Shown here piece by piece: positions 1 through 64,000 of a stretch of DNA of 64,000 bases. Under the pieces are notes generated by a model. The model was not told the origin of the DNA and ran no database searches. It saw only the letters and a program-made list of their open reading frames with translations. A program made the translations under genes and the position numbers. Where the stretch lies: positions 79,372 through 143,371 of the forward strand of contig CAKRTQ010000002.1 in the NCBI GenBank assembly GCA_934402395.1. Direction: 5' to 3'. Numbering within the stretch: the first letter of the stretch is position 1; every line of letters starts with the position of its first letter. This DNA is from an uncultured Eubacteriales bacterium (GTDB lineage Bacteria; Bacillota; Clostridia; Oscillospirales; CAG-272).

Positions 1-698
1 CGGCGCATTCCACGATACCCACATTCTTCAAAGCGTTCGTCAAGGCAAACAACGTACTCATCCGGTAGCGAAAGACCGTGTTCATGCATAGTCGAAATAA
101 AGCTCGACATTCGCAAATCTGTATTATGCTCGCCGATAAATGCTATACGACGGTGTCCCAGCTCTATAAGATGATTCACCGCAAGCACGGCGCCCATTGT
201 ATGGTTTATACCTATGCTGTCGCAGAAGTCAATATTGTCTCCGGTACACACAAGCATGAACGGTGTACGCACATGCGTCACCAGACGACGTATATCGCGT
301 ATATGCGAACTGTTTTCGGTAAGCAAAAATATCCCCGAAACACCGTCCTGCAAAAAGAAATCCACTGCTTCAAGCTCACGGCGCTTATCAAAATCGGTAA
401 GGGTAATGACCGGGCGGTAACCATCGGCACGCATTTTTTCACAAAAAACATGCTGAATTTCGTTGTAATACTTGCTTGCAAGCTCCGGAAATATAACACC
501 TACCGTCTTCTGCGTAACATCGGCTGCGGCCGCCTGTGCCGCCTTGGAAGGTATCGGTACATTATAGCCGACCTGCTTCGCCAGTTCGCGAATGCGTATC
601 GTTGTCTGCTCGTTTATATCATTGCTGCCGCGAAGAGCCTTTGATACCGTTGAAACGTTTACACCCGCCAAAGCGGCTATATCCTTAAGTGTTGCCAT
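1..698 (-). CDS. LacI-family transcriptional regulator (3' end runs off the window start)
   Basis: Absent from the ORF track because it is open at the window edge. Hand translation of the minus strand from ATG at 698 gives MATLKDIAALAGVNVSTVSKALRGSNDINEQTTIRIRELAKQVGY..., a LacI/PurR-type HTH followed by sugar-binding-fold-like sequence. The frame is open to base 1. Confidence 0.8.
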   Translation of the reverse strand, partial: MATLKDIAALAGVNVSTVSKALRGSNDINEQTTIRIRELAKQVGYNVPIPSKAAQAAAADVTQKTVGVIFPELASKYYNEIQHVFCEKMRADGYRPVITLTDFDKRRELEAVDFFLQDGVSGIFLLTENSSHIRDIRRLVTHVRTPFMLVCTGDNIDFCDSIGINHTMGAVLAVNHLIELGHRRIAFIGEHNTDLRMSSFISTMHEHGLSLPDEYVVCLDERFEECGYRGMR

Positions 699-781
699 GG
701 TGTCCTCTTATTTTCGAAACTTTTTACTTATTATATCACAAAAAACATCGGTTGTCAAAAAGAAGAGCGCACCTTCCGCGT

Positions 782-1468
782 TTATTTTTCCTTTATAAGC
801 TCCAAAAGTGTGCGATCGCCGAAGGTATTCTTCCAGTCTATTGCAAAACCGATAATGGATGTATCGGTGGTCGTATGCTGAACGAGCTTTCTCATGACAT
901 CCGCGCTAACAGTTGCCGAGTCGGCACCCGCAAGAGCGCAATCAAGCACCTCGCGCGCGGTCTTAAAGCTGGCGGCAAGTATTTCGGTACTGCTTTCCGA
1001 TGCGGCAAGCAGCTCTGCGATCTCGGCAACTGTTCCGATGCCGTCGGCACCGATGTTCTCAAGGCGGCTGACATACGGTGCAACGTATGCCACTCCCGCT
1101 TCTGATGCAAGCAGTGCCTGATTGGCGCTGAGTACTGCTGTCATCGTTATACCTATGCCCTCCCCGGCTAGCTCGCGCGCTGCGCGAAGACCATCGTGTG
1201 TTGCGGGGATCTTTACAAATGTATTGTCACCGAGCAGGGCAACTATCGCATACGCCTCCTCAATCATCATATCCCACGCGGTCTCGGTAACCTGAACGTG
1301 GAGTTCTTTATCTTTTCCTATGATATCTCTGATCTTTTTAAGGTGAGCGACTATATCGCCACCCTCACGCGAAAGTATTGTGGGATTGGTGGTCACGCCG
1401 CAGACAGGAAAATAATCGTTGAAATATTTTATATCGGTAAGATTTGCGGTATCAAGAATGAGTCTCAT
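782..1468 (-). CDS. Fructose-6-phosphate aldolase / transaldolase, type 3B (FsaA/TalC family)
   Basis: 228 aa. Blocks LDTANL, GVTTNPTIL, VKIPAT, YVAPYVSRL and LAASFKT are collinear with E. coli FsaA-type proteins. Its start overlaps the upstream stop by 4 nt (ATGA). Confidence 0.85.
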   Translation of the reverse strand: MRLILDTANLTDIKYFNDYFPVCGVTTNPTILSREGGDIVAHLKKIRDIIGKDKELHVQVTETAWDMMIEEAYAIVALLGDNTFVKIPATHDGLRAARELAGEGIGITMTAVLSANQALLASEAGVAYVAPYVSRLENIGADGIGTVAEIAELLAASESSTEILAASFKTAREVLDCALAGADSATVSADVMRKLVQHTTTDTSIIGFAIDWKNTFGDRTLLELIKEK

Positions 1469-2097
1469 TTCGATTCCCTTCCTTTGAGCTGAAGATCATA
1501 ATGGATGTCGTAAGCTTTTTCCTCATCCGTGAACTTGTGCAAGGTATTTATGACTTCCCCATTCTTCCACTTGCGGTCACCCACATCCTCAGTCGTACCC
1601 ATTACCGTCACATTGAGCTGACGGCGGCGTGCACGGACCTGATCCCAGTCGATAAAGTAAACGTGTGCAAATTCTCCGCCGTCAAGAACGCCGTCCTTTA
1701 TGGTCATGGTCTCGCTCCTACCGAAAAATACCGAGCGGAGGTGCCCGTCGGTGTTCATGCTCGTGAAATCGCCGGGCTCGTCAACGTATCTGCCGAACTG
1801 AGAATGAATCGGACCGGGATGGCGGTACTGATGCTCCTCACGGAAGTCCGGCACGAGCCTGCGCATGATATCAAGTAGGTCATGCTGAAGGTATTCGAGA
1901 TCAAAACTGTCGATATCGTGAGAGCACTCCTGCACCATGACCGAGCAGGTGGTGTGGTGAGAAGCTATGCAGACAGTGCCATTCTTCACCCCGGACTGCT
2001 CTACGATCTCGCGGATCTCCTTTGACACATCGTGAAAGGTGGGTACCCACCCGCGCGACTGAAGCTCAAGCTCCTTCTGATATACTTTGAATTCCAT
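1465..2097 (-). CDS. YjbQ/UPF0047-family protein, long form
   Basis: 210 aa. SHHTTCSVMVQE ... YRHPG ... GHLRSVFFGRSETMTIKDGVL resembles the YjbQ signature (HTTaal..nE ... aHlks). It is longer than the roughly 140 aa I expect for this family. Confidence 0.6.
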   Translation of the reverse strand: MEFKVYQKELELQSRGWVPTFHDVSKEIREIVEQSGVKNGTVCIASHHTTCSVMVQECSHDIDSFDLEYLQHDLLDIMRRLVPDFREEHQYRHPGPIHSQFGRYVDEPGDFTSMNTDGHLRSVFFGRSETMTIKDGVLDGGEFAHVYFIDWDQVRARRRQLNVTVMGTTEDVGDRKWKNGEVINTLHKFTDEEKAYDIHYDLQLKGRESK

Positions 2098-2133
2098 TAT
2101 TTTATTTTTCCTTTCCTGTGCCTTCCGGCGAAT

Positions 2134-2736
2134 TTATTTACTGTTAAGACGTTTGCCCACCGCACCGTTGGGGTGTATTATGGCAAATTCGCGGCTGCTG
2201 TAATCAAGCCGTTCGATAAGCGCTGACGAAAGTGCGTCAAAGACCGCCGAGGTGACGGCAAAACTCGTCGTTCCCTGACAGTTGTCACGGTCGCATTCGC
2301 GCGTGACAGCAATCCTGAGGATGATGTCCGAGAGTCTGCCGAGTGTTGAGTCTGGCTTTTCGGTCACAAGAATAACAGACGCGCCCTTGGCGCGGCATAT
2401 TTGGGCTATCGGCACAAGCTCATCGGTTTCACCGCCGCGCGATGCAAGCATCATTACGTCTCCGGAACAGATATATCCCAATCCGCCATGAACAGCCTCG
2501 GACGGAGCCAGAAAACGCGCAGGGCGTTCTATGCAGCAGCAGAGATGCGCAAAGTGGCGGCAGGCTATGCCTGAGTGACCGCACCCGGACGCCGCAATAC
2601 GTTCGGCAGAAGCAAGCACCGAAACTGCCTTTTCGAATTCATCGCGATCGAGCACCCCGGCGGTCGCACGCAGCGACTCCGCCTCAGTCTCAAATGCGGC
2701 GTATGCCGCGTCAAGCATTTTATCAGTTCCGCTCAT
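2134..2736 (-). CDS. SIS-domain sugar-phosphate isomerase (6-phospho-3-hexuloisomerase-like)
   Basis: SIS-like SGCGHSG and LASRGGETDE blocks. I prefer the start at 2736 (MSGTDKML), which forms an ATGA overlap with the upstream stop at 2733. The ORF track's start is at 2757. Confidence 0.65.
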   Translation of the reverse strand: MSGTDKMLDAAYAAFETEAESLRATAGVLDRDEFEKAVSVLASAERIAASGCGHSGIACRHFAHLCCCIERPARFLAPSEAVHGGLGYICSGDVMMLASRGGETDELVPIAQICRAKGASVILVTEKPDSTLGRLSDIILRIAVTRECDRDNCQGTTSFAVTSAVFDALSSALIERLDYSSREFAIIHPNGAVGKRLNSK

Positions 2737-3437
2737 TCCGCGTGCACCTCGTCCCATACACTCCTGAGCGTTGACAGCATCGCGCGTGCCGCCGCCTCGG
2801 GATCCTTCGCCTTCATGACTCCGCTCGTACAGCCGGTCGCAAGAGCGCCTGCGCGAATGACGTTCGCAACATCGTCTGGCTTGGATATTCCCGCCCCCTG
2901 AAGCACCATAATGCCCGGGTCGATGCGGCGCACAGCTTCGATGGTATCCTTAACATAGCCCATATCGCTCGCAACACCGGTACCGATAAGTTCTGTCGGC
3001 TCGGCAACGATAAGATTTGGAGACAGCTTTGCCACCGCTTCGATCTCGGCAACACTGTCGGCACATACGATAGTAGCAAGTCCCACATCATCGGCACGTG
3101 CAATGGTCTTTTCTATCTCTCCGAGCGTCAGCTTTTTCTCAGCATGGTTGAGCATAACGCCGACAGCTCCCGCATCCTTCACAGCTTCGGGCAGGACCGA
3201 ACCGAGCCCGCGCCCAGGCGTGAGACTGTCCATATGCTGCGCGTATACGTGAATGTGTTTGGTGTTCTCAGCGATCATACGTATATCGGCATACTGCGGA
3301 GTGACGATCACGTCAAGGTCGAATTCTTCCGCAATGCGGTCAATCTCAAGAGCCAACCGAAGCATACGCTCGCCCCACATAAAGCACTTGGGACCTATCT
3401 CAAAAAACGGAGCCCTTATTTTGTACTTTTTATACAT
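2733..3437 (-). CDS. Triose-phosphate-isomerase-family (short archaeal-type TIM-like) isomerase
   Basis: 234 aa. The sequence has an alternating beta/alpha pattern. The blocks IVTPQYADI, GVMLNHAEKK, ELIGTG and QGAGIS resemble short TIM-family proteins. Substrate unknown. Confidence 0.55.
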   Translation of the reverse strand: MYKKYKIRAPFFEIGPKCFMWGERMLRLALEIDRIAEEFDLDVIVTPQYADIRMIAENTKHIHVYAQHMDSLTPGRGLGSVLPEAVKDAGAVGVMLNHAEKKLTLGEIEKTIARADDVGLATIVCADSVAEIEAVAKLSPNLIVAEPTELIGTGVASDMGYVKDTIEAVRRIDPGIMVLQGAGISKPDDVANVIRAGALATGCTSGVMKAKDPEAAARAMLSTLRSVWDEVHAE

Positions 3438-3449
3438 TTGTTTTCCGCC

Positions 3450-4802
3450 TTACATTTCAAAAACTTCTATATCGAGTATGCGACAGAGATCACGTATCGC
3501 GGCACGATTATCACCAAAAGTTATAATATAATGCTGGCAGGCAACGTGATCGGCAAAATTCGGAACGTCGCAAAGCTCTATTTCAAGCGCCGAAAGCTGC
3601 GGCGCCGGCTGCGCCCAGCCGCATTCCTCCCACTTGGGCGGTTTTTTACCCTCGCCGAGCAACATATGCATCACATATTTTCCGTTTGAATACACAAGCC
3701 GCGACATGGTGAGTGTTCCAGTCTTTACGGGAGAAACATTGAGAATGCCCTCGCTCAGCAGTCCGAACGCCGCCGGAAGAACAGTGTATGTATCACCGTC
3801 TACCATATCGGCGGCAATGAAATCCGGAACGCCCGCAAGTACACTGTGTTCAAAGAATTCATAAAATTCAAGATACCCTGCCCGCTGTCCTGTCAACTTG
3901 TGCATCATAAGCTGAGTGACAGCCCCCAGAGAGTCGTTTTCGGGTATCGTTGTATAGCCATCCTCGGACAACAGCATGAATATCGGCGCAGGCGGAAAGC
4001 CGCACAACTTTTTCATTCCGTCAACATCCTTCAACGAGATCGAATGATAGTTTTTCTCTTTTGCAATTGATGCCGCAGCAAGGTAATATCCCGCCGCCTT
4101 TCTCATCGTCTCAGGGTTCGCTGGCTTTAGAAAATGCCACTTTTTTATACGTTTTTCGACCACAGCGTCAACTTCCGCGGCATTAAGCGCACGGTATCTT
4201 TCTTCAAGTTCAAGAAGCTCAAATGTCTCGATCTCAACACCAGTCTGCCTTTTAAGGGAAAGACCGTCGTAGAGCGTGCCGTAGAGATTCATATCGCGGT
4301 ATCCCGCCATGCCTACCTTTTCGGAAAGAAGCTCCCCGACAACGACAGCGGCGCGGCAGAAGGACGCGACCTCTGCGGAACGTGTTTTCATGCCTATTAT
4401 ATCGTAAACGTATCTGAAACGATAGCCGAGCCCCTCAAACGTTGCGCGAAGACCAGCTGTACCCGCCTGATCCGCAGTAGTGACGAGCCTGCCGTCCTCA
4501 TACCAGCCGCAAAGCCCCCAAAGCACCATCGGAAGCTCACGATAATGCTCGGTGATCTTCACAACTGCATGGGTGGGTATCCACCCCGCAACGCAAAGCA
4601 CAAGTGCGTCAAAACGCTCCTTCCCGAGAGCCTCAAGTGCCTCGCCGATCTGTTTTTCCTCCGGGTCATCGGCAACAGGGTAGACTTTTACAAGCTCAAG
4701 CCCCTCGCCCTCAAGCGCTGCCGCTGCCGCAGCGCACTTTCTTATAACAACATCGACCGGAGTATTTATTTCTCCGAATCCCACGAATCCGATCCTGCTC
4801 AT
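3450..4802 (-). CDS. L-fucose/L-arabinose isomerase-family aldose-ketose isomerase
   Basis: 450 aa. The N-terminal MSRIGFVGFGEINTP, the size and the context next to an FGGY kinase all fit a FucI/AraA-like family protein (COG2407-type). Assignment is by resemblance only. Confidence 0.5.
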   Translation of the reverse strand: MSRIGFVGFGEINTPVDVVIRKCAAAAAALEGEGLELVKVYPVADDPEEKQIGEALEALGKERFDALVLCVAGWIPTHAVVKITEHYRELPMVLWGLCGWYEDGRLVTTADQAGTAGLRATFEGLGYRFRYVYDIIGMKTRSAEVASFCRAAVVVGELLSEKVGMAGYRDMNLYGTLYDGLSLKRQTGVEIETFELLELEERYRALNAAEVDAVVEKRIKKWHFLKPANPETMRKAAGYYLAAASIAKEKNYHSISLKDVDGMKKLCGFPPAPIFMLLSEDGYTTIPENDSLGAVTQLMMHKLTGQRAGYLEFYEFFEHSVLAGVPDFIAADMVDGDTYTVLPAAFGLLSEGILNVSPVKTGTLTMSRLVYSNGKYVMHMLLGEGKKPPKWEECGWAQPAPQLSALEIELCDVPNFADHVACQHYIITFGDNRAAIRDLCRILDIEVFEM

Positions 4803-4820
4803 TTTTGTACCTTCCCTTGA

Positions 4821-6245
4821 TTATTTGTTGATAACACCGTCAAGCTCACAAAAACGGCGGTAAGCCGCCGAATAATCCGCGCCGGACGGGGAATACTTCC
4901 CTTTTATTTTCACTGCAGCGCGTGATGCCTCCGCCGCATTTTTGTAAAGCCCTATACCCACGGCGGCAAGCAATGCCGAACCGAGGCACGCGGTCTCCGA
5001 TTCCTCAAGCGTGCAAAGCTCTTTGCCGGTCACATCCGCCTTTATCTGAACCCACAGCCGGCTGGAAGCACCGCCGCCGGTTATGCGGATACCGTCTGCA
5101 TCTATATTCACGTATTCAAGCTCTTCGCGCAGCGTGAAAGCGACCGCCTCCATTATAGCGCGTGCAAAATGCGCCCTTGTGTGCGCAAGGCGGACGCCCG
5201 AAAATTCGGCTCCTACCAACGGATTATACTTCGGCATAGACGATCCGCAGAAATACGGCAGCACGGTAAGCCCGTCACACCCCGGCGCGACCTTTTCGGC
5301 TTCCGCGTCAAGCTCACGGAACGAAAGCTCTTTTGCAAAGTTGTTTCGGAACCACTTGAGTGACATTCCTGCAGTCGCCAACCAGAGAAGCAGGCAGTAC
5401 TTTCCGTCTGTGTGCAGGTGACAAGGAACTATGCTGTCCGTTCTGTACGGCGGGATGCTGTCCGTGACCGCGCACACGGCGAGTGCCGTGCCGGTCATCT
5501 CACTTACCTCACCGGTGTCGGTGACACCAACGCCGACCGCACCTGCGATCTGGTCGAGCGCACCGCACACAACAGATATGCCGTCGTATTTTCCCACCTT
5601 CTCCGCAGTGCGCAGCACACGCGGGAGTTTTTTTTCATCGGCACCGATAAAGTCAAGCATTTCACGCCAGAAACAACGCTCTCTTATATCAAAATAAACC
5701 GAGGACGACTGTATTGTCGGCTCGGTGACAAATTCACCGGTAAGTCTGAAGAGTATAAAGTCTTCAAGAAGGAATATCTTTTCGGTTTTTGCCCACACAT
5801 CGGGGCGGTTATACCTGAACCACAGCAACTTTGATGCGGGCCATGACGCCGTTATCTCGGGCTGTCCCGTGACCTCATAGACCGTTTTTTTGCCGAAGTG
5901 GGCTTCTATCTGCGCCGCCTCGTCCGCAGCACGGTTATCGAGCCATACAACGGCGGGATAAAGCGGTCTCCCCGCTCCGTCGGCAAGTATCAGAGTCTCG
6001 CCCTGAGTATCCACTGCAAGCGCGTGCGGCTTGCCACATTCGCGCGACAGCTCGTCTATTGCCTCGCGGCACATTTCAATGTATTTTTCGGGATCGAATT
6101 CGACATATCCCGTCAATGGGTCGGTGTCGAGCACATAGTCCTTGGTCACAACGCCGAGGCGTTTGCCGCTGCCGTCAAACACGGCAGCCTTGAGTGAGGT
6201 CGTACCTATGTCGATCCCCATAAGTCTGTATTCAACCAAATTCAT
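4821..6245 (-). CDS. FGGY-family carbohydrate kinase (xylulokinase-like)
   Basis: 474 aa. It has the N-terminal GIDIGTTSLKAAVFD phosphate-1 motif and GGGASSRLWVQIKADV near the C-terminus. The start could instead be the internal MGIDIG. Confidence 0.85.
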   Translation of the reverse strand: MNLVEYRLMGIDIGTTSLKAAVFDGSGKRLGVVTKDYVLDTDPLTGYVEFDPEKYIEMCREAIDELSRECGKPHALAVDTQGETLILADGAGRPLYPAVVWLDNRAADEAAQIEAHFGKKTVYEVTGQPEITASWPASKLLWFRYNRPDVWAKTEKIFLLEDFILFRLTGEFVTEPTIQSSSVYFDIRERCFWREMLDFIGADEKKLPRVLRTAEKVGKYDGISVVCGALDQIAGAVGVGVTDTGEVSEMTGTALAVCAVTDSIPPYRTDSIVPCHLHTDGKYCLLLWLATAGMSLKWFRNNFAKELSFRELDAEAEKVAPGCDGLTVLPYFCGSSMPKYNPLVGAEFSGVRLAHTRAHFARAIMEAVAFTLREELEYVNIDADGIRITGGGASSRLWVQIKADVTGKELCTLEESETACLGSALLAAVGIGLYKNAAEASRAAVKIKGKYSPSGADYSAAYRRFCELDGVINK

Positions 6246-6263
6246 TTTTACATAATTACACCG

Positions 6264-6296
6264 GGGGCTGAAAAAACATTGCGTTTTTACAGCCCC
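6264..6296 (-). terminator. Hairpin downstream of the CBM9-like gene
   Basis: ggggctg ... cagcccc stem with an internal aaaaa/ttttt extension. It has no clean U-run, so it may only attenuate read-through into the sugar operon. Confidence 0.35.
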
Positions 6297-6310
6297 GCAT
6301 TTTGCGACCG

Positions 6311-7324
6311 TTAGTCGGTTACTTTTCTTTTAAGGACGACCGCTGAGGCAGACACCGCAAAAATTACTGCCGCAAGTGCAGCAAAAATGACAATGTTGCC
6401 ATTATCACCGGTACTGGGCGAAGGTGCTTCAGTGCCGGGAGCTTCGGTCACGGGCGCTTCGGTCACAGGTGCCTCGGTTACAGGTGCCTCGGTTACAGGT
6501 GCCTCGGTTACAGGTGCCTCGGTTACAGGTGCCTCGGTTACGACAGAAGCGTCAGGGTTGGTAGCAACGAGCTGGATCGTTCCCTTAAGCGAATTGTTTT
6601 TATAGGAGTTGATATCACTCCACATAAGACCTATATCACGTGTGCTGGAAATACCGGCAATATTGTCATTGACATAAAGGTCAAAACCGATGCAGGTATC
6701 AAAATCCATCTTTATGTCGGCATATCTCTGTGAGAGGTCAAACGCGATCTCGATAAGATAGCCCTTCTCGGTAACCTTGGTGCGGAAGTTCTTGAATGTA
6801 TCGCGGGGAATGTTGTTGAAGTTAGCGGTACCGTCATTCTTTACGTACTCACCGCCGCCGATGGCGCGGCAACTGAGTATGAGCCATAAGGAAGGATCCA
6901 CCTGACCGTTGGTTTCGGAGCGGTCATAGTCCGGGGTGAGCGTGAATCCGAGCGAATTGCGCTGCCAGAGGCTTCCCGCGCCGACGCTGGAAAGCTCCCA
7001 TGCCTCGTCTCCGAGCGTGGAGTCGGTTACTTCGACAAGGAGGTAGAGGTTCTTTTCGTCCCACATTGCGCGGAACTGTGCCTCGGTACCGTTAGTGGGG
7101 TTTTCGGGATCCGGACCATTGGTCGCAAAGGTCTTGGTGAGCTTGTTGATGGGAGCATTGTCCCATACGGCGTCTATCTCGCCGTCGATTTCGGGAGTAC
7201 CGTAGATGGCATAAGCGAGCGGGAAATTCTTATCCGGCTCAGCGGCAGCCGCAGGCAGAAGCGCAGCGGCGCAAAGTGTGGCGGCAAGGAGTGCCGCAAG
7301 GATCAGGGATAACGTTTTTTTCAT
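6311..7324 (-). CDS. Secreted, probably sortase-anchored CBM9-like carbohydrate-binding protein
   Basis: The N-terminus MKKTLSLILAALLAATLCAAALLPAAAA is a signal peptide. EIDGEIDAVWDNAP ... FRAMWDEKNLYLLVEVTD is a CBM9-like signature. A (VTEAP)x7 linker follows. The C-terminus SPSTGDNG plus a hydrophobic stretch plus KRK reads as a cell-wall sorting signal. Confidence 0.75.
   Translation of the reverse strand: MKKTLSLILAALLAATLCAAALLPAAAAEPDKNFPLAYAIYGTPEIDGEIDAVWDNAPINKLTKTFATNGPDPENPTNGTEAQFRAMWDEKNLYLLVEVTDSTLGDEAWELSSVGAGSLWQRNSLGFTLTPDYDRSETNGQVDPSLWLILSCRAIGGGEYVKNDGTANFNNIPRDTFKNFRTKVTEKGYLIEIAFDLSQRYADIKMDFDTCIGFDLYVNDNIAGISSTRDIGLMWSDINSYKNNSLKGTIQLVATNPDASVVTEAPVTEAPVTEAPVTEAPVTEAPVTEAPVTEAPGTEAPSPSTGDNGNIVIFAALAAVIFAVSASAVVLKRKVTD
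6436..6542. repeat. 15-bp tandem repeat (ggtgcctcggttaca-type, about 7 units, the central copies identical)
   Basis: Direct reading of 6436-6542. It encodes VTEAP x7 plus GTEAP in the minus-strand CDS. Confidence 0.95.
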
Positions 7325-7352
7325 GATTTTTGTCGGTTCCTTTCATTGGTTT

Positions 7353-8990
7353 TTATAACTTTACCGTTGGCGGACAGACACAACGGAGAGTTTCGTTATT
7401 GGTGTGGTAGATCGCGCGAAGCTCATTCATGGCTTCAACACAGCGATCCGAACGTGTGGGATCGAAATCGCAACCTATAAGCTCGTGATCGATGACGGCG
7501 CGCAGGTACATCATTCTCCACTTTTTGGTCGTGCGGATATTTTCGGGCAGCCTGCAGTCGTAAGTCGAAAGTGTTTCATAAACGTATTCGATGTCCGAAG
7601 TATCCGATATCGGGAATCGCCACGATTTGCGATCGGTACCGCGCGTAAGTCCCGTTTCGCTTCGCTCGATGGCATCCACAAGCGCAGTATCATCACAGCA
7701 GAACTCAAATTTCGCATATCTGCGCACGGCATCGTGTGAAATAAGCGTCTCGCCGCTGTAATAGGAGAGCATTATGTACTTGTTTATATCCTCAAATATA
7801 CCCTCGGAATAAGGATAACCGCCATTATAAAGATATCCGCTGCCCATATTGGTGCGGTCAAGGAAGCGGCATAGCGGATTGGCTCCGAATCCGCCCCACG
7901 GGCGGCATCCGTGCATGCTTATTTCGGGGAAATCAATGAATTTCACGCCCTTGGGTATTCCGTCGCGCTTTATGCACTCGGGAAGCACGCCGCCGTGGAA
8001 GAAGGACATAATATACTCGAATCCCGTGACCTCACCTGCGGTGAGCTTTTTCCAGAATGCATCCCATTCGCCGGGTACGAAGCGGTCAAAATACCATGTC
8101 GAAAGAATTATCTTAGCGCCGGGCAAAACCTCGTTTGCCAGCTTTACGAACTCCGGCAGTATGCGAAGGTACCCGTTTGCTCCCCACGGAGCACAGTCGG
8201 GGCAGGTGCAGCCTCCCTGATCGTATGGCCAGTAGCACAGATAGTCCGGCTGTACGTCGGCAAACGCCTCGAATACTTCTCTTCTCTCGCGGAGGATCTC
8301 CTCCATGCCGCCGGGCTTTGAGGGGCATATCTCGCGGTTGTATATGCCATCCGGCTTCGTATGATATCCGTTTTCGACAAGGAATGTCGCGCGCAGCTCG
8401 ACGGGCGATGAATCAAAGCCCTCGTTTGAGAGCATGGTCATCGATGCCTTCATGCCTATCTGCTTTGCATATCTCATGAATGCCTTGAGGCGGGTGATAA
8501 GCTCTACTGACTCGGGCTGATCCACCGATCTGAAGTGGTGCATATCGTACCATACGAGCAGCGCGTTACAGCCGCGCAGCGCAAGGTCCTCAATGACCTC
8601 AAAAACCTCCTCTACCGGCGCGTTGTGATAGAAATTGTGGAAATGCGTTGCAAAATACATACCGCGCAGAGGCTTTGCGGGAGTATGATCCACCTTTTTT
8701 GATGAGGGAATGAAGCCGCCATCACCATCGAAGCGCGAATCGACCAGGTAACGTCCGATGGCGGCGTGAAGGGCGCAATCGTTGGCGGCGGTAAAGGCAA
8801 CGGTGTTGCCGTCGGGAACGACAGTGTACCTATCGTTTTCAAATGCTGCATCCACCGCAATAGTAAATGTGTAATCTGCATTGTCTCCGAGACGGCAGCA
8901 ACGCTCGCCGAGCCGACGCTCGAGCGCGTGCGAAAGAATGCCGAAGCTCTCTTTCCCCATTGATATATTTTCAAGTCTGAATGTTGTCAT
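7353..8990 (-). CDS. Putative glycoside hydrolase-like enzyme, family unassigned, paralogue A (CxCxxC motif)
   Basis: The start is trimmed to MTTFRLENI at 8990, which has the SD ggagaaaacaATG. It is collinear with the adjacent paralogue: RGMYFATHF, EICPSKPGGMEEI, YWPYDQGGCTCPDCAPWG, ILSTWYFDR, IDFPEISMHGCRPWGGFGANPL, GGYPYSEG. No signal peptide. Confidence 0.45.
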   Translation of the reverse strand: MTTFRLENISMGKESFGILSHALERRLGERCCRLGDNADYTFTIAVDAAFENDRYTVVPDGNTVAFTAANDCALHAAIGRYLVDSRFDGDGGFIPSSKKVDHTPAKPLRGMYFATHFHNFYHNAPVEEVFEVIEDLALRGCNALLVWYDMHHFRSVDQPESVELITRLKAFMRYAKQIGMKASMTMLSNEGFDSSPVELRATFLVENGYHTKPDGIYNREICPSKPGGMEEILRERREVFEAFADVQPDYLCYWPYDQGGCTCPDCAPWGANGYLRILPEFVKLANEVLPGAKIILSTWYFDRFVPGEWDAFWKKLTAGEVTGFEYIMSFFHGGVLPECIKRDGIPKGVKFIDFPEISMHGCRPWGGFGANPLCRFLDRTNMGSGYLYNGGYPYSEGIFEDINKYIMLSYYSGETLISHDAVRRYAKFEFCCDDTALVDAIERSETGLTRGTDRKSWRFPISDTSDIEYVYETLSTYDCRLPENIRTTKKWRMMYLRAVIDHELIGCDFDPTRSDRCVEAMNELRAIYHTNNETLRCVCPPTVKL

Positions 8991-9006
8991 TGTTTTCTCC
9001 TTATTA

Positions 9007-10677
9007 TCATCTTCCGAGCGGAGGACAGACCGCCGGTTGGATCCTTGTATCATACGCGTGATAAAGCGCCCAGAGTTCCCGGAAACACTTTTGTGCTGTA
9101 ACGGAATTCATCGGAATGAAATCGTGAGTATAAAGCTCGTAGTCGATCACGGCGCGCAGATATATTATCCTCCAGCGCGGATCCTGCTTTGCCGCATCGG
9201 TCATTACCGCGTCAGCCTCGGTGACCAGCCTGTACGCCTCGCGTACCGCCGCCGGGAAATGTGGTGTTACCCTCAGTCTGCCGTCCGGCATTGTCTCTAC
9301 CTTGCGCCCAAGAGTGATCTCAAGCAGTTCAACAGCGCGCAAAAGCGGCTCGGTATCGCTTATTCCGAAATAAAAACGCACATAATCTCTTACCACATCT
9401 GCGGTATCCGCATGTGTACCGCTGTAATGCGACATGCAGCAGAATTCGTTTATGTTTTCCCAGAAGCCCTCGGAATACGGGAAACCACCGTCAAGAACAT
9501 CGCCGACCGATGAAAAAAAGTTATCGAGCCTCATTGTAAGCGGGTTCGCACCATATCCGCCCCACGGCTTGCCGCCCGACATACTGATCTCGGGGAAATC
9601 TATCACCGGACGTCCGCCGGGAGCTCCGTGTTCTGCAGTAAGCGGCATGAACTGACCGTCACCGTACACCGCCATGACGTATTCCGCCCACGGATATTTT
9701 CCCGATGATATCTTTTCGTAAAGGCGCTTTCCCTCATCGCGGAGATGCCTGTCGAAATGCCATGTCGAAAGTATCAGCTTTGCATCGGGGAAATATTCGG
9801 AAAGCAGCGGCTTTACCGATTCCTCGTACACCTTGATAAAACCGTTCTCACTCCAACGTGAGCATACATCGCAGGTGCAGCCGCCCTCGTCATACGCCCA
9901 ATATGCAAAATACTTTACCGGAACATCCGAAAAAAGTTCAAAAAATTCGCGGTGACAACGGCGTATCTCCTCCATGCCGCCCGGAAGGTTCGGACATATC
10001 TCTTTGTGAAGCTCGGCATAATTTGCGGTTATATACTCGCCTCGCATATCCCACGGTGCCGCTATATCCTCGGAACGGTCAAGAAACCCGGTATTTGAAA
10101 ATAGTATCAGTGCGGGAGCTATCCCAAACTCTGCGGCACAGGCGAATATCTTCTTGAGCCTGTCTGCCATTTCAATCGCCTCGGGAGATTTGAACGATCT
10201 GTAATGCTGAGGAGCAAGGCAGAGCATGAGGGTATTGCACCCCCAAAGCGCCAGATCCTCAATAAACGGCGTTACATCCTCCATCGGCGCGACATGCCAA
10301 AAGTTGTAGAAATGAGACGCAAGGTACATACCGCGCACCGAGCTTTTCTGCTCATGCTCTATCGGCAGCGCCGGAGGCACAAAGCCACCGCGAAAGTCAA
10401 AGCTTCCGCTCATAAAGAAACGTCCGAGCGCCGCATATACGGTGCAGAGGTCGCTTGCGGTGACGAGAACGCCGCCTTTTCCGTCTTCAATGATCGAATA
10501 GCGATCCTTTTTGTTTTCGGCTTCACTGACTTCATGCGGAACGATGTCAAGTGTAACGGAATACCCGCCGTCACAGAGAGCACACCCACGATGTTCAAGT
10601 ATACGTCCGACAGTCTTTTTTATGCGCGCAATATCCTTTTCCGGGATATTAGCGCTCTTCAGAGTAAGAGTAAACAT
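9007..10677 (-). CDS. Putative glycoside hydrolase-like enzyme, family unassigned, paralogue B (CxCxxC motif)
   Basis: The start is trimmed to MFTLTLK at 10677, which has the SD gaggtaaaaATG. It shares the conserved blocks of 7353..8990: YWAYDEGGCTCDVCSRWS, ILSTWHFDR, IDFPEISMSGGKPWGGYGANPL, GGFPYSEG. No signal peptide. Confidence 0.45.
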   Translation of the reverse strand: MFTLTLKSANIPEKDIARIKKTVGRILEHRGCALCDGGYSVTLDIVPHEVSEAENKKDRYSIIEDGKGGVLVTASDLCTVYAALGRFFMSGSFDFRGGFVPPALPIEHEQKSSVRGMYLASHFYNFWHVAPMEDVTPFIEDLALWGCNTLMLCLAPQHYRSFKSPEAIEMADRLKKIFACAAEFGIAPALILFSNTGFLDRSEDIAAPWDMRGEYITANYAELHKEICPNLPGGMEEIRRCHREFFELFSDVPVKYFAYWAYDEGGCTCDVCSRWSENGFIKVYEESVKPLLSEYFPDAKLILSTWHFDRHLRDEGKRLYEKISSGKYPWAEYVMAVYGDGQFMPLTAEHGAPGGRPVIDFPEISMSGGKPWGGYGANPLTMRLDNFFSSVGDVLDGGFPYSEGFWENINEFCCMSHYSGTHADTADVVRDYVRFYFGISDTEPLLRAVELLEITLGRKVETMPDGRLRVTPHFPAAVREAYRLVTEADAVMTDAAKQDPRWRIIYLRAVIDYELYTHDFIPMNSVTAQKCFRELWALYHAYDTRIQPAVCPPLGR

Positions 10678-10684
10678 TTTTACC

Positions 10685-11929
10685 TCACAGCCCCCTATCT
10701 GCTTCGTTATCAAGCACACGCGACGTGCCTGGGATATACGGAATATCTAATTCGGTTATCCGGTTTGCGGCATTGAGTATCTCCTTTACGTGCAACTCGT
10801 TTGCAAGATGCGCGTTCGCTTTGTCTCCAAGATAAACGGTAAGCGCCTCATCGGATGTAGTGTATGTGGCAACCTCGGGATCGATGGCGGTATACACCTC
10901 CACGGTCCCGCCCTTTCCGCCGTGATGCGCCGTCTGGCAGAAGTCCGACTTCAGATACGAGCCGTACATCGCAGTAAGGATATCATTTTCGGCAATGCAA
11001 GCATCGGCGAGGAACATCATGCTGTATCCTACCATGCGGATGCGGAAGACCACAGACGTATTGTTCCAGTCGCGTGTATCTTTCCATGAGCGAAAGGACG
11101 TGCGGAAATCCTCATGAGTTGCAAGGAATTCTATCTCCGCGCCGCCTATATGCCGCACCTCTCCCGTGTGTATTTTTGTGACCTTTCCCTCACGGTTGAA
11201 GGCGCGAAAATTCGCTATTGAGCGCTGACGCAGAAAATATTCGTTTTTTTCGAACCAGTCGATGCAGTCACGCTCGCCGGGATAGTTGCATATCAGCTCG
11301 TCTATTCGCACCTCGGGGCAGTCGTAATATTTCTCGGTGAACTTTATCAGCCCTCCGGTATGATCATTGTGCGTATGGCTGATGATCCACGCCGCTATAA
11401 CTATATTCTCCGGGTCCGGCGCCTGCTTTTTCAGCACATTCATTATACCGTCCGCAAATGCGTCGTTTGCCACTCCGCCGTCGATAACGATGAACCTACC
11501 GTCCTCAAGCCGCAGAATGTAGCACATAAGCCCGCAGTTTACGGGAACACCGCGGAAATAGTTGTTCTGCATGAACGTTCTGCCGATCTGAGTGAGCAGC
11601 GGCGCGCATATTTTTTCACCGCAGACGTCGGACGCGGAATCGCTCATATTCTCCGCCGGCTCGACGATAACGCGGAAGGTCGAATTGAACGGCGTGTAAT
11701 ATGAAGTGACTCCGTAAGCGCCGCTCCGGTATACCGCAAACAGATTCCCCGCCGCCGCGCGTCCGCCGACCTGCGCAAAGCCCTCGCCGGTAAGTCGCCG
11801 GCACCAGCCGCGCCATTCGTCAGCCGATGAATTTTCTTTTATTATCTGATAAGCCCCGTCGCCGTCGGCGTGTGCAAACGCGCCGGACGGCAATTCGGGT
11901 ATTACCGACAGTATTTTATCTTGTACCAT
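10685..11929 (-). CDS. MBL-fold metallo-hydrolase, cytoplasmic paralogue
   Basis: 414 aa. The HxHxDH motif is IISHTHNDHTGG, and there is a late AHHGG. The SD gaggtcataaacATG precedes the start. No signal peptide. Confidence 0.75.
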   Translation of the reverse strand: MVQDKILSVIPELPSGAFAHADGDGAYQIIKENSSADEWRGWCRRLTGEGFAQVGGRAAAGNLFAVYRSGAYGVTSYYTPFNSTFRVIVEPAENMSDSASDVCGEKICAPLLTQIGRTFMQNNYFRGVPVNCGLMCYILRLEDGRFIVIDGGVANDAFADGIMNVLKKQAPDPENIVIAAWIISHTHNDHTGGLIKFTEKYYDCPEVRIDELICNYPGERDCIDWFEKNEYFLRQRSIANFRAFNREGKVTKIHTGEVRHIGGAEIEFLATHEDFRTSFRSWKDTRDWNNTSVVFRIRMVGYSMMFLADACIAENDILTAMYGSYLKSDFCQTAHHGGKGGTVEVYTAIDPEVATYTTSDEALTVYLGDKANAHLANELHVKEILNAANRITELDIPYIPGTSRVLDNEADRGL

Positions 11930-11974
11930 GTTTATGACCTCAGCTTTTGCCCCGCAAAAGCATCCTTCCTCGTA

Positions 11975-13732
11975 TCAGGGAAAGACGTTTCCCTTGTCGG
12001 TGACGATACAGCTTCCGGGTGTATAAGGAAGCGGGAATTCCGTTATCCGGTTCGCGCTGTTTACAGCCTCCTTCAGGTGGAGATCCGCAATAAGATGCGC
12101 GTTGTGAGCATCCTTTTTATAAAGTTCAAACGCCTCATCGGATGTGGTGAACAGCGCTACCTCCGGATCTATCATGTCGTAGACCTCTGACGTACCGCCC
12201 TCCCCTCCGTGATGCGCCACCTGGCAGATATCGGACTTGAGCAGGTTGCCCCACATCCTCACGGCAATGCCGTTTGAATCCACCTGTGAATCGCCGAGGA
12301 ACATTATCTTTTCTCCGGCAACCGTCACTCGGAATATCATTGATGTGTTGTTCCAGTATTTTGTGTCGGAAAGCGTCCGTTTGTCTGTATAATAGTCCTC
12401 CTGGGTATAGAAAAACTCAAGCGCGGCGCCGCCGATATTGCGCGTCTCGCCGGTGTGGATTTTTGTAAACTTCGCATTCGGATAGTACAGCTTCAGATTG
12501 TTGACTGTGCTTTTGCGATTGTTCAGCTCGCCGTCAGCCTCGCACACATCGTTTGACGGGAAATTGCAGATAAGCTCGTCAAGCGTGACCTGTCTTCCCC
12601 ATATCTCGCTGAATTTGTTGAAACCGCCCGTGTGGTCATTATGCGTGTGCGTTATCACCCACGCGGCGATCCTTATGTTCTGCGGGTCGGGTGCCTGCGT
12701 GCGCAGCGTTTTCATTATACCGTCGGCAAAGCCGGAAGTGGCAACGCCGCCGTCTATGACAATGAAACTGCCGTCCTCAAGGCGTATAACAAAGCACATG
12801 AGTCCGCTGTTTACCGGAACGCCGCGGAAGGTGTTGCTGACCGAAAAGGTGCGGCTAATCATTGTCAGACGAGCGTCGCACATCTTATTTACGGATGTGC
12901 CGTCCGACTCGCGGTCGCTCATATTGGAATCCGGCTCCGCGATAATGCGGATCGTATTGTTGAACGCGGTGAAATACGCGGTAAGTCCCACGCCGTCCTT
13001 GCGGTACTGGGCGAAGTGATTACCGTTTTCTTCCCTTGTGAAGGTACGCTCAAAGCCAAGACCGTCCAGCTTACCGAGATATGCACTGTATGAATCGACA
13101 GAACTTTTTACGATCACAGCCTGATACGCCTTATCCCCCGCCGCATAGAACGCCGGGACCGCGCCGTCATATACCGGCATCGCATCAAGCATTTCGCTGA
13201 CGCTCCCGCTTATGTCAAGCGTCTCCGGAAGCTCGCCGCCCGCGGAGATAAGTTCCTTCATGCGCTGTACGGCGGTCGCAGTCGCCGTATCGCTCCACCC
13301 GAACACGACTATCTTGTGTCCTACGGTCTTTATCGCGTAGCCGCCGTACGGCGTTGCCCCGGCGACCTCCTCGGATTCGGGGTATGCAGTCTTTCCCACG
13401 AGGATATCAAATGAATCCGAGGAATATCCCTCGCCGGGCATGAGAAAGTCGGTCGTAAATGTGACCTCCCCGCCCGATGCAGCCTTGAGCGCCGCGGTTA
13501 TCTCTTTGGCGGCTTCGGACACGTTATCGGCGCACACATCCGGTCTTATGACCCGGTAATTGACGCCATCCTGCCCCCACAGCGCCGGGAATGCGACTGT
13601 GGTAGTCTCCGCCGCCGTGGTGGAGGTACCGCTGTCTTCCCCGCCGCTGCCGTTCGTGCACGCCGCAAGCAGAAGAACGACTGCCAGCAGCGCCGCACAC
13701 AGAAGATGCTTCAAATTCTTTGTTTGTATCAT
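11975..13732 (-). CDS. MBL-fold metallo-hydrolase lipoprotein, extracellular paralogue
   Basis: 585 aa. Signal peptide with lipobox LLLAAC. The HxHxDH motif is VITHTHNDHTGG, followed by VAHHGGEGG. The C-terminal roughly 400 aa are collinear with 10685..11929. Confidence 0.75.
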   Translation of the reverse strand: MIQTKNLKHLLCAALLAVVLLLAACTNGSGGEDSGTSTTAAETTTVAFPALWGQDGVNYRVIRPDVCADNVSEAAKEITAALKAASGGEVTFTTDFLMPGEGYSSDSFDILVGKTAYPESEEVAGATPYGGYAIKTVGHKIVVFGWSDTATATAVQRMKELISAGGELPETLDISGSVSEMLDAMPVYDGAVPAFYAAGDKAYQAVIVKSSVDSYSAYLGKLDGLGFERTFTREENGNHFAQYRKDGVGLTAYFTAFNNTIRIIAEPDSNMSDRESDGTSVNKMCDARLTMISRTFSVSNTFRGVPVNSGLMCFVIRLEDGSFIVIDGGVATSGFADGIMKTLRTQAPDPQNIRIAAWVITHTHNDHTGGFNKFSEIWGRQVTLDELICNFPSNDVCEADGELNNRKSTVNNLKLYYPNAKFTKIHTGETRNIGGAALEFFYTQEDYYTDKRTLSDTKYWNNTSMIFRVTVAGEKIMFLGDSQVDSNGIAVRMWGNLLKSDICQVAHHGGEGGTSEVYDMIDPEVALFTTSDEAFELYKKDAHNAHLIADLHLKEAVNSANRITEFPLPYTPGSCIVTDKGNVFP

Positions 13733-13742
13733 TGCAATATGA

Positions 13743-15227
13743 TCAGCTCTTCATGCCGGATATCGCGGCATCTATATCGGCAATAAATCTCTTTTTGTAA
13801 ACGTCAAAGGATGTCTTTATGCTTGTGCTCTGGCTCGTATGGAGGTTATGGAGCAGATTGATACAGTTACCGAAGTTATTTGCAAGGGCTATGTCAAGCT
13901 GACCTTTCTCAAAGACCATATCTATCATCTTTATATCGGTCGGGTTATTGGAGCACTTATAATGAAGGATATTACCTACAAGGTTTGTAACGAGCTTGCC
14001 CTCGGTGGCTGCGTAGATAGTCTCAAGGATAAGTCCGATATTCTCGGGATCGGGCGCGGTGGACGGTATGGTCATTCCCTCAACATAGCTGTAAACGGGA
14101 GCAACATAATCCTCCTGGTCGGCATTGTACTTGGGAACTATCACAAGACCGTACTCAAAGTCAAGATCGCGAACTGACTGAACAGAGTATGATGCGGTCG
14201 CCTGAAAAAGCGCGCGTCCTTCGTTGAATACAGCAGCATAGTTGTCGGCGGCAGCTCCGGATGAGAAACCTGCGTATCTGCTTGCTGGACTGCCTGCTAT
14301 CGCCGCGCACGGCTCCGAAACGAACTTGTTCATAAAATCGGTAAAGACATCAATGTACCGTTCGCTGAGACCGTCGTAGACCGGATATCCGTCGGCATCG
14401 TTGTGAGTCAGCGTCTCGCCTGAACTTATCATGAGATTACGTATATGGTTAACGTGTCCCGTAAAGCCGAGCACATCCTCGGAAACATCATAAAATCCGT
14501 CGTTGTTGTAGTCTCTTGCCGCCGCCTTCATCATGGTATACATTTTTTCGTAGGTCCATGTTCCGGCGTCAACACAGTCATAAGGGCTTTCAAGCCCGTT
14601 ATCGGTCACAAGTCCTTTATTGAACGCAAGAATATAAAAGCCGCAGTAATAATTAAGGTGTCCCTGACCGAAAACAACATAGCGCTTGCTTCCTATGTTT
14701 ACACTGTCGTTTATGCTGGATGCCCACCATGGATTATCAAGATTAATAGTATCTATCGAAGCTATATCGAGCACCTCGCCGCGCAGATACGACTGGAGCG
14801 CAGTGCCTGTCGGTAGCTGGCAGATATCATACAAATGCGTTTGTGTGCTGACAGCTGTCGATATCTCCTTTGATATGTTCTGCGAATTGATCTCTGTCAT
14901 TACTATATTGAGTCTCTCGCTTACAAGCCGCTGACGGTTGTAAACGATCTCATCAAGCAGATTGCCGCTCGTCTCTTCCAGTGCCATCGTGTCATAAGAC
15001 CATGTGGTAGGTCTGGTGAGTATGCGGAATTCATATTTGTCAAAGTCCGCAACCGGCAGGGCTTCATAAGCTGCGGTAGTCTCCGCCACCTTCGTAGTCA
15101 TATCACCTGAGACGGTTGTTGCAGGGGTATTTCCGCCGTTATCCTTTACACACGCAGCCATCAGTACAAGACCGACTGCAACAAGCACAAGACAAAGCGC
15201 ACGGCTGATAATGGATGTTCTCTTCAT
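13743..15227 (-). CDS. ABC-type extracellular solute-binding lipoprotein (orphan, no adjacent permease)
   Basis: 494 aa. Signal peptide with lipobox VLMAAC. Clearly homologous to the SBP-like lipoprotein at 33246..34748 (for example the NPWWAS/KPWWSE and GTWTYEKM/GEWTYDKF blocks). Confidence 0.6.
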   Translation of the reverse strand: MKRTSIISRALCLVLVAVGLVLMAACVKDNGGNTPATTVSGDMTTKVAETTAAYEALPVADFDKYEFRILTRPTTWSYDTMALEETSGNLLDEIVYNRQRLVSERLNIVMTEINSQNISKEISTAVSTQTHLYDICQLPTGTALQSYLRGEVLDIASIDTINLDNPWWASSINDSVNIGSKRYVVFGQGHLNYYCGFYILAFNKGLVTDNGLESPYDCVDAGTWTYEKMYTMMKAAARDYNNDGFYDVSEDVLGFTGHVNHIRNLMISSGETLTHNDADGYPVYDGLSERYIDVFTDFMNKFVSEPCAAIAGSPASRYAGFSSGAAADNYAAVFNEGRALFQATASYSVQSVRDLDFEYGLVIVPKYNADQEDYVAPVYSYVEGMTIPSTAPDPENIGLILETIYAATEGKLVTNLVGNILHYKCSNNPTDIKMIDMVFEKGQLDIALANNFGNCINLLHNLHTSQSTSIKTSFDVYKKRFIADIDAAISGMKS

Positions 15228-15516
15228 TTCCGTTTAGTTTTCCTCCTTAGGATCGCGGTCCGGCACACTCGCTTAAGTCAATAAGTTTCGAAAATATTTC
15301 ATCTCGCGAAGCACCATGTACCATTTCACACATAATAATATCACACTGCACACCACTTGTCAAGCATATTTATCAATTTTCACGGATATTTTTTCGAATC
15401 ACGCTTAGTTTCCTCAAAATAATTTTCGAAAAACATCTCAAAGCTATTGACATTCGCGCATGATTGTGATAAAGTAATAAAAAGCAATTCCATACCGAAA
15501 GGTCAAACATTTCAGA

Positions 15517-16932
15517 ATGAGATCAGATAATAAAAAACGGCTCCTGGCCGGAGCCACAAAGGCGGATATCACCCCGCGTCTGCCCGTAAGACTGGTCGGG
15601 CAGTACTATACGCGGCTCGCTGTGTCGGTTTACAGCCGGCTTGAAGCAAATATACTTACGCTTGAGGATGAAGATGGCAATGCGGCTGTTTTTGTTTCCT
15701 GCGACCTGTTGGCAGTAAGTCGACGGTTTGCCGCCGAGGTTCGTCGGAAGCTCGCAAAAATCGCGGACACTCCTGCGCCCGAATGCGTTATGCTCTCCGC
15801 CATACATACACACACCGCACCATATCTTTCAGACGATGCTATGTCCGAATTTTGGGGAAATGATTTTTATATTTCGCCCGATCCTGATCGTGAGACGCTT
15901 CCCGCAGACTACACCGATGAAATTTCGGGAAAGATCGCACTAGCCATTGCCGAGGCATGGCAGACGCGCCGCCCCGTATCGCTTGCTACCGGATTCGACC
16001 ACATTTCGATAGCATACAACCGCCGCACGAGATATTCCGACGGTCACACCGAAATGTACGGCTCGACCGCGCGTCCTGATTTTATGGAGGTGGAAGGCAC
16101 TGTGGACAACGGTATACACTTCATTATTTTAAAAGACGATGAAAAAAAGACCGTTGCCGTTGTGATTGAAGCCGCTTGCCCCTCTCAGATCATGGAACAC
16201 CACGATTTCATCTGCTCAGACTACTGGGACGTTGTAAGGCATAAGGTTGCAGACAGAATGGGCGAGTTCCCTCTCGTTTCACTTTGCGGAGCGGCAGGCG
16301 ACCTCTCGCCCCGAGATCTGGTACGCACCGCTATGGACGAACCGCTCATGCACGCCACCGAAATGTACAATGCACCGGGCATGGAGCGCGTTGCGTCGCG
16401 CATATGCGAGGCATTCTTCCGTTTTGCAGATTCAGCTGTATACACTTCAGACGTCAGTCTCCGCCATGATGTGCATTTCAGCCGCCTTCCCCTTCGACGC
16501 GTAACCGAAGAGGAAGCGCATCGCGCATCCGGTGAATACGATAAACTGCGCGCAAAATACCCGATGATAGGGGAATTTACCGAGGAGGAATGCACCGAGC
16601 TTTCACGCCTTGCGGCAACACGCAACAGACTTTCGTATCAGAACGCCACCCTCACCCATCCGGTCGAGATTCACGCACTGAAGCTTGGCGGAGTATCGAT
16701 AGTCACCAATCCATTCGAGCTTTTTGTCGCCTACGCAGACCGCATACGCGCAGGCAGCGGCAACCCCAACACGATGGTCGTACAGCTTACGAACGGATAT
16801 GAAGGCTACCTTCCCACTGCCAAGGCGATCTCCTGCGGCGGTTACAGCGCAGGCGTGAACAACGGCTATCTCGGTGCCGAGGGCGGTGACGCGCTCGTCC
16901 GCGAATCACTTGAAATGCTTAAAAACATATAA
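15517..16932 (+). CDS. Neutral/alkaline ceramidase N-terminal-domain-like hydrolase
   Basis: 471 aa. AGATKADITPRLPV...VGQY ... AAVFVSCDLLAVS ... LSAIHTHTAPY matches the pattern I know from the neutral ceramidase N-terminal domain. No signal peptide. Confidence 0.55.
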   Translation: MRSDNKKRLLAGATKADITPRLPVRLVGQYYTRLAVSVYSRLEANILTLEDEDGNAAVFVSCDLLAVSRRFAAEVRRKLAKIADTPAPECVMLSAIHTHTAPYLSDDAMSEFWGNDFYISPDPDRETLPADYTDEISGKIALAIAEAWQTRRPVSLATGFDHISIAYNRRTRYSDGHTEMYGSTARPDFMEVEGTVDNGIHFIILKDDEKKTVAVVIEAACPSQIMEHHDFICSDYWDVVRHKVADRMGEFPLVSLCGAAGDLSPRDLVRTAMDEPLMHATEMYNAPGMERVASRICEAFFRFADSAVYTSDVSLRHDVHFSRLPLRRVTEEEAHRASGEYDKLRAKYPMIGEFTEEECTELSRLAATRNRLSYQNATLTHPVEIHALKLGGVSIVTNPFELFVAYADRIRAGSGNPNTMVVQLTNGYEGYLPTAKAISCGGYSAGVNNGYLGAEGGDALVRESLEMLKNI

Positions 16933-16940
16933 AAGCCGCA

Positions 16941-16977
16941 GCGGCTGAGCCCCAAGACTCAGCCGCCGCATTTTTTT
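16941..16977. terminator. Bidirectional intrinsic terminator between convergent genes
   Basis: gcggctgag / ctcagccgc 9-bp stem followed by cgcattttttt. Confidence 0.7.
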
Positions 16978-16981
16978 GATC

Positions 16982-19192
16982 TTATTTCTGTTCCGCGGTG
17001 AAATGCCACACGCGGCTCTCGCCGTCACGCCAGAAGCTGGTAAGATTCAGCCCCGCATTCATAAGAAGTGCTCCCGAATAGCTCCTACCGCTTTCGGCGT
17101 CGGTATATGTGAGTGTGGGATCAAGTCCGCGAAGACGTATATACCGTGACATAGACGGCTGAGTGCGTATCACGACATAGGTGAGCAGCACTTCCCTTTT
17201 GTCCGCCGACACAGATTCCCACGCCGCAGCCGAGGTCATATCGCCCTTTGACTCGGTAGGATTGATAAGGCGGTAATAATCGCCGTTCTGTATAACATCG
17301 TAGTACCTGTGATAATCGGCTACCTGACGGCGCACGAGCCCGCGCTCCTCATCGTTCAGCTTGGTAAGGTCGAGCTCATAGCCAAAGGCGCCCGCCATTG
17401 CCACATCTCCGCGCGTTTTGAATGGAGATGTGCGCTTTGTCTGGTGGTTTGGGCAAGCCGAAACGTGCGCGCTCATTGCAGACGGCGGATAAACTATCGA
17501 TGTACCGTACTGGATTTCAAGCCTTTCGATGGCATCTGTGTCATCGCTCGTCCATATCTGTGGGCTGTAGTAGAGCATTCCGGCGTCAAAGCGTCCGCCG
17601 CCGCCCGAGCAGCCCTCAAGCAGCAGATGCGGGAATGCGGTGAGCAGCCGTTCAAGCAGTTCGTAAACACCGAGCATATATCTGTGCGCGACCTCGCTTT
17701 GGCGATCGGGCGGCAAAAGCTCGCTACCGACCTCGGTCAGATTGCGGTTGAAATCCCATTTGACATATTCGATATTCGCCGACGAAAGTATCTTATACAT
17801 CTGATCGAATATGTTGTCTCTTACATCGTTGCGCGACATATCGAGAACATACTGATTCCGCCCTATCGAGCGCTCGCGCCCCTCGGTGTGCAGACACCAG
17901 TCTGGGTGCGCACGGTAAAGATCGCTGTCGGGCGAGATCATCTCAGGCTCAAACCATATGCCGAATTTAACTCCCAGTGCATTCACACGGCGCACGAGTT
18001 CGGAAAGACCGCCCTTCAGCTTATCCTCGTTGACATACCAGTCGCCGAGCGATGATTTGTCATTATTGCGTTTTCCGAACCATCCGTCATCCATGACCAG
18101 CATTTCTATTCCGAGATCGGCGGCATCCTTGGCTATGGCAACGAGCTTTTCGGAATCGAAATTGAAATACGTCGCCTCCCAGTTGTTTACGATGATGGGG
18201 CGCTTTTTTGTTTTCCATTCGCCGCGGCAGAGGTTGAAGCGATAAAGCTTATGGTACGTACGGCTCATTCCGCCGACGCCGTGATCGGAGTATACCATAA
18301 CGACCTCCGGTGCCTGAAAGCTCTCGCCAGGCTCAAGCTTCCACGCAAAATCAACCGGATCGATGCCCATGAGCACGCGCGTCGAACGCATGCAATCGAC
18401 CTCGACCTCAGCCGCAAAATTACCGGAATACACAAACGAGAATCCAAAGACCTCGCCGCTCTCCTCGGTATAGCCGTCCCGCGCCAGAGCGATAAAGGGA
18501 TTGTTGTTGTGACTCGACGAGCCGCGGCGGGAATGTATCCCCTGGAGCCCGAATTCAAGGTGGCGGGTAACGAGCGTGCGTTCCTTTGCCCACCTGCCTT
18601 GGAGATGGAGCATATCAAAATCCATTTCGGTAAAATCGACCGCCGCCGAGTGCACGCGCTCGATGTTGAATGGCTTGTCGGAGGCATTTCTGATCCTCAC
18701 GCTGCGCGTTATCGCGTCAAGCTTTGAAAACGTCGTGTAGATAAGCGTGACCTCGGCCCCCGTGAGCTCATCAACGCACTCTATCTCAAGCGTTTCCGCC
18801 TCGCTGTCGTCATTCGTATATGTGGCAGGCAGACCCGCAAGCTTCGGCTTGCCGGGATATATCCTGTGCGACCGGTAACGGATATCGGTAACGCTTGAAC
18901 CGTTTGCACCGCGCACCGAAAGTGCGACCGAGCGAAAGTCGCCCGAGCCGTTTACGGGATATTCAAGCTGTGCGGTGTCAAGAGACAGCCCGCCTTCCTC
19001 AGCCGAGGCGACACAGGCACTGAATGCAGCGTTGCGCTGCCTCATGCGCAGGTAGTCAAGGTCGGTATCCGGTATGCGAGCACCGTAATAAAGATGAAGC
19101 AGATACCCTGTGGGGCTTATCTTCATCGCATAGCTTGACGACGGTGTGTCAAGCTTTAACACTTTCCTCTCACTGTCAAAAACAACAGGCAT
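16982..19192 (-). CDS. GH36 alpha-galactosidase
   Basis: 736 aa. VKWDFNR and LEGCSGGGGRFD motifs and the FVMDDGWF-type block VMDDGWFGKRN. Strong SD aggaggataaaaaATG. Confidence 0.9.
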   Translation of the reverse strand: MPVVFDSERKVLKLDTPSSSYAMKISPTGYLLHLYYGARIPDTDLDYLRMRQRNAAFSACVASAEEGGLSLDTAQLEYPVNGSGDFRSVALSVRGANGSSVTDIRYRSHRIYPGKPKLAGLPATYTNDDSEAETLEIECVDELTGAEVTLIYTTFSKLDAITRSVRIRNASDKPFNIERVHSAAVDFTEMDFDMLHLQGRWAKERTLVTRHLEFGLQGIHSRRGSSSHNNNPFIALARDGYTEESGEVFGFSFVYSGNFAAEVEVDCMRSTRVLMGIDPVDFAWKLEPGESFQAPEVVMVYSDHGVGGMSRTYHKLYRFNLCRGEWKTKKRPIIVNNWEATYFNFDSEKLVAIAKDAADLGIEMLVMDDGWFGKRNNDKSSLGDWYVNEDKLKGGLSELVRRVNALGVKFGIWFEPEMISPDSDLYRAHPDWCLHTEGRERSIGRNQYVLDMSRNDVRDNIFDQMYKILSSANIEYVKWDFNRNLTEVGSELLPPDRQSEVAHRYMLGVYELLERLLTAFPHLLLEGCSGGGGRFDAGMLYYSPQIWTSDDTDAIERLEIQYGTSIVYPPSAMSAHVSACPNHQTKRTSPFKTRGDVAMAGAFGYELDLTKLNDEERGLVRRQVADYHRYYDVIQNGDYYRLINPTESKGDMTSAAAWESVSADKREVLLTYVVIRTQPSMSRYIRLRGLDPTLTYTDAESGRSYSGALLMNAGLNLTSFWRDGESRVWHFTAEQK

Positions 19193-19209
19193 TTTTTATC
19201 CTCCTAAGA

Positions 19210-20577
19210 TCATTCTTTATATGTTCTGATATTTTTGCGGTAAAAGCTTATGAGAAACGGCACCGAGATCAGAAATGTGGCAAGATCGGCAGCGGGCTGA
19301 CTCATTTCAACTCCCGCGCACTTGAAAAACAGCGGGAGAACGAAGACCGCCGGAACGAAAAATATTCCTTGGCGGCAGCTTGCAAGTACGGTTGCCGGCA
19401 ATTTGAAGCCAAGACACTGGTAAAGCTGGTTGACGTATGTCGACACAGCCATGAATGGCATAACAGCACAGGCAAAAAGCAATGTTTGCGCGCCAATTTT
19501 CGCAACCTCGGCATCATCACAAAACCACCGCATTATCGGAGACGCCGCAGAAGCGGCAACGGCAGCGCAGGCAACGCATATCACCGTTCCTATCAGTGAG
19601 GCGAAGCAGAATGCCTGCCATGCACGTCGGCGTTTTCCTGCGCTGTAATTGTATCCGGCGACCGGCTGAAAGCCCTGTCCGATGCCGAGAATGATATTGC
19701 GCACGAACACATATATCTTGTTTGCAATGGTGATCGCCGACACGGCAGCATCGCCGTATACGACCGCCTGCATATTGATGAGAGCAGACGCAAGGCTGCC
19801 AAGTCCCTGTCTGAATATAGTCGGCAGCCCCGTGGCAAGGATAAGCAGATAATCACGCGCGCGGCGGCTGACAGACGAAAGGCGTATCCGCACTATCGAT
19901 CTGCCGGACAGAAAGATACCGAGCAAGATCACAAAACTAACACACTGACTTATAGCCGTTGCAAGTGCTGCGCCTCCGGTACCCATATCAAAGGTAAAAA
20001 TAAGCAGCGGGTCGAGAATCATATTTAGCACTCCGCCGATGCCGAGCCCCCACATTGCGGCATGGGATTCCCCCTCGGCGCGCAATGTATTGTTGAGCAC
20101 GAACGAAGCACAGCTGAGCGGCGCGGCGGCAAGTATGTATACGGCATAATCCACCGCATAGGGCAGCATGGTTTCGGTACATTTCAGAAAACCGAGGATC
20201 GGACCGAGCGCGGCAAGACACCCCCAACCGACAGCACCACCCGCCAAAAGCGCGAAAAAGAACGCGCTTGAAGCATACATTTCGGCAGCACGGTCATCCT
20301 TTGCTCCGAGTCTGAGGCTGATGAGACTGCCCGCACCCATGCCTATCCCGTACCCGACTGCCTGAATTATTGCCATAAGCGTATAGACCATACCGACAGC
20401 AGCCGATGCCGATTTATTTATCTGCGAAACGAAATATGTATCCGCAGTATTGTAGATAACAGTTACAAGCATACTTACGGTCGTAGGGATCGCAAGCGAT
20501 GTGACAAGCTTCGGTATCGGTGTGTCCACCATACGTTTGTACTGCTCTTCACTGTTGAGGATGTGCGCCATTGTCAT
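19210..20577 (-). CDS. MATE-family efflux transporter
   Basis: 455 aa with about 12 hydrophobic segments. The N-terminal PIPKLVTSLAIPTTVSMLV is typical of MATE/NorM-like proteins. Confidence 0.8.
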   Translation of the reverse strand: MTMAHILNSEEQYKRMVDTPIPKLVTSLAIPTTVSMLVTVIYNTADTYFVSQINKSASAAVGMVYTLMAIIQAVGYGIGMGAGSLISLRLGAKDDRAAEMYASSAFFFALLAGGAVGWGCLAALGPILGFLKCTETMLPYAVDYAVYILAAAPLSCASFVLNNTLRAEGESHAAMWGLGIGGVLNMILDPLLIFTFDMGTGGAALATAISQCVSFVILLGIFLSGRSIVRIRLSSVSRRARDYLLILATGLPTIFRQGLGSLASALINMQAVVYGDAAVSAITIANKIYVFVRNIILGIGQGFQPVAGYNYSAGKRRRAWQAFCFASLIGTVICVACAAVAASAASPIMRWFCDDAEVAKIGAQTLLFACAVMPFMAVSTYVNQLYQCLGFKLPATVLASCRQGIFFVPAVFVLPLFFKCAGVEMSQPAADLATFLISVPFLISFYRKNIRTYKE

Positions 20578-21481
20578 TCACCTTCTTTTTAATACCGAAT
20601 ATCGGACAGTCCCCCGCTGCCAGCCAAGCCCCGACCGCCATAAGTGCGAGCGCCGCAAAATAAGCGGTGCCCGGCACCTCACGGAATACCGCGAACGAAA
20701 AAGCCGCCGCAATGAACGGGGACACGGCATAGTACGCGCTCGTCCGCGCCGCGCCGATCATACGCTGTGCGTAAACATACACAAAAATGCTCATTCCGTA
20801 AGCCAGAAGCCCGACGCCGAGAGCGGCAATCACGCTCCATGCAGCCGTCACACGCTCTCCGAGGCAAAGACCGATCACGATCGAACCGAGCCCCGAAAAT
20901 ATGCCCTTCAAAAGTACGATCTCGAGCGGATCCTTACCCGAAAGTTTGCGCGTGCAGTTATTTTCAAGGCCCCAGCACGCCGCCGCAAGCAGCACAAAAA
21001 GTGAGCCGATAGAAAATCGGAAACCCGAGGGATCTTCAAACGAAAGGACCGCACATGAGAGCGTAACAAAAAATATACCTGTCCAGAGGCGCGGACTGAT
21101 CCTTTCTCCGAACGCAAGAAGTGCTATAAGCGCAGTGGCAACGATCTCAAAATTGTTGAGGAGCGCCGCATTTGCCGCAGTGGTGGACCGCAATCCTATA
21201 AGCAGGCATATCGGCGCCGCAATATCAAGCACTATCATTCCAACAGTATACGGCAGCTCAGCCCGCGTCAGCTTTGACTCCGTGCGCCTGCCGCCGGCCT
21301 TCCGCACGAGCGCGACAGGGATCATGCCGATACCGGCGCCTATATAGAGAAAGCCGGCCATGAGCGTTGCGGGAAGATAATCAAGCAGCAGCTTTGAAAA
21401 AGGCGCGTTTATTGCGTAAAGCGAAGCCGCAAGAATTGCAAGCGCTATCCCATTACCCGTCTGCTTTTTCATCACAGTCAT
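20549..21481 (-). CDS. EamA/DMT-family transporter
   Basis: About 10 TM segments with a duplicated EamA-like architecture. The start is trimmed to MTVMKKQ (21481) or MKKQ (21472). It overlaps both neighbouring genes. Confidence 0.7.
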   Translation of the reverse strand: MTVMKKQTGNGIALAILAASLYAINAPFSKLLLDYLPATLMAGFLYIGAGIGMIPVALVRKAGGRRTESKLTRAELPYTVGMIVLDIAAPICLLIGLRSTTAANAALLNNFEIVATALIALLAFGERISPRLWTGIFFVTLSCAVLSFEDPSGFRFSIGSLFVLLAAACWGLENNCTRKLSGKDPLEIVLLKGIFSGLGSIVIGLCLGERVTAAWSVIAALGVGLLAYGMSIFVYVYAQRMIGAARTSAYYAVSPFIAAAFSFAVFREVPGTAYFAALALMAVGAWLAAGDCPIFGIKKKVNDNGAHPQQ

Positions 21482-21992
21482 CGCTCCCAAGCAGTTTTTC
21501 GCAAATGTAAAAATCCGTGCCGTACATATGGCACTCACCCAAAAAATCAAACCCGAGAGCGCGGTATGTCTTTATCGCTGCGGGGTTTGACTTTGAAACG
21601 ATCAGATGCACCGCACGAAAACCGTGCAAAGCAAGGATGCAGAACAGCTCACGCAGCATTTCGGCAGCGTACCCGTGACCGCGGCGGTCGGAGGCAACGA
21701 CCACCCGCGCTATCTCGCAGTGCGTGCCGTCGCACACACGCCACGCGGCAATGTCATCAAGCTCGTTTTCCGATTCGAGCGAAACGGCGCCCGCGATACC
21801 GCGGGCATCCGCGTAAACGCAAAGACCGCCGCTTTGGAGATCGTGCTCCGCGATATACTCGTTCGGGTACTCGTCGTCCCACGCGCAGCCGGGAGTACCA
21901 AGCGCCGATCTGTAAAGACCAAGCACCGCAGGCACATCGCCGGCTGTTGCGCGGCGCAGTATCGGGCGGCAGTCCGCACCGTCATTTTTCAT
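21453..21992 (-). CDS. GNAT-family N-acetyltransferase
   Basis: 179 aa. VVVASDRRGHGYAAEML is a Q/RxxGxG/A acetyl-CoA-binding motif. Confidence 0.75.
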   Translation of the reverse strand: MKNDGADCRPILRRATAGDVPAVLGLYRSALGTPGCAWDDEYPNEYIAEHDLQSGGLCVYADARGIAGAVSLESENELDDIAAWRVCDGTHCEIARVVVASDRRGHGYAAEMLRELFCILALHGFRAVHLIVSKSNPAAIKTYRALGFDFLGECHMYGTDFYICEKLLGSDDCDEKADG

Positions 21993-22575
21993 AACTGTTC
22001 ATGAATCGCGCGATATCCGCCTCGCAGGAGCGCATGGCGAGTATCGTATCGCCAAAAAGCCTGTCAAGCTCCCAGCCGAGACGCTCCGCGCCCGTACGTA
22101 TCACATCTCGCGAGCATCCGGCAGCAAATTTTTTGTCCTTGAATTTCTTTTTTAGACTTGATACTTCCATATCCATTACGCTTTTTGACGGACGCATGAG
22201 TGCCGCCGACCAGACAAGCCCTGTAAGCTCGTCCGCAGCAAAAAGGACCTTTTCCATTTCGTGTTCCGGCTCAACGTCGCAGCATATGCCGTAACCGTGC
22301 GAGCAAACGGCATGGATCATGTCCTCGCCGACACCGCCAGCCGCAAGCAGCCCGGGTGCCTTTTTGCAATGCTCGTTAGGGTAAAGCTCAAAATCAATGT
22401 CGTGCAAAAGCCCGACGATGCCCCAATAATCGACCTCGCCGCCGTAACCGAGCCTTTCGGCATACCAGCGCATAACGCCCTCGACCGTCAGTGCGTGCTG
22501 AATGTGAAACGGCTCTTTGTTGTATTCACAGAGAAGTGCAAACGCCTCGTCCCGTGTTATATTGCTTTTTCTCAT
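21982..22575 (-). CDS. HD-domain phosphohydrolase
   Basis: 197 aa. H...HDIDFE metal-binding motif (HALTVEG ... LLHDID). Confidence 0.75.
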   Translation of the reverse strand: MRKSNITRDEAFALLCEYNKEPFHIQHALTVEGVMRWYAERLGYGGEVDYWGIVGLLHDIDFELYPNEHCKKAPGLLAAGGVGEDMIHAVCSHGYGICCDVEPEHEMEKVLFAADELTGLVWSAALMRPSKSVMDMEVSSLKKKFKDKKFAAGCSRDVIRTGAERLGWELDRLFGDTILAMRSCEADIARFMNSYEK

Positions 22576-22784
22576 TCCGAAAACCTCGTGATAAATATAA
22601 ATATATTACTTTAGAATTATACCACAATGCGAGACAAAAAACAAGATAAAAATATCATCAACGCACGTCATGCCGAGCCGTCACGAACATAAATAAAAAG
22701 CCGCAGGATGGTGCATTCACGACATTCCGCAGCGGCGCGGGCAAGATATAAACCAATGGTTGATGAAAGCTTTTCCGTAAGCGG

Positions 22785-22813
22785 TTGACAAACGGTAAAA
22801 GGAATGCTATACT
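22785..22813 (+). promoter_or_regulatory. Sigma-70-type promoter (TTGACA-17-TATACT)
   Basis: TTGACA at 22785-22790 and TATACT at 22808-22813, with a 17-nt spacer. Confidence 0.55.
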
Positions 22814-22857
22814 GTTATCGTAACCAAAAAGTTCAGTCAAAGGAGGCGATCGTTAAG

Positions 22858-22908
22858 ATGAAGACCTATATTTATCGGGTGTCGAATGTATCGCCTGCGG
22901 TATGCTGA
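22858..22908 (+). other. 16-codon leader ORF MKTYIYRVSNVSPAVC with a strong SD
   Basis: AGGAGG at 22841-22846 and ATG at 22858. The SD region aggcgat is complementary to atcgcct at 22890-22896, inside the ORF. Confidence 0.4.
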
Positions 22909-22928
22909 ACGTAAGGCTTATATTTTAT

Positions 22929-22960
22929 GCACATCCGATCCCGGGTGCGTTTTTTGTTTG
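22929..22960 (+). terminator. Leader terminator 1
   Basis: gcacatccg atcc cgggtgc (7 bp with a 2-nt bulge) followed by gttttttgtttg. Confidence 0.5.
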
Positions 22961-22995
22961 TCCGAACGTTTTTCGCGGCAAGCATGCTTCCTTAT

Positions 22996-23022
22996 GCACC
23001 CGTCGGGGTGCTTTTTGTTTTT
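22996..23022 (+). terminator. Leader terminator 2
   Basis: gcaccc gtcg gggtgc (6-bp GC stem, tetraloop) followed by tttttgttttt. Its sequence is related to terminator 1 (ttatgcac..ccg..). Confidence 0.6.
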
Positions 23023-23077
23023 CACGGGAAGTTCCCGGAATATAAAACCTCAGCATATGGAAAGGAGAATTTTTATT

Positions 23078-23131
23078 ATGAACACGAACGCGCTCACAAC
23101 ACTTTCAAAAAAACGAAAAAGGAGAGACTGA
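23078..23131 (+). other. 17-codon upstream ORF MNTNALTTLSKKRKRRD, stop overlapping the ABC_ATPase start (TGATG)
   Basis: SD aaaggaga at 23061-23068 and ATG at 23078. The last base of the TGA stop at 23129-23131 is the first base of the ATG at 23131. Confidence 0.4.
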
Positions 23132-24939
23132 TGAAGAGATTAAAAAACAAAATATTATCTATGGAGCCAGACACTGCATCATACAGTGCCATGTATGATG
23201 GGAGCATGTACATCGAAGATCCGTTGCACCCGACGATAGATCCTTATTTCGATCACTGTCCGATATATTATAATGAAAACGTCGGATTCGAAATAACCGC
23301 CACACACAAACTGGCTCAGGATAAGCCGACGGTGGTGATCGGCATTCCCTGCACAGCACTCGGGATTGCCATCCCCGACAGTTCGACCGAGTGCGCCGAG
23401 GCGGACTTTTGCCTCCGTGCCTTCAGAAAATATATCGACGAGCTGAATGACGAACTGTATAACAGGAGCCGTCCCGACGTTGAAAACGGCAAGTATTATA
23501 TATGCGCACCGGGCGGAGAGGTGATACGCCGGAATTCGGCATACTTTGCGATGCGACCGCAAAAGGATTACACGTACGGTCCGGGGTCAACGGTTTATCT
23601 TTTGACCGACGGTGTCGCCCGTCCGCCCGTTATGTGCCTTTGCATACGTATTCAGGTCCAACTGCCGAAAAAGAAACTGCGCCGGGCATTACGAATGCTG
23701 TGCAAAGATCTGCCGGATGCGGTCGACCGATTCGTTTCGGAGTTCGGCGGCACGGAAACTGCTGCCGCGCTCGCAAAAAAACAAGCGGCGATCCGCGCCT
23801 GGCTTAAAAACAGCGATTATTGTGCTTTTGTGGCGAACGGCAGTATCCTTCCCCGCGCCAAGGGGACTGACCTGCCGATGCCGGACGCAGTTCCGTTCAG
23901 GTCCGCACCGGACGATGAGATCGAGATATTCGGCGTGAAAGGCATGGGCATCAAAAAGGGTGTTACTGTCATTACGGGCGGCGGATATTCGGGAAAATCA
24001 ACCCTGCTCGATGCGATATCCGCAGGCATTTATGACCACGCCCCCGGCGACGGCCGCGAGCTTTGCATTACGGATGACAGCGCCGTTACCATATCTGCCG
24101 AAGACGGACGAAGCGTAAAGCACGTCAATATTTCGCCCTTTATCAAGTGGCTGCCCGGCGGTGATACCCGTGATTTCTCTTCCGACCATGCCTCCGGCTC
24201 GACATCGCAGGCGGCGAACATAATGGAGGCGGTCGAATGCAATGCCAAGCTGTTGCTTATCGATGAGGATAGAAGCGCAACAAACTTTATGATACGCGAC
24301 CGCATGATGAAGGCGCTGATCGAAAAAGAACCGATAACGCCCTTCACAGACCGGGTGAACGAGCTTTATAAGGCACACGGCGTATCCACGATACTTGTTA
24401 TCGGAGGGAGCGGAGAGTATCTTTCCGTCGCCGATAAGGTCTACATGATGGAGGATTATCTGATCCGCGATGTGACCAAAAGGTCAAAAGAAATTTGCAG
24501 TTCATGTAATGTGACCACTGTACTGCCCGCGCCCGCGGATTGGCAGCAATGCAGGACCCTTTATTCCGACCGCTTCACCTCTTATCCGGAGGGCAGCGGC
24601 ACTGAAAAGCTTGAGGTCTCGGATATGGGATTCATAATCATCGGCGACGAGAGGATAGACGTTCGCGGATTTCACGACATCGTTTCTCCGCGTCAGCTCG
24701 ATACGCTCGGATTTATGCTGAGATATCTGGAGCTGACCAATGCCGACAGAAGGATCGATATCGGTAAAAAAATAAACGAAATGTATGAGCGCATCGACAA
24801 TGAAGGCATCGACTTTCTCTATTCATCCTTCTTTACGACCTGCGAAAGATTCCTCGACCTGCCGCGCAAGCAGGAATTGACGGCACTCATAAACCGCATG
24901 CGAAAGATCAATATGGTAAAAAGCTACCGGGGATCATGA
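23131..24939 (+). CDS. ABC_ATPase-class predicted ATPase (PF09818-like), function unknown
   Basis: The start is trimmed to MKRLKNK, which has the SD aaaaaggagagactgATG. Conserved blocks: FVANGSILPR, VITGGGYSGKSTLLDAI, PGDGRE, AEDGRSV, ASGSTSQAANIMEA, LLLIDEDRSATNFMIRD, EPITPF. The track's start at 22927 would read through two terminators. Confidence 0.7.
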   Translation: MKRLKNKILSMEPDTASYSAMYDGSMYIEDPLHPTIDPYFDHCPIYYNENVGFEITATHKLAQDKPTVVIGIPCTALGIAIPDSSTECAEADFCLRAFRKYIDELNDELYNRSRPDVENGKYYICAPGGEVIRRNSAYFAMRPQKDYTYGPGSTVYLLTDGVARPPVMCLCIRIQVQLPKKKLRRALRMLCKDLPDAVDRFVSEFGGTETAAALAKKQAAIRAWLKNSDYCAFVANGSILPRAKGTDLPMPDAVPFRSAPDDEIEIFGVKGMGIKKGVTVITGGGYSGKSTLLDAISAGIYDHAPGDGRELCITDDSAVTISAEDGRSVKHVNISPFIKWLPGGDTRDFSSDHASGSTSQAANIMEAVECNAKLLLIDEDRSATNFMIRDRMMKALIEKEPITPFTDRVNELYKAHGVSTILVIGGSGEYLSVADKVYMMEDYLIRDVTKRSKEICSSCNVTTVLPAPADWQQCRTLYSDRFTSYPEGSGTEKLEVSDMGFIIIGDERIDVRGFHDIVSPRQLDTLGFMLRYLELTNADRRIDIGKKINEMYERIDNEGIDFLYSSFFTTCERFLDLPRKQELTALINRMRKINMVKSYRGS

Positions 24940-25147
24940 GCACGTCGCCGCAACTGTCAGTATAAGAGACGGAAAAGTACGATCGGATGCGGCTCGGGGA
25001 TACGGGACAAAAAACAAGAAAAATATCTTAGTATCGCGCGACCGATTAAGCCGATACGGACAGTTATACTGTCCAACACTCCCCTTGCTGATCCTTTAAG
25101 ATTGTGATATAATATAATCAAATCATATGAACGCATGGAGGTGTGGC

Positions 25148-25699
25148 ATGAAAAGAAGCTGCATGAGGACCTTTCTTGACATTTTGTCGGCATCGCTGAT
25201 AACAATTATCTTGTATATTGGTCTTTACTTTATTTGGGGTGCGATTGCCCGGGAATCGCAGAACGAAAAACTGTTTCTTATATTGCTTTCAACAATGACA
25301 AGCATCGTTTACGCCGTAATTTTGTTCTGCATAACAAAGGTGAGAAAAGACCGGGGCGAAAAGGAGTTGCTTGAAGATTACGGTGAAACCCGTGTATATT
25401 CGTTGCGCGACGATATACCTACGATGCTGCGTCATGAGCGTATGTGTCTGATCATGCTTGCCGTAGTGACCCTCGCCTGTTTTGCGATGAACAAGCTTGA
25501 TGTTCTCGTATTTCACAAAAAAACCTTTTCCGCCGTTACATTTATATTTTTTCCTCTGTTCCTTTTCAGCACCTGTTTCAATGCCGAAATTATAGGATAC
25601 ATCATCGGCGCAATATTGACAGAGGCAGTATACATCGTCCTTGTTCTCACATACAGAAGAAAAAAATATATTCACTGGAAGCATCCGTCGGAGAAATAA
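25148..25699 (+). CDS. Hypothetical polytopic membrane protein
   Basis: The start is trimmed to MKRSCMRTF, which has the SD ggaggtgtggcATG. About 5 hydrophobic segments. AT-rich. I recognise no family. Confidence 0.6.
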   Translation: MKRSCMRTFLDILSASLITIILYIGLYFIWGAIARESQNEKLFLILLSTMTSIVYAVILFCITKVRKDRGEKELLEDYGETRVYSLRDDIPTMLRHERMCLIMLAVVTLACFAMNKLDVLVFHKKTFSAVTFIFFPLFLFSTCFNAEIIGYIIGAILTEAVYIVLVLTYRRKKYIHWKHPSEK

Positions 25700-25700
25700 A

Positions 25701-26744
25701 ATGCAGTTCAGCAGCAAATTGAAAGAGTTAAGAGCCAACGCCGGGCTAACGCAGGAAGAGGTCGCCAAACGCCTGTACGTATCCTCGCAGACTGTTTCAA
25801 AGTGGGAACGCGGGCTTCTCACGCCGGACATCAAGCTTCTACCGCGCATAGCAGTGCTTTATCACACATCCATCGACTCGATATTCAGCATGGAATCGGT
25901 GTGGGACGAGGAACACGAAAAAAAGCAGCGTGAAAAAATAAGCCTATTCCACGCAACGGGTAAATATGAGCTCGCCTACGATACCATGCTTGACGAAATT
26001 GAGCTTCGCCCCGCCAAATTTCAGGATTACTGCAACATTATGCTTTATGTTTTGCAGCAAAAAATGTTTGACGAAGCGCATATCCGCCGTATGCTACAGC
26101 TTGCCGAATACGCCAATGAATACTGCAAATGCGATGACATACGAAATGAGATATGCAGGCTGATGCTTCAGATATGCAGTTTTTCGGGCAGTGCCGAAAT
26201 AAGAAAAAAAGCCGTTGGATATTACAAGAAATTACCGCAGCTCAAGCACAGCCGCGAGGTGTATGCCAGGTTTGTAATGGAACCCGCCGAATATTCCGCT
26301 CAGCTCAGGAAAAACATAACATACACGGTCGATCTTGCCGAGTGTGCCATACGCGGACTGATCACCGGAGATATGACTGACGAAGAAAAACTGTTTTATT
26401 TTAAAAAAGCCGCCGCACTGTTTGAAACAATAAACGATGACAGGTATGCAGGCTTTTACGACCTTCCGCTCCTTTGCGACTACTGCGAAATAGCCCGGTT
26501 GCTTTTATCGCTCGGAGATCATGATGAAGCGGATAAATATGTTAAAAAAATTATTTTCATAATACAACGGCAGATTGACCCCGAAGAAACAGTTTCGCCG
26601 CTCATCGGCAATCCAATTCCGGAAGGATACACGCACCCGCTCACAAAATGCAAAATGCTTTTGAAAAACATGCTCTCATCACCGGCGTTCGCCGAATATC
26701 GGGAAAAACTGCAGCACATTGCAGCCGAGATAGACCCGAAATGA
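25701..26744 (+). CDS. XRE-family HTH regulator with a long helical-repeat (TPR-like) C-terminal domain
   Basis: MQFSSKLKELRANAGLTQEEVAKRLYVSSQTVSKWERG is an XRE HTH. It is followed by about 280 aa of helical-repeat-like sequence. The SD ggagaaataaaATG precedes the start, which lies 1 nt after the upstream stop. Confidence 0.75.
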   Translation: MQFSSKLKELRANAGLTQEEVAKRLYVSSQTVSKWERGLLTPDIKLLPRIAVLYHTSIDSIFSMESVWDEEHEKKQREKISLFHATGKYELAYDTMLDEIELRPAKFQDYCNIMLYVLQQKMFDEAHIRRMLQLAEYANEYCKCDDIRNEICRLMLQICSFSGSAEIRKKAVGYYKKLPQLKHSREVYARFVMEPAEYSAQLRKNITYTVDLAECAIRGLITGDMTDEEKLFYFKKAAALFETINDDRYAGFYDLPLLCDYCEIARLLLSLGDHDEADKYVKKIIFIIQRQIDPEETVSPLIGNPIPEGYTHPLTKCKMLLKNMLSSPAFAEYREKLQHIAAEIDPK

Positions 26745-26835
26745 TCTGTCGGCAATGATTTTTTGCCATCGGGGAAACCGAAAAAAATATAAAGGCACTG
26801 GCAAAAAAACTACCAAATATAACATTAATAAAAGC

Positions 26836-26865
26836 AAAAATGCCGGGATTTCGACCGGCATTTTT
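26836..26865. terminator. Bidirectional terminator
   Basis: aaaaa tgccgg gatttcga ccggca ttttt, between convergent genes. Confidence 0.6.
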
Positions 26866-26903
26866 GTGTAGCACTCGGGACTATCCTAAGCTTTGTCTGT
26901 TCG

Positions 26904-27227
26904 TCAGTATGAGACCACGAGCTGCATTTTGAACTTTTCCTCACCGTAAACCGCGTGAGGAATATCCTTGGGCATGATGAGAGTCTCGCCGGCATTCAGA
27001 ATGAACACCTCGCCGCCGACGGTGAAGCGCCCGGTGCCATCAAGCACCGTGACCATCGCGTCTCCCGCCGCAGCATGCGTTGATATCTCCTCGCCTTTGT
27101 CGAACGAAAATAGCGTCATGCTCACCTTATCGTTCTGAACGAGCGTTTTGCTTACGACCTGCCCTGCCTGATATTCGATCTGATCCGCCAAAGCGATCTT
27201 TTCTTTTTTTGCGATATTCTTGTACAT
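26904..27227 (-). CDS. Cupin-domain protein
   Basis: 107 aa. GEEISTHAAAGDAMVTVLDG ... AGETLIMPKDIPHA is a cupin two-motif pattern. Confidence 0.7.
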   Translation of the reverse strand: MYKNIAKKEKIALADQIEYQAGQVVSKTLVQNDKVSMTLFSFDKGEEISTHAAAGDAMVTVLDGTGRFTVGGEVFILNAGETLIMPKDIPHAVYGEEKFKMQLVVSY

Positions 27228-27269
27228 TTTTCTTTCTTCCTGATTTTATATTATTTTCGTGATACGTTG

Positions 27270-28070
27270 TCAGCGTTTTTTCAGGCGGCCGAGCACACGT
27301 CCCGCACATGATATTTCGGTGAAATCCTTGAGCAGGATCCTGCCGTATTCGGGGTTGAGCGAGATAAGGCAGTCGCCGCCGAATATTTTGAAGTACCCGT
27401 TGCCGTCAAGGATATACACGCACGGCTCGCCGACCTCAACGGCATCGCAGCTCTCAACAAGCAGCACGTCCCCGTTGTGGTATTTCGGCTCCATGCTGTT
27501 TCCGCTTATGCGCAGCGCAAAGTCGGCTCCGTCGGTCTTTCTGTCACGCGGTATGGTTATGCTCTCCGCGCTGTCGCCGTCAAGATATTCACCGACACCG
27601 GCAGATACCGGCAGATCGTAAAGAGGGATCTCGCGTTTCCCGCCAAGTGCGCCGGATGCCTCTCCGTAGCGGCGTCCGGTCCCTCCGCGCTTTCTGACAA
27701 ACGCGCCGTCGGAAGCCGCTCCGGAATAAACGGAGTGACTTATGCGTTCGTTTTCTTTACCCAGTACAAGCACAACCAGTTCCTTTCCGTATTGGTCCAG
27801 CCGTCGGTAATCCTCAATGAACTTGATCTCCCCCTGCGTGAGAGTATAGTTGTTGGTATTCTCCGGCTGTCCGCTTATAATATAATCAAGCGAGCAGTCA
27901 AGTGCATTGCAGACCGCTATTATATTGGAAAGCTTCACCGAATCGGAAATACCGGCAAGAAATTTGCTGAGTGTCCCAAGCGGTATTCCCGTCATTCGTG
28001 ACAGTTGCTCGTTGGTGATCTTTTTTTCCGATTTGAGCTTTTTTATGCGTTCAAGATAGTTTTCTTCCAT
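27270..28070 (-). CDS. XRE-HTH / S24 (LexA/CI-like) autocleavable repressor
   Basis: 266 aa. The N-terminal HTH is KITNEQLSRMTGIPLGTLSKFLAG. A candidate Ala-Gly cleavage site lies in LPVSAGVG. The S24 Ser motif is ISGNSMEP, with a downstream Lys in GYFKIF. Confidence 0.8.
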   Translation of the reverse strand: MEENYLERIKKLKSEKKITNEQLSRMTGIPLGTLSKFLAGISDSVKLSNIIAVCNALDCSLDYIISGQPENTNNYTLTQGEIKFIEDYRRLDQYGKELVVLVLGKENERISHSVYSGAASDGAFVRKRGGTGRRYGEASGALGGKREIPLYDLPVSAGVGEYLDGDSAESITIPRDRKTDGADFALRISGNSMEPKYHNGDVLLVESCDAVEVGEPCVYILDGNGYFKIFGGDCLISLNPEYGRILLKDFTEISCAGRVLGRLKKR

Positions 28071-28113
28071 AACCGAAATAAAACCTCCGTCTGTTTCGTC
28101 CTTTTATGGTCTT

Positions 28114-28142
28114 ATTATAGCACACAAGTTCCGTTTTGTAAA
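28114..28142 (-). promoter_or_regulatory. Predicted promoter of the S24 repressor (TTTACA-17-TATAAT, extended TG)
   Basis: The reverse complement of 28114-28142 reads TTTACAaaacggaacttgtgtgcTATAAT. Confidence 0.45.
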
Positions 28143-28171
28143 TACCTTTTCAAAATATTTTTCCGTTTTTG
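28129..28171. promoter_or_regulatory. Direct repeat TTCCGTTTT(T)G x2, candidate operator pair
   Basis: Copies lie at 28129-28138 and 28161-28171. The first sits in the spacer of the repressor promoter. The second sits 12 nt upstream of the -35 of the divergent promoter. Confidence 0.4.
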
Positions 28172-28182
28172 ATATTTTTCTA

Positions 28183-28211
28183 TTGACAGGAGCGCAGTCG
28201 TGTGATATAAT
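28183..28211 (+). promoter_or_regulatory. Predicted promoter (TTGACA-17-TATAAT with extended TG)
   Basis: TTGACA at 28183-28188 and tgaTATAAT ending at 28211. Confidence 0.55.
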
Positions 28212-28254
28212 ATGCTCAGAAAAATTCCAAATCAAGAACTACGGAGACAACACG

Positions 28255-28566
28255 ATGAATAAGTGCTTCAATGATTTTCCCCAATACAAAAACCGCAGAT
28301 ATGTTTCGTCATATTCGCGCCGCACGCGTGCCGGGCGTTCGTGCGCCGCGCCAGCCGAACGTATACTCAGCATATGTGCGGGGATCGCATCGGCATTTGA
28401 AGCTTCGGCTGTGCAGATCATTGGTAGGATAGCCGCACTTGTCGCGCTTTTTGTGGGGCTTTTCTTTCTCATCGCCGCAATCGGCGCAGGCAGCATCGGT
28501 GTATGGCACGCAGTGCTCATTATGCTCGGGCTGGCAGCAGGTCTCGCCGCCGTGCTCCGACTGTGA
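28255..28566 (+). CDS. Small two-TM membrane protein, unknown function
   Basis: The start is trimmed to MNKCFNDF, which has the SD acggagacaacacgATG. It has a basic N-terminal region followed by two hydrophobic segments. The track's TTG start at 28183 coincides with the -35 box. Confidence 0.55.
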   Translation: MNKCFNDFPQYKNRRYVSSYSRRTRAGRSCAAPAERILSICAGIASAFEASAVQIIGRIAALVALFVGLFFLIAAIGAGSIGVWHAVLIMLGLAAGLAAVLRL

Positions 28567-28571
28567 GCCTG

Positions 28572-29696
28572 TCATCCCGGCTGCTTCATTATTTTAACAA
28601 CGGCATCGGCAAGAATGCGTGCGTAACGCAGTCCGCGCGATGAACGTTCGGCGGCATCAAGCTCCACGTGCAACGACAGCACGGGGAGATCCTGATTGTA
28701 CACTCCGCCGTCAAGCTGCACGCCGGTACCGTATGTATCAAGGGCTTCATTGACCATGACGGCAAGCGCGGTGTTTTTTTGCCACACGTCATCGGCACCG
28801 GCTCCGACAATCAGTCCCGGCTCGCCGCCTATGTGAAAATCCACCACAAGTCCGATTTCGCCATGTACCATCAACCGCCCGATCTCTGAGCGGGCGCGGG
28901 AATATGCCCCCAATCTTCCCTCCGCGTCAAACCCGCCGTCGCACATTTCGGTTGCGATCCCCACAGCATTGACCGCCTGACAAAACGCGCGCGCGGCATC
29001 CTCAACACCTGTTCCGTCCTGAAAATGCTCCCGCGAATGTGTGCAGAGCACAAGGACTTTCTTTCCAGCCAGCGCGCTTCTTATCTCCGCTTCAAACAGT
29101 GCCCTGAGCGCGACAGGATCTGCGTCATTGGACGTCTTGTTTGTGAATCCGCTTTTTCCCGATGGTACGGGATCGCTTTCGGGAGTTTCGCCTGGCACGT
29201 TCGGATCAGTCGAGATATCTGCCGCCTTCGTGCTTTCGCCGGATACACCGGACGTGTCGGTAGGCATGGGCGCTGTCACGTCCCCGGAGGTGCTCTGCGG
29301 TTCCCGCACGCCTGTGTCGATCACCGATGACGACATATCGGTATCTGTGCCGGCATTTGTTCCGGCGCCAAACAGCAATCTGCCCGCAATTCCACCGACT
29401 GTTTCGCGCGGATCCTTTCCCATCCCGTTTATCGTAACAGAAGCCGCGGCTGTAAATGCGGTCGTCAGAAAAAGCACGGTCAATATCATATATATAAATG
29501 AAGCCTTGCTTTTGTTTCCGTCCATTGTTACACCACGGTCAAAGTCTGCATTCCGCCTTATCGGAAGTGTGGCAGAACCGGTGTTTTTTTGTTTTTCTCC
29601 GTCACCGAAAATATCCACTCTTTCCTTTTTGACACGCGTCCCATCGGTCCCGGCGTAAAAATCGAAATCATCATTGCCGCACTTTTCGTCCTTCAT
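28572..29696 (-). CDS. spoIIP: Stage II sporulation protein P-like (SpoIIP family)
   Basis: It lies immediately downstream of gpr, as in Bacillus and Clostridium. It has an N-terminal TM segment, a low-complexity linker and a C-terminal amidase-like block VLVLCTHSREHF ... VVDFHIGG. ATG at 29696 is preceded by GGAGGaatgtg. Confidence 0.6.
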   Translation of the reverse strand: MKDEKCGNDDFDFYAGTDGTRVKKERVDIFGDGEKQKNTGSATLPIRRNADFDRGVTMDGNKSKASFIYMILTVLFLTTAFTAAASVTINGMGKDPRETVGGIAGRLLFGAGTNAGTDTDMSSSVIDTGVREPQSTSGDVTAPMPTDTSGVSGESTKAADISTDPNVPGETPESDPVPSGKSGFTNKTSNDADPVALRALFEAEIRSALAGKKVLVLCTHSREHFQDGTGVEDAARAFCQAVNAVGIATEMCDGGFDAEGRLGAYSRARSEIGRLMVHGEIGLVVDFHIGGEPGLIVGAGADDVWQKNTALAVMVNEALDTYGTGVQLDGGVYNQDLPVLSLHVELDAAERSSRGLRYARILADAVVKIMKQPG

Positions 29697-29756
29697 CACA
29701 TTCCTCCGTCTTTTTTCAAATGATATGATGCCGAAGCGGTTTTTATGTGCTCCGAT

Positions 29757-30701
29757 TCAGCCGATGCCAAATACGCCGTCTATGGCAGATGCGATCATTC
29801 GTGCAGCCTGCCTTGTGATCACGTCTGACTCGCGCGGACTGACAAAAAAGCTTTTTCCGGTTTCAAGCACGGTTCTGAGAGATTCCGGGAATGCATCAAA
29901 ACCATCACCATCGGTCATTCCGGCTTTTTGCAGTGCTTCCCAGACAAGCGTTGACGAATCTACCACCGTCGGAACGCCCACCGAGATCACAGGCACGCCG
30001 AGAGTTGTGTGCGTAAGCGCCTTTCTCTCGTTGCCTACCCCGGATCCCGGCGTTATTCCGGAATCCGAAAGCTGTATCGTTCTGCCGAGCCGCTCGCACG
30101 ACCGGGCTGCCAGAGCATCCACGGCGATCACAACATCCGGTTTGGCTGCACGGACCGCCCCGCGCAAAAGCTCCGCGCTTTCAATACCGGTTTTTCCGAG
30201 GACACCTGGCGTCACCACCGAAACGGCAGAGCAACCGAGCGCACGGAACAATCCGGTCTCAAGCTCACGCAGATGTCGCGTTGCCGATATCATTCCCGCC
30301 GCCACGGGTCCTACGGCATCTGCGGTCATATCCGCATTTCCCAGTCCCGCCACAAGCACACCGAATCCGCCGTCCGCCCTGCGACCGCACAGCGACTCGC
30401 ACATGAGACCGAGCTCACGCCCGAGAATATCCGCAAACGCCGTCACTGACTGATCGTCAAACTCAGAAAACCCGCATTCCGATGCCACGGTAACGTAGTT
30501 TCCGCGCCTTCGCCCCAGTCTTTGCGCCGCAGCTTGAGTCACAATCTCCATTCGGGCGACTGATATCCGCACGTTACCCGCAAATGCTTTTTCTTCCCGG
30601 CACATAACGCCGCTGCTGCCGTCCCATGATTCGCAGGCAAGGTCGGTCCTTGCAAACTCATTTTTGCCCGTGCCGCGCTTCCTTTTTTTATCCGATATCA
30701 T
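29757..30701 (-). CDS. gpr: Germination protease GPR
   Basis: FARTDLACE near the N-terminus, then VAGLGN ... DAVGP ... ITPGVLG-type blocks. I prefer the start at 30701 (MISDKK, SD aaaggaaggatatgtATG). The track's start is at 30725. Confidence 0.8.
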   Translation of the reverse strand: MISDKKRKRGTGKNEFARTDLACESWDGSSGVMCREEKAFAGNVRISVARMEIVTQAAAQRLGRRRGNYVTVASECGFSEFDDQSVTAFADILGRELGLMCESLCGRRADGGFGVLVAGLGNADMTADAVGPVAAGMISATRHLRELETGLFRALGCSAVSVVTPGVLGKTGIESAELLRGAVRAAKPDVVIAVDALAARSCERLGRTIQLSDSGITPGSGVGNERKALTHTTLGVPVISVGVPTVVDSSTLVWEALQKAGMTDGDGFDAFPESLRTVLETGKSFFVSPRESDVITRQAARMIASAIDGVFGIG

Positions 30702-30920
30702 ACATATCCTTCCTTTATCTGTCATGCGGTTTACCGTATTCCTTGGCTTGCACCGTGTATTAGTATATGTTTTTTCAGAAAAACTATTGCTTTTATTTCG
30801 ATTTTACATTATAATATTAGTTACAGCATATATTGCGCGGCGACGATATGGTCAAATTGAACAAATTTCGGGTTTGGGATTGTGCAATCCGCCGAACATT
30901 CAAAGACTTAAAAATCTCCA

Positions 30921-30949
30921 TTGAAATTTTCATTATTTGGTGATATAAT
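30921..30949 (+). promoter_or_regulatory. Predicted promoter (TTGAAA-17-TATAAT, extended TG)
   Basis: TTGAAA at 30921-30926 and tgaTATAAT ending at 30949. A second candidate (TTGCTT-17-TATAAT) lies at about 30789-30817. Confidence 0.45.
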
Positions 30950-31007
30950 AGATTGAATCGAAACGCCTCGCGTCTTTGATTTTTTACCTGAGGAGGATTA
31001 CACAAAA

Positions 31008-32873
31008 ATGACAAAAAGACTCTTAGCTGTGCTTCTCTGCATGGTCACACTTGCGACCATGCTTGTTTCCTGCCACGACTCTAAAATCGACGGCAAGGAT
31101 AACAAGGGAGCGGAGATCACAATGTATCTCACAGACATGATCTATGATTTTGACCCCGCTGTTGCATACAACAACGCATCGGCACTCAAGATTTGCGCTC
31201 TTATGTTCGACACGCTCTTCGCGCTTGACGCCAAGGGAAAGGTCGTGCCGTCCATTGTTGATAAATATACATACACCAAGGATGACAACAAGAAGGAATA
31301 CACGCTTATGCTCTATTTCAAGAGCAACAACGCCTGGTCCGACGGCACGCCCGTTTCCGCTCAGGATGCCGTGTATACATGGAAGCGTCTGCTTGATCCC
31401 GACTCAAGCTTCGAAGCTGCCTCCATGCTTTATGAGATCAAAAACGCGCGCCGTGCCAAAGAGGGCGATTGCTCGATCGATGACATCGGCATTTACGCGG
31501 TCGATGAGCTTGTTCTCGAGGTCAAATTTGAAAGAGACATCAATCTCAACGAATTTCTTGTCAATCTGACAAGCCTCGCCCTTGCTCCGCTGCGCGAGGA
31601 TATCGTATCCCGTAACGAAGACTGGGCAAAGAAACCCGCCACGATCGCCTGCAGCGGTCCCTTCAAGCTTTACCGTATAAATTACGGTATGCAGGAGAAT
31701 TCCACTCCCACTCTCTATCTCGAAAGAAACCCCTACTACCGCCGCAATTACGAAAAAGATCATCTTGACAAATCGGTAACGCCTCACCGCATTATAGTTG
31801 ACTTCTCCATGACTCCCGAAGAGCAGCTCGCGGCATTCAACGCAGGTGAAATATTCTACGTCGGCAATATTGCCCTTTCCGCAAGATCATCGTACAAGAA
31901 CACCGCCAAGGTCGCAAACGGTCTTTCCACTCATACATACTATCTCAACGAAAACGCCGATATAGCAAAAAAAGACGGCACTACCGAAAAGCTGTTCGCC
32001 AACAAGGAAGTGAGACTTGCCCTTTCGGCTGCCATCGACCGTCAGAAACTTGCAGACCTTGTTGTATTCGCGGAAGCAGCCACTGCTTTTGTTGCTCCCG
32101 GCGTGTTTGAGACTACAAACGCCAAAACAACGTTCCGCAGCGTTGGCGGCAGCATTATTTCCGCAGCAGCAGATACCGCCGCTGCCTCAAGCCATCTGTC
32201 CGCTGCAGGTATCAATGCATCCGATTATTCATTTGCGATCTCCGTTCGTGCCGAAAATGAAGTCCACTGCGCGATCGCCGAGGCAGTTGCCGAGGCATGG
32301 AACGCTCTCGGATTCAACGTTACCGTTGAAAAGATCGCCGCTATTGTAAACGATGACATGTATAACGGTGAAATAGCGACCGATATCAATGATGATATTT
32401 TCAATGAGCGGCTCGCAGCCAACAAATTCGAGGTTATCGCGGTCGATGCATCGGCTTACTCGGCAAATGCATACTCTATGCTCGCTCCCTTCGCGTTTGC
32501 GTTCTCCGGTCAGAAGCTTGACATAGAAAAGCCCGATGGATCGTTTGATTACAACTATATTCTCAATCCCCACAAGACCGGCTACAACAGCGATGCTTAC
32601 AATGCTCTGTTTGATCAGATCGCGGAGACCACCGATTCCACAGCACGCGCCGAGCTCCTTCACAAAGCTGAAAAACAGCTTCTTGACGATATGCCTGTTA
32701 TCCCTCTGATATTCAACCAGGATGCGTATATATGCTCCAAGAATCTCAGCCGTGTTGAAAGCAGCTACTACGGTTTCCGTATTTTCAACAAGACAAAACA
32801 GAAAAATTACACCAAGTACCTCACCACTTCATCTGTAAGCTCATCGACCACCGCAGCCGAAGAGGCTCAATGA
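31008..32873 (+). CDS. Family-5 (OppA-like) ABC solute-binding lipoprotein, orphan
   Basis: 621 aa. Lipobox MLVSC. AWSDGTPVSAQDAVYTWKRLLDP is typical of the SBP_bac_5 family. Confidence 0.75.
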   Translation: MTKRLLAVLLCMVTLATMLVSCHDSKIDGKDNKGAEITMYLTDMIYDFDPAVAYNNASALKICALMFDTLFALDAKGKVVPSIVDKYTYTKDDNKKEYTLMLYFKSNNAWSDGTPVSAQDAVYTWKRLLDPDSSFEAASMLYEIKNARRAKEGDCSIDDIGIYAVDELVLEVKFERDINLNEFLVNLTSLALAPLREDIVSRNEDWAKKPATIACSGPFKLYRINYGMQENSTPTLYLERNPYYRRNYEKDHLDKSVTPHRIIVDFSMTPEEQLAAFNAGEIFYVGNIALSARSSYKNTAKVANGLSTHTYYLNENADIAKKDGTTEKLFANKEVRLALSAAIDRQKLADLVVFAEAATAFVAPGVFETTNAKTTFRSVGGSIISAAADTAAASSHLSAAGINASDYSFAISVRAENEVHCAIAEAVAEAWNALGFNVTVEKIAAIVNDDMYNGEIATDINDDIFNERLAANKFEVIAVDASAYSANAYSMLAPFAFAFSGQKLDIEKPDGSFDYNYILNPHKTGYNSDAYNALFDQIAETTDSTARAELLHKAEKQLLDDMPVIPLIFNQDAYICSKNLSRVESSYYGFRIFNKTKQKNYTKYLTTSSVSSSTTAAEEAQ

Positions 32874-32896
32874 TCTCACGGAAATAACAGATACCT

Positions 32897-32928
32897 AATG
32901 GGCTGTCGTGTTAACACGACAGCCCATT
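32897..32928 (+). terminator. Hairpin terminator after the OppA-like gene
   Basis: aatgggctgtcgtg ttaa cacgacagcccatt (14-bp perfect stem). The U-run is weak. Confidence 0.55.
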
Positions 32929-33110
32929 CCTTATCTTCGGCAATAATACGGCGCGCCAAACTTTTGAAAGATCATCTTCTGCGAAGCGATTTTTTGACCG
33001 GTCGGCAATATTGGTTTCGCCTTTTTCCTCTTAACATCCACAACTCTTTGTCACTATGCACAAAAATACGCATTAATTTATATGCATTTTGCCGTAATTC
33101 CAAAAAACTA

Positions 33111-33139
33111 TTGACTTTTGAGCGTTCCGATGATATAAT
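33111..33139 (+). promoter_or_regulatory. Predicted promoter (TTGACT-17-TATAAT, extended TG)
   Basis: TTGACT at 33111-33116 and tgaTATAAT ending at 33139. It gives a leader of about 100 nt that contains the hairpin ggagcggtgc gac gcaccggctcc (33187-33210). Confidence 0.5.
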
Positions 33140-33245
33140 TTAAAAGTAACAAATCAACTTACGGTTTACATAAGCAGACTGTAAGCGGAGCGGTGCGACG
33201 CACCGGCTCCGAAAAAGCAAAAAAGAAAGGTTTGGTTTTCTGAAC

Positions 33246-34748
33246 ATGAAGACACGCTTTACTCGCTTCCTGGCAATGGCGTTTGCCGTCATGATGCTTG
33301 TATCCCTTGCATCCTGCGCAAAGCCCGGCGAATCCACCAGCACATCCACCGACCCCGTTGCATCCACGACCGCCGGTCCGGATGAAACGACTTCTCCCTA
33401 TGTTGACGATGATATTCCCGACAACCTGAACTTCAACAAGACCATCGGCGTTCTTGTATGGTCAGACGTTGAGCACTTCGAATTCAACGAAGAAATCGGT
33501 AAAGAAGCTTCTGTCAGCGACCTTGTCATTTCCAAACTCAACTCCCGTCTCGGAAAAGTGCAGGAAAGACTCGGCATCACCATTGAATTCATTCCCATCC
33601 TCGGCAATGCCGACAACAACAAGACCTGGAACTCCTATGTCGAGCGCTCCCTCGGAGTTGATTTTTCATATGATGTTATAGCGGGATATTCTCTTTCAGT
33701 CGCTCAGAATGCCACATCGGGCTTCCTTTACAATATGCTCAGCGATGAATGCCAGTACCTCAACTTTGAAAAGCCCTGGTGGTCCGAGCTTCTTGTAAAA
33801 GAAGCGACAGTCAAGGACAAACTTTTCTTTGCATCGGGCGATATTTCGAGAAACGCTCTTGAAATGATGTATGTCTGCTTTGTCAACACCAACCTGCTGA
33901 AGGATTACAACCTTGAAAATCCTCAGAACTATGTTGCCACCGGCGAGTGGACCTATGACAAATTCATCAGCATGTGCTCCGGTCTTTACAAAGACCTTGA
34001 CGCCAGCGGTACCAAGAACTGCTCCAGCACCGAAGGCGACCAGTTCGGTTATATAACCTCCGGTATTCATGTCGACCCTTGGTTCTACGGATCCGGCGCG
34101 ACCATTCTCGACAAGGATGCTGACGGCAACCTTAAAATCGCAGACTCTTTCAAGGGTGAACGCGTTGTAAATACCGTCAATATGCTCAACCAGTTCCTCT
34201 ACAACACAGATGACGGCATCTATACCTCAAGCGTGACTCACCAGCGCGCTTTCGGTCAGGGTCGCTCCCTCTTTATGATGGACCGTGCACGTGTTTCTCA
34301 CAAGGTCCTCAAAGCCGACTACGAGATCGACTATGTTGTTGTTCCCTGCCCCAAGTATGATAAAGACCAGGAAAAATACATCACCGTTATGGGTAACCCC
34401 TTCACCCTCTATGCGATCAGAAAAGACGCTCAGGATCCCACTGCTGCTTCCGCATTCATAGAATGCATGGCATCCGAGGGCTACCGTCAGATCACTCCCG
34501 CCGTCTTTGAGCTCCAGCTCAAGACAAGATACGTCAACGATCCCATATCCGGTCAGATGTACGATATAATCCGCTCCAACCTTACCTACGACCTCGGTCG
34601 TATATTCACCTATCCTCTCGGCGGTTCTCAGAGCACTTTCAAGAATGCAATAAAGAACAACACCGCAAACTACGCGACCAGCGCCAAGATGTCTGCAAAT
34701 CTCTTTGCGAAGAAACTGCCGGACATCATGTCGGTTTACACTAATTAA
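33246..34748 (+). CDS. ABC-type extracellular solute-binding lipoprotein, orphan (paralogue of 13743..15227)
   Basis: 500 aa. Lipobox LASC followed by a Ser/Thr/Pro linker. Collinear similarity to 13743..15227. Confidence 0.6.
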   Translation: MKTRFTRFLAMAFAVMMLVSLASCAKPGESTSTSTDPVASTTAGPDETTSPYVDDDIPDNLNFNKTIGVLVWSDVEHFEFNEEIGKEASVSDLVISKLNSRLGKVQERLGITIEFIPILGNADNNKTWNSYVERSLGVDFSYDVIAGYSLSVAQNATSGFLYNMLSDECQYLNFEKPWWSELLVKEATVKDKLFFASGDISRNALEMMYVCFVNTNLLKDYNLENPQNYVATGEWTYDKFISMCSGLYKDLDASGTKNCSSTEGDQFGYITSGIHVDPWFYGSGATILDKDADGNLKIADSFKGERVVNTVNMLNQFLYNTDDGIYTSSVTHQRAFGQGRSLFMMDRARVSHKVLKADYEIDYVVVPCPKYDKDQEKYITVMGNPFTLYAIRKDAQDPTAASAFIECMASEGYRQITPAVFELQLKTRYVNDPISGQMYDIIRSNLTYDLGRIFTYPLGGSQSTFKNAIKNNTANYATSAKMSANLFAKKLPDIMSVYTN

Positions 34749-34762
34749 AAACAATAGCAATA

Positions 34763-34807
34763 ATAGTTTTAGGCTGCCGTGCAAAAAGCGCGGCAGCCTA
34801 AAACTAT
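34763..34807. terminator. Long perfect hairpin between convergent genes
   Basis: atagttttaggctgccg ... cggcagcctaaaactat (17-bp arms). Confidence 0.65.
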
Positions 34808-34938
34808 TCTGTTGAAAGGGGCTGCCGCAGTATCGTGCAACAGCCCAACAGCAGCGCCCCGGTGGTTTGCGCCGAGACCAATGCCGGAGTGGTGCCGCGA
34901 GTTTTTTGACACCCCATCCAACATATATTTCCGTTAAC

Positions 34939-36723
34939 TCAGGCGCCTTCGACCGATTTGAACTGTGAACCGTAAAGCCCAGCGTAGAAGCCTCCCGCGC
35001 TCATAAGCTCATCATGCGTTCCGCGTTCAATTATTTTGCCGTCCTTCATAACGAGTATCATATCGGCATTTTTGATCGTATTGAGCCGATGCGCGACGAT
35101 GAATGACGTACGCCCGCGCATAAGCTCGGCAAACGCTTTTTGTATCTTGATCTCAGTACGTGTGTCGATAGACGAAGTCGCCTCATCGAGTATAAGCATC
35201 GGCGGAAGAGCCAGCATGACGCGCGATATACAAAGAAGCTGTTTCTGCCCCTGAGAGAGCTGTCCTCCATCCTCGCTGAGTACCGTATCATAACCGTTTG
35301 GCAAGCGTTTTATAAATGAATGCGCGTGAGAAGCGCGCGCCGCCGCTTCGATCTCCGCATCGGTTGCATCCGGCTTTCCCATAGCAATGTTTTCACGCAC
35401 GGTCCCGGTTTTCAGCCATGTGTCCTGAAGAACCATTCCGAACGAAGCGCGCAGGCTGCCGCGTGTTATCTCGCGTATGCTTCTGCCGTCAATTGTAATG
35501 TCACCGCCGTTCGTCTCATAAAATCTCATAAAAAGGTTTATAAGAGTGGTTTTTCCGCATCCGGTGGGACCGACCACAGCGACACGCATACCCGGTTTAA
35601 CGTCAAAGTCGATACCAGACATGAACGGGCGGTCTGTGTAAGAGAACGACACGTCGGATGCGACAACGCTTCCCTTCACCCCGGCGGGATCAATTGCCAC
35701 AGCTGTTGGAAGATCATCGGGTTCATCGGGTGTGTCAAGAAGCTCAAATACACGCGCGGCACTTGCAAGCGAGCTCTGAAGCTCGGCAATAACGTCCGAA
35801 AGCTCATTGAAAGGCTTGGCGTAGTTATGCGCATAATAAAGGAGCGTAGATATCTGCCCCGCAGTGACAAGCGGATTCGCCACCGCCATAAGTCCACCGG
35901 CAAGTGCGACGCCGCAATAAACAAGAGAATTGACAAACCGGGTCGACGGATTGGTTATCGACGAATAGAACACCGCACGCGTTGCGGTCTTACGGTATTC
36001 TTCGTTAAGCTTATCAAAGTCGGATGCTATCGCATCCTCACGCGAATACGCCTTCACAACGGCACCTCCCGAAACGCTTTCGTCTATCACCGCAGTCTGT
36101 CTTGCCGCCAGTGTGGACTGCTCATGGAAGAGCGTGAAGGTCCGTTTTGAAATAAACGCAGCCACAAGCATCGAGAGAGGCGTCAGGAGCGCGACAACGA
36201 GCGCGACCTTATAATTTATCATTATCATGAAAACAAGCGTAACGACGATCGAGAGAACACTGGAGTAAAGCTCTGTGATTCCGGTGACAAGTCCCTCGGA
36301 CATTCTGTCAACGTCAGCGATCATTCTGCTGAGCGTATCGCCCGTTCTGTGCGAATCAAGATACGAAAGTGGCAGCTTTTCTATCTTTCGGATGCAGTCG
36401 GAACGGATATCGCGCGTTACCGCGGCTCCGAGGCGCAGTCCGGCAAGACGCACGAGCCAGTCAAACAGCGCACTGAGCACAGCGAGAAGCGGGATCAGTG
36501 TGAGAATTTTTAATATCCCCGCCATATCAACGTTTCCTTTGCCGACAGCAAGGTCAATGGCGTCTCCCACAAGCACGGGAATAAAGTGCGCGGCGACTAT
36601 TGATATGCCGGCGAGTACGAACGCTCCTGCCGCCACGGGGATCAGCGGTTTGCAATATTTAAGCAATCTCGCCAAAGCGCGCCGACGCGCCTCGGGCGGG
36701 AGTTTTTCTTTTTTCTTAGCCAT
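34939..36723 (-). CDS. ABC exporter, fused permease/ATPase subunit (heterodimer partner B)
   Basis: 594 aa with a 6-TM N-terminal half. Walker A is GPTGCGKTT, the signature is LSQGQKQ and Walker B is ILDEATS. Confidence 0.9.
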   Translation of the reverse strand: MAKKKEKLPPEARRRALARLLKYCKPLIPVAAGAFVLAGISIVAAHFIPVLVGDAIDLAVGKGNVDMAGILKILTLIPLLAVLSALFDWLVRLAGLRLGAAVTRDIRSDCIRKIEKLPLSYLDSHRTGDTLSRMIADVDRMSEGLVTGITELYSSVLSIVVTLVFMIMINYKVALVVALLTPLSMLVAAFISKRTFTLFHEQSTLAARQTAVIDESVSGGAVVKAYSREDAIASDFDKLNEEYRKTATRAVFYSSITNPSTRFVNSLVYCGVALAGGLMAVANPLVTAGQISTLLYYAHNYAKPFNELSDVIAELQSSLASAARVFELLDTPDEPDDLPTAVAIDPAGVKGSVVASDVSFSYTDRPFMSGIDFDVKPGMRVAVVGPTGCGKTTLINLFMRFYETNGGDITIDGRSIREITRGSLRASFGMVLQDTWLKTGTVRENIAMGKPDATDAEIEAAARASHAHSFIKRLPNGYDTVLSEDGGQLSQGQKQLLCISRVMLALPPMLILDEATSSIDTRTEIKIQKAFAELMRGRTSFIVAHRLNTIKNADMILVMKDGKIIERGTHDELMSAGGFYAGLYGSQFKSVEGA

Positions 36724-38476
36724 TTGCGCTCACCTCCCCGGCAGTTATGTCATCACCGCCGTACTGCGACATATATATTTCACGGTAAACCTCACAGTTT
36801 TTAAGAAGCTCATCGTGCGTTCCGATACCTACGGCTCTGCCGTCGTCAAGAACAATTATCCTGTCGGCGTTCATGACCGACGCAGGACGTTGTGTGACGA
36901 TAAAGGTTGCGGGGTGATAATCGGAATTTGCAATATTGCTTCTCAGTTTGAGGTCTGTTGCATAGTCAAGAGCCGAAAAGCTGTCATCAAGGATCAGAAT
37001 GCGCGGCTTTCGGATAAGCGCGCGGGCAATGGTAAGACGTTGACGCTGACCGCCGGAAAAGTTTCTTCCGCCCTGCTCCACCGGCGCATCGAATGCCGCC
37101 TTTCCGGGGCTTTTCTGATCAACGAAATCCACGGCGCATGCCTCATCAAGCGCGCGGCGCATATCATCGTCCGACGCGTCCGGCTTGCCCCAAAGAAGAT
37201 TGCTTCTGACCGTTCCCGTAAACATCAGCGCAGCCTGCGGAACAATAGCTATTTTACCACGAAGAGCGCGGGGAGCATACTCGACGGAATCGACGCCGTC
37301 TATCAGTATTTTACCTGCGGTGGGGTCATAAAAGCGCGGAATGAGGTTGATCAGCGTTGATTTGCCGGATCCTGTGCCGCCGAGGATTCCGACTGTTTCT
37401 CCGGGCATTACACGGAACGACAGATCATCAAGTGAATCCGCTCCCGCACCGCGATAGGCAAATGAGACTCCGCGGAATTCAACCGCAGGTGCTCCGGTGA
37501 CCGCTGCGGGACAGGGCTCGGTGGAACTGTCCTCGGCGGGAAGCTCAAGTGCAGCAGAGATCCTCTTCGCACACGCCGCCGCCCGGGAAAGCGTAACGAT
37601 AAGGTTGGCGAGCTTGACCAGCTCGGTGAGTATCTGCGCCATGTAATTGTAAAGTGCGATAAGCTCACCCTGAGTCAGTCTGCCGGAATCGACAGCCGGT
37701 GCGCCGCTTTTTACAAGAAGGATTATTCCTATGTTAACGATAACATAAGTGAGCGGATTGAGCAATGCCGATATTCTTCCGGCAAAGAGAGTCTGACGGG
37801 TATAATCGGCATTCTGAGCGTCAAAATGCTCGGTTTCTTCCTTTTCATGACGGAAGGCGCGGATAACACGCGTTCCGCGCAGGTTGTCGCGCGCGATCCG
37901 GGTCAGTCCGTCAAGCTTTGACTGCACTTTGGAATACAGCGTAATGCCGGACAGTATGAGTGCAAATATCACGGCAGCAAGCACCGGGACCAGCCCGCAG
38001 AAGATAAGCGCGAGTTTTTTATCCACGGTAAATGCCATGATGACCGATCCGAACACAATGAAAGGCGAACGCAAAAGAAGTCGCAGCCCGAGGTTGACAC
38101 CGCTCTGAAGCTTGTCCGCATCTGCGGTGAGGCGGGTCACAAGCGATGAGGCACCTGCGGCGTCCGCTTCCGAGCGCGGGAGCGCCATCGTATGAGCAAA
38201 CAGCTCGCGGCGGACACGGCTGGCAAATCCGACAGAGGCTCTCGCCGAAAAATACTGCGCCGTTATCGAAAAAGCAAGTCCGATGGCACCGAGAAGCGCC
38301 ATAAGCCCGCATGAACGCAGAATGCTTGAGCTGTCACCCGAGCTGACACCGTTGTCGATTATATCCTTTACGATCAACGGGATCATCAGCTCGAGCAACG
38401 CTTCAAGCAATTTAAAGAGCGGAGAAAGCACGCAGTCGCGTCCATATCCCCGCATATAAACCCATAGTTTTTTCAT
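36716..38476 (-). CDS. ABC exporter, fused permease/ATPase subunit (heterodimer partner A)
   Basis: 586 aa. Walker A is GGTGSGKST, the signature is FSGGQRQ and Walker B is ILILDDSFS. It overlaps its partner by 8 nt. Confidence 0.9.
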   Translation of the reverse strand: MKKLWVYMRGYGRDCVLSPLFKLLEALLELMIPLIVKDIIDNGVSSGDSSSILRSCGLMALLGAIGLAFSITAQYFSARASVGFASRVRRELFAHTMALPRSEADAAGASSLVTRLTADADKLQSGVNLGLRLLLRSPFIVFGSVIMAFTVDKKLALIFCGLVPVLAAVIFALILSGITLYSKVQSKLDGLTRIARDNLRGTRVIRAFRHEKEETEHFDAQNADYTRQTLFAGRISALLNPLTYVIVNIGIILLVKSGAPAVDSGRLTQGELIALYNYMAQILTELVKLANLIVTLSRAAACAKRISAALELPAEDSSTEPCPAAVTGAPAVEFRGVSFAYRGAGADSLDDLSFRVMPGETVGILGGTGSGKSTLINLIPRFYDPTAGKILIDGVDSVEYAPRALRGKIAIVPQAALMFTGTVRSNLLWGKPDASDDDMRRALDEACAVDFVDQKSPGKAAFDAPVEQGGRNFSGGQRQRLTIARALIRKPRILILDDSFSALDYATDLKLRSNIANSDYHPATFIVTQRPASVMNADRIIVLDDGRAVGIGTHDELLKNCEVYREIYMSQYGGDDITAGEVSANG

Positions 38477-38587
38477 TTTTATTCTCCTCCAAAGACGGAA
38501 CGCCGGTAATACGGGTGATATTATATCATATTAATATAGATTAATCAATAGCTTTTTGCTTTTACGGCAAGAATATTGATTCACATC

Positions 38588-38616
38588 TTGACAAAACACG
38601 CCCACAGAGTTAAAAT
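38588..38616 (+). promoter_or_regulatory. Predicted promoter (TTGACA-17-TAAAAT)
   Basis: TTGACA at 38588-38593 and TAAAAT at 38611-38616. Confidence 0.45.
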
Positions 38617-38679
38617 ATATAATGTACTTTTATGCCGTGACGGATCGTGCGGCAAACAACCCGAAAGGTCATTTGCAAA

Positions 38680-40215
38680 ATGAATAAAACAGCAAGACTT
38701 CTCTGCGCCGTAATGGCGCTCATCACCATTCTTACAGCATTCGGATGCGTCACACGACCGACACCGCCCGATGTCACAGATACAAATGCACCTGAAGAGC
38801 GTGCCACATCTGCCGATGAAGCCGTGACTGCCGTTCCGGACACTCAAAGAACATCCGTAACGACGAATGCGCCCGAATCGACCCCAGCACCGGAAACGAC
38901 CAAAGCGCAGGAAACAACAAAAGTCCCGGAAACGGCCAAGGCACCAGAGACGCCCAAGGCACCGGAGACAACAAAGACACCCGAAACAACTAAAGCCCCT
39001 GAAACAACAAAGAAAGAGGAGACAACGGAAATGCCCGGACCGGCAGACCCTACCGTACTTAATTACAGCGATAAAAAATGCATGTGGCTGTCCCAGTTTG
39101 ACCTGAATAAGGTCTATTCTGCCGGAGGAAAACAGCGTAATCGCGCCCAGTTTGAAAAATACATAAAAAAAATAATCGCAAACGTTAAAGACAATGGTAT
39201 AAACACAATAATCGTACAGGTACGTCCCTACGCCGACAGTATGTACCCATCCGATGTTTACCCGATGTCGTCTTATGTTGTCGGAGCGTACGGAAATAAC
39301 GCGGACTACGATGCATTCGACATAATCATCAGAGAGGGGCACGCAGCCGGGCTTTCGGTACACGCATGGATAAACCCGATGCGGGCAATGCTTGTAAAAG
39401 AGATCACCAAGGTCCCCGCAAAATATAAAATTCGCGAATGGTACGACGACGCTTCAAAGCGCGGCAAATACCTTGTCACCGTGTCCGACCGTGTGTACCT
39501 CAACCCCGCCTACCCTGAGGTAAGACAGCTTATAATCGACGGCGCCGCCGAAATACTCGCGCGCTATGCCGTTGACGGACTTCATATGGATGACTATTTC
39601 TACCCGACACAGAGCACATCCTTTGACTCTGCCGCATACTCCGAATACAAAAAGAACGGCGGGAAGCTGTCGCTTGCCGATTACAGACGCGACTGTCTCT
39701 CGCAGCTCGTCGGTGGACTTTACAGCACTGTAAAAAAAGCCAACAGCAATGTGCTGTTCGGCATCAGTCCTGCGGGAAACATCGGGACCGTCTATGAAAA
39801 GCAGTACGCCGATGTTTATCTCTGGTGCTCGAAGGAGAGTTACATCGACTACATCTGTCCGCAGGTGTATTTCGGCCTTGAGCATCAGACATTCGACTTC
39901 AAAAAAGTTTCAGACACGTTTGCCGGAATTATTAAGACCGATTCCGTTGAGCTGATAATAGGCATGACGCTCGGCAAAGCAAAATCCGGGACCGACCAGT
40001 ATGCCGGTACCGGAAAGAACGAGTGGAAGAAAAACAAGGACGTACTCGTTCGATGCCTCGAATACACAAAGTCGGTAAAAAGATGCAGCGGTGTTGCGTA
40101 TTTCTGCTACCAGTACTTCTACGATCCTATAAGTGGCGCGTCTGTAAGCGAAACCAAAGCGGAGCGTGATAAATTCGTACCGCTTCTCAAAACGATCACG
40201 TGGAGCAACCGATAA
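38680..40215 (+). CDS. GHL10 / UPF0748 (YngK-like) glycosyl-hydrolase-like lipoprotein
   Basis: The start is trimmed to MNKTARLL. Lipobox TAFGC. A PET(T/A)K repeat linker follows. The blocks NTIIVQVRPYADSMYPS, HAWINPMR and DGLHMDDYFYP are typical of GHL10-family lipoproteins. Confidence 0.6.
   Translation: MNKTARLLCAVMALITILTAFGCVTRPTPPDVTDTNAPEERATSADEAVTAVPDTQRTSVTTNAPESTPAPETTKAQETTKVPETAKAPETPKAPETTKTPETTKAPETTKKEETTEMPGPADPTVLNYSDKKCMWLSQFDLNKVYSAGGKQRNRAQFEKYIKKIIANVKDNGINTIIVQVRPYADSMYPSDVYPMSSYVVGAYGNNADYDAFDIIIREGHAAGLSVHAWINPMRAMLVKEITKVPAKYKIREWYDDASKRGKYLVTVSDRVYLNPAYPEVRQLIIDGAAEILARYAVDGLHMDDYFYPTQSTSFDSAAYSEYKKNGGKLSLADYRRDCLSQLVGGLYSTVKKANSNVLFGISPAGNIGTVYEKQYADVYLWCSKESYIDYICPQVYFGLEHQTFDFKKVSDTFAGIIKTDSVELIIGMTLGKAKSGTDQYAGTGKNEWKKNKDVLVRCLEYTKSVKRCSGVAYFCYQYFYDPISGASVSETKAERDKFVPLLKTITWSNR
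38884..39030. repeat. Imperfect 18-bp coding tandem repeat (APETTK-type units)
   Basis: It encodes TKAQETTKVPETAKAPETPKAPETTKTPETTKAPETTKKEETTE. Confidence 0.85.
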
Positions 40216-40256
40216 AATATCACAAGGAAGCCAAAAAGAAAGGAAATCACCCGAAA

Positions 40257-41015
40257 ATGCTTGAACTCAGACACATAAGCTTTGAAGCGGATGATGCCGG
40301 AAGTAACGGAAATCAGACGCGAGAGATCCTTCACGACATAAATCTGACAATTGACGAGAGATTTGTCGCAATAACAGGTCCCAACGGCGGCGGAAAGTCC
40401 ACTCTCGCCAAAATAATCGCCGGAATCTACGTTCCGACTTCCGGCAGTATACTGCTCGACGGGAAAGACATCACTTCCCTTTCGGTCACCGAACGTGCCC
40501 GCGCGGGGATCAGTTACGCATTCCAACAGCCCGTGAGATTCAAGGGACTGCGCGTCCGCGATATACTCGACCTTGCGTCGGGCAAGAAAAACAACATCGA
40601 TGAGTCCTGCCGTTACCTCTCGGAGGTAGGACTTTGCGCCCGCGATTACATCGACCGCGAGCTGAACGCCAGCCTTTCCGGCGGCGAGCTGAAGCGCATT
40701 GAGATAGCCACGATACTCGCGAGAGGCACAAAGCTTTCGATATTTGACGAACCCGAGGCGGGTATCGACCTATGGAGCTTCCAGAACCTCATACGCGTGT
40801 TTGAAAAAATGTACGAGACCACACGCGGCAATATAATAATAATCAGCCACCAGGAACGCATTCTCAACATTGCCGATACGATAGTCGTGCTGCGCGGGGG
40901 AAAGCTCGATGCTGTCGGACCGCGCGATAAGATCCTGCCCGGCATTCTGAATTCCACCGCCGCAGGCGGTCCGTGCCGCGTACTGACAGACAGAGTCGAG
41001 GGGGTAAAGATATGA
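40257..41015 (+). CDS. sufC: SufC-like ABC ATPase of a two-gene Fe-S assembly pair
   Basis: The start is trimmed to MLELRHISF. Walker A is GPNGGGKST, the signature-like block is LSGGELKRIEIATIL and Walker B is IFDEPEAGID. An ATGA overlap couples it to the SufB/D-like gene. Confidence 0.65.
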   Translation: MLELRHISFEADDAGSNGNQTREILHDINLTIDERFVAITGPNGGGKSTLAKIIAGIYVPTSGSILLDGKDITSLSVTERARAGISYAFQQPVRFKGLRVRDILDLASGKKNNIDESCRYLSEVGLCARDYIDRELNASLSGGELKRIEIATILARGTKLSIFDEPEAGIDLWSFQNLIRVFEKMYETTRGNIIIISHQERILNIADTIVVLRGGKLDAVGPRDKILPGILNSTAAGGPCRVLTDRVEGVKI

Positions 41016-41932
41016 TGGATGCAATAGAAAGAAAGCTTCTGCGCGAGGTCGCGGACCTTGACGCACTTCCAACCGGAGCATATAACATCCGCGAAAACGG
41101 CAAGCTCGGCGGTCGCAATACTACCGCCAACATCGACATTCGAACCAAAACCGACAAACCCGGCATCGACATCATAATAAAACCCGGCACGGTCAACGAA
41201 AGCGTGCATATTCCCGTTATCCTCAGCGAGACCGGGCTGCACGATATGGTATACAATGATTTTTACATCGGCGGAGGATGCGATGTCGTTATCATAGCGG
41301 GCTGCGGCATACACAACGGCGGTTGCGAGACCGCGCAGCACGACGGCATTCACACCTTTTACATCTCTCGCGGTGCACACGTGAAATACGTTGAAAAGCA
41401 CTACGGAGAGGGAGAGGGACGCGGCAAACGTCTTATGAACCCCACTACGGTCGTTCATATCGATGAGGGCGGATCAATGGAGATGGAGACAACACAGATA
41501 TCGGGGATAGACGACACTCTGCGCCGCACGACCGCCGATCTCGCCGAGGATGCCAAACTTGTTATACGCGAAAAAATAATGACCACCGGTGAGCAGAATG
41601 CGAAAACAGACTTCACTGTTGACATGAACGGCGATGGCTGTTCGGCTGACGTTGTTTCACGCAGTGTTGCCAAAGATCACAGCCGTCAGGAATTTGACAG
41701 TCTTATAAACGGCAATGCCTCCTGTCACGGGCATACAGAGTGCGATGCAATAATCATGGACGACGGCCATGTGCTTGCACGTCCCTGTCTTGCCGCCAAT
41801 AATATTGACGCCTCACTGATTCACGAGGCTGCGATCGGCAAAATCGCCGGCGAACAGCTGATAAAGCTTATGACGCTCGGGCTTGACGAAAAGGAAGCCG
41901 AGGAACAGATCGTAGCCGGATTTTTAGCGTAA
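41012..41932 (+). CDS. SufB/SufD-family Fe-S cluster assembly scaffold-like protein (short form)
   Basis: The start is trimmed to MMDAIERK. The C-terminal blocks SRSVAKDHSRQEF ... IDASLIHEAAIGKIAGEQLIKLMTLGLDEKEAEEQIVAGF are SufBD-type. A Cys-rich segment AGCGIHNGGC is present. Confidence 0.7.
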   Translation: MMDAIERKLLREVADLDALPTGAYNIRENGKLGGRNTTANIDIRTKTDKPGIDIIIKPGTVNESVHIPVILSETGLHDMVYNDFYIGGGCDVVIIAGCGIHNGGCETAQHDGIHTFYISRGAHVKYVEKHYGEGEGRGKRLMNPTTVVHIDEGGSMEMETTQISGIDDTLRRTTADLAEDAKLVIREKIMTTGEQNAKTDFTVDMNGDGCSADVVSRSVAKDHSRQEFDSLINGNASCHGHTECDAIIMDDGHVLARPCLAANNIDASLIHEAAIGKIAGEQLIKLMTLGLDEKEAEEQIVAGFLA

Positions 41933-41940
41933 AACACCAA

Positions 41941-41988
41941 TAACGCAGCAGCACTGACGCGCGTCCGCGCGTCAGTGCTGCTGCGTTA
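41941..41988. terminator. About 22-bp perfect hairpin, bidirectional terminator
   Basis: taacgcagcagcactgacgcgc ... gcgcgtcagtgctgctgcgtta. I verified every base pair by hand. Confidence 0.8.
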
Positions 41989-41994
41989 TTCGAT

Positions 41995-42273
41995 CTATAC
42001 AACGTGGGTTTCAAGAATATTTCTCAGTGCCGCCATTGAGCTGGTGCTGCAGCGTGCAACGCGAATATTGCGTTTTTTCGCCTGTCCGGTAGCTATATCA
42101 AGCATTTTATGGGACATTGTACTCGTGAAGAGCACAAGAAGATCGGGCGAACCGAAATTCTGAATACCGCGATCGGTTTTCATAAATATTTTTGCACGGC
42201 AGGAATATTCACGGCACAGCTCCTCATATCGGCGTGCCATACGCTCGTTTCCGCCAACTATTACTACGCTCAA
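41995..42273 (-). CDS. DUF2325-like small protein
   Basis: 92 aa. VVIVGGNERM ... PDLLVLFTSTMSHKM ... resembles the DUF2325 family, which is often found near feo genes. Confidence 0.5.
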   Translation of the reverse strand: MSVVIVGGNERMARRYEELCREYSCRAKIFMKTDRGIQNFGSPDLLVLFTSTMSHKMLDIATGQAKKRNIRVARCSTSSMAALRNILETHVV

Positions 42274-42299
42274 ACCATCTCTCCTTCTTTATATGTATC

Positions 42300-42566
42300 T
42301 CAGTTTCTTTTGCCGAACAGTCCGAAAAGACCGTTCTTTTTTTCATACGGCTCGGTGCTGACACCGAGGAGTTCATAGCCCGTTGAGGCTATTTTTTCTT
42401 TCAGGGCGTTCTCATCGAGCGGCATATCGGATATGATGACCGTTTCACCTTTTGAATGAGACGACGAAACCTTTTTCACATCAAATGCCGCACGTATGCA
42501 GTCGTTTATATGCGACTCGCACATTGAGCACATCATACCATCGATCTTAAGTACAGTTCTGATCAT
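42300..42566 (-). CDS. Heavy-metal-associated (HMA) domain protein
   Basis: 88 aa. LKIDGMMCSMCESHI is a GMxCxxC metal-binding motif. Confidence 0.75.
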   Translation of the reverse strand: MIRTVLKIDGMMCSMCESHINDCIRAAFDVKKVSSSHSKGETVIISDMPLDENALKEKIASTGYELLGVSTEPYEKKNGLFGLFGKRN

Positions 42567-42718
42567 TTTTATTTTCCTTCTTCCTTTCGGAAGCCATGCG
42601 CCGTCTGAATGCTATCCGCACTCCGACAGATACCGCAAGTGTCACTGCGGCAACAGCTGCCGCACAAATTGATTCAGCCATTCAATACCCCTCGTTTGCA
42701 GCCGGCAGTTACAAGACT

Positions 42719-43102
42719 TCAGGCAATGTCGGTGCAGTTTTTACCGCAAAGCCCCTCAAGGCTTTTTTCGGGCAGCTCGGCAAGCAAGAAAAACACCGCT
42801 GCGTCAATATTGTCCGCATCCGGGAAGCTGTTGTGTAAAAGTTCTGTGACCGCATTGTAGTACCTTCCGTAACGACCTGCGATCTCATTTCCGATGCGTG
42901 TCAGATACGCCGCACCGTATGCGTTTTTTGAGACAATGCCCATCTCATCAAACGTTTTCATCATATTGTGAACACTGGGCTTTGAAAGCCCGAGTGCCGA
43001 TGCAATATCAACGCTGCGCGTACCTCCGCCTTCCCTTTCCAATGACTTGAGTGCGAGAAGATACCTGATAGCGGCGGCTGAAAGTACGATCTTCTGAGCC
43101 AT
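42719..43102 (-). CDS. DtxR/MntR-family metal-dependent repressor (short)
   Basis: The start is trimmed to MAQKIVLS, which has the SD acggagcggaacATG. SVDIASALGLSKPSVHNMMKTFDEMG is the DtxR-type winged HTH. Confidence 0.6.
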   Translation of the reverse strand: MAQKIVLSAAAIRYLLALKSLEREGGGTRSVDIASALGLSKPSVHNMMKTFDEMGIVSKNAYGAAYLTRIGNEIAGRYGRYYNAVTELLHNSFPDADNIDAAVFFLLAELPEKSLEGLCGKNCTDIA

Positions 43103-43165
43103 GTTCCGCTCCGTTTTCAACTTTGGGGCTGTCGCGCATCGGCGCGATAGCCCCAAAGAATAAGG

Positions 43166-43339
43166 TTACTTTTTTGAGTGGCAGGAGCCAGCCATCGGGC
43201 AGGAACCGCACTTGCAACCGCAGCTTGACTTACCTTTTTTCTTATCCTTTACAAGGCTTACGATTATGGCTGTCACCATTGCGACAAGCACTGCGCATAT
43301 AATTATCGTTACGATATTTTCTGCAATCCATGCAAACAT
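43166..43339 (-). CDS. FeoB-associated Cys-rich membrane protein
   Basis: Not in the ORF track (57 aa). Hand translation gives MFAWIAENIVTIIICAVLVAMVTAIIVSLVKDKKKGKSSCGCKCGSCPMAGSCHSKK. Strong SD gaaaggagtcattcaaaATG. It lies directly downstream of feoB. Confidence 0.75.
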   Translation of the reverse strand: MFAWIAENIVTIIICAVLVAMVTAIIVSLVKDKKKGKSSCGCKCGSCPMAGSCHSKK

Positions 43340-43376
43340 TTTGAATGACTCCTTTCACATTTCTTTATCGTTGGAT

Positions 43377-45899
43377 TCAGTTTACTTTGACCTTTGTGGT
43401 CAGCTTGGTAGCTTCCTTGTAAGGACGCACAAGCATCCAGATCATTCCGGCAAGCACTGCGATGGCAAAGATAAGACCGATGACGTTGACGTTTCCGGTG
43501 AAGAGTCCGCCGAACTGGTTGACCATGAGAGCGATGCAGTAAGCAAAGCCGCACTGATAACCGATAGCGAACCATGTCCACTTTGCGTTGTTCATCTCAC
43601 GCTTGATAGCACCGATAGCAGCGAAGCAAGGTGCGCAAAGAAGGTTGAATACAAGGAATGAATAACCGGTGATGCCGGAGAAGGCAGCCGCAATATTCTG
43701 GTAAACGGTTCCGTCGCCGCCTCCGTAGAGGATGCCGAGCGTACCGACTATATTTTCCTTAGCAACAAGTCCTGTAATGGATGCCACAGCCGCCTGCCAG
43801 TTGCCCCAGCCGAGAGGCTTGAAGATCCATGCCAGCACACCGCCGATGGCGGCAAGAATGGAGCTGTCGATCTCTTCATCGGAGAGCATTCTGAACGAGC
43901 CGTCAACTACTCCGAAGTAAGTGGTGAACCAGACAAGTATTGTCGAAAGGGTGATGATCGTACCGGCTTTCTTGATAAAGGACCAGCCGCGCTCCCACAT
44001 GGAACGGAGAACGTTGCTGAGGGTAGGCCAGTGGTAAGCGGGAAGCTCCATAACGAAGGGAGCAGGCTCGCCGGAGAACATCTTTGTCTTTTTCAGCATG
44101 ATACCGGATACGATAATCGCAGCCATACCGATGAAGTAAGCGGAGGTTGCTACCCACGCGGAACCGCCGAACAGTGCGCCGGCGATCATTCCAATGAACG
44201 GAACCTTAGCACCGCAGGGGATAAAGGTCGTGGTCATGATCGTCATACGGCGGTCACGCTCATTTTCGATGGTACGGGACGCCATGATACCGGGAACACC
44301 GCAACCGACACCGATGAGCATCGGGATAAAGGATTTACCGGAAAGACCGAACTTACGGAAGATACGGTCAAGAACGAATGCGATACGAGCCATGTAGCCG
44401 CAAGCCTCAAGGAATGCAAGCATCAGGAACAGAACGAGCATCTGGGGAACAAATCCGAGCACCGCGCCGACACCGGCAACGATACCGTCAAGGATAAGAC
44501 CGCTGAGCCATTCGGGGCAAACAGGATCGTCGCTGTCAACGCGGAGAGCGTTGCCGATCAGAGTGGGGATACCGGGGACCCATACGCCGAAGTCGGCAGG
44601 ATCGGGAGCGGCAAATTCCGCGTTTTTGGTTTCAAAGTATTCCTTGGCTTCAAGGAAGGACATCTGAACGACCGCATCATTATTCTTCTCGGATTCGGGA
44701 ACAGATGAATAGTAAACGGTCAGATCATTCTGAGCGAGCGTTTCCTCATCCTCAACGGTAACGGTACCCGTTGCGTTGTCGGATTCGGGTTTGAAGTTCT
44801 TTATGGCTTCAAGAGCAGCCGCAGCATCAAAATCTTCGGCTTCGGGATCCACTTCAACAAATCCGTTGATGGCGTTAAGTGCATCGCCGTATTCGCCGTC
44901 CGCCTCATTGAACTCGGCAGAGCCGATCCAGAGCAGATGCCAGCCGTCGCCGAACACACCGTCGTTTGCCCAGTCGGTAGCAGGCGCGCCGACAGCAACC
45001 ATTGCGATGTAATAGACAAGGAACATAACGACTACGAAAATCGGAAGTCCGAGCCACCGGTTGGTAACGACCTTGTCGATCTTGTCGGAGGTGGAGAGCT
45101 TACCAACGCTCTTCTTTTTATAGCAGGCTTTGATAATGGAAGCTATGTAAACGTAACGCTCGTTGGTGATGATGGACTCGGCGTCATCGTCAAGCTCATC
45201 CTCGGCTGCCTTGATATCCTTTTCGATATGAGCAAGCGTTTCGGGAGCTATTTTCAGCTTTTCAAGCACCTTGTCATCGCGCTCGAAGATCTTGATGGCG
45301 TACCATCTCTGCTGTTCCTCGGGCAGACCGTGAACTGCCGCTTCCTCGATATGAGCTATTGCGTGCTCAACGCTTCCGGAGAAGGTGTGCTGCGGAATGG
45401 TCTTGCCGTTCTTTGCGGCGTTGATGGCAGCCTCGGCAGCCTCCATAATGCCTGTGCCCTTCAGAGCCGAGATCTCAACGATCTTGCAGCCGAGCTGACG
45501 GGAAAGCTCATCGGTGTTGATCTTGTCGCCGTTTTTCTTTACGATATCCATCATGTTGATGGCAATAACGACCGGAATACCCAGCTCTGTGAGCTGTGTG
45601 GTGAGGTAAAGGTTACGCTCAAGGTTCGTGCCGTCGATGATATTGAGAATAGCATCGGGACGCTCGTTGATAAGGTAATTTCTCGCCACAACTTCCTCCA
45701 GTGTGTAAGGAGAAAGCGAATAAATACCGGGAAGGTCGGTCACGACAACGCCGTCATGCTTTTTGAGCTTGCCTTCCTTCTTCTCTACCGTAACTCCGGG
45801 CCAGTTACCTACGAACTGATTTGAGCCGGTAAGAGCATTGAACAATGTTGTTTTGCCGCTGTTGGGGTTACCCGCAAGGGCAATTCTTAATTCACTCAT
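43377..45899 (-). CDS. feoB: Ferrous iron transporter FeoB
   Basis: 840 aa. The N-terminal G-domain motif is GNPNSGKTTLFNALTG, followed by a polytopic membrane domain. Confidence 0.95.
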   Translation of the reverse strand: MSELRIALAGNPNSGKTTLFNALTGSNQFVGNWPGVTVEKKEGKLKKHDGVVVTDLPGIYSLSPYTLEEVVARNYLINERPDAILNIIDGTNLERNLYLTTQLTELGIPVVIAINMMDIVKKNGDKINTDELSRQLGCKIVEISALKGTGIMEAAEAAINAAKNGKTIPQHTFSGSVEHAIAHIEEAAVHGLPEEQQRWYAIKIFERDDKVLEKLKIAPETLAHIEKDIKAAEDELDDDAESIITNERYVYIASIIKACYKKKSVGKLSTSDKIDKVVTNRWLGLPIFVVVMFLVYYIAMVAVGAPATDWANDGVFGDGWHLLWIGSAEFNEADGEYGDALNAINGFVEVDPEAEDFDAAAALEAIKNFKPESDNATGTVTVEDEETLAQNDLTVYYSSVPESEKNNDAVVQMSFLEAKEYFETKNAEFAAPDPADFGVWVPGIPTLIGNALRVDSDDPVCPEWLSGLILDGIVAGVGAVLGFVPQMLVLFLMLAFLEACGYMARIAFVLDRIFRKFGLSGKSFIPMLIGVGCGVPGIMASRTIENERDRRMTIMTTTFIPCGAKVPFIGMIAGALFGGSAWVATSAYFIGMAAIIVSGIMLKKTKMFSGEPAPFVMELPAYHWPTLSNVLRSMWERGWSFIKKAGTIITLSTILVWFTTYFGVVDGSFRMLSDEEIDSSILAAIGGVLAWIFKPLGWGNWQAAVASITGLVAKENIVGTLGILYGGGDGTVYQNIAAAFSGITGYSFLVFNLLCAPCFAAIGAIKREMNNAKWTWFAIGYQCGFAYCIALMVNQFGGLFTGNVNVIGLIFAIAVLAGMIWMLVRPYKEATKLTTKVKVN

Positions 45900-45994
45900 G
45901 TCTTGATCCTTTCCTGAATACGGTCAGCGCAAGCTAACCGTTAGTCTTTGAATATTGGGGATCGGCGTCCCCGTGCATTATACCGGTAAGAAGA

Positions 45995-46216
45995 TCACTC
46001 AACCTCGATCATATCAGCGTCCGCCTTACGAAGCGAAAGCTCGTAGCCGCGCACGGTAACTTCTATCGGGTCACCGAGAGGTGCGACCTTGCGAACGTAA
46101 ACCTCGACACCCTTGGTAATGCCCATGTCCATGATACGGCGTTTGACCGCACCCTCGCCGTGAAGCTTTACGACTTTAACGGTATCTCCGATCTTTGCCT
46201 GCCTTAAGGTCTTCAT
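45995..46216 (-). CDS. feoA: FeoA-domain protein (copy 2)
   Basis: The start is trimmed to MKTLRQAKIGD, which has the SD aaggaggatacataggcATG. APLGDPIEVTVRGYELSLRKADADMIEV is the FeoA signature. Confidence 0.85.
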   Translation of the reverse strand: MKTLRQAKIGDTVKVVKLHGEGAVKRRIMDMGITKGVEVYVRKVAPLGDPIEVTVRGYELSLRKADADMIEVE

Positions 46217-46274
46217 GCCTATGTATCCTCCTTGATTTAATTGTTTTACTTTATTGTTCGGGCACACAGTGCCG

Positions 46275-46487
46275 TCAAACCATGATTTTTCTTGCCATCT
46301 CTTCGCTGATGGCAATGCGGGACTCCTTGACGTTTACTATCACATTTCCGCCGAGCGCGGTAATGACGGTAACGTTTCCGCCGACGACAAATCCGAGATT
46401 TTCAAGATGCTGCTTGACCTCGGCGTTGCCGCCTATTTTCTTGATCGTGTTTTCCTCGCCCACATCGGCAAGACTCAGTGGCATCAT
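46275..46487 (-). CDS. feoA: FeoA-domain protein (copy 1)
   Basis: The start is trimmed to MMPLSLADVGE, which has the SD acggagtttgaaaATG. FeoA-like SH3 fold pattern. Confidence 0.75.
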   Translation of the reverse strand: MMPLSLADVGEENTIKKIGGNAEVKQHLENLGFVVGGNVTVITALGGNVIVNVKESRIAISEEMARKIMV

Positions 46488-46513
46488 TTTCAAACTCCGT
46501 GCACAGTCCGCAA

Positions 46514-46527
46514 TTAGCATCTGCTAA
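46514..46527. promoter_or_regulatory. Palindrome TTAGC-atct-GCTAA (candidate metalloregulator operator 1, in the feo 5' UTR)
   Basis: Direct reading. It shares half-sites with the other two copies. Confidence 0.45.
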
Positions 46528-46545
46528 CCCAAGAACTTTATTATT

Positions 46546-46563
46546 GGTTAGCCCTCGCTAACC
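46546..46563. promoter_or_regulatory. Palindrome GGTTAGC-cctc-GCTAACC (candidate operator 2, immediately downstream of the feo -10)
   Basis: Perfect 7-bp arms. It lies 8 nt from the predicted -10 box. Confidence 0.55.
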
Positions 46564-46570
46564 GTGCATA

Positions 46571-46599
46571 ATGATACACCATACATCGCCGTTTGTCAA
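46571..46599 (-). promoter_or_regulatory. Predicted feo promoter (TTGACA-17-TATCAT)
   Basis: The reverse complement reads TTGACAaacggcgatgtatggtgTATCAT. Confidence 0.5.
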
Positions 46600-46654
46600 G
46601 TGTTTTTTCAAAAAAAACGCCGATTTTCGTCATTTTCGGCGCATTATACATCAA

Positions 46655-46670
46655 GTTAGCCCCAGCTAAC
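46655..46670. promoter_or_regulatory. Palindrome GTTAGC-ccca-GCTAAC (candidate operator 3, between the divergent promoters)
   Basis: Perfect 6-bp arms with the same half-sites and spacing as operator 2. Confidence 0.5.
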
Positions 46671-46751
46671 CTTTTGCTTTGGTCAAATTGCACACGAGTG
46701 AAGCCGGGCCGACTGCACGACCCGCCGAGGCGATTATTTTTAAATAAAGCA

Positions 46752-46780
46752 TTGACTGCACAGCGCGCATCTGTTATAAT
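46752..46780 (+). promoter_or_regulatory. Predicted promoter (TTGACT-17-TATAAT)
   Basis: TTGACT at 46752-46757 and TATAAT at 46775-46780, about 37 nt upstream of the ATG at 46818. Confidence 0.5.
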
Positions 46781-46817
46781 TAGGCTGTAAGAAAAAACCG
46801 AAAGGAATGTTGATAAA

Positions 46818-48713
46818 ATGAATCTTAGACCTCCGGCAATACCGCTTATAACGGTCGATCCGTATTTTTCCGTATGGTCGGTAAGCGACCGCCTGAACGA
46901 GGGCACCACACGCCACTGGACAGGCTCGCCGAACACAATCGAAGGCACTGTGACCGTAAACGGCAAGGAATATGTCTTTATGGGTGATGCGGGCAAGCGA
47001 GAAAAGATCCCGCAGACAGACTTTTCCTATGAGGCGCTGACCACAAGCTATGTTTTTAAAAACGATGAGATATCGCTCGGTCTGCGCTTTATGACCCCGC
47101 TGTTTGCCGATGATCTTGAGATAATGACACGCCCCGTCTCATATCTCGCGCTTTCCTGCACGACCGCCGATGGGTCGCCTGCCGAAATAAAGCTATCGGC
47201 ATCCGAAGAGCTTTGCCTCAATCTGCGCGGCGAAGGCACGGTCGCCGGCGAGACGGTCGCCTTCCGCGGAGGCAAAGCCGTAAAAATGGGCAATACCGAG
47301 CAGAAACCGCTCTGGCGCAGCGGAGACAACGTGCGCATCGACTGGGGATATTTCTATCTCGCCGCCAAGGGCGACGCCGATACATCGTTTATCGACGGCT
47401 CAGACGGCATGAAATACGCCGTGCTGAAAAAAACCGTGAAGTCGGGCGGTGATGCGCTTATAATGTTCGCATACGATGACACAGAAAGCATCGAATACTT
47501 CGGCAAGCGTCTGCGCTCCGTCTGGAACAGCAATGGCAAGACGATAGAAGAGGCTCTCGCCGATGCCGCCGAGGACTGGCTGAGGCTCCACAGTCTCGCA
47601 GTCGAGTTTTCAACGTGGCTGAGGATGGAAGCAGAAGCGGCGGGAGGCGAAAAATATGCCGATATGCTGTCGCTTGCCTGGAGACAGGCTATCGCCGCTC
47701 ACAAGGCAGTGCTTGACGAGAACGGCGAGCTACTGTTTATCTCAAAGGAATGCTTCTCAAACGGTTGCGCGGCTACCGTTGACGTCAGTTACCCTTCAAT
47801 GCCGATGTTCCTCATCTATAATCCGGAGCTTGTCATCGGAATGATGCGTCCGATATTCAGATATGCCGCATCCGACGACTGGCAGTATGACTTCGCGCCG
47901 CACGACGCGGGAAGATATCCGCTGCTCAACGGTCAGTTCTACGGCGGCGGCAACCTGCCCGATAAGCAGATGCCGGTCGAGGAATGCGGAAATATGCTCG
48001 TTATGGTGGCGGCAGCCTCCATTGCTCTCGGCAACGCCGACTTTGCTGCCGGGCACATAGATACTCTCAACACATGGGCTGAATATCTGATAAAATTCGG
48101 CAAGGACCCGGAAAATCAGCTCTGCACCGACGATTTTGCGGGACACCTGGCGCACAATTGCAACCTTTCCCTCAAGGCGATAAGCGCGCTCGAAGGACTG
48201 TCGGTGATCCACCGTATGCTCGGAAACGCCGAGCTTGAGAAAAAATATGACGCCGCTGCACGCGAGATAGCCTCCGACTGGTGCGGTCGCGCCGACAATG
48301 GAGACGGCAGCTTCCGCCTTGCCTACGACCGCCCCGGCACATACAGCATGAAGTACAACGCCGTGTGGGACAAGCTTTTCGGCAGCAATATCTTCCCGTC
48401 TTATGTGTTTGAAAGTGAGGTCGCGTCGAACTTCCGCCACTTCAACCCATACGGAATGCCGCTCGACAACCGCGCAAAATATACAAAAGCGGACTGGATA
48501 GTATGGACGGCAACGCTCTCACACGACCGAGAGACATTTGAACGGTACATCGAACCGCTGTGGCTCGCATATCACCTCACGCCCGACCGCGTGCCCATGA
48601 CAGACTGGTACGACACCATAACAACGATGCACTACCACTTCCAGCACCGTTCGGTCATCGGCGGACTTTTCATCAAGCTGCTTGAACACAAAGGTATAAT
48701 GAAGGTAAACTGA
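46818..48713 (+). CDS. Glutaminase-A-like (DUF4965/DUF1793-type) putative glycoside hydrolase
   Basis: 631 aa. The N-terminal LRPPAIPLITVDPYFSVWS...RHWTG is characteristic of this family, and the C-terminal half is alpha/alpha-barrel-like. No signal peptide. Confidence 0.55.
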   Translation: MNLRPPAIPLITVDPYFSVWSVSDRLNEGTTRHWTGSPNTIEGTVTVNGKEYVFMGDAGKREKIPQTDFSYEALTTSYVFKNDEISLGLRFMTPLFADDLEIMTRPVSYLALSCTTADGSPAEIKLSASEELCLNLRGEGTVAGETVAFRGGKAVKMGNTEQKPLWRSGDNVRIDWGYFYLAAKGDADTSFIDGSDGMKYAVLKKTVKSGGDALIMFAYDDTESIEYFGKRLRSVWNSNGKTIEEALADAAEDWLRLHSLAVEFSTWLRMEAEAAGGEKYADMLSLAWRQAIAAHKAVLDENGELLFISKECFSNGCAATVDVSYPSMPMFLIYNPELVIGMMRPIFRYAASDDWQYDFAPHDAGRYPLLNGQFYGGGNLPDKQMPVEECGNMLVMVAAASIALGNADFAAGHIDTLNTWAEYLIKFGKDPENQLCTDDFAGHLAHNCNLSLKAISALEGLSVIHRMLGNAELEKKYDAAAREIASDWCGRADNGDGSFRLAYDRPGTYSMKYNAVWDKLFGSNIFPSYVFESEVASNFRHFNPYGMPLDNRAKYTKADWIVWTATLSHDRETFERYIEPLWLAYHLTPDRVPMTDWYDTITTMHYHFQHRSVIGGLFIKLLEHKGIMKVN

Positions 48714-48716
48714 CCC

Positions 48717-49208
48717 GTGCGGACCGGAAAAATAAGCGCCGCCGACATTGGCGCGTGCTGCGATATCTATAATTATTACATACGTAACACCTGTTTTACG
48801 CTTGAAGAGGAAGAGGTAAGCCGCGACGAATTCGCCGCGCGTGTGGAAAGGATAAGCAGCACTTATCCATATATCGTGGCACGCAACGACGCGGGCGAAG
48901 TCACGGGATATGCCTATCTCGACACCTTCAACCCGCGAAGTGCATACCGCCGCACCGCCGATCTTTCGATATACGTGAGTCACAAACACCTGCACGAACA
49001 CATCGGAGGTATTCTGCTTGCCGCTATCGAAAAGGAAGCCGCGAAATACGGCATCACCACTCTCATTTCGATAATCACGAGCGAAAACGCCGGTTCCGTT
49101 GCGTTTCACGAAAAAAACGGCTTCGTCCGCGAAGGAACGATACATGACATTGCCGTAAAGTTCGGCAAAACGCTGAGCATAGACTATTACAGGAAACCGC
49201 TGCGATAA
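48717..49208 (+). CDS. GNAT acetyltransferase (phosphinothricin-acetyltransferase-like)
   Basis: 163 aa. GTG start 3 nt after the upstream stop. The pattern IYNYYI ... FTLEEE ... YVSHKH...GIGGILL resembles PAT/MddA-like GNATs. Confidence 0.7.
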   Translation: MRTGKISAADIGACCDIYNYYIRNTCFTLEEEEVSRDEFAARVERISSTYPYIVARNDAGEVTGYAYLDTFNPRSAYRRTADLSIYVSHKHLHEHIGGILLAAIEKEAAKYGITTLISIITSENAGSVAFHEKNGFVREGTIHDIAVKFGKTLSIDYYRKPLR

Positions 49209-49210
49209 TT

Positions 49211-49256
49211 AAAAAACATCGGCAGAGCCGCGCAGCGGCTCTGCCGATGTTTTTTT
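49211..49256. terminator. Bidirectional intrinsic terminator
   Basis: aaaaaa catcggcagagccgc gca gcggctctgccgatg ttttttt. Confidence 0.8.
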
Positions 49257-50082
49257 ATTTTTTCCCTTTGTTTCTCGGCTCTGGCGTTATATGCTGGAAT
49301 ATAACTGCCTGACCTACGCGGCTCGCCGAGGCATACTTTTCAGGCGTGTCTATAGTCCACAAAAAGAGCGGCGCGTGAAACAGCTTCGTGCATATACGAA
49401 CGGGCAGACTGTTCTGCCACTCTATATCGCTCGCAATGAAGTCGGGACGCGACAGGAAATTCAGAAGCATTGGCGTTGCGATGAGATTGACAAAGAAATT
49501 CCCCTTCTTGTTGTTACGGAAAAGATTCGTCGTGAGCTGACCGCGCACATATCTCGGGCGGTTCTTGCGGAACCAGTTCAGCAGCAATGGATTGAAGGAT
49601 TCGATGCAAAAATACCCATCGTATTCGTCAAGCATCGCCGCTGCCTTTTCGCAAAGCGAAATGTCGTAGCCCTTCAGCTCAATGAGGAGCGGCGTATCCT
49701 TGCCGATGCGCGTAAGAACATCGCAGAAGGTCGGAATGCGGTCACAGCTTCCGGCGATCCCCACCCAGCTCAGCTCGGATGCGGTAAGGTCACTTACCTT
49801 TTCGGGTCTGCCGCACAAACGCTCGAGCGTGTCATCGTGAAATACCATTATCTCACCGTCGGCGGAAAGCTGGATATCAAGCTCTATCCCGTACCCGGCG
49901 CGATCTGCCGCCATAAACGCAGGCATGGTGTTTTCGGCAATGTCCTCGTCCCACAGACCGCGGTGCGCATAATCTGTTTTGAGCGGCTCAAGTGAGGTCT
50001 TCGCCTCCTTGCGCGGCTTTATTGCAAGAAGATAAAGCCCCGCCAACACTATCAGAACTATAATTATTATCAGAAATGCCAT
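49255..50082 (-). CDS. Glycerophosphodiester phosphodiesterase-family protein with an N-terminal TM anchor
   Basis: 275 aa. AHRGLW ... ENTMPAF ... GIELDIQLSADGEIMVFHDDTLERL is the GDPD signature. Confidence 0.8.
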   Translation of the reverse strand: MAFLIIIIVLIVLAGLYLLAIKPRKEAKTSLEPLKTDYAHRGLWDEDIAENTMPAFMAADRAGYGIELDIQLSADGEIMVFHDDTLERLCGRPEKVSDLTASELSWVGIAGSCDRIPTFCDVLTRIGKDTPLLIELKGYDISLCEKAAAMLDEYDGYFCIESFNPLLLNWFRKNRPRYVRGQLTTNLFRNNKKGNFFVNLIATPMLLNFLSRPDFIASDIEWQNSLPVRICTKLFHAPLFLWTIDTPEKYASASRVGQAVIFQHITPEPRNKGKK

Positions 50083-51644
50083 CAGTCGTCACCCTCTCCG
50101 AGCGTTTCGAGCGCGCCCTTCTTTTCGGGCTTTGAATCACCGTGGCGGACAAAAGTCATGGTTATGAGTGCCAGAGCCACGCATACGGCTGCATACGGGA
50201 AGAGCGATCTCATGCCGAGCTTATCCATCATAAAGCCGGATGCAACAGGCGTGAGAGTCTGCGCCGCCATGCTTGCGGTGTAATAAAAGCCGGTGTATTT
50301 TCCGACATTGCCGCCGCGCGCCAGCTCAACGACCATCGGGAAGGAATTGACATTTATCGTTGCCCAGCCAATACCGGCGAGCGCGAATATGACCATCATC
50401 ACCGGCAACGGCGTACCGTTATCAAGGAATGCAGCGACAGTAAAGGCTGCGCCGAGCATGATGACACCCGCTATTATCGTTTTTTTGCGTCCGATCTTAG
50501 ATGCAACCGCGCCGACCGGAATATACGATATCAGTGCCGCGACATTGGCGACAAGGAGCGTACTGTTGTAGTCAAGGTTGAGCACGTTGCCGGCATAAAC
50601 TGAATATTTGCTTGTTACGGCATTGTAGCCGAAAAACCAGAACACGACCGAAGCAAGTATCAGCACAAGAGAGGTCATCTCACCGCGCGAGAGCTTCCCT
50701 GCTCCCGCCTCGTGCTTGGCATCAAGGTCGTTTTCGCTCTCGTCGATACCGAGCTTGCGGCTCTCATCTTCCATCGTCTTCACAAGTCGCGGCTCTTTGA
50801 CGGTCAGCATAAACGCACAGAGGCAGATAAGCATGATGCCGCCCACGATGCAGAAATATCCGGTGTAGCTCATGAACGTGTTGGCAGTCTTTCCCGTTTG
50901 CAGGATCATGCCGAGACCGAGCACAAGACTGCCGCCGATGGTCCCCATGAGATTGATTATGGCGTTTGCCTTTGAGCGGAGCGGCTTGGGTGTCACATCG
51001 GGCATAAGCGCCACAGCGGGCGTACGGAAAGTCGCCATGGATATCAGCAACACAAGCAGGATGGCTATAAAACCGACAAGAATGCCGACGTTCTTTGCCG
51101 TGATTTCGGTCTTTACATACGACTGCCTTGCCGGGACGACATAATTGGTGTAATCATTCGTTGCCTTTCCGGTCCCGGCGTCTGTGCTCGCTATCGCGGC
51201 AAACTCATCGCGCGTGAATTTGTCAGAAAGCGCGAACCTCTCTCCATCGGGAGTCACAAGATCGGCATCCTTTTTGGCATCGTATATCATGTACCTCGCG
51301 TCTGTATCGTCAAGCTTGCCGACATTTCCGATTTTTGAAAGCTGCGCGCCGGATACTGCCGAAAGCCCGATAAGCGCGATAACAGCCGCAACCGTACCGA
51401 AAAGGATAAAAGGAGTCCGCCTGCCGAGCTTTGAACGGCATTTGTCGGAAAGAACGCCGAACAGCGGCAGCATAAAGAGTGCCAGAATGTTGTCAAGTGC
51501 CATTATAAAGCCGGATACAGCCTGAGACATTCCGAAACGGTCGGTAAGGATCTTTGGGATTATGGTGTCATAGGCCTGCCAGAATGTACAAATGAGGAAA
51601 AAGGCAAAGCCCACGCACACCGTGCGTTTAACATTAAGCTTCAT
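50082..51644 (-). CDS. MFS transporter
   Basis: The start is trimmed to MKLNVKRTV. It has about 12 TM segments with a long central loop. The LSDKCRSKLGRRTPF-type loop-2/3 motif is present. Its stop overlaps the GDPD start (TGATG). Confidence 0.75.
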   Translation of the reverse strand: MKLNVKRTVCVGFAFFLICTFWQAYDTIIPKILTDRFGMSQAVSGFIMALDNILALFMLPLFGVLSDKCRSKLGRRTPFILFGTVAAVIALIGLSAVSGAQLSKIGNVGKLDDTDARYMIYDAKKDADLVTPDGERFALSDKFTRDEFAAIASTDAGTGKATNDYTNYVVPARQSYVKTEITAKNVGILVGFIAILLVLLISMATFRTPAVALMPDVTPKPLRSKANAIINLMGTIGGSLVLGLGMILQTGKTANTFMSYTGYFCIVGGIMLICLCAFMLTVKEPRLVKTMEDESRKLGIDESENDLDAKHEAGAGKLSRGEMTSLVLILASVVFWFFGYNAVTSKYSVYAGNVLNLDYNSTLLVANVAALISYIPVGAVASKIGRKKTIIAGVIMLGAAFTVAAFLDNGTPLPVMMVIFALAGIGWATINVNSFPMVVELARGGNVGKYTGFYYTASMAAQTLTPVASGFMMDKLGMRSLFPYAAVCVALALITMTFVRHGDSKPEKKGALETLGEGDD

Positions 51645-52206
51645 TGTTTTTGTTCCTTTTCTCAAGTATATATTTGACTTTGAGCACTGCCGCCTGTGTT
51701 TTGCCATCGGCAATATCGCCGCACGCTATCATATCGCAAAGCGAGTCGAGCGGTATACTCATAAGATCCAGAAATTCATCGTCATCAGGCGAAGCATTGC
51801 CGATACTGAGTCCCTCGGCGAGATACATATGTATCACCTCGTCAAGTATCGCAGGCGATGAATAAAAATCGCCTATAAACGTCAGCCGGTCGCACACGGC
51901 TCCCGTCTCTTCGCGAAGCTCGCGTCGCGCCGCATCGGCAAAATGCTCAGCCGAATGCTCGCCCGGCTCAAGCTTTCCGGCGGGTATCTCGGTAAGAACA
52001 CGCTCTTCCGGGTAACGGTACTGCCTCACAAGAAGAACTTCGTTTTTATCGGTAAGCGGCACAACGCAGACTGCGCCCGGATGCCTCACGACCTCGCGCA
52101 AAGCCAGTGCGCCGTCAGGCAGCCGGACCGTATCGCGCTCAACACGTATTATCTTTCCGTCATATATTTTTTCACCCGAAAGCTTTGTCTCTGTCATATC
52201 AGCCAA
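51634..52206 (-). CDS. NUDIX hydrolase (ADP-ribose pyrophosphatase-like)
   Basis: 190 aa. The NUDIX box is GKLEPGEHSAEHFADAARRELREETG, within a NudF-like N-terminal context. Confidence 0.8.
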   Translation of the reverse strand: MADMTETKLSGEKIYDGKIIRVERDTVRLPDGALALREVVRHPGAVCVVPLTDKNEVLLVRQYRYPEERVLTEIPAGKLEPGEHSAEHFADAARRELREETGAVCDRLTFIGDFYSSPAILDEVIHMYLAEGLSIGNASPDDDEFLDLMSIPLDSLCDMIACGDIADGKTQAAVLKVKYILEKRNKNNEA

Positions 52207-52396
52207 GACGATCCCTCATTTCACAAAAAAATCACACATTAAGTATACAGCAAAAACGGCGGTTTGTCAAAGAAAAATGTGCTTTTTTTCGCCGTATCGG
52301 ATAAAAAAGTTGCCCGTAAACATTTTTTTGCCTTCCGACTTGCAAAAAAAGCAATTTTGTGGTATGATATCGTCATAAACAGCAGCGAGGTCTACC

Positions 52397-53116
52397 ATGC
52401 TTGATACAATCAGAACGGAATATCTGCTCGGCGCCGAAGCGGTCGGGCGTCTCAGGCGCGCACACGTGGCTCTTTTCGGTCTCGGGGGAGTCGGCGGAGC
52501 GGTACTTGAGGCACTTGTACGCGCCGGCATAGGCGCGCTTACTCTCGTGGACGGCGACGACGTGGCGCCGTCGAATCTCAACAGGCAGATCATAACCACG
52601 ACCGCAAACATCGGCATTCCAAAGACCGAAGCCGCCGCAGCTCGCGTTGCCGAAATATCTCCGGACTGCCTGGTGCGCACGGTCAATGCATTTTATCTTC
52701 CGGGCGATGCGGATGAGTTGGGGATAGACTTCGGGACCTTCGATTACGTTGCCGACTGCATAGACACCGTTTCAGCCAAGCTTGACATAATCATCAGATC
52801 GACCGCGGCGGGAGTTCCGGTGATATCGGCAATGGGGGCGGGCAACAAGCTGCACCCCGAGCTTTTTGAGCTTGCGGATATATATTCTACCTCGGTCTGT
52901 CCGCTGGCGCGCGTTATGCGGCGCGAGCTGAAGGCGCACGGTATAAAAAAGCTGAACGTGGTATATTCGCGTGAGGAAGCTCGTCCGTACGCCGTAAGAC
53001 CCGAGCCTGAAGGCGAACGCGGAAGGATCCCGCCCGGAAGCGTTTCGTTTGTTCCGCCCGCAGCGGGATATATAATGGCAGGAAAAATAATACGCGATAT
53101 CGCGGGTATACAGTAA
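52397..53116 (+). CDS. tcdA: tRNA threonylcarbamoyladenosine dehydratase (ThiF/E1-like, TcdA/CsdL)
   Basis: 239 aa. VALFGLGGVGGAVLEALVRAGIGALTLVDGDDVAPSNLNRQ is an E1-like Rossmann motif. The size and C-terminus fit TcdA. Confidence 0.75.
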   Translation: MLDTIRTEYLLGAEAVGRLRRAHVALFGLGGVGGAVLEALVRAGIGALTLVDGDDVAPSNLNRQIITTTANIGIPKTEAAAARVAEISPDCLVRTVNAFYLPGDADELGIDFGTFDYVADCIDTVSAKLDIIIRSTAAGVPVISAMGAGNKLHPELFELADIYSTSVCPLARVMRRELKAHGIKKLNVVYSREEARPYAVRPEPEGERGRIPPGSVSFVPPAAGYIMAGKIIRDIAGIQ

Positions 53117-53174
53117 AGAACAGCCGCCGCTCATGCCTTTGGCACGGGCGGCGGCTGTCTGTATTTCCGGTATT

Positions 53175-54173
53175 TCAGTCGATATCCTCAACGATCTTGT
53201 CGGGACGCTGTTCAAGCAGATCCGGGTGTTCTATAAGCTTTTTATAGAACTTGAACGCAGAGGCATAGTAATGCCCGTCACATATGCGTTCATCGGTCAC
53301 CACCTTGATATCCATATACTTGCGGCGGTTGAGAACACCCTTGCGGTCGTACTCATAGCATACGCTTTTTGTACCGTATGAAATAAATACGGGAAGGTTG
53401 CCGAAGTCATAGATGTGATGGTAGATGGGCTTGATCCCGAGCGACCCCATACTTGTGATTATCATGGAGCCGTGGAACGGACTGAGCTTCAGGAATGCTT
53501 TGGGCAGGCATCCGATGTAATCGAGAACACGCAGCACCCACATTGTGAACCTGAGAAGCTGACCGGGAATGAGAGAGAGAGCCTTGCTGAGTTTGTCAAA
53601 CTCCGTAGGGTTCTCCATTGAGGCTATCGCCTCCTGAGCTGTTTTGTTGAATTTCTCGTAAACCTCATCAAGAGTATCTGCGGGATTGAATTTTACCTTG
53701 ATAAGTGTTTCCGGAGCATTTAGCGCCAGCTCCTTTTTGACCGTCATAACAAAGACGATCTCATTGCGCGCGAAAATTTTCTGACCGCTTACGAAACGGT
53801 TGATACCCGGGCGTTGCGATATTGTGCGCAAATACGCCGCAAGCAACACATGGAGAGCCGAAAAATGCACTTTTCCTTCTCTGACCTTGCGTCGGCAAAG
53901 ATCATCGACACGGCTTATCTCCAAACGATCGTAAAAGGTGTTGAGCGCATCACTGCGCTTCGGCATTATGTAGGGCATGAGGCGAAGCACCGGCTGTATC
54001 GTGCGTAGCTTGCGGCCTTCCCTGCGGTCGCCGAGACGTTTCTTGCGTTTGCGGTAAACAAGCGGATTCTCCTCAACCGTACCGTCAGCCGCGACCGCAC
54101 CTTCCGGCGCTTCGGGCTTTTTTTCCGGTTCGGCTGTTGCTACCTCGGAAGCAACGTCCTTTTCGTTTTCCAT
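53175..54173 (-). CDS. 2-oxoacid-dehydrogenase-E2/CAT-fold acyltransferase-like protein (non-canonical active-site motif)
   Basis: The start is trimmed to MENEKDV, which has the SD aaaggtggtgacacaATG. It has an acidic/basic N-terminal tail. The C-terminal VVTDERICDGHYYASAF aligns to the DHRxxDG motif of E2/CAT enzymes, with Glu in place of the catalytic His. Confidence 0.5.
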   Translation of the reverse strand: MENEKDVASEVATAEPEKKPEAPEGAVAADGTVEENPLVYRKRKKRLGDRREGRKLRTIQPVLRLMPYIMPKRSDALNTFYDRLEISRVDDLCRRKVREGKVHFSALHVLLAAYLRTISQRPGINRFVSGQKIFARNEIVFVMTVKKELALNAPETLIKVKFNPADTLDEVYEKFNKTAQEAIASMENPTEFDKLSKALSLIPGQLLRFTMWVLRVLDYIGCLPKAFLKLSPFHGSMIITSMGSLGIKPIYHHIYDFGNLPVFISYGTKSVCYEYDRKGVLNRRKYMDIKVVTDERICDGHYYASAFKFYKKLIEHPDLLEQRPDKIVEDID

Positions 54174-54454
54174 TGTGTCACCACCTTTCATTGTCCGTCA
54201 CCCGCATGACGGATAAATTATTATACAACATTTTCACTTCAAAAGCAATAGATATACATTATAAATATCAGACAAAAACGCAAAAAAACTTTCGGGATGC
54301 GTTTTTCAGATACCGAAAACACACCGTATCGCCGGTAAGAGCTGAACACTATTCCGTTTATAATACGTACACATTATAGCTGTTGATTTTTCAGACGGTT
54401 TATTGTATAATATATGATGTATATTTTTAACCGATACAAGGACCTTACTGACAT

Positions 54455-54895
54455 ATGAAGCACGTTGATATTTATACCGACGGAGCATGCTCCGGGAATC
54501 CCGGCCCGGGCGGCTGGGGCGCCGTTCTGGTATACGGTGAACGCGAGCGTGAGCTTTCCGGAGGCGAGGCGCACACTACCAACAACCGTATGGAGCTCAC
54601 GGCAGCAATACGCGCTCTTGAAGCACTGAAGGAGCCGTGCGAGGTAACGCTCACCACAGACTCACGCTATCTCTGCGACGGACTTGGCAAAAAGTGGGCA
54701 GAGGGCTGGAAAAAGCGCGGTTGGAAAAAGAGCGACGGCTCGCCGGCGCTGAACCCCGACCTCTGGGAACGTCTTCTTTCGCTTTGCGGCACACACCGGG
54801 TGACTCTTTCATGGATCCGCGGCCACGCAGGGCACGAATACAACGAACGTTGCGACAAGCTCGCAGTCGCCGAAGCGGAAAAGTTCAAAAAATAG
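54455..54895 (+). CDS. rnhA: Ribonuclease HI
   Basis: 146 aa. The blocks [29 protein letters not shown] and [14 protein letters not shown] carry the DEDD residues. Confidence 0.9.
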
Positions 54896-54968
54896 TACGG
54901 TCCGCGGCACGGCGGGTGTTCCGCCCGCCGCAAGAAACAGAAAGGCATCAAAAAGGAAAACATATCCA

Positions 54969-55613
54969 ATGAAGATCAACTCGAAAAAACTGATGGTCGC
55001 AACGCTGATCGTCACCGCGCTGGTCCTGGTCGCGCTGCTTATATACGGCGGCTTCTCTCTGGGCAAAAGAGGCGACGGAAACGAGCTGTCCGACACATCA
55101 CAGTCCGGCGGCACCGACGCACCATCGCCCGCGACCTCCGAAAAGAACAATTCATCCGATGATTCCGGGACCGATCATACAACGTCACCCGGCACGGTAT
55201 CTCCGACAGCCGTCCCGACCGATCCGAAATATCCTCTTTACAGCGGCAGGATAATCGAAAGCAACTCGGCACTTCTGACACTTGTCGTCGACTGGGAGAT
55301 ACTTTCACGCACATCCGATATCGCTACCGTCCGGCTGACGGTGAAAATACGCTCATATTCACTTTACGTTTCCGAACGCAAAAACTGTCCCCTGACCTTC
55401 CTCGGTCAGACATACAGCTTTACCGCTCCGGCGATATCGTACGGCGGGACCGAGCAATCGGAATTTGTACTGCATGAGCAGACTGTCACCATGCCGCTTG
55501 TCGGCGGATGCGGCAGTGCCCCGATCAATGTATCGTGGAATTTCCGCGGCGAATATGCCGGAGAGACCATCGACACACTGACTCTTGACGGATTCATCGA
55601 AATAAAAGACTGA
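54969..55613 (+). CDS. Hypothetical membrane-anchored extracytoplasmic protein
   Basis: 214 aa. It has one N-terminal TM segment, a Ser/Thr/Pro/Asp linker and a beta-rich C-terminal domain. I recognise no family. Confidence 0.6.
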   Translation: MKINSKKLMVATLIVTALVLVALLIYGGFSLGKRGDGNELSDTSQSGGTDAPSPATSEKNNSSDDSGTDHTTSPGTVSPTAVPTDPKYPLYSGRIIESNSALLTLVVDWEILSRTSDIATVRLTVKIRSYSLYVSERKNCPLTFLGQTYSFTAPAISYGGTEQSEFVLHEQTVTMPLVGGCGSAPINVSWNFRGEYAGETIDTLTLDGFIEIKD

Positions 55614-55643
55614 AAAACACCTCTAATACCGAAAGGATAAAAA

Positions 55644-58068
<2,425 letters not shown>

Positions 58069-58079
<11 letters not shown>

Positions 58080-58674
58080 TCTCAACAACGTATCACTCGG
58101 AATCACAGCCGGCGCGCCGCGCCAGTTTCCGCGCTCGGCAACACCGCAGATAGCACTTGCGGGGCGTTCCAACGTAGGAAAAAGCTCGCTGATCAACACC
58201 CTTCTCGGCAGACGGGCACTGGCGCGTGTCAGCTCCTCTCCCGGCAAGACCATAACAGTAAACTTTTACGACGTTGACGGCAAGCTCTATCTTGTTGACC
58301 TGCCCGGATACGGATATGCCAAGCGTCCGCAGGCAGACAAGGCACGGTGGTCGGAGCTGACGGACGGTTACTTTACAAACAATCCATCGCGCGACCGCAT
58401 CATGCTGGTGATCCAGCTGATAGATATGCGCGTAGGACCCACCGCAGACGACATAATGATGCTCGACTGGCTTTCGGCGTCCGGAGTTCCGTTCGTCGTT
58501 GCAGCGACAAAAGCCGACAAGCTTTCATCCAAAAAAGCCCGTACCGAGGCAATGGAAAAGATCAAATCCTGCCCGCAGATCCCCGAGGGTACACGTATCA
58601 TTCCGTTTTCTGCCGTAAACGGAGAGGGCAAGGATGAGCTCTGGAGCGTAATAACCGGAGCAGCCGGGAAATAA
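58069..58674 (+). CDS. engB: Ribosome-biogenesis GTPase EngB/YsxC
   Basis: 201 aa. GRSNVGKSSLIN, DLPGYG and ATKADK are the G1, G3 and G4 motifs. The lon-ysxC synteny matches Bacillus. Confidence 0.9.
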
Positions 58675-58712
58675 ACTGCGCCGCCCCGGGCGGCAGGAAG
58701 GACATTTATTTT

Positions 58713-59414
58713 ATGTTCAGATACCTCATAACAAACGGAACCGACAATATAAAATTCTATGCAATAGGTCTTTTGCTCTCCCTGCCGATAATTCTTCTTT
58801 CGCTTTCCTCGCACGAAGCTGCTCACGCGTGGATGGCATACAAGCTCGGCGACCCCACCGCACGCAATTTCGGCAGAGTAACACTCAATCCGGTGAAGCA
58901 CCTGAACCTGCCGGGCTTCCTCTGTATGCTGTTTTTCGGTTTCGGATGGGCAACGCCTGTCCCGGTAAATTCACGCAACTTCAAAAAACCGCGCCGCGAC
59001 ATGGCGCTTACTGCCGTGGCGGGTCCGGTGTCAAACCTTTTGCTCGGCTTCATCTTTGTTTTTCTGACCGAACTTTCATATTTTCTTCTGACTTTTCTGC
59101 CCGACGGAATATCCGACACATGGCTTACCGTGATATACACCTGGACGTATTTCCTCCAGCTCGGCTCACGCCTCAATGTGTCGCTGGCAGTCTTCAACCT
59201 TCTTCCGGTGCCTCCGCTTGACGGCTCACGTTTCTTTTATATTTTTCTGCCTTCAAAATGGTATTTCGGTGTTATGAAATATGAAAGATATATCGTGATC
59301 GCGATTTTTGCACTTCTCTGGCTCGGAGTTCTCGACATACCCCTTTCGTGGCTGACAACAAAGATACTCACGGGTATGTATCGGCTCTGGGAGCTCATCC
59401 CCATATTCGCCTGA
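58713..59414 (+). CDS. Site-2 protease-family (M50) membrane metalloprotease
   Basis: 233 aa. HEAAHAW is the HExxH motif, followed by NLLPVPPLDG, in a polytopic protein. Confidence 0.8.
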   Translation: MFRYLITNGTDNIKFYAIGLLLSLPIILLSLSSHEAAHAWMAYKLGDPTARNFGRVTLNPVKHLNLPGFLCMLFFGFGWATPVPVNSRNFKKPRRDMALTAVAGPVSNLLLGFIFVFLTELSYFLLTFLPDGISDTWLTVIYTWTYFLQLGSRLNVSLAVFNLLPVPPLDGSRFFYIFLPSKWYFGVMKYERYIVIAIFALLWLGVLDIPLSWLTTKILTGMYRLWELIPIFA

Positions 59415-59435
59415 CATTCAAACGGAGACTTTACA

Positions 59436-60218
59436 GTGGGAGAAATCACTTACAAGCTTGAAAAATTTGAGGGACCGCTCGACCTTCTGCTGAACCTCAT
59501 ACACAAAAACAAGGTGCAGATAGAAGATATCCCGATATCGCTCATCTGTGACCAGTATATTGAATATATCGCAAAAGCCCAGGAACTTGACATTGAGCTC
59601 GCGGTCGAATTTCTCAGTATGGCAAGCGAGCTCATGCTCATCAAAAGCCGCATGCTTCTGCCGCGCGAAGTACCCGAAGAGGAAGATCCGCGCGCCCGGC
59701 TCGCCGAGGCGATCGCAAGACTTGAAGCGGCGAAAAAAGCGGCGGCACAGCTCGGCGAGCGCTACAAGCTCTACTCCGGACGCATGGCAAAGGACACAGA
59801 TGAAATATCGGTAGATAAAACATACGTTGCCGATCAGGATCCGGACAGACTTTATGAAGCGATGCGGCGCGTTCTGTCATACGCAAGCACCCACAAGGAA
59901 GCGCGCGGAGAGCTTGTAAGACCTATCGCGCGCCCGATAATCCCGGTTGAACTGAAAATAATCGGCATAATGAAGCATTTCGGGAACGAGGACGCAACGT
60001 GCGATCTCGGCACCCTGCTTGACGATGCGGTATCACGCCCGGACCTTGTGGCAATATTCATAGGCGTGCTTGAGCTCATAAAGATGCGTCGGCTCGTAAT
60101 AATCGAAGGCGCAGATGAGCTTGAAACTCTGCACGGCACACACACACGTTTTGCCATCGGCATGGCAGCAGACGATGATGATGACACACAGGCAGAGCTC
60201 AGGGACATGAACAGATAA
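59436..60218 (+). CDS. scpA: Segregation and condensation protein A
   Basis: 260 aa with a GTG start. YKLEKFEGPLDLLLNLIHKNKVQIEDIPI is the ScpA signature. Confidence 0.9.
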   Translation: MGEITYKLEKFEGPLDLLLNLIHKNKVQIEDIPISLICDQYIEYIAKAQELDIELAVEFLSMASELMLIKSRMLLPREVPEEEDPRARLAEAIARLEAAKKAAAQLGERYKLYSGRMAKDTDEISVDKTYVADQDPDRLYEAMRRVLSYASTHKEARGELVRPIARPIIPVELKIIGIMKHFGNEDATCDLGTLLDDAVSRPDLVAIFIGVLELIKMRRLVIIEGADELETLHGTHTRFAIGMAADDDDDTQAELRDMNR

Positions 60219-60230
60219 GAGGACAAGGCA

Positions 60231-60833
60231 TTGGAAAACGAACAACTGACAGATATAAAACAGCTTGAGGGTGCGATCGAAGCGATACTTTTCGCAGCCG
60301 GGCATCCTATGGAATATTCAAAACTCGGAGAGGTGACGGGGCTTACGCCGCGTGACACCAAACAGCTCGTGGCGCATCTTGCGGAGCGTTGGAACTCGGA
60401 CGACACACGCGGTGTGATGCTGCTTACGTTTGAGTCATCCTGCCAGCTCTGCACAAACGAAAAATACCTTCCCTACATCCGCGAAGCGCTCGGCATAAAG
60501 CGCGGCGGCAATCTGTCGGCATCATCGCTTGAAGTGCTCGCCATTGCCGCATACAATCAGCCTGTGACACGTGCATTCATCGACACGGTGCGCGGCGTTG
60601 ATTCCGCATACGCGGTCGGGTCATTGCTCGACAAGGAGCTTCTGGCTCCTGTCGGCAGACTTGACGCTCCCGGAAGACCGATGCTTTACGGAACGACAGA
60701 AAAATTCCTACGCGTATTCGGGCTTTCTTCCCTTTCGGAGCTGCCCGAAGCTTCTTCGGTGCTTGCCGCTGTTGACGCACTGGCAAGCAAAAACGAAGAC
60801 GAGGACGGCGAGACAGACACAGACGCAGAATAA
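60231..60833 (+). CDS. scpB: Segregation and condensation protein B
   Basis: 200 aa with a TTG start. LEGAIEAILFAAGHPM ... LSASSLEVLAIAAYNQPVTRAFID ... GRPMLYGTT is the ScpB signature. Confidence 0.9.
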   Translation: MENEQLTDIKQLEGAIEAILFAAGHPMEYSKLGEVTGLTPRDTKQLVAHLAERWNSDDTRGVMLLTFESSCQLCTNEKYLPYIREALGIKRGGNLSASSLEVLAIAAYNQPVTRAFIDTVRGVDSAYAVGSLLDKELLAPVGRLDAPGRPMLYGTTEKFLRVFGLSSLSELPEASSVLAAVDALASKNEDEDGETDTDAE

Positions 60834-60865
60834 CCGATAGAAAGATAAGGCAAGGAGGCGGTGGC

Positions 60866-61546
60866 TTGACGGCACTGTATATTCTCGGCGGAATATTTCT
60901 TTTGCTGTTCGGAATAGCAATGATACGCGCCGAGGTGATAATAAAATACGCCGACGACTTCGGACTTGCCGTCCGCGTTTGCGGGATAAAGATAACGATC
61001 ATGCCCCGCAAGCAGAAAAAAGTGCATCCGCGCGACTATTCAACCAAAAAGATCGCCCGACGAGAAGCAAAGGCTGCCAAGAAAGCCGAAAAAGCTGCAA
61101 AAAAGAAAAAGGCGAAGAAAGCCAAAAAAGCTGCGGAAAAAGCCGAAAAAGCCGAATTGAAGAAGAAGGGCAAGCTTAAGAAAAAGCCGATCGGCGAAAT
61201 AATCTCTCTGATACTCGCTCTTGTAAAAACTGCCGTGAGCAGATTTGCCAAGCATTTGCGCATACGCATCGCGCGGCTCCACATAAACGTTGCAACCGGA
61301 GATGCGGCAGGCACCGCCATACTGTACGGAACTGTGGCGCAGTCCGCAGCATACATCGCAGCACTGCTCGACAGCACAAAAACTCTTAAAAATCCCGTGC
61401 ATGCGGATGTTGACATCCGCGCCGACTACCTTTCCGAAAAAACTACTGCCGATATTGAAATAGGCTTTTCACTTCGTATCTGGCAGGTGTTTGATATACT
61501 CATACGCACCGGAATTACATTCGTAAAGAAAGAAATAAAGAAATAA
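60866..61546 (+). CDS. DUF2953 / YtfI-like sporulation membrane protein
   Basis: 226 aa with a TTG start after AAGGAGG. It has an N-terminal TM segment and a Lys/Ala-rich low-complexity segment. It lies upstream of the ytfJ-like gene, as in Bacillus. Confidence 0.55.
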   Translation: MTALYILGGIFLLLFGIAMIRAEVIIKYADDFGLAVRVCGIKITIMPRKQKKVHPRDYSTKKIARREAKAAKKAEKAAKKKKAKKAKKAAEKAEKAELKKKGKLKKKPIGEIISLILALVKTAVSRFAKHLRIRIARLHINVATGDAAGTAILYGTVAQSAAYIAALLDSTKTLKNPVHADVDIRADYLSEKTTADIEIGFSLRIWQVFDILIRTGITFVKKEIKK

Positions 61547-61570
61547 ATCAATATACGAAAGGAAACCGCT

Positions 61571-61996
61571 ATGGCTTCATCAGAAAACAAACTTCAGGAA
61601 ATCATTCAGTCCTCGCTTGAAAACATCCGCTCAATGATCGACGCAAACACCGTCATCGGCAACCCAATAAGCACACCCTCCGGAACGGTAATAATCCCCG
61701 TATCGAAAATTTCGATGGGATTTGCATCCGGCGGAATGGACTTTAACGGCAAAAACGAAGAAGCCATGCGTGCAAGACTCCAGAATTTCGGCGGCGGCGG
61801 CGGAACCGGACTCTCCATTTCTCCCGTCGGCTTTCTGGTCGTTGCCGCAGACGGCAGCGTTGATATGATCAATGTCGGCATGGAGGCTCAGAGCGGAACC
61901 ATTGAACAGGTCGCCGGTGTTATTGAACGCTCACCCGACATCATTGCAAAGATCAAGACCCTCTTCACCAAAGACAAGGACAGCGACGAGGACTGA
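61571..61996 (+). CDS. GerW/YtfJ-family sporulation protein
   Basis: 141 aa. NTVIGNPISTPSGTVIIPVSKISMGFASGG ... GGGGGTGLSISPVGFLVV is the YtfJ/GerW pattern. Confidence 0.8.
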   Translation: MASSENKLQEIIQSSLENIRSMIDANTVIGNPISTPSGTVIIPVSKISMGFASGGMDFNGKNEEAMRARLQNFGGGGGTGLSISPVGFLVVAADGSVDMINVGMEAQSGTIEQVAGVIERSPDIIAKIKTLFTKDKDSDED

Positions 61997-62063
61997 TAAT
62001 CAGTCATAAAATCGCCCCCGGAGCAGTATAATTTTTTGTATAAAAATACTCCGGGGTGCAGTT

Positions 62064-63227
62064 ATGCAGATTAAAAAGTTCGCAATTGTAATATTAACGG
62101 TCGTTTTAACGGCAGCAACGCTCATGCCATGTTCTTTGTGTGCGCCCGCAGGTCGCGAAACCGAGCTTTCCCGCGTTGCGGCAAAGGGAGCGGTCCTGCT
62201 TGACGCAAGCGACGGTAGCGCCGGCGTGCTGTGGGAAAAGAACTCTCATGCCCGGTTGCCTATGGCAAGCACAACAAAGATCATGACCGCGCTTGTGGCT
62301 ATCGAAAACCTTCCTCTTTCTACAGTCGTGAATATTCCGGCTGCTGCCGTGGGTATAGAGGGTTCGTCCGTTTACCTGTGTGAGGGAGAACATCAGACGC
62401 TTGAATCGCTGCTCTACGCTCTTATGCTCGAATCCGCCAACGATGCCGCAACAGCCATCGCGATAGAGGTCGCCGGATCGGTCGAAAAGTTTGCCGTAAT
62501 GATGAACGAACGTGCAGCTGTGCTTGGGCTTTGCGACACACATTTTGTAAATCCGCACGGGCTTGACGATCCGGATCATTACACATCGGCATACGATCTC
62601 GCACTGATAGCGCGGGAGGCTTTCCGAAACCCCGACTTCCGCAAGATCGCGGGAACATACCGTTCCTCAATGCCGCTCGGGAGCTCGGACGGCGCGCGTC
62701 TGCTCATCAATCATAACCGGCTTTTGCGGACATATCCCGGTGCGGTCGGCGGCAAAACCGGTTTCACCAAAAAAAGCGGCCGCTGCCTTGTTACCGCCGC
62801 CGAACGCGACGGACTTATGCTTATTTCGGTAACGCTTTCGGACCCGAACGACTGGGACGACCACACGAAAATGCTCGACTTCGGCTTTTCCGGGTATGAA
62901 AACATTCTTCTTGCCGTTGCCGGCGAGCTTGAATATCCGGTTTCGGTAACCGGCGGTGAGCAAAACACCGTAATTGCAACAAATCTTTCCGATGTACGCA
63001 CCACCCTTCCCCGTTCGCACGGAGATATCGGGATGAGTGTCATGCTTTCGAAACTTGCCGCAGCACCGGTCAGACGCGGCGACCGACTCGGTACTGTCAC
63101 ATGGACGTGCGATGGCAGTGAGATCGCTGCCGCCGAATTATCCGCCGAGTACAATGCAGCAAAAGCAACAAATAAAAAATTCAATCTGCTTGAGTGGCTT
63201 TTATCGCTTTTCGGGCTGGAAATCTGA
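62064..63227 (+). CDS. D-alanyl-D-alanine carboxypeptidase (S11, DacB/DacF-like)
   Basis: 387 aa with a signal peptide. SxxK is ASTTKIM, SxN is ESANDAA and KTG is GKTGFT. Confidence 0.9.
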   Translation: MQIKKFAIVILTVVLTAATLMPCSLCAPAGRETELSRVAAKGAVLLDASDGSAGVLWEKNSHARLPMASTTKIMTALVAIENLPLSTVVNIPAAAVGIEGSSVYLCEGEHQTLESLLYALMLESANDAATAIAIEVAGSVEKFAVMMNERAAVLGLCDTHFVNPHGLDDPDHYTSAYDLALIAREAFRNPDFRKIAGTYRSSMPLGSSDGARLLINHNRLLRTYPGAVGGKTGFTKKSGRCLVTAAERDGLMLISVTLSDPNDWDDHTKMLDFGFSGYENILLAVAGELEYPVSVTGGEQNTVIATNLSDVRTTLPRSHGDIGMSVMLSKLAAAPVRRGDRLGTVTWTCDGSEIAAAELSAEYNAAKATNKKFNLLEWLLSLFGLEI

Positions 63228-63244
63228 AAAAAAGAAAAAACTTC

Positions 63245-63967
63245 ATGGAAAAAATCAGAATTCAAAAATACTTTTCGGACTGCGGAGTTCTTTCTCGCCG
63301 CGCAGCCGAGGCTGAACTTAAAGCGGGAAATGTGACCGTCAACGGCAGACCGGCGCATCTCGGCGACAAGGTAGATCCCGCCTCTGACGTTGTGGCATGG
63401 AAGGGTCAGCGTCTCGTATTTACACGCGGCGATAAAAAATACATCGCGCTGTATAAGCCGCGCGGATTTGTATGCACGCTGGCGGATGAAAAAGGCAGGC
63501 GTCAGGTAACCGAGCTTGTTGCCGAAGCCGGCAGCCGTGTTTATCCGGTCGGCAGACTTGATATGGCGTCAGAGGGGCTTCTGCTGCTCACCGACGATGG
63601 TGAATTTGCCAATATGATGACGCATCCGCGCAATCATGTCCCCAAGGTCTATCATGTGCGCGTGCGAGGAGAGATAACAGATAAGGTCCTTGACCTTCTT
63701 TCATCCCCGCTCACGATAGACGGAAAAAAGATTCGTCCCGTTAAGGTCGATGTGCTTGAGTTTTATCCCGACGGCGCAACACTTGAAATGACTCTTTACG
63801 AGGGACGCAACCGCCAGATAAGAAAGATGTGCGACATTGCGCGTATTGATGTTGTGCGCCTCAAACGCACGGCGATCGGTGATCTTACCCTGCATGGGCT
63901 CAAGTGTGGTCAGTGGCGCTACCTTGACCCTCAGGAAGTCATAAATCTCAAACGCGCTGTAAAATGA
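63245..63967 (+). CDS. rluB: Pseudouridine synthase, RsuA/RluB family
   Basis: The start is trimmed to MEKIRIQKY. It has an S4 domain (RIQKYFSDCGVLSRRAAE) and the catalytic block VGRLDMASEGLLLLTDDG. Confidence 0.85.
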   Translation: MEKIRIQKYFSDCGVLSRRAAEAELKAGNVTVNGRPAHLGDKVDPASDVVAWKGQRLVFTRGDKKYIALYKPRGFVCTLADEKGRRQVTELVAEAGSRVYPVGRLDMASEGLLLLTDDGEFANMMTHPRNHVPKVYHVRVRGEITDKVLDLLSSPLTIDGKKIRPVKVDVLEFYPDGATLEMTLYEGRNRQIRKMCDIARIDVVRLKRTAIGDLTLHGLKCGQWRYLDPQEVINLKRAVK

Positions 63968-63976
63968 GGTGCCCGA

Positions 63977-64000
63977 ATGCTTGAAGTAATACCGATACAG
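63977..64000 (+). CDS. Start of an unidentified CDS (MLEVIPIQ..., truncated by the window end)
   Basis: The SD gaggtg lies 5 nt upstream of ATG at 63977. Only 8 codons are visible. Confidence 0.3.

What the first reader, a model, noticed from the sequence alone, without database searches (positions are those of the whole stretch)
6311..15227. Tightly packed six-gene operon with no characterised counterpart that I recognise
On the minus strand, six genes are separated by only 10, 45, 7, 16 and 28 nt. In order they are:
- an SBP-like lipoprotein (13743..15227)
- an MBL-fold lipoprotein (11975..13732)
- a cytoplasmic MBL-fold paralogue (10685..11929)
- two cytoplasmic paralogues of a GH-like protein with a conserved CxCxxC motif (9007..10677 and 7353..8990)
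- a cell-wall-anchored CBM9-like protein (6311..7324)

The locus carries no permease, ABC ATPase or regulator. Two of the enzyme types are duplicated. The products split cleanly into surface-exposed proteins (SBP, MBL lipoprotein, CBM9 protein) and cytoplasmic ones.

The layout resembles a Gram-positive polysaccharide-utilisation locus, but MBL-fold enzymes are not standard glycan-degrading components. MBL-fold type III alkylsulfatases and phosphodiesterases are established families. My inference is that the locus captures and processes a sulfated or phosphodiester-decorated glycan.
Basis: partly seen in the sequence, partly recalled or inferred. Interest (0 to 1): 0.7.

Follow-up and report, generated by a model that had tools for sequence, protein, structure and literature searches.

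The report
Gut Clostridia glycan locus, unclassified enzymes
The six genes are real and form the front half of a larger sugar-polymer-degrading gene set in an uncultured gut bacterium; its central enzymes belong to a large, widespread glycosidase-like family that matches no family in the libraries searched, which makes it a good target for enzyme discovery.

Summary
All six minus-strand genes exist at the stated coordinates with the stated spacing, folds and localisation signals. The unit is drawn too small. It continues without a canonical terminator into six sugar-catabolism genes (FGGY kinase, FucI/AraA-like isomerase, TIM, SIS isomerase, YjbQ, FSA/transaldolase) and a LacI regulator. A neutral-ceramidase-like gene is transcribed divergently from the shared promoter region.

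A 14-bp palindrome (AAGTTTCGAAACTT) marks these promoter regions. It recurs in related loci whose proteins are only 30-55% identical, which defines a conserved regulon.

The two "GH-like" paralogues belong to an unclassified family: 1,004 clusters at 50% identity, 485 species genomes, many phyla, no Pfam, NCBIfam or PDB sequence match. Their fold resembles GH20/GH84/GH89, they have a GH42-like Cys4 site, and some members are fused to GH3 or GH43.

The MBL paralogues are structurally closest to the teichoic-acid phosphorylcholine esterase Pce and to ComEC.

The locus joins three separable modules: SBP-like plus MBL, X, and the ceramidase-like gene plus catabolic cassette. The substrate remains unidentified; fusions and neighbours point to pentose-rich plant glycans. 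Verdict: a real, conserved, uncharacterised locus and a new variant of a Gram-positive glycan-utilisation locus.

The parts
13743..15227 (-). SBP-like lipoprotein (494 aa), a distant family-1 sugar-binding protein; first gene of the operon
   Evidence: ORF. The lipobox Cys26 is invariant. The family profile hits the arabino-oligosaccharide SBP 6rjy (E 2e-4) and MalE proteins. It is a paralogue of the SBP_bac_1 protein at 33246-34748 (E 1e-22). It sits next to an MBL gene in L008, L012, L013, L016, L020, L023, L035 and L044, and SBP-like genes occur in the distant MBL loci L092 and L094.
11975..13732 (-). Surface MBL-fold di-metal hydrolase lipoprotein (585 aa): lipobox, linker, GH20b-like N-domain, small alpha/beta domain, MBL domain
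   Evidence: Pfam Lactamase_B and Lactamase_B_2. H362, D366, H367, D481, H507 and H508 are invariant; H364 and H426 are at least 90% conserved. Model pLDDT is 91.1. Foldseek: Pce 2bib 6e-13, ComEC domain 9ic4 (TM 0.77 on the target), arylsulfatase 8gyg 2e-9; a ~110-165-residue stretch, taken from the domain order to be the N-terminal domain, matches GH20 enzymes 4h04 and 8pxt.
10685..11929 (-). Cytoplasmic MBL paralogue (414 aa), lacking the signal peptide and the GH20b-like domain
   Evidence: 53% identical to residues 196-579 of the lipoprotein. Pfam Lactamase_B 32.7 bits. The metal motifs H185xH187xD189H190, H254, D309 and H335H336 are invariant.
9007..10677 (-). X1: cytoplasmic GH-like protein, subtype with YDEGGCTC and SNTG motifs (556 aa)
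   Evidence: 38% identical to X2. No Pfam or NCBIfam family. Motifs. In the loci examined an X1-type copy lies beside an X2-type copy, except on the short contig L021.
7353..8990 (-). X2: cytoplasmic GH-like protein, majority subtype with YDQGGCTC and SNEG motifs (545 aa)
   Evidence: At least 1,423 homologues, none with a Pfam domain. 485 species genomes. 1,004 clusters at 50% identity. Model pLDDT 94.8. Foldseek to GH20, GH84, GH89, GH138 and GH115 at 9-14% identity. Invariant C222, D257, C261, C263, C266, E356 and E396.
6311..7324 (-). Surface CBM9-domain protein with signal peptide, (VTEAP)n linker and a sortase-like C-terminal anchor (SPSTGD, hydrophobic segment, KRK)
   Evidence: Pfam CBM9_1 67.9 bits; Gram_pos_anchor 16.6 bits, below its cutoff of 20. 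15-bp x 6.5 tandem repeat at 6444-6541. The xPxTGD anchor is conserved in homologues.
4821..6245 (-). FGGY sugar kinase, nearest to xylulokinase (same strand, 65-nt gap after the CBM9 gene)
   Evidence: Pfam FGGY_N and FGGY_C. TIGR01312 XylB 304.7 bits, below its 380 cutoff. No canonical terminator in the gap. Syntenic in L001-L007 and L012.
3450..4802 (-). FucI/AraA-superfamily aldose-ketose isomerase (450 aa)
   Evidence: Weak AraA_central and Fucose_iso_C hits. Full-length but weak match to SftI, 39.9 bits against a 700 cutoff. 75-80% identical across many Clostridia MAGs. FucI-like genes lie next to X in L048 (Phycisphaerae) and L049 (Chloroflexota).
2733..3437 (-). Archaeal-type triose-phosphate isomerase homologue
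   Evidence: Pfam TIM. NF003302 206.7 bits, above its cutoff of 132.
2134..2757 (-). Single-SIS-domain sugar-phosphate isomerase (KpsF/GutQ-like)
   Evidence: Pfam SIS. TIGR00393 kpsF E 5e-31; HxlB E 1e-16.
1465..2097 (-). YjbQ/UPF0047 protein
   Evidence: Pfam UPF0047. 89-93% identical in the stand-alone cassettes L089 and L090.
782..1468 (-). FSA/TalC-type class I aldolase or transaldolase
   Evidence: Pfam TAL_FSA. TIGR00875 206 bits, below its cutoff of 246.
1..698 (-). LacI-family regulator (N-terminal ~232 codons; cut by the window edge)
   Evidence: Frame translation MATLKDIAALAGVNVSTVSKALRG.... The full 339-aa LacI gene sits at the same place in L001-L004. It has its own 12/12 promoter-like site at 758-730.
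15517..16932 (+). CER: cytoplasmic homologue of the neutral-ceramidase catalytic domain (471 aa), divergently transcribed from the shared promoter/operator region
   Evidence: PF04734 25.9 bits, below its cutoff. The family profile hits neutral ceramidases 2zws (3.9e-12) and 4wgk. Invariant H97, H99, E401, Y431 and Y443. It co-occurs with X and/or the cassette in L008, L012, L013, L020, L035, L042, L043, L047, L053, L067, L069, L089 and L090.
15335..15363 (-). Promoter-like site for the SBP operon (TTGACA-17-TATTAT with an extended -10 TG)
   Evidence: 11 of 12 matches. An AAGGAGGA ribosome-binding site precedes the ATG at 15227.
15286..15293 (.). Operator-like palindrome core TTTCGAAA (AAGTTTCGAAAATA) in the 5' leader of the SBP operon
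   Evidence: Three of the four window matches fall in about 370 nt of promoter DNA (Poisson P about 4e-7).
15424..15431 (.). Second operator-like palindrome core, between the divergent promoters; a degenerate third copy lies at about 15393
   Evidence: Sites are conserved in L001, L003, L006, L012, L020, L023, L035, L008, L043 and L047.
712..719 (.). Operator-like palindrome core between the LacI promoter and the LacI start codon (suggests autoregulation)

Best explanation
What it is. The six genes are the capture-and-depolymerisation half of a LacI-controlled regulon of at least 13 genes. The regulon lets an uncultured, spore-forming gut Clostridia bacterium (closest to MAGs labelled 'uncultured Anaerotruncus sp.') use a decorated, probably pentose-rich glycan.

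Proposed course of events:
1. The sortase-anchored CBM9 protein and the SBP-like lipoprotein hold the polymer or its fragments at the cell surface.
2. The surface MBL-fold di-metal hydrolase removes or cleaves an ester-type substituent or bridge, most likely a phosphodiester by analogy with Pce and ComEC.
3. Oligosaccharides enter through an ABC permease encoded elsewhere, using the orphan SBP.
4. In the cytoplasm the MBL paralogue repeats the de-esterification.
5. The two X paralogues hydrolyse glycosidic bonds. X is a new glycosidase-like family: a GH20b-like N-domain, a (beta/alpha)8 barrel and a helical bundle. A probably structural Cys4 metal site lies next to the beta4 catalytic position, and an invariant Glu sits on beta7.
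6. The released monosaccharide is processed by the ceramidase-like hydrolase CER (role unknown). The FucI-like isomerase converts it to a ketose. The xylulokinase-like FGGY kinase phosphorylates it. The SIS isomerase, FSA/transaldolase and TIM pass it into central metabolism.
7. LacI binds the AAGTTTCGAAACTT operators and releases them when an intermediate accumulates.

Shown here: the genes, folds, paralogy, localisation signals, synteny, operator conservation, family size, and the fusions and neighbours.

Inferred: every catalytic activity, the substrate, the import route and the effector.
For: Gene set and continuity:
- Twelve co-directional genes plus LacI, with no canonical terminator at the 65-nt gap between the CBM9 and kinase genes.
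- Identical 13-gene synteny in relatives about 90% identical.

Conservation at 30-55% protein identity:
- The SBP-like gene, MBL, LacI, X, CBM9 and CER recur in L008, L012, L013, L016, L020, L023/L087 and L035.
- The cassette lies next to X in L007, L012, L042 and L043. A FucI-like gene lies next to X in Phycisphaerae and Chloroflexota.

Regulon:
- The palindromic operator is concentrated in the two promoter regions (P about 4e-7) and conserved in ten related loci.

X as a carbohydrate-active enzyme:
- A confident model (pLDDT 94.8) matches GH20, GH84, GH89, GH138 and GH115.
- Family members are fused to GH3, GH43, lectin-like and CBM-like domains.
- Neighbours include GH39, GH106, sugar ABC permeases and LacI.
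- The Cys222...Cys261-x-Cys263-x-x-Cys266 layout and the beta4/beta7 acidic positions parallel the GH42 Zn(Cys)4 site, acid/base and nucleophile described in PMC8573354.

MBL:
- The di-metal motif is intact.
- Profile hits to ComEC (9e-9) and Pce/CbpE (3e-6).
- Foldseek ranks Pce and ComEC first.
- Phosphomonoesterase-type genes lie beside X or MBL relatives: Y_phosphatase3 next to X in L042, Metallophos in L092, alkaline phosphatase in L094.

SBP-like fold.
Against: - No activity was measured, and every sequence comes from MAGs or metagenomes.
- No permease is encoded within 64 kb, so the import step is assumed.
- The MBL-X association is not general. MBL is found in 19 of 76 X loci, and three distant MBL loci have no X within 10 kb. 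Most X loci outside Bacillota share none of the window's other genes.
- The CER-plus-cassette module occurs without X, MBL or SBP (L089, L090). It may therefore serve a different small-molecule substrate and be joined here only by regulation.
- An MBL-fold arylsulfatase is also a significant structural match.
- The fusion and neighbour families (GH3, GH43, GH39, GH106) point to plant glycans, which are not known to carry phosphodiesters (my own knowledge).
- X2-type proteins have Gln where GH20 and GH42 have the catalytic Glu, so simple hydrolysis by the textbook mechanism is not assured.
- dbCAN/CAZy could not be consulted.
Confidence: 0.5

Rival explanations
1. This is an ordinary hemicellulose or pectin side-chain locus (arabinoxylan, arabinan or arabinogalactan). 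X is a new pentosidase or alpha-glucuronidase-like enzyme. The isomerase and kinase are a non-orthologous xylose or arabinose route. The MBL proteins remove a non-phosphate substituent (a carboxyl ester or similar), so no phosphodiester or sulfate is involved.
For: - CBM9 domain.
- The best SBP structural relative by sequence is an arabino-oligosaccharide binder.
- The kinase is nearest to XylB.
- X is fused to GH3 and GH43.
- X neighbours include GH39, GH106, Alpha-L-AF_C-like, GDSL esterases and a rhamnogalacturonase-like protein.
- GH115 is among the Foldseek matches.
- MBL relatives lie near GH78 and GH106.
Against: - The nearest MBL relatives are phosphodiesterases, not carboxylesterases.
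- The kinase and isomerase both score below the equivalog cutoffs for XylB and AraA.
- No AraD, XylA or uronate-catabolism genes are in the locus.
- The roles of CER, SIS and YjbQ are unexplained.
Confidence: 0.2
2. The target is a sulfated glycan. The MBL paralogues are MBL-fold sulfatases that desulfate the polymer outside the cell and the oligosaccharides inside it, before X cleaves them.
For: The MBL-fold arylsulfatase 8gyg is the fifth Foldseek match (E 2.4e-9, TM 0.54 on the target). The organism lives in the gut, where sulfated mucin and glycosaminoglycans are available (Hadza gut metagenome contigs; the rest is my own knowledge).
Against: - No alkylsulfatase dimerisation or SCP2-like domains.
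- The sulfatase match is weaker and has a high rmsd (8.1 A) compared with Pce and ComEC (4.4-4.6 A).
- No sequence-profile hit to a sulfatase.
- No formylglycine sulfatases or known mucin or GAG CAZymes in the locus.
- Neighbouring families elsewhere are plant-type.
Confidence: 0.1
3. The function is cell-envelope maintenance, not nutrition. The surface MBL remodels the cell's own teichoic-acid-like or wall polysaccharide, as Pce does in pneumococci. The cytoplasmic enzymes recycle the released fragments.
For: Pce/CbpE is the top structural and a top profile match. The products are surface-anchored. The NTP_transferase plus APH pair near a distant MBL (L092) resembles cell-wall sugar salvage genes (my own knowledge).
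Against: - LacI control, an SBP and a full catabolic cassette feeding glycolysis are typical of nutrient use.
- X is fused to or neighbours GH3, GH43, GH39 and GH106.
- No choline-binding repeats.
- The X family is present in diderm phyla and in an archaeal MAG, which lack teichoic acids (last point my own knowledge).
Confidence: 0.08
4. The adjacency is fortuitous. The six genes are unrelated neighbours that merely share a strand.
For: The modules occur separately elsewhere: X alone, MBL with the SBP-like gene but without X, and the cassette without X.
Against: - The SBP-like, MBL, LacI, X and CBM9 genes, often with CER, recur in at least seven species-level loci at 30-55% identity.
- A shared operator is conserved across them.
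- Intergenic gaps are 7-45 nt.
Confidence: 0.03

Closest known systems
GH20, GH84 and GH89 glycoside hydrolases (e.g. S. pneumoniae GH20C 5a6j, S. gordonii GcnA 2epk, human NAGLU 4xwh)
   Same: Same three-part architecture for X: an N-terminal GH20b-like alpha/beta domain, a (beta/alpha)8 barrel and a C-terminal helical bundle. Foldseek E down to 2e-15, TM 0.55-0.64. Four of 40 members each give faint Glyco_hydro_20b and NAGLU_N hits. There is an RG motif on beta1 and an acidic residue at the end of beta4. X1-type copies carry D-E there, as GH20 does.
   Different: Only 9-14% identity. No Pfam, NCBIfam or PDB sequence match, even with a profile. The majority (X2-type) have D-Q instead of D-E. 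X has a Cys4 site and an invariant beta7 Glu, which I do not recall in GH20 or GH84 (my own knowledge). X is not a member of these families by sequence.
GH42 beta-galactosidase Zn(Cys)4 site (Bacillus circulans 3TTS; Gal42 in PMC8573354)
   Same: One remote Cys followed about 40 residues later by CxCxxC, immediately after the beta4 catalytic position, with a Glu on beta7. GH42 has C113, C153/155/158, N147-E148 and E305. X has C222, C261/263/266, D257-(Q/E)258 and E356.
   Different: No detectable sequence similarity to Glyco_hydro_42. GH42 is not among the top Foldseek hits. GH42 lacks the GH20b-like N-domain (my own knowledge). Per PMC8573354, the Cys cluster is not conserved in all GH42 enzymes, whereas it is nearly invariant in X. 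The geometry in the X model could not be measured because no coordinates were available.
Pce/CbpE teichoic-acid phosphorylcholine esterase (2bib, 1wra) and the ComEC beta-lactamase-like domain (9ic4, 9vc6)
   Same: MBL domain with a complete di-metal motif. These are the best profile hits (9e-9 and 3e-6) and the best structural hits (6e-13; TM 0.63-0.77 on the target). Pce is likewise a surface enzyme that acts on a substituent of a sugar polymer.
   Different: 13-15% identity. No choline-binding repeats and no ComEC membrane domains. The window proteins add a GH20b-like domain and a second alpha/beta domain, occur as a surface and cytoplasmic pair, and sit beside an SBP-like gene under LacI control.
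Gram-positive polysaccharide-utilisation loci (regulator, ABC-transporter SBP and glycoside hydrolases in Firmicutes)
   Same: A LacI regulator with its operator, an SBP lipoprotein, a surface CBM protein, cytoplasmic glycosidase-like enzymes and a downstream monosaccharide catabolic cassette.
   Different: No permease or ATPase genes nearby. The central enzymes matched no family in Pfam, NCBIfam or PDB. MBL-fold hydrolases and a ceramidase-like enzyme are not standard components (my own knowledge; nothing was found in the literature searches).
Sulfo-SFT (sulfofructose transaldolase) pathway of gut Firmicutes (SftI isomerase plus SftT transaldolase; PMC11968277)
   Same: A short FucI-like isomerase (about 450 aa) paired with a transaldolase/FSA-family enzyme in one operon. 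The window isomerase aligns over its full length to the SftI model.
   Different: 39.9 bits against a cutoff of 700. No GH31 sulfoquinovosidase, SftX (DUF4867), SLA reductase or exporter. The window cassette adds a kinase, TIM, SIS and YjbQ.
Neutral ceramidase (P. aeruginosa 2zws, human 4wgk), for the divergent CER gene
   Same: Homologous catalytic domain (profile E 3.9e-12). The HxH motif (H97, H99) and the Glu and Tyr residues aligned to the ceramidase C-terminal active-site region are conserved.
   Different: Cytoplasmic and about 470 aa, against 646-688 aa for the ceramidases. Only about 250 N-terminal residues align with confidence. Below the Pfam cutoff. Always found with sugar-catabolic genes, never with lipid genes.

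Membership tests
Metallo-beta-lactamase superfamily (both MBL genes) | HxHxDH motif plus downstream His, Asp and His metal ligands; Pfam Lactamase_B above its cutoff | tested here: met
   PF00753 scores 29 and 32.7 bits against a cutoff of 22.7. In A3, MBLc positions H185, H187, D189, H190, H254, D309, H335 and H336 are invariant. In A5, MBLs positions H362, D366, H367, D481, H507 and H508 are invariant and H364 and H426 are at least 90% conserved.
Type III alkylsulfatase (SdsA1/Pisa1-like) | MBL domain followed by the alkylsulfatase dimerisation and SCP2-like C-terminal domains | tested here: not met
   A Pfam scan at E<=0.1 lists only Lactamase_B and Lactamase_B_2 (plus a below-threshold New_glue hit). 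No sulfatase model appears in NCBIfam. No sulfatase appears in the profile search against PDB.
MBL-fold arylsulfatase (as in 8gyg) | Close structural and sequence similarity to characterised MBL arylsulfatases; sulfate-ester hydrolysis | tested here: inconclusive
   Foldseek rank 5: E 2.4e-9, TM 0.54 on the target, rmsd 8.1 A, 12% identity. No sequence-level hit. Activity is not testable here.
Pce/CbpE phosphorylcholine esterase | Pce-type MBL catalytic module | tested here: met
   Profile E 2.7e-6 to 1.8e-5 over about 175 residues. Foldseek top hit: E 6e-13, rmsd 4.5 A. This is similarity at the fold and superfamily level, at 14-15% identity.
Pce/CbpE phosphorylcholine esterase | C-terminal choline-binding repeats and phosphorylcholine esterase activity | tested here: not met
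   No choline-binding repeat domain in the Pfam scan. Activity is not testable with these tools.
ComEC/Rec2 | Polytopic competence membrane domain with an OB-fold or DUF4131 domain preceding the MBL domain | tested here: not met
   Only the C-terminal MBL part of the ComEC models matches: TIGR00361 positions 486-633 of 663, 35 bits against a 190 cutoff. The proteins are a lipoprotein and a soluble protein.
GH20 (for X1 and X2) | Sequence match to the Glyco_hydro_20 catalytic domain | tested here: not met
   No Pfam hit for X1 or X2. Among 40 family members only faint Glyco_hydro_20b hits appear (4 members, best E 0.022). A profile search of PDB sequences finds nothing.
GH20 (for X1 and X2) | Catalytic Asp-Glu pair at the end of beta4 | tested here: inconclusive
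   X1-type copies have D-E (12 of 99). X2-type copies have D-Q (84 of 99). The strand assignment comes from the model's secondary structure, not from a structural superposition.
GH42 | Glyco_hydro_42 domain | tested here: not met
   No Pfam hit, even at E<=10, across 40 members.
GH42 | Zn(Cys)4 cluster C...CxCxxC adjacent to the beta4 catalytic residue | tested here: met
   The motif and its spacing match the layout described in PMC8573354. This is a resemblance of a feature, not family membership. Metal identity was not tested.
ABC-transporter family-1 solute-binding protein (for 13743-15227) | SBP_bac_1 fold or sequence | tested here: inconclusive
   No direct Pfam hit. TIGR03850 E 7e-4. A family profile reaches 6rjy at E 2e-4. 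It is homologous (E 1e-22) to a window protein that passes SBP_bac_1.
ABC-transporter family-1 solute-binding protein (for 13743-15227) | Encoded next to its BPD_transp_1 permease genes | tested here: not met
   No BPD_transp_1 gene in the 36 window proteins scanned, nor beside the SBP-like gene in L087. In L043 and L067, permeases accompany a different SBP_bac_1 protein next to X.
CBM9 | CBM9_1 domain above the gathering score | tested here: met
   67.9 bits against a cutoff of 23.4, covering residues 46-253 over the whole model.
Sortase-anchored surface protein | LPXTG-type motif, hydrophobic segment and basic tail at the C-terminus | tested here: inconclusive
   Gram_pos_anchor scores 16.6 bits, below its cutoff of 20. 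The SPSTGD, hydrophobic and KRK elements are present and conserved as xPxTGD in homologues. The motif fits the clostridial (S/P)PXTG type (my own knowledge).
Neutral ceramidase (for CER, 15517-16932) | Ceramidase catalytic domain with its Zn ligands, plus the C-terminal tail domain | tested here: inconclusive
   Profile E 3.9e-12 to 2zws; the HxH motif is conserved. The second aligned region is weak. Pfam is below its cutoff. At 471 aa against 646-688 aa, the protein is too short to contain the tail domain.
Sulfo-SFT pathway | SftI-equivalog isomerase with SftT, a sulfoquinovosidase and an SLA reductase or dehydrogenase | tested here: not met
   SftI model scores 39.9 bits against a cutoff of 700. 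No GH31, DUF4867 or reductase genes are in the locus.

The most novel reading that the evidence does not exclude
The X proteins found a new, phylum-spanning glycoside-hydrolase (or glycoside-phosphorylase-like) family. A Cys4 metal site sits at the catalytic strand. In most members a Gln replaces the usual acid/base Glu, which would suit substrates with a good leaving group such as glycosyl-1-phosphates. The GH20b-domain MBL proteins would then be the first MBL-fold enzymes dedicated to glycan breakdown, cutting phosphodiester bridges. The regulon as a whole would degrade a phosphodiester-linked glycan not yet recognised as a gut nutrient, for example a teichoic-acid-like wall polymer, a phosphomannan, or plant or fungal glycosyl-inositol-phosphoceramide head groups. 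It would feed the released sugar through a previously undescribed route from the ceramidase-like enzyme through isomerase, kinase and SIS isomerase to FSA.
Probability: 0.15. Interest if true: 0.8.

Novelty: new variant of a known kind. Interest (0 to 1): 0.6.

Why it matters
Gut Clostridia (Oscillospiraceae-type) are abundant but poorly cultured, and their glycan-degrading systems are much less well understood than Bacteroides PULs.

This locus offers three concrete targets:
- **The X family.** It is glycosidase-like and large: 1,004 clusters at 50% identity, in 485 species genomes from Clostridia to Planctomycetota, Chloroflexota, Verrucomicrobiota and an Asgard MAG. It has a confident fold model but no Pfam, NCBIfam or PDB family. 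Assigning its activity would annotate thousands of "hypothetical proteins" at once.
- **The MBL pair.** One copy is on the surface and one in the cytoplasm, and both are related to teichoic-acid and DNA phosphodiesterases. This suggests a de-esterification step in glycan use that current CAZyme annotation would miss.
- **The cassette.** The ceramidase-like gene, isomerase, kinase, TIM, SIS isomerase, YjbQ and FSA/transaldolase form a very highly conserved set. It probably represents an undescribed sugar catabolic route and could give YjbQ/UPF0047 a physiological role.

The conserved LacI operator gives a direct experimental handle for finding the inducer, and through it the substrate.

Tried and rejected
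**Direct family assignment of X.** Nothing was found in Pfam, NCBIfam, phmmer against PDB, or a 40-sequence profile against PDB.

**Literature.** Searches for the X family, for MBL enzymes in glycan loci, for the YjbQ/isomerase/FGGY/transaldolase cassette and for GIPC degradation by gut bacteria found no relevant characterisation.

**Sulfo-transaldolase pathway.** Considered because of the SftI match. Rejected on score and on missing partner genes.

**Type III alkylsulfatase.** Rejected because the accessory domains are absent.

**Riboswitch or leader RNA upstream of the operon.** No Rfam family in 1-23000.

**A canonical terminator between the CBM9 and kinase genes.** None found. There is only a GGGGCTG...CAGCCCC hairpin without a T-run.

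**Homology between the N-terminal domains of X and the surface MBL.** hhalign aligns the expected regions, but at 3% probability. Only fold-level support remains.

**Geometry of the Cys4 site, and the E190/E258 swap in 3D.** Could not be measured, because model coordinates are not exposed to scripts.

**A recurrent neighbour of X outside Bacillota.** Apart from FucI-like and FGGY genes in a few loci, clustering the neighbouring ORFs gave mostly antisense shadow ORFs and lineage-specific synteny.

**The GH39-linker-SBP-like fusion in L084 as a Rosetta-stone link.** It has no signal peptide and may be an assembly or frameshift artefact, so it carries little weight.

Full report
**Observation**

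The six minus-strand ORFs exist at the stated coordinates. The gaps are 10, 45, 7, 16 and 28 nt when X1 and X2 start at the ATGs 10677 and 8990. These starts give the 556- and 545-aa products that gene callers report in close relatives.

Pfam confirms the MBL fold for both middle genes and a CBM9_1 domain for the last (67.9 bits). The two MBL proteins are 53% identical over 389 residues. The cytoplasmic copy lacks the first ~195 residues of the lipoprotein. X1 and X2 are 38% identical end to end.

Lipoboxes (LMAAC, LLAAC) are visible in the sequence, and the Cys is conserved in homologues. The CBM9 protein has:
- a signal peptide;
- a (VTEAP)n linker encoded by a 15-bp tandem repeat;
- a C-terminal SPSTGD motif, a hydrophobic segment and a KRK tail. 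Homologues conserve the motif as xPxTGD.

**True extent of the unit**

The same strand continues after a 65-nt gap, which has no canonical terminator. The following genes are:
- a xylulokinase-like FGGY kinase;
- a FucI/AraA-superfamily isomerase;
- an archaeal-type TIM;
- a KpsF-like single-SIS isomerase;
- YjbQ;
- an FSA/TalC-type aldolase.

A LacI-family gene follows at 698..1. It has its own perfect promoter-like site and is cut by the window edge.

Upstream, a 289-nt region holds a strong promoter-like site for the SBP gene (TTGACA-17-TATTAT). It separates the operon from a divergently transcribed gene, CER. A family profile shows that CER is a homologue of the neutral-ceramidase catalytic domain (2zws, E 3.9e-12).

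Relatives from human gut metagenomes with about 90% identical proteins carry all of these genes in the same order. The best genome matches are MAGs labelled "Clostridia bacterium HGM12681" and "uncultured Anaerotruncus sp.".

**Regulon**

The palindromic core TTTCGAAA occurs four times in the window. Two copies lie in the SBP/CER promoter region and one between the LacI promoter and the LacI start codon. Three hits in about 370 nt gives a Poisson P of about 4e-7.

The extended palindrome AAGTTTCGAAACTT, or close variants of it, lies in the corresponding promoter regions of L012, L020, L023, L035, L008, L043 and L047. The proteins in those loci are only 30-55% identical to the window's. In L012, L035, L020 and L008 a LacI gene sits between the SBP-like gene and X.

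This is the strongest evidence that the surface genes, X, CER and the regulator work together. The statement that the locus has "no regulator" is incorrect.

**The X family**

Sequence-based classification failed:
- X2 has at least 1,423 homologues at 90% clustering. Every name that a source gives is "hypothetical protein", and none has a Pfam domain.
- An exhaustive profile search finds 1,004 clusters at 50% identity, 336 of them at E<=1e-30.
- Relatives are encoded in 485 species-representative genomes. These span Clostridia, Chloroflexota, Planctomycetota, Verrucomicrobiota, Lentisphaerota, Armatimonadota, Acidobacteriota and one Asgard MAG.
- Neither single-sequence nor profile searches reach any Pfam, NCBIfam or PDB sequence.

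Structure prediction succeeded. The AlphaFold model is very confident (pLDDT 94.8, pTM 0.95). It shows an N-terminal alpha/beta domain, a (beta/alpha)8 barrel and a helical bundle. Foldseek matches GH20, GH84, GH89, GH138 and GH115 enzymes at E down to 2e-15, but with only 9-14% identity.

Nearly invariant motifs run from Clostridia to the Asgard MAG:
- RG on beta1;
- ExC222P;
- WPYD257(Q/E)GGC261xC263xxC266xPWG after beta4;
- FPE356ISM after beta7;
- PYSE396GxxE400DxN after beta8.

One remote Cys plus CxCxxC immediately after the beta4 catalytic position, with a Glu on beta7, reproduces the layout of GH42 beta-galactosidases. In GH42 the residues are C113, C153/155/158, N147-E148 and E305, and the Zn is reported to be structural (PMC8573354).

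I therefore infer a glycosidase with a beta4/beta7 catalytic layout and a structural metal site.

One observed detail concerns the two subtypes. X1-type copies have SNTG with YDEGGC. X2-type copies have SNEG with YDQGGC. This reciprocal swap suggests that the acid/base carboxylate has moved between neighbouring strands, or that the two paralogues use different chemistry. I could not test this in 3D.

**Context of X**

Multidomain family members are fused to:
- GH3 plus Fn3;
- GH43;
- ConA-like lectin domains (three proteins);
- Big_5 plus an HpiC1-like domain;
- an S9 alpha/beta-hydrolase.

Neighbours of X in other genomes include:
- GH39-like enzymes (L084, L047, L053, L042);
- GH106 (L086, L047);
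- GDSL esterases;
- LacI regulators;
- in L043 and L067, two BPD_transp_1 permeases plus an SBP_bac_1 protein directly upstream.

FucI-like isomerase genes, sometimes with FGGY kinase genes, lie next to X not only in Bacillota. They also do so in a Phycisphaerae MAG (L048) and a Chloroflexota MAG (L049).

Together these data make X a cytoplasmic carbohydrate-active enzyme. Its product probably enters the isomerase/kinase route. The partner families lean towards pentose- and rhamnose-containing plant glycans.

**The MBL proteins**

This family is small in the word-indexed search (45 hits), and the named members are Clostridia or Eubacteriales MAG proteins. The di-metal motif is intact.

A family profile hits ComEC (9e-9) and the teichoic-acid phosphorylcholine esterase Pce/CbpE (2.7e-6, over about 175 residues).

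For the lipoprotein model (pLDDT 91.1), Foldseek ranks:
1. Pce first (2bib, 6e-13);
2. then the ComEC beta-lactamase-like domain (TM 0.77 on the target);
3. an MBL-fold arylsulfatase fifth (8gyg, rmsd 8.1 A).

A stretch of about 110-165 residues also matches GH20 enzymes (4h04, 8pxt). From the domain order of the model I take this to be the N-terminal domain, which would make it GH20b-like. Sequence-level homology between this domain and X's N-domain is not significant.

No alkylsulfatase accessory domains are present.

From the MBL side, three distant homologues (27-32% identity) again lie beside SBP-like genes, tandem MBL copies, or both. Their neighbours include a Metallophos phosphoesterase (L092), an alkaline phosphatase (L094), and GH78 with GH106 (L093). 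None has X within 10 kb. In L042 a Y_phosphatase3 gene follows X.

A phosphodiesterase acting on a sugar-polymer substituent is thus the best-supported guess. It remains an inference.

**SBP-like protein and transport**

A 14-sequence profile reaches sugar SBP structures, with 6rjy (an arabino-oligosaccharide binder) best at E 2e-4. A second orphan SBP at 33246-34748 is a full-length paralogue (E 1e-22) and passes SBP_bac_1.

No BPD_transp_1 permease was found among the 36 window ORFs scanned. Import must therefore use a transporter encoded elsewhere, or the protein acts mainly as a surface binding partner of the MBL enzyme.

**Modularity**

The window joins three modules that occur separately elsewhere:
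- **SBP-like plus MBL:** found without X in L092 and L094.
- **X:** found without any of the other window genes in most non-Bacillota loci.
- **CER plus ISO, FGGY, TIM, SIS, YjbQ and TAL:** found without X, MBL or SBP in L089 and L090. There YjbQ is 89-93% identical to the window's copy, TIM 82-84% and ISO 76-78%.

Across the 76 species-level X loci L008-L083, neighbours within 7 kb were as follows:

| Neighbour | Loci (of 76) |
|---|---|
| MBL | 19 |
| SBP-like | 13 |
| LacI | 11 |
| CER | 10 |
| FGGY | 8 |
| FucI-like | 7 |
| CBM9 | 6 |

These are lower bounds, because many contigs are short.

**Which sugar?**

The sugar is not resolved.
- The kinase is nearest to XylB but below the equivalog cutoff.
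- The isomerase belongs to the FucI/AraA/SftI superfamily without matching any equivalog.
- The SIS protein is closest to arabinose-5-phosphate isomerase.

FSA/transaldolase enzymes handle ketoses with a D-threo (3S,4R) configuration, such as D-xylulose, D-fructose and sedoheptulose (established knowledge). A D-xylulose-type ketose is therefore a reasonable inference.

The sulfo-transaldolase pathway is an analogy only.

**Verdict**

The finding is real, and it is more conserved and larger than described.
- The "phosphodiester" option is favoured over "sulfate".
- The operon boundaries and the "no regulator" statement are wrong.

**Limits**
- No dbCAN/CAZy check was possible.
- No coordinates were available for geometric tests.
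- All sequences come from MAGs or metagenomes.
- There are no expression or biochemical data.

Noticed in passing
window 782-6245 and 15517-16932; L089:7230-15417; L090:8458-15455: The ceramidase-like gene together with the isomerase, kinase, TIM, SIS, YjbQ and FSA/TAL genes forms a stand-alone cassette in other Clostridia MAGs, with no X, MBL or SBP nearby. It is unusually conserved: YjbQ 89-93%, TIM 82-84% and isomerase 76-78% identical, while CER is only 31-33% identical. It is probably an undescribed catabolic route and a possible physiological context for YjbQ/UPF0047.
   Followed up: partly
window 33246-34748 (+): A second orphan ~500-aa SBP_bac_1 lipoprotein, a full-length paralogue (23% identity, E 1e-22) of the finding's SBP-like protein. 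It also has no adjacent permease genes. An SBP_bac_5 gene lies just upstream at 31008-32873.
   Followed up: partly
L084:3158-5836: An 892-aa ORF next to an X homologue joins a GH39-like domain, a Thr-rich linker and an SBP-like domain. The SBP-like part aligns with the window SBP from just after its lipobox. The ORF has no signal peptide, so it is either a real fusion or an assembly or frameshift artefact.
   Followed up: partly
window 6311-6420, and CBM9 homologues in L006, L008, L011, L012, L020, L023 and L035: CBM9 homologues end in one of two C-terminal signals. One is xPxTGD with a hydrophobic segment and a basic tail (sortase-like). The other is GGCG/GCKSS with a hydrophobic segment and a basic tail. 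The second may be a different, undescribed sorting signal.
   Followed up: partly
window 9007-10677 compared with 7353-8990, and 99 homologues: There is a reciprocal residue swap between the X subtypes. X1-type has SNTG with YDEGGC, and X2-type has SNEG with YDQGGC. This suggests a relocated catalytic carboxylate or divergent chemistry. In the loci examined an X1-type copy lies beside an X2-type copy, except on the short contig L021.
   Followed up: partly
window 16934-16970: A strong bidirectional terminator-like hairpin (15 pairs, 10 of them G-C) lies between the convergent CER gene and the GH36 alpha-galactosidase gene (16982-19192). The GH36/MatE/EamA genes upstream are therefore a separate transcription unit.
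   Followed up: partly
window 49255-51713 (-): A glycerophosphodiester phosphodiesterase (GDPD) gene lies directly downstream of an MFS transporter gene, about 35 kb from the locus. It is another phosphodiester-related pair in the same genome region.
   Followed up: no
window 38647-40215 (+) and 46818-48713 (+): Two further poorly characterised glycosidase-like genes are present: a GHL10 (PF02638) protein, and a GtaA_6_Hairpin/DUF4964/DUF5127 protein.
   Followed up: no
L077:10001-11431 (Promethearchaeota MAG, 3.7-Mb scaffold): An X homologue (41% identity) with a CCC variant of the motif (GGCCCPRC) lies inside a much longer stop-free reading frame (7493-11446) in an Asgard archaeon MAG. This could be lateral transfer or binning contamination.
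   Followed up: no
P0262 (535 aa): A protein 55% identical to about half of the surface MBL lipoprotein also carries a CBM9_1 domain. It may be an MBL-CBM9 fusion or a chimeric gene call.
   Followed up: no
window 22927-28070: An ABC_ATPase (PF09818)/MRB1590_C protein, an HTH_3 protein and an HTH plus Peptidase_S24 (LexA or phage-repressor-like) protein lie between the sugar locus and a germination protease gene (29757-30725). The germination protease marks the organism as a spore-former.
   Followed up: no
L094:5853-11881 and L092:9995-14461: Distant members of the MBL family occur as two or three tandem paralogues of ~627-811 aa. They lie beside an alkaline phosphatase (L094) or a Metallophos phosphoesterase with GFO/IDH, NTP_transferase and APH genes (L092).
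   Followed up: partly
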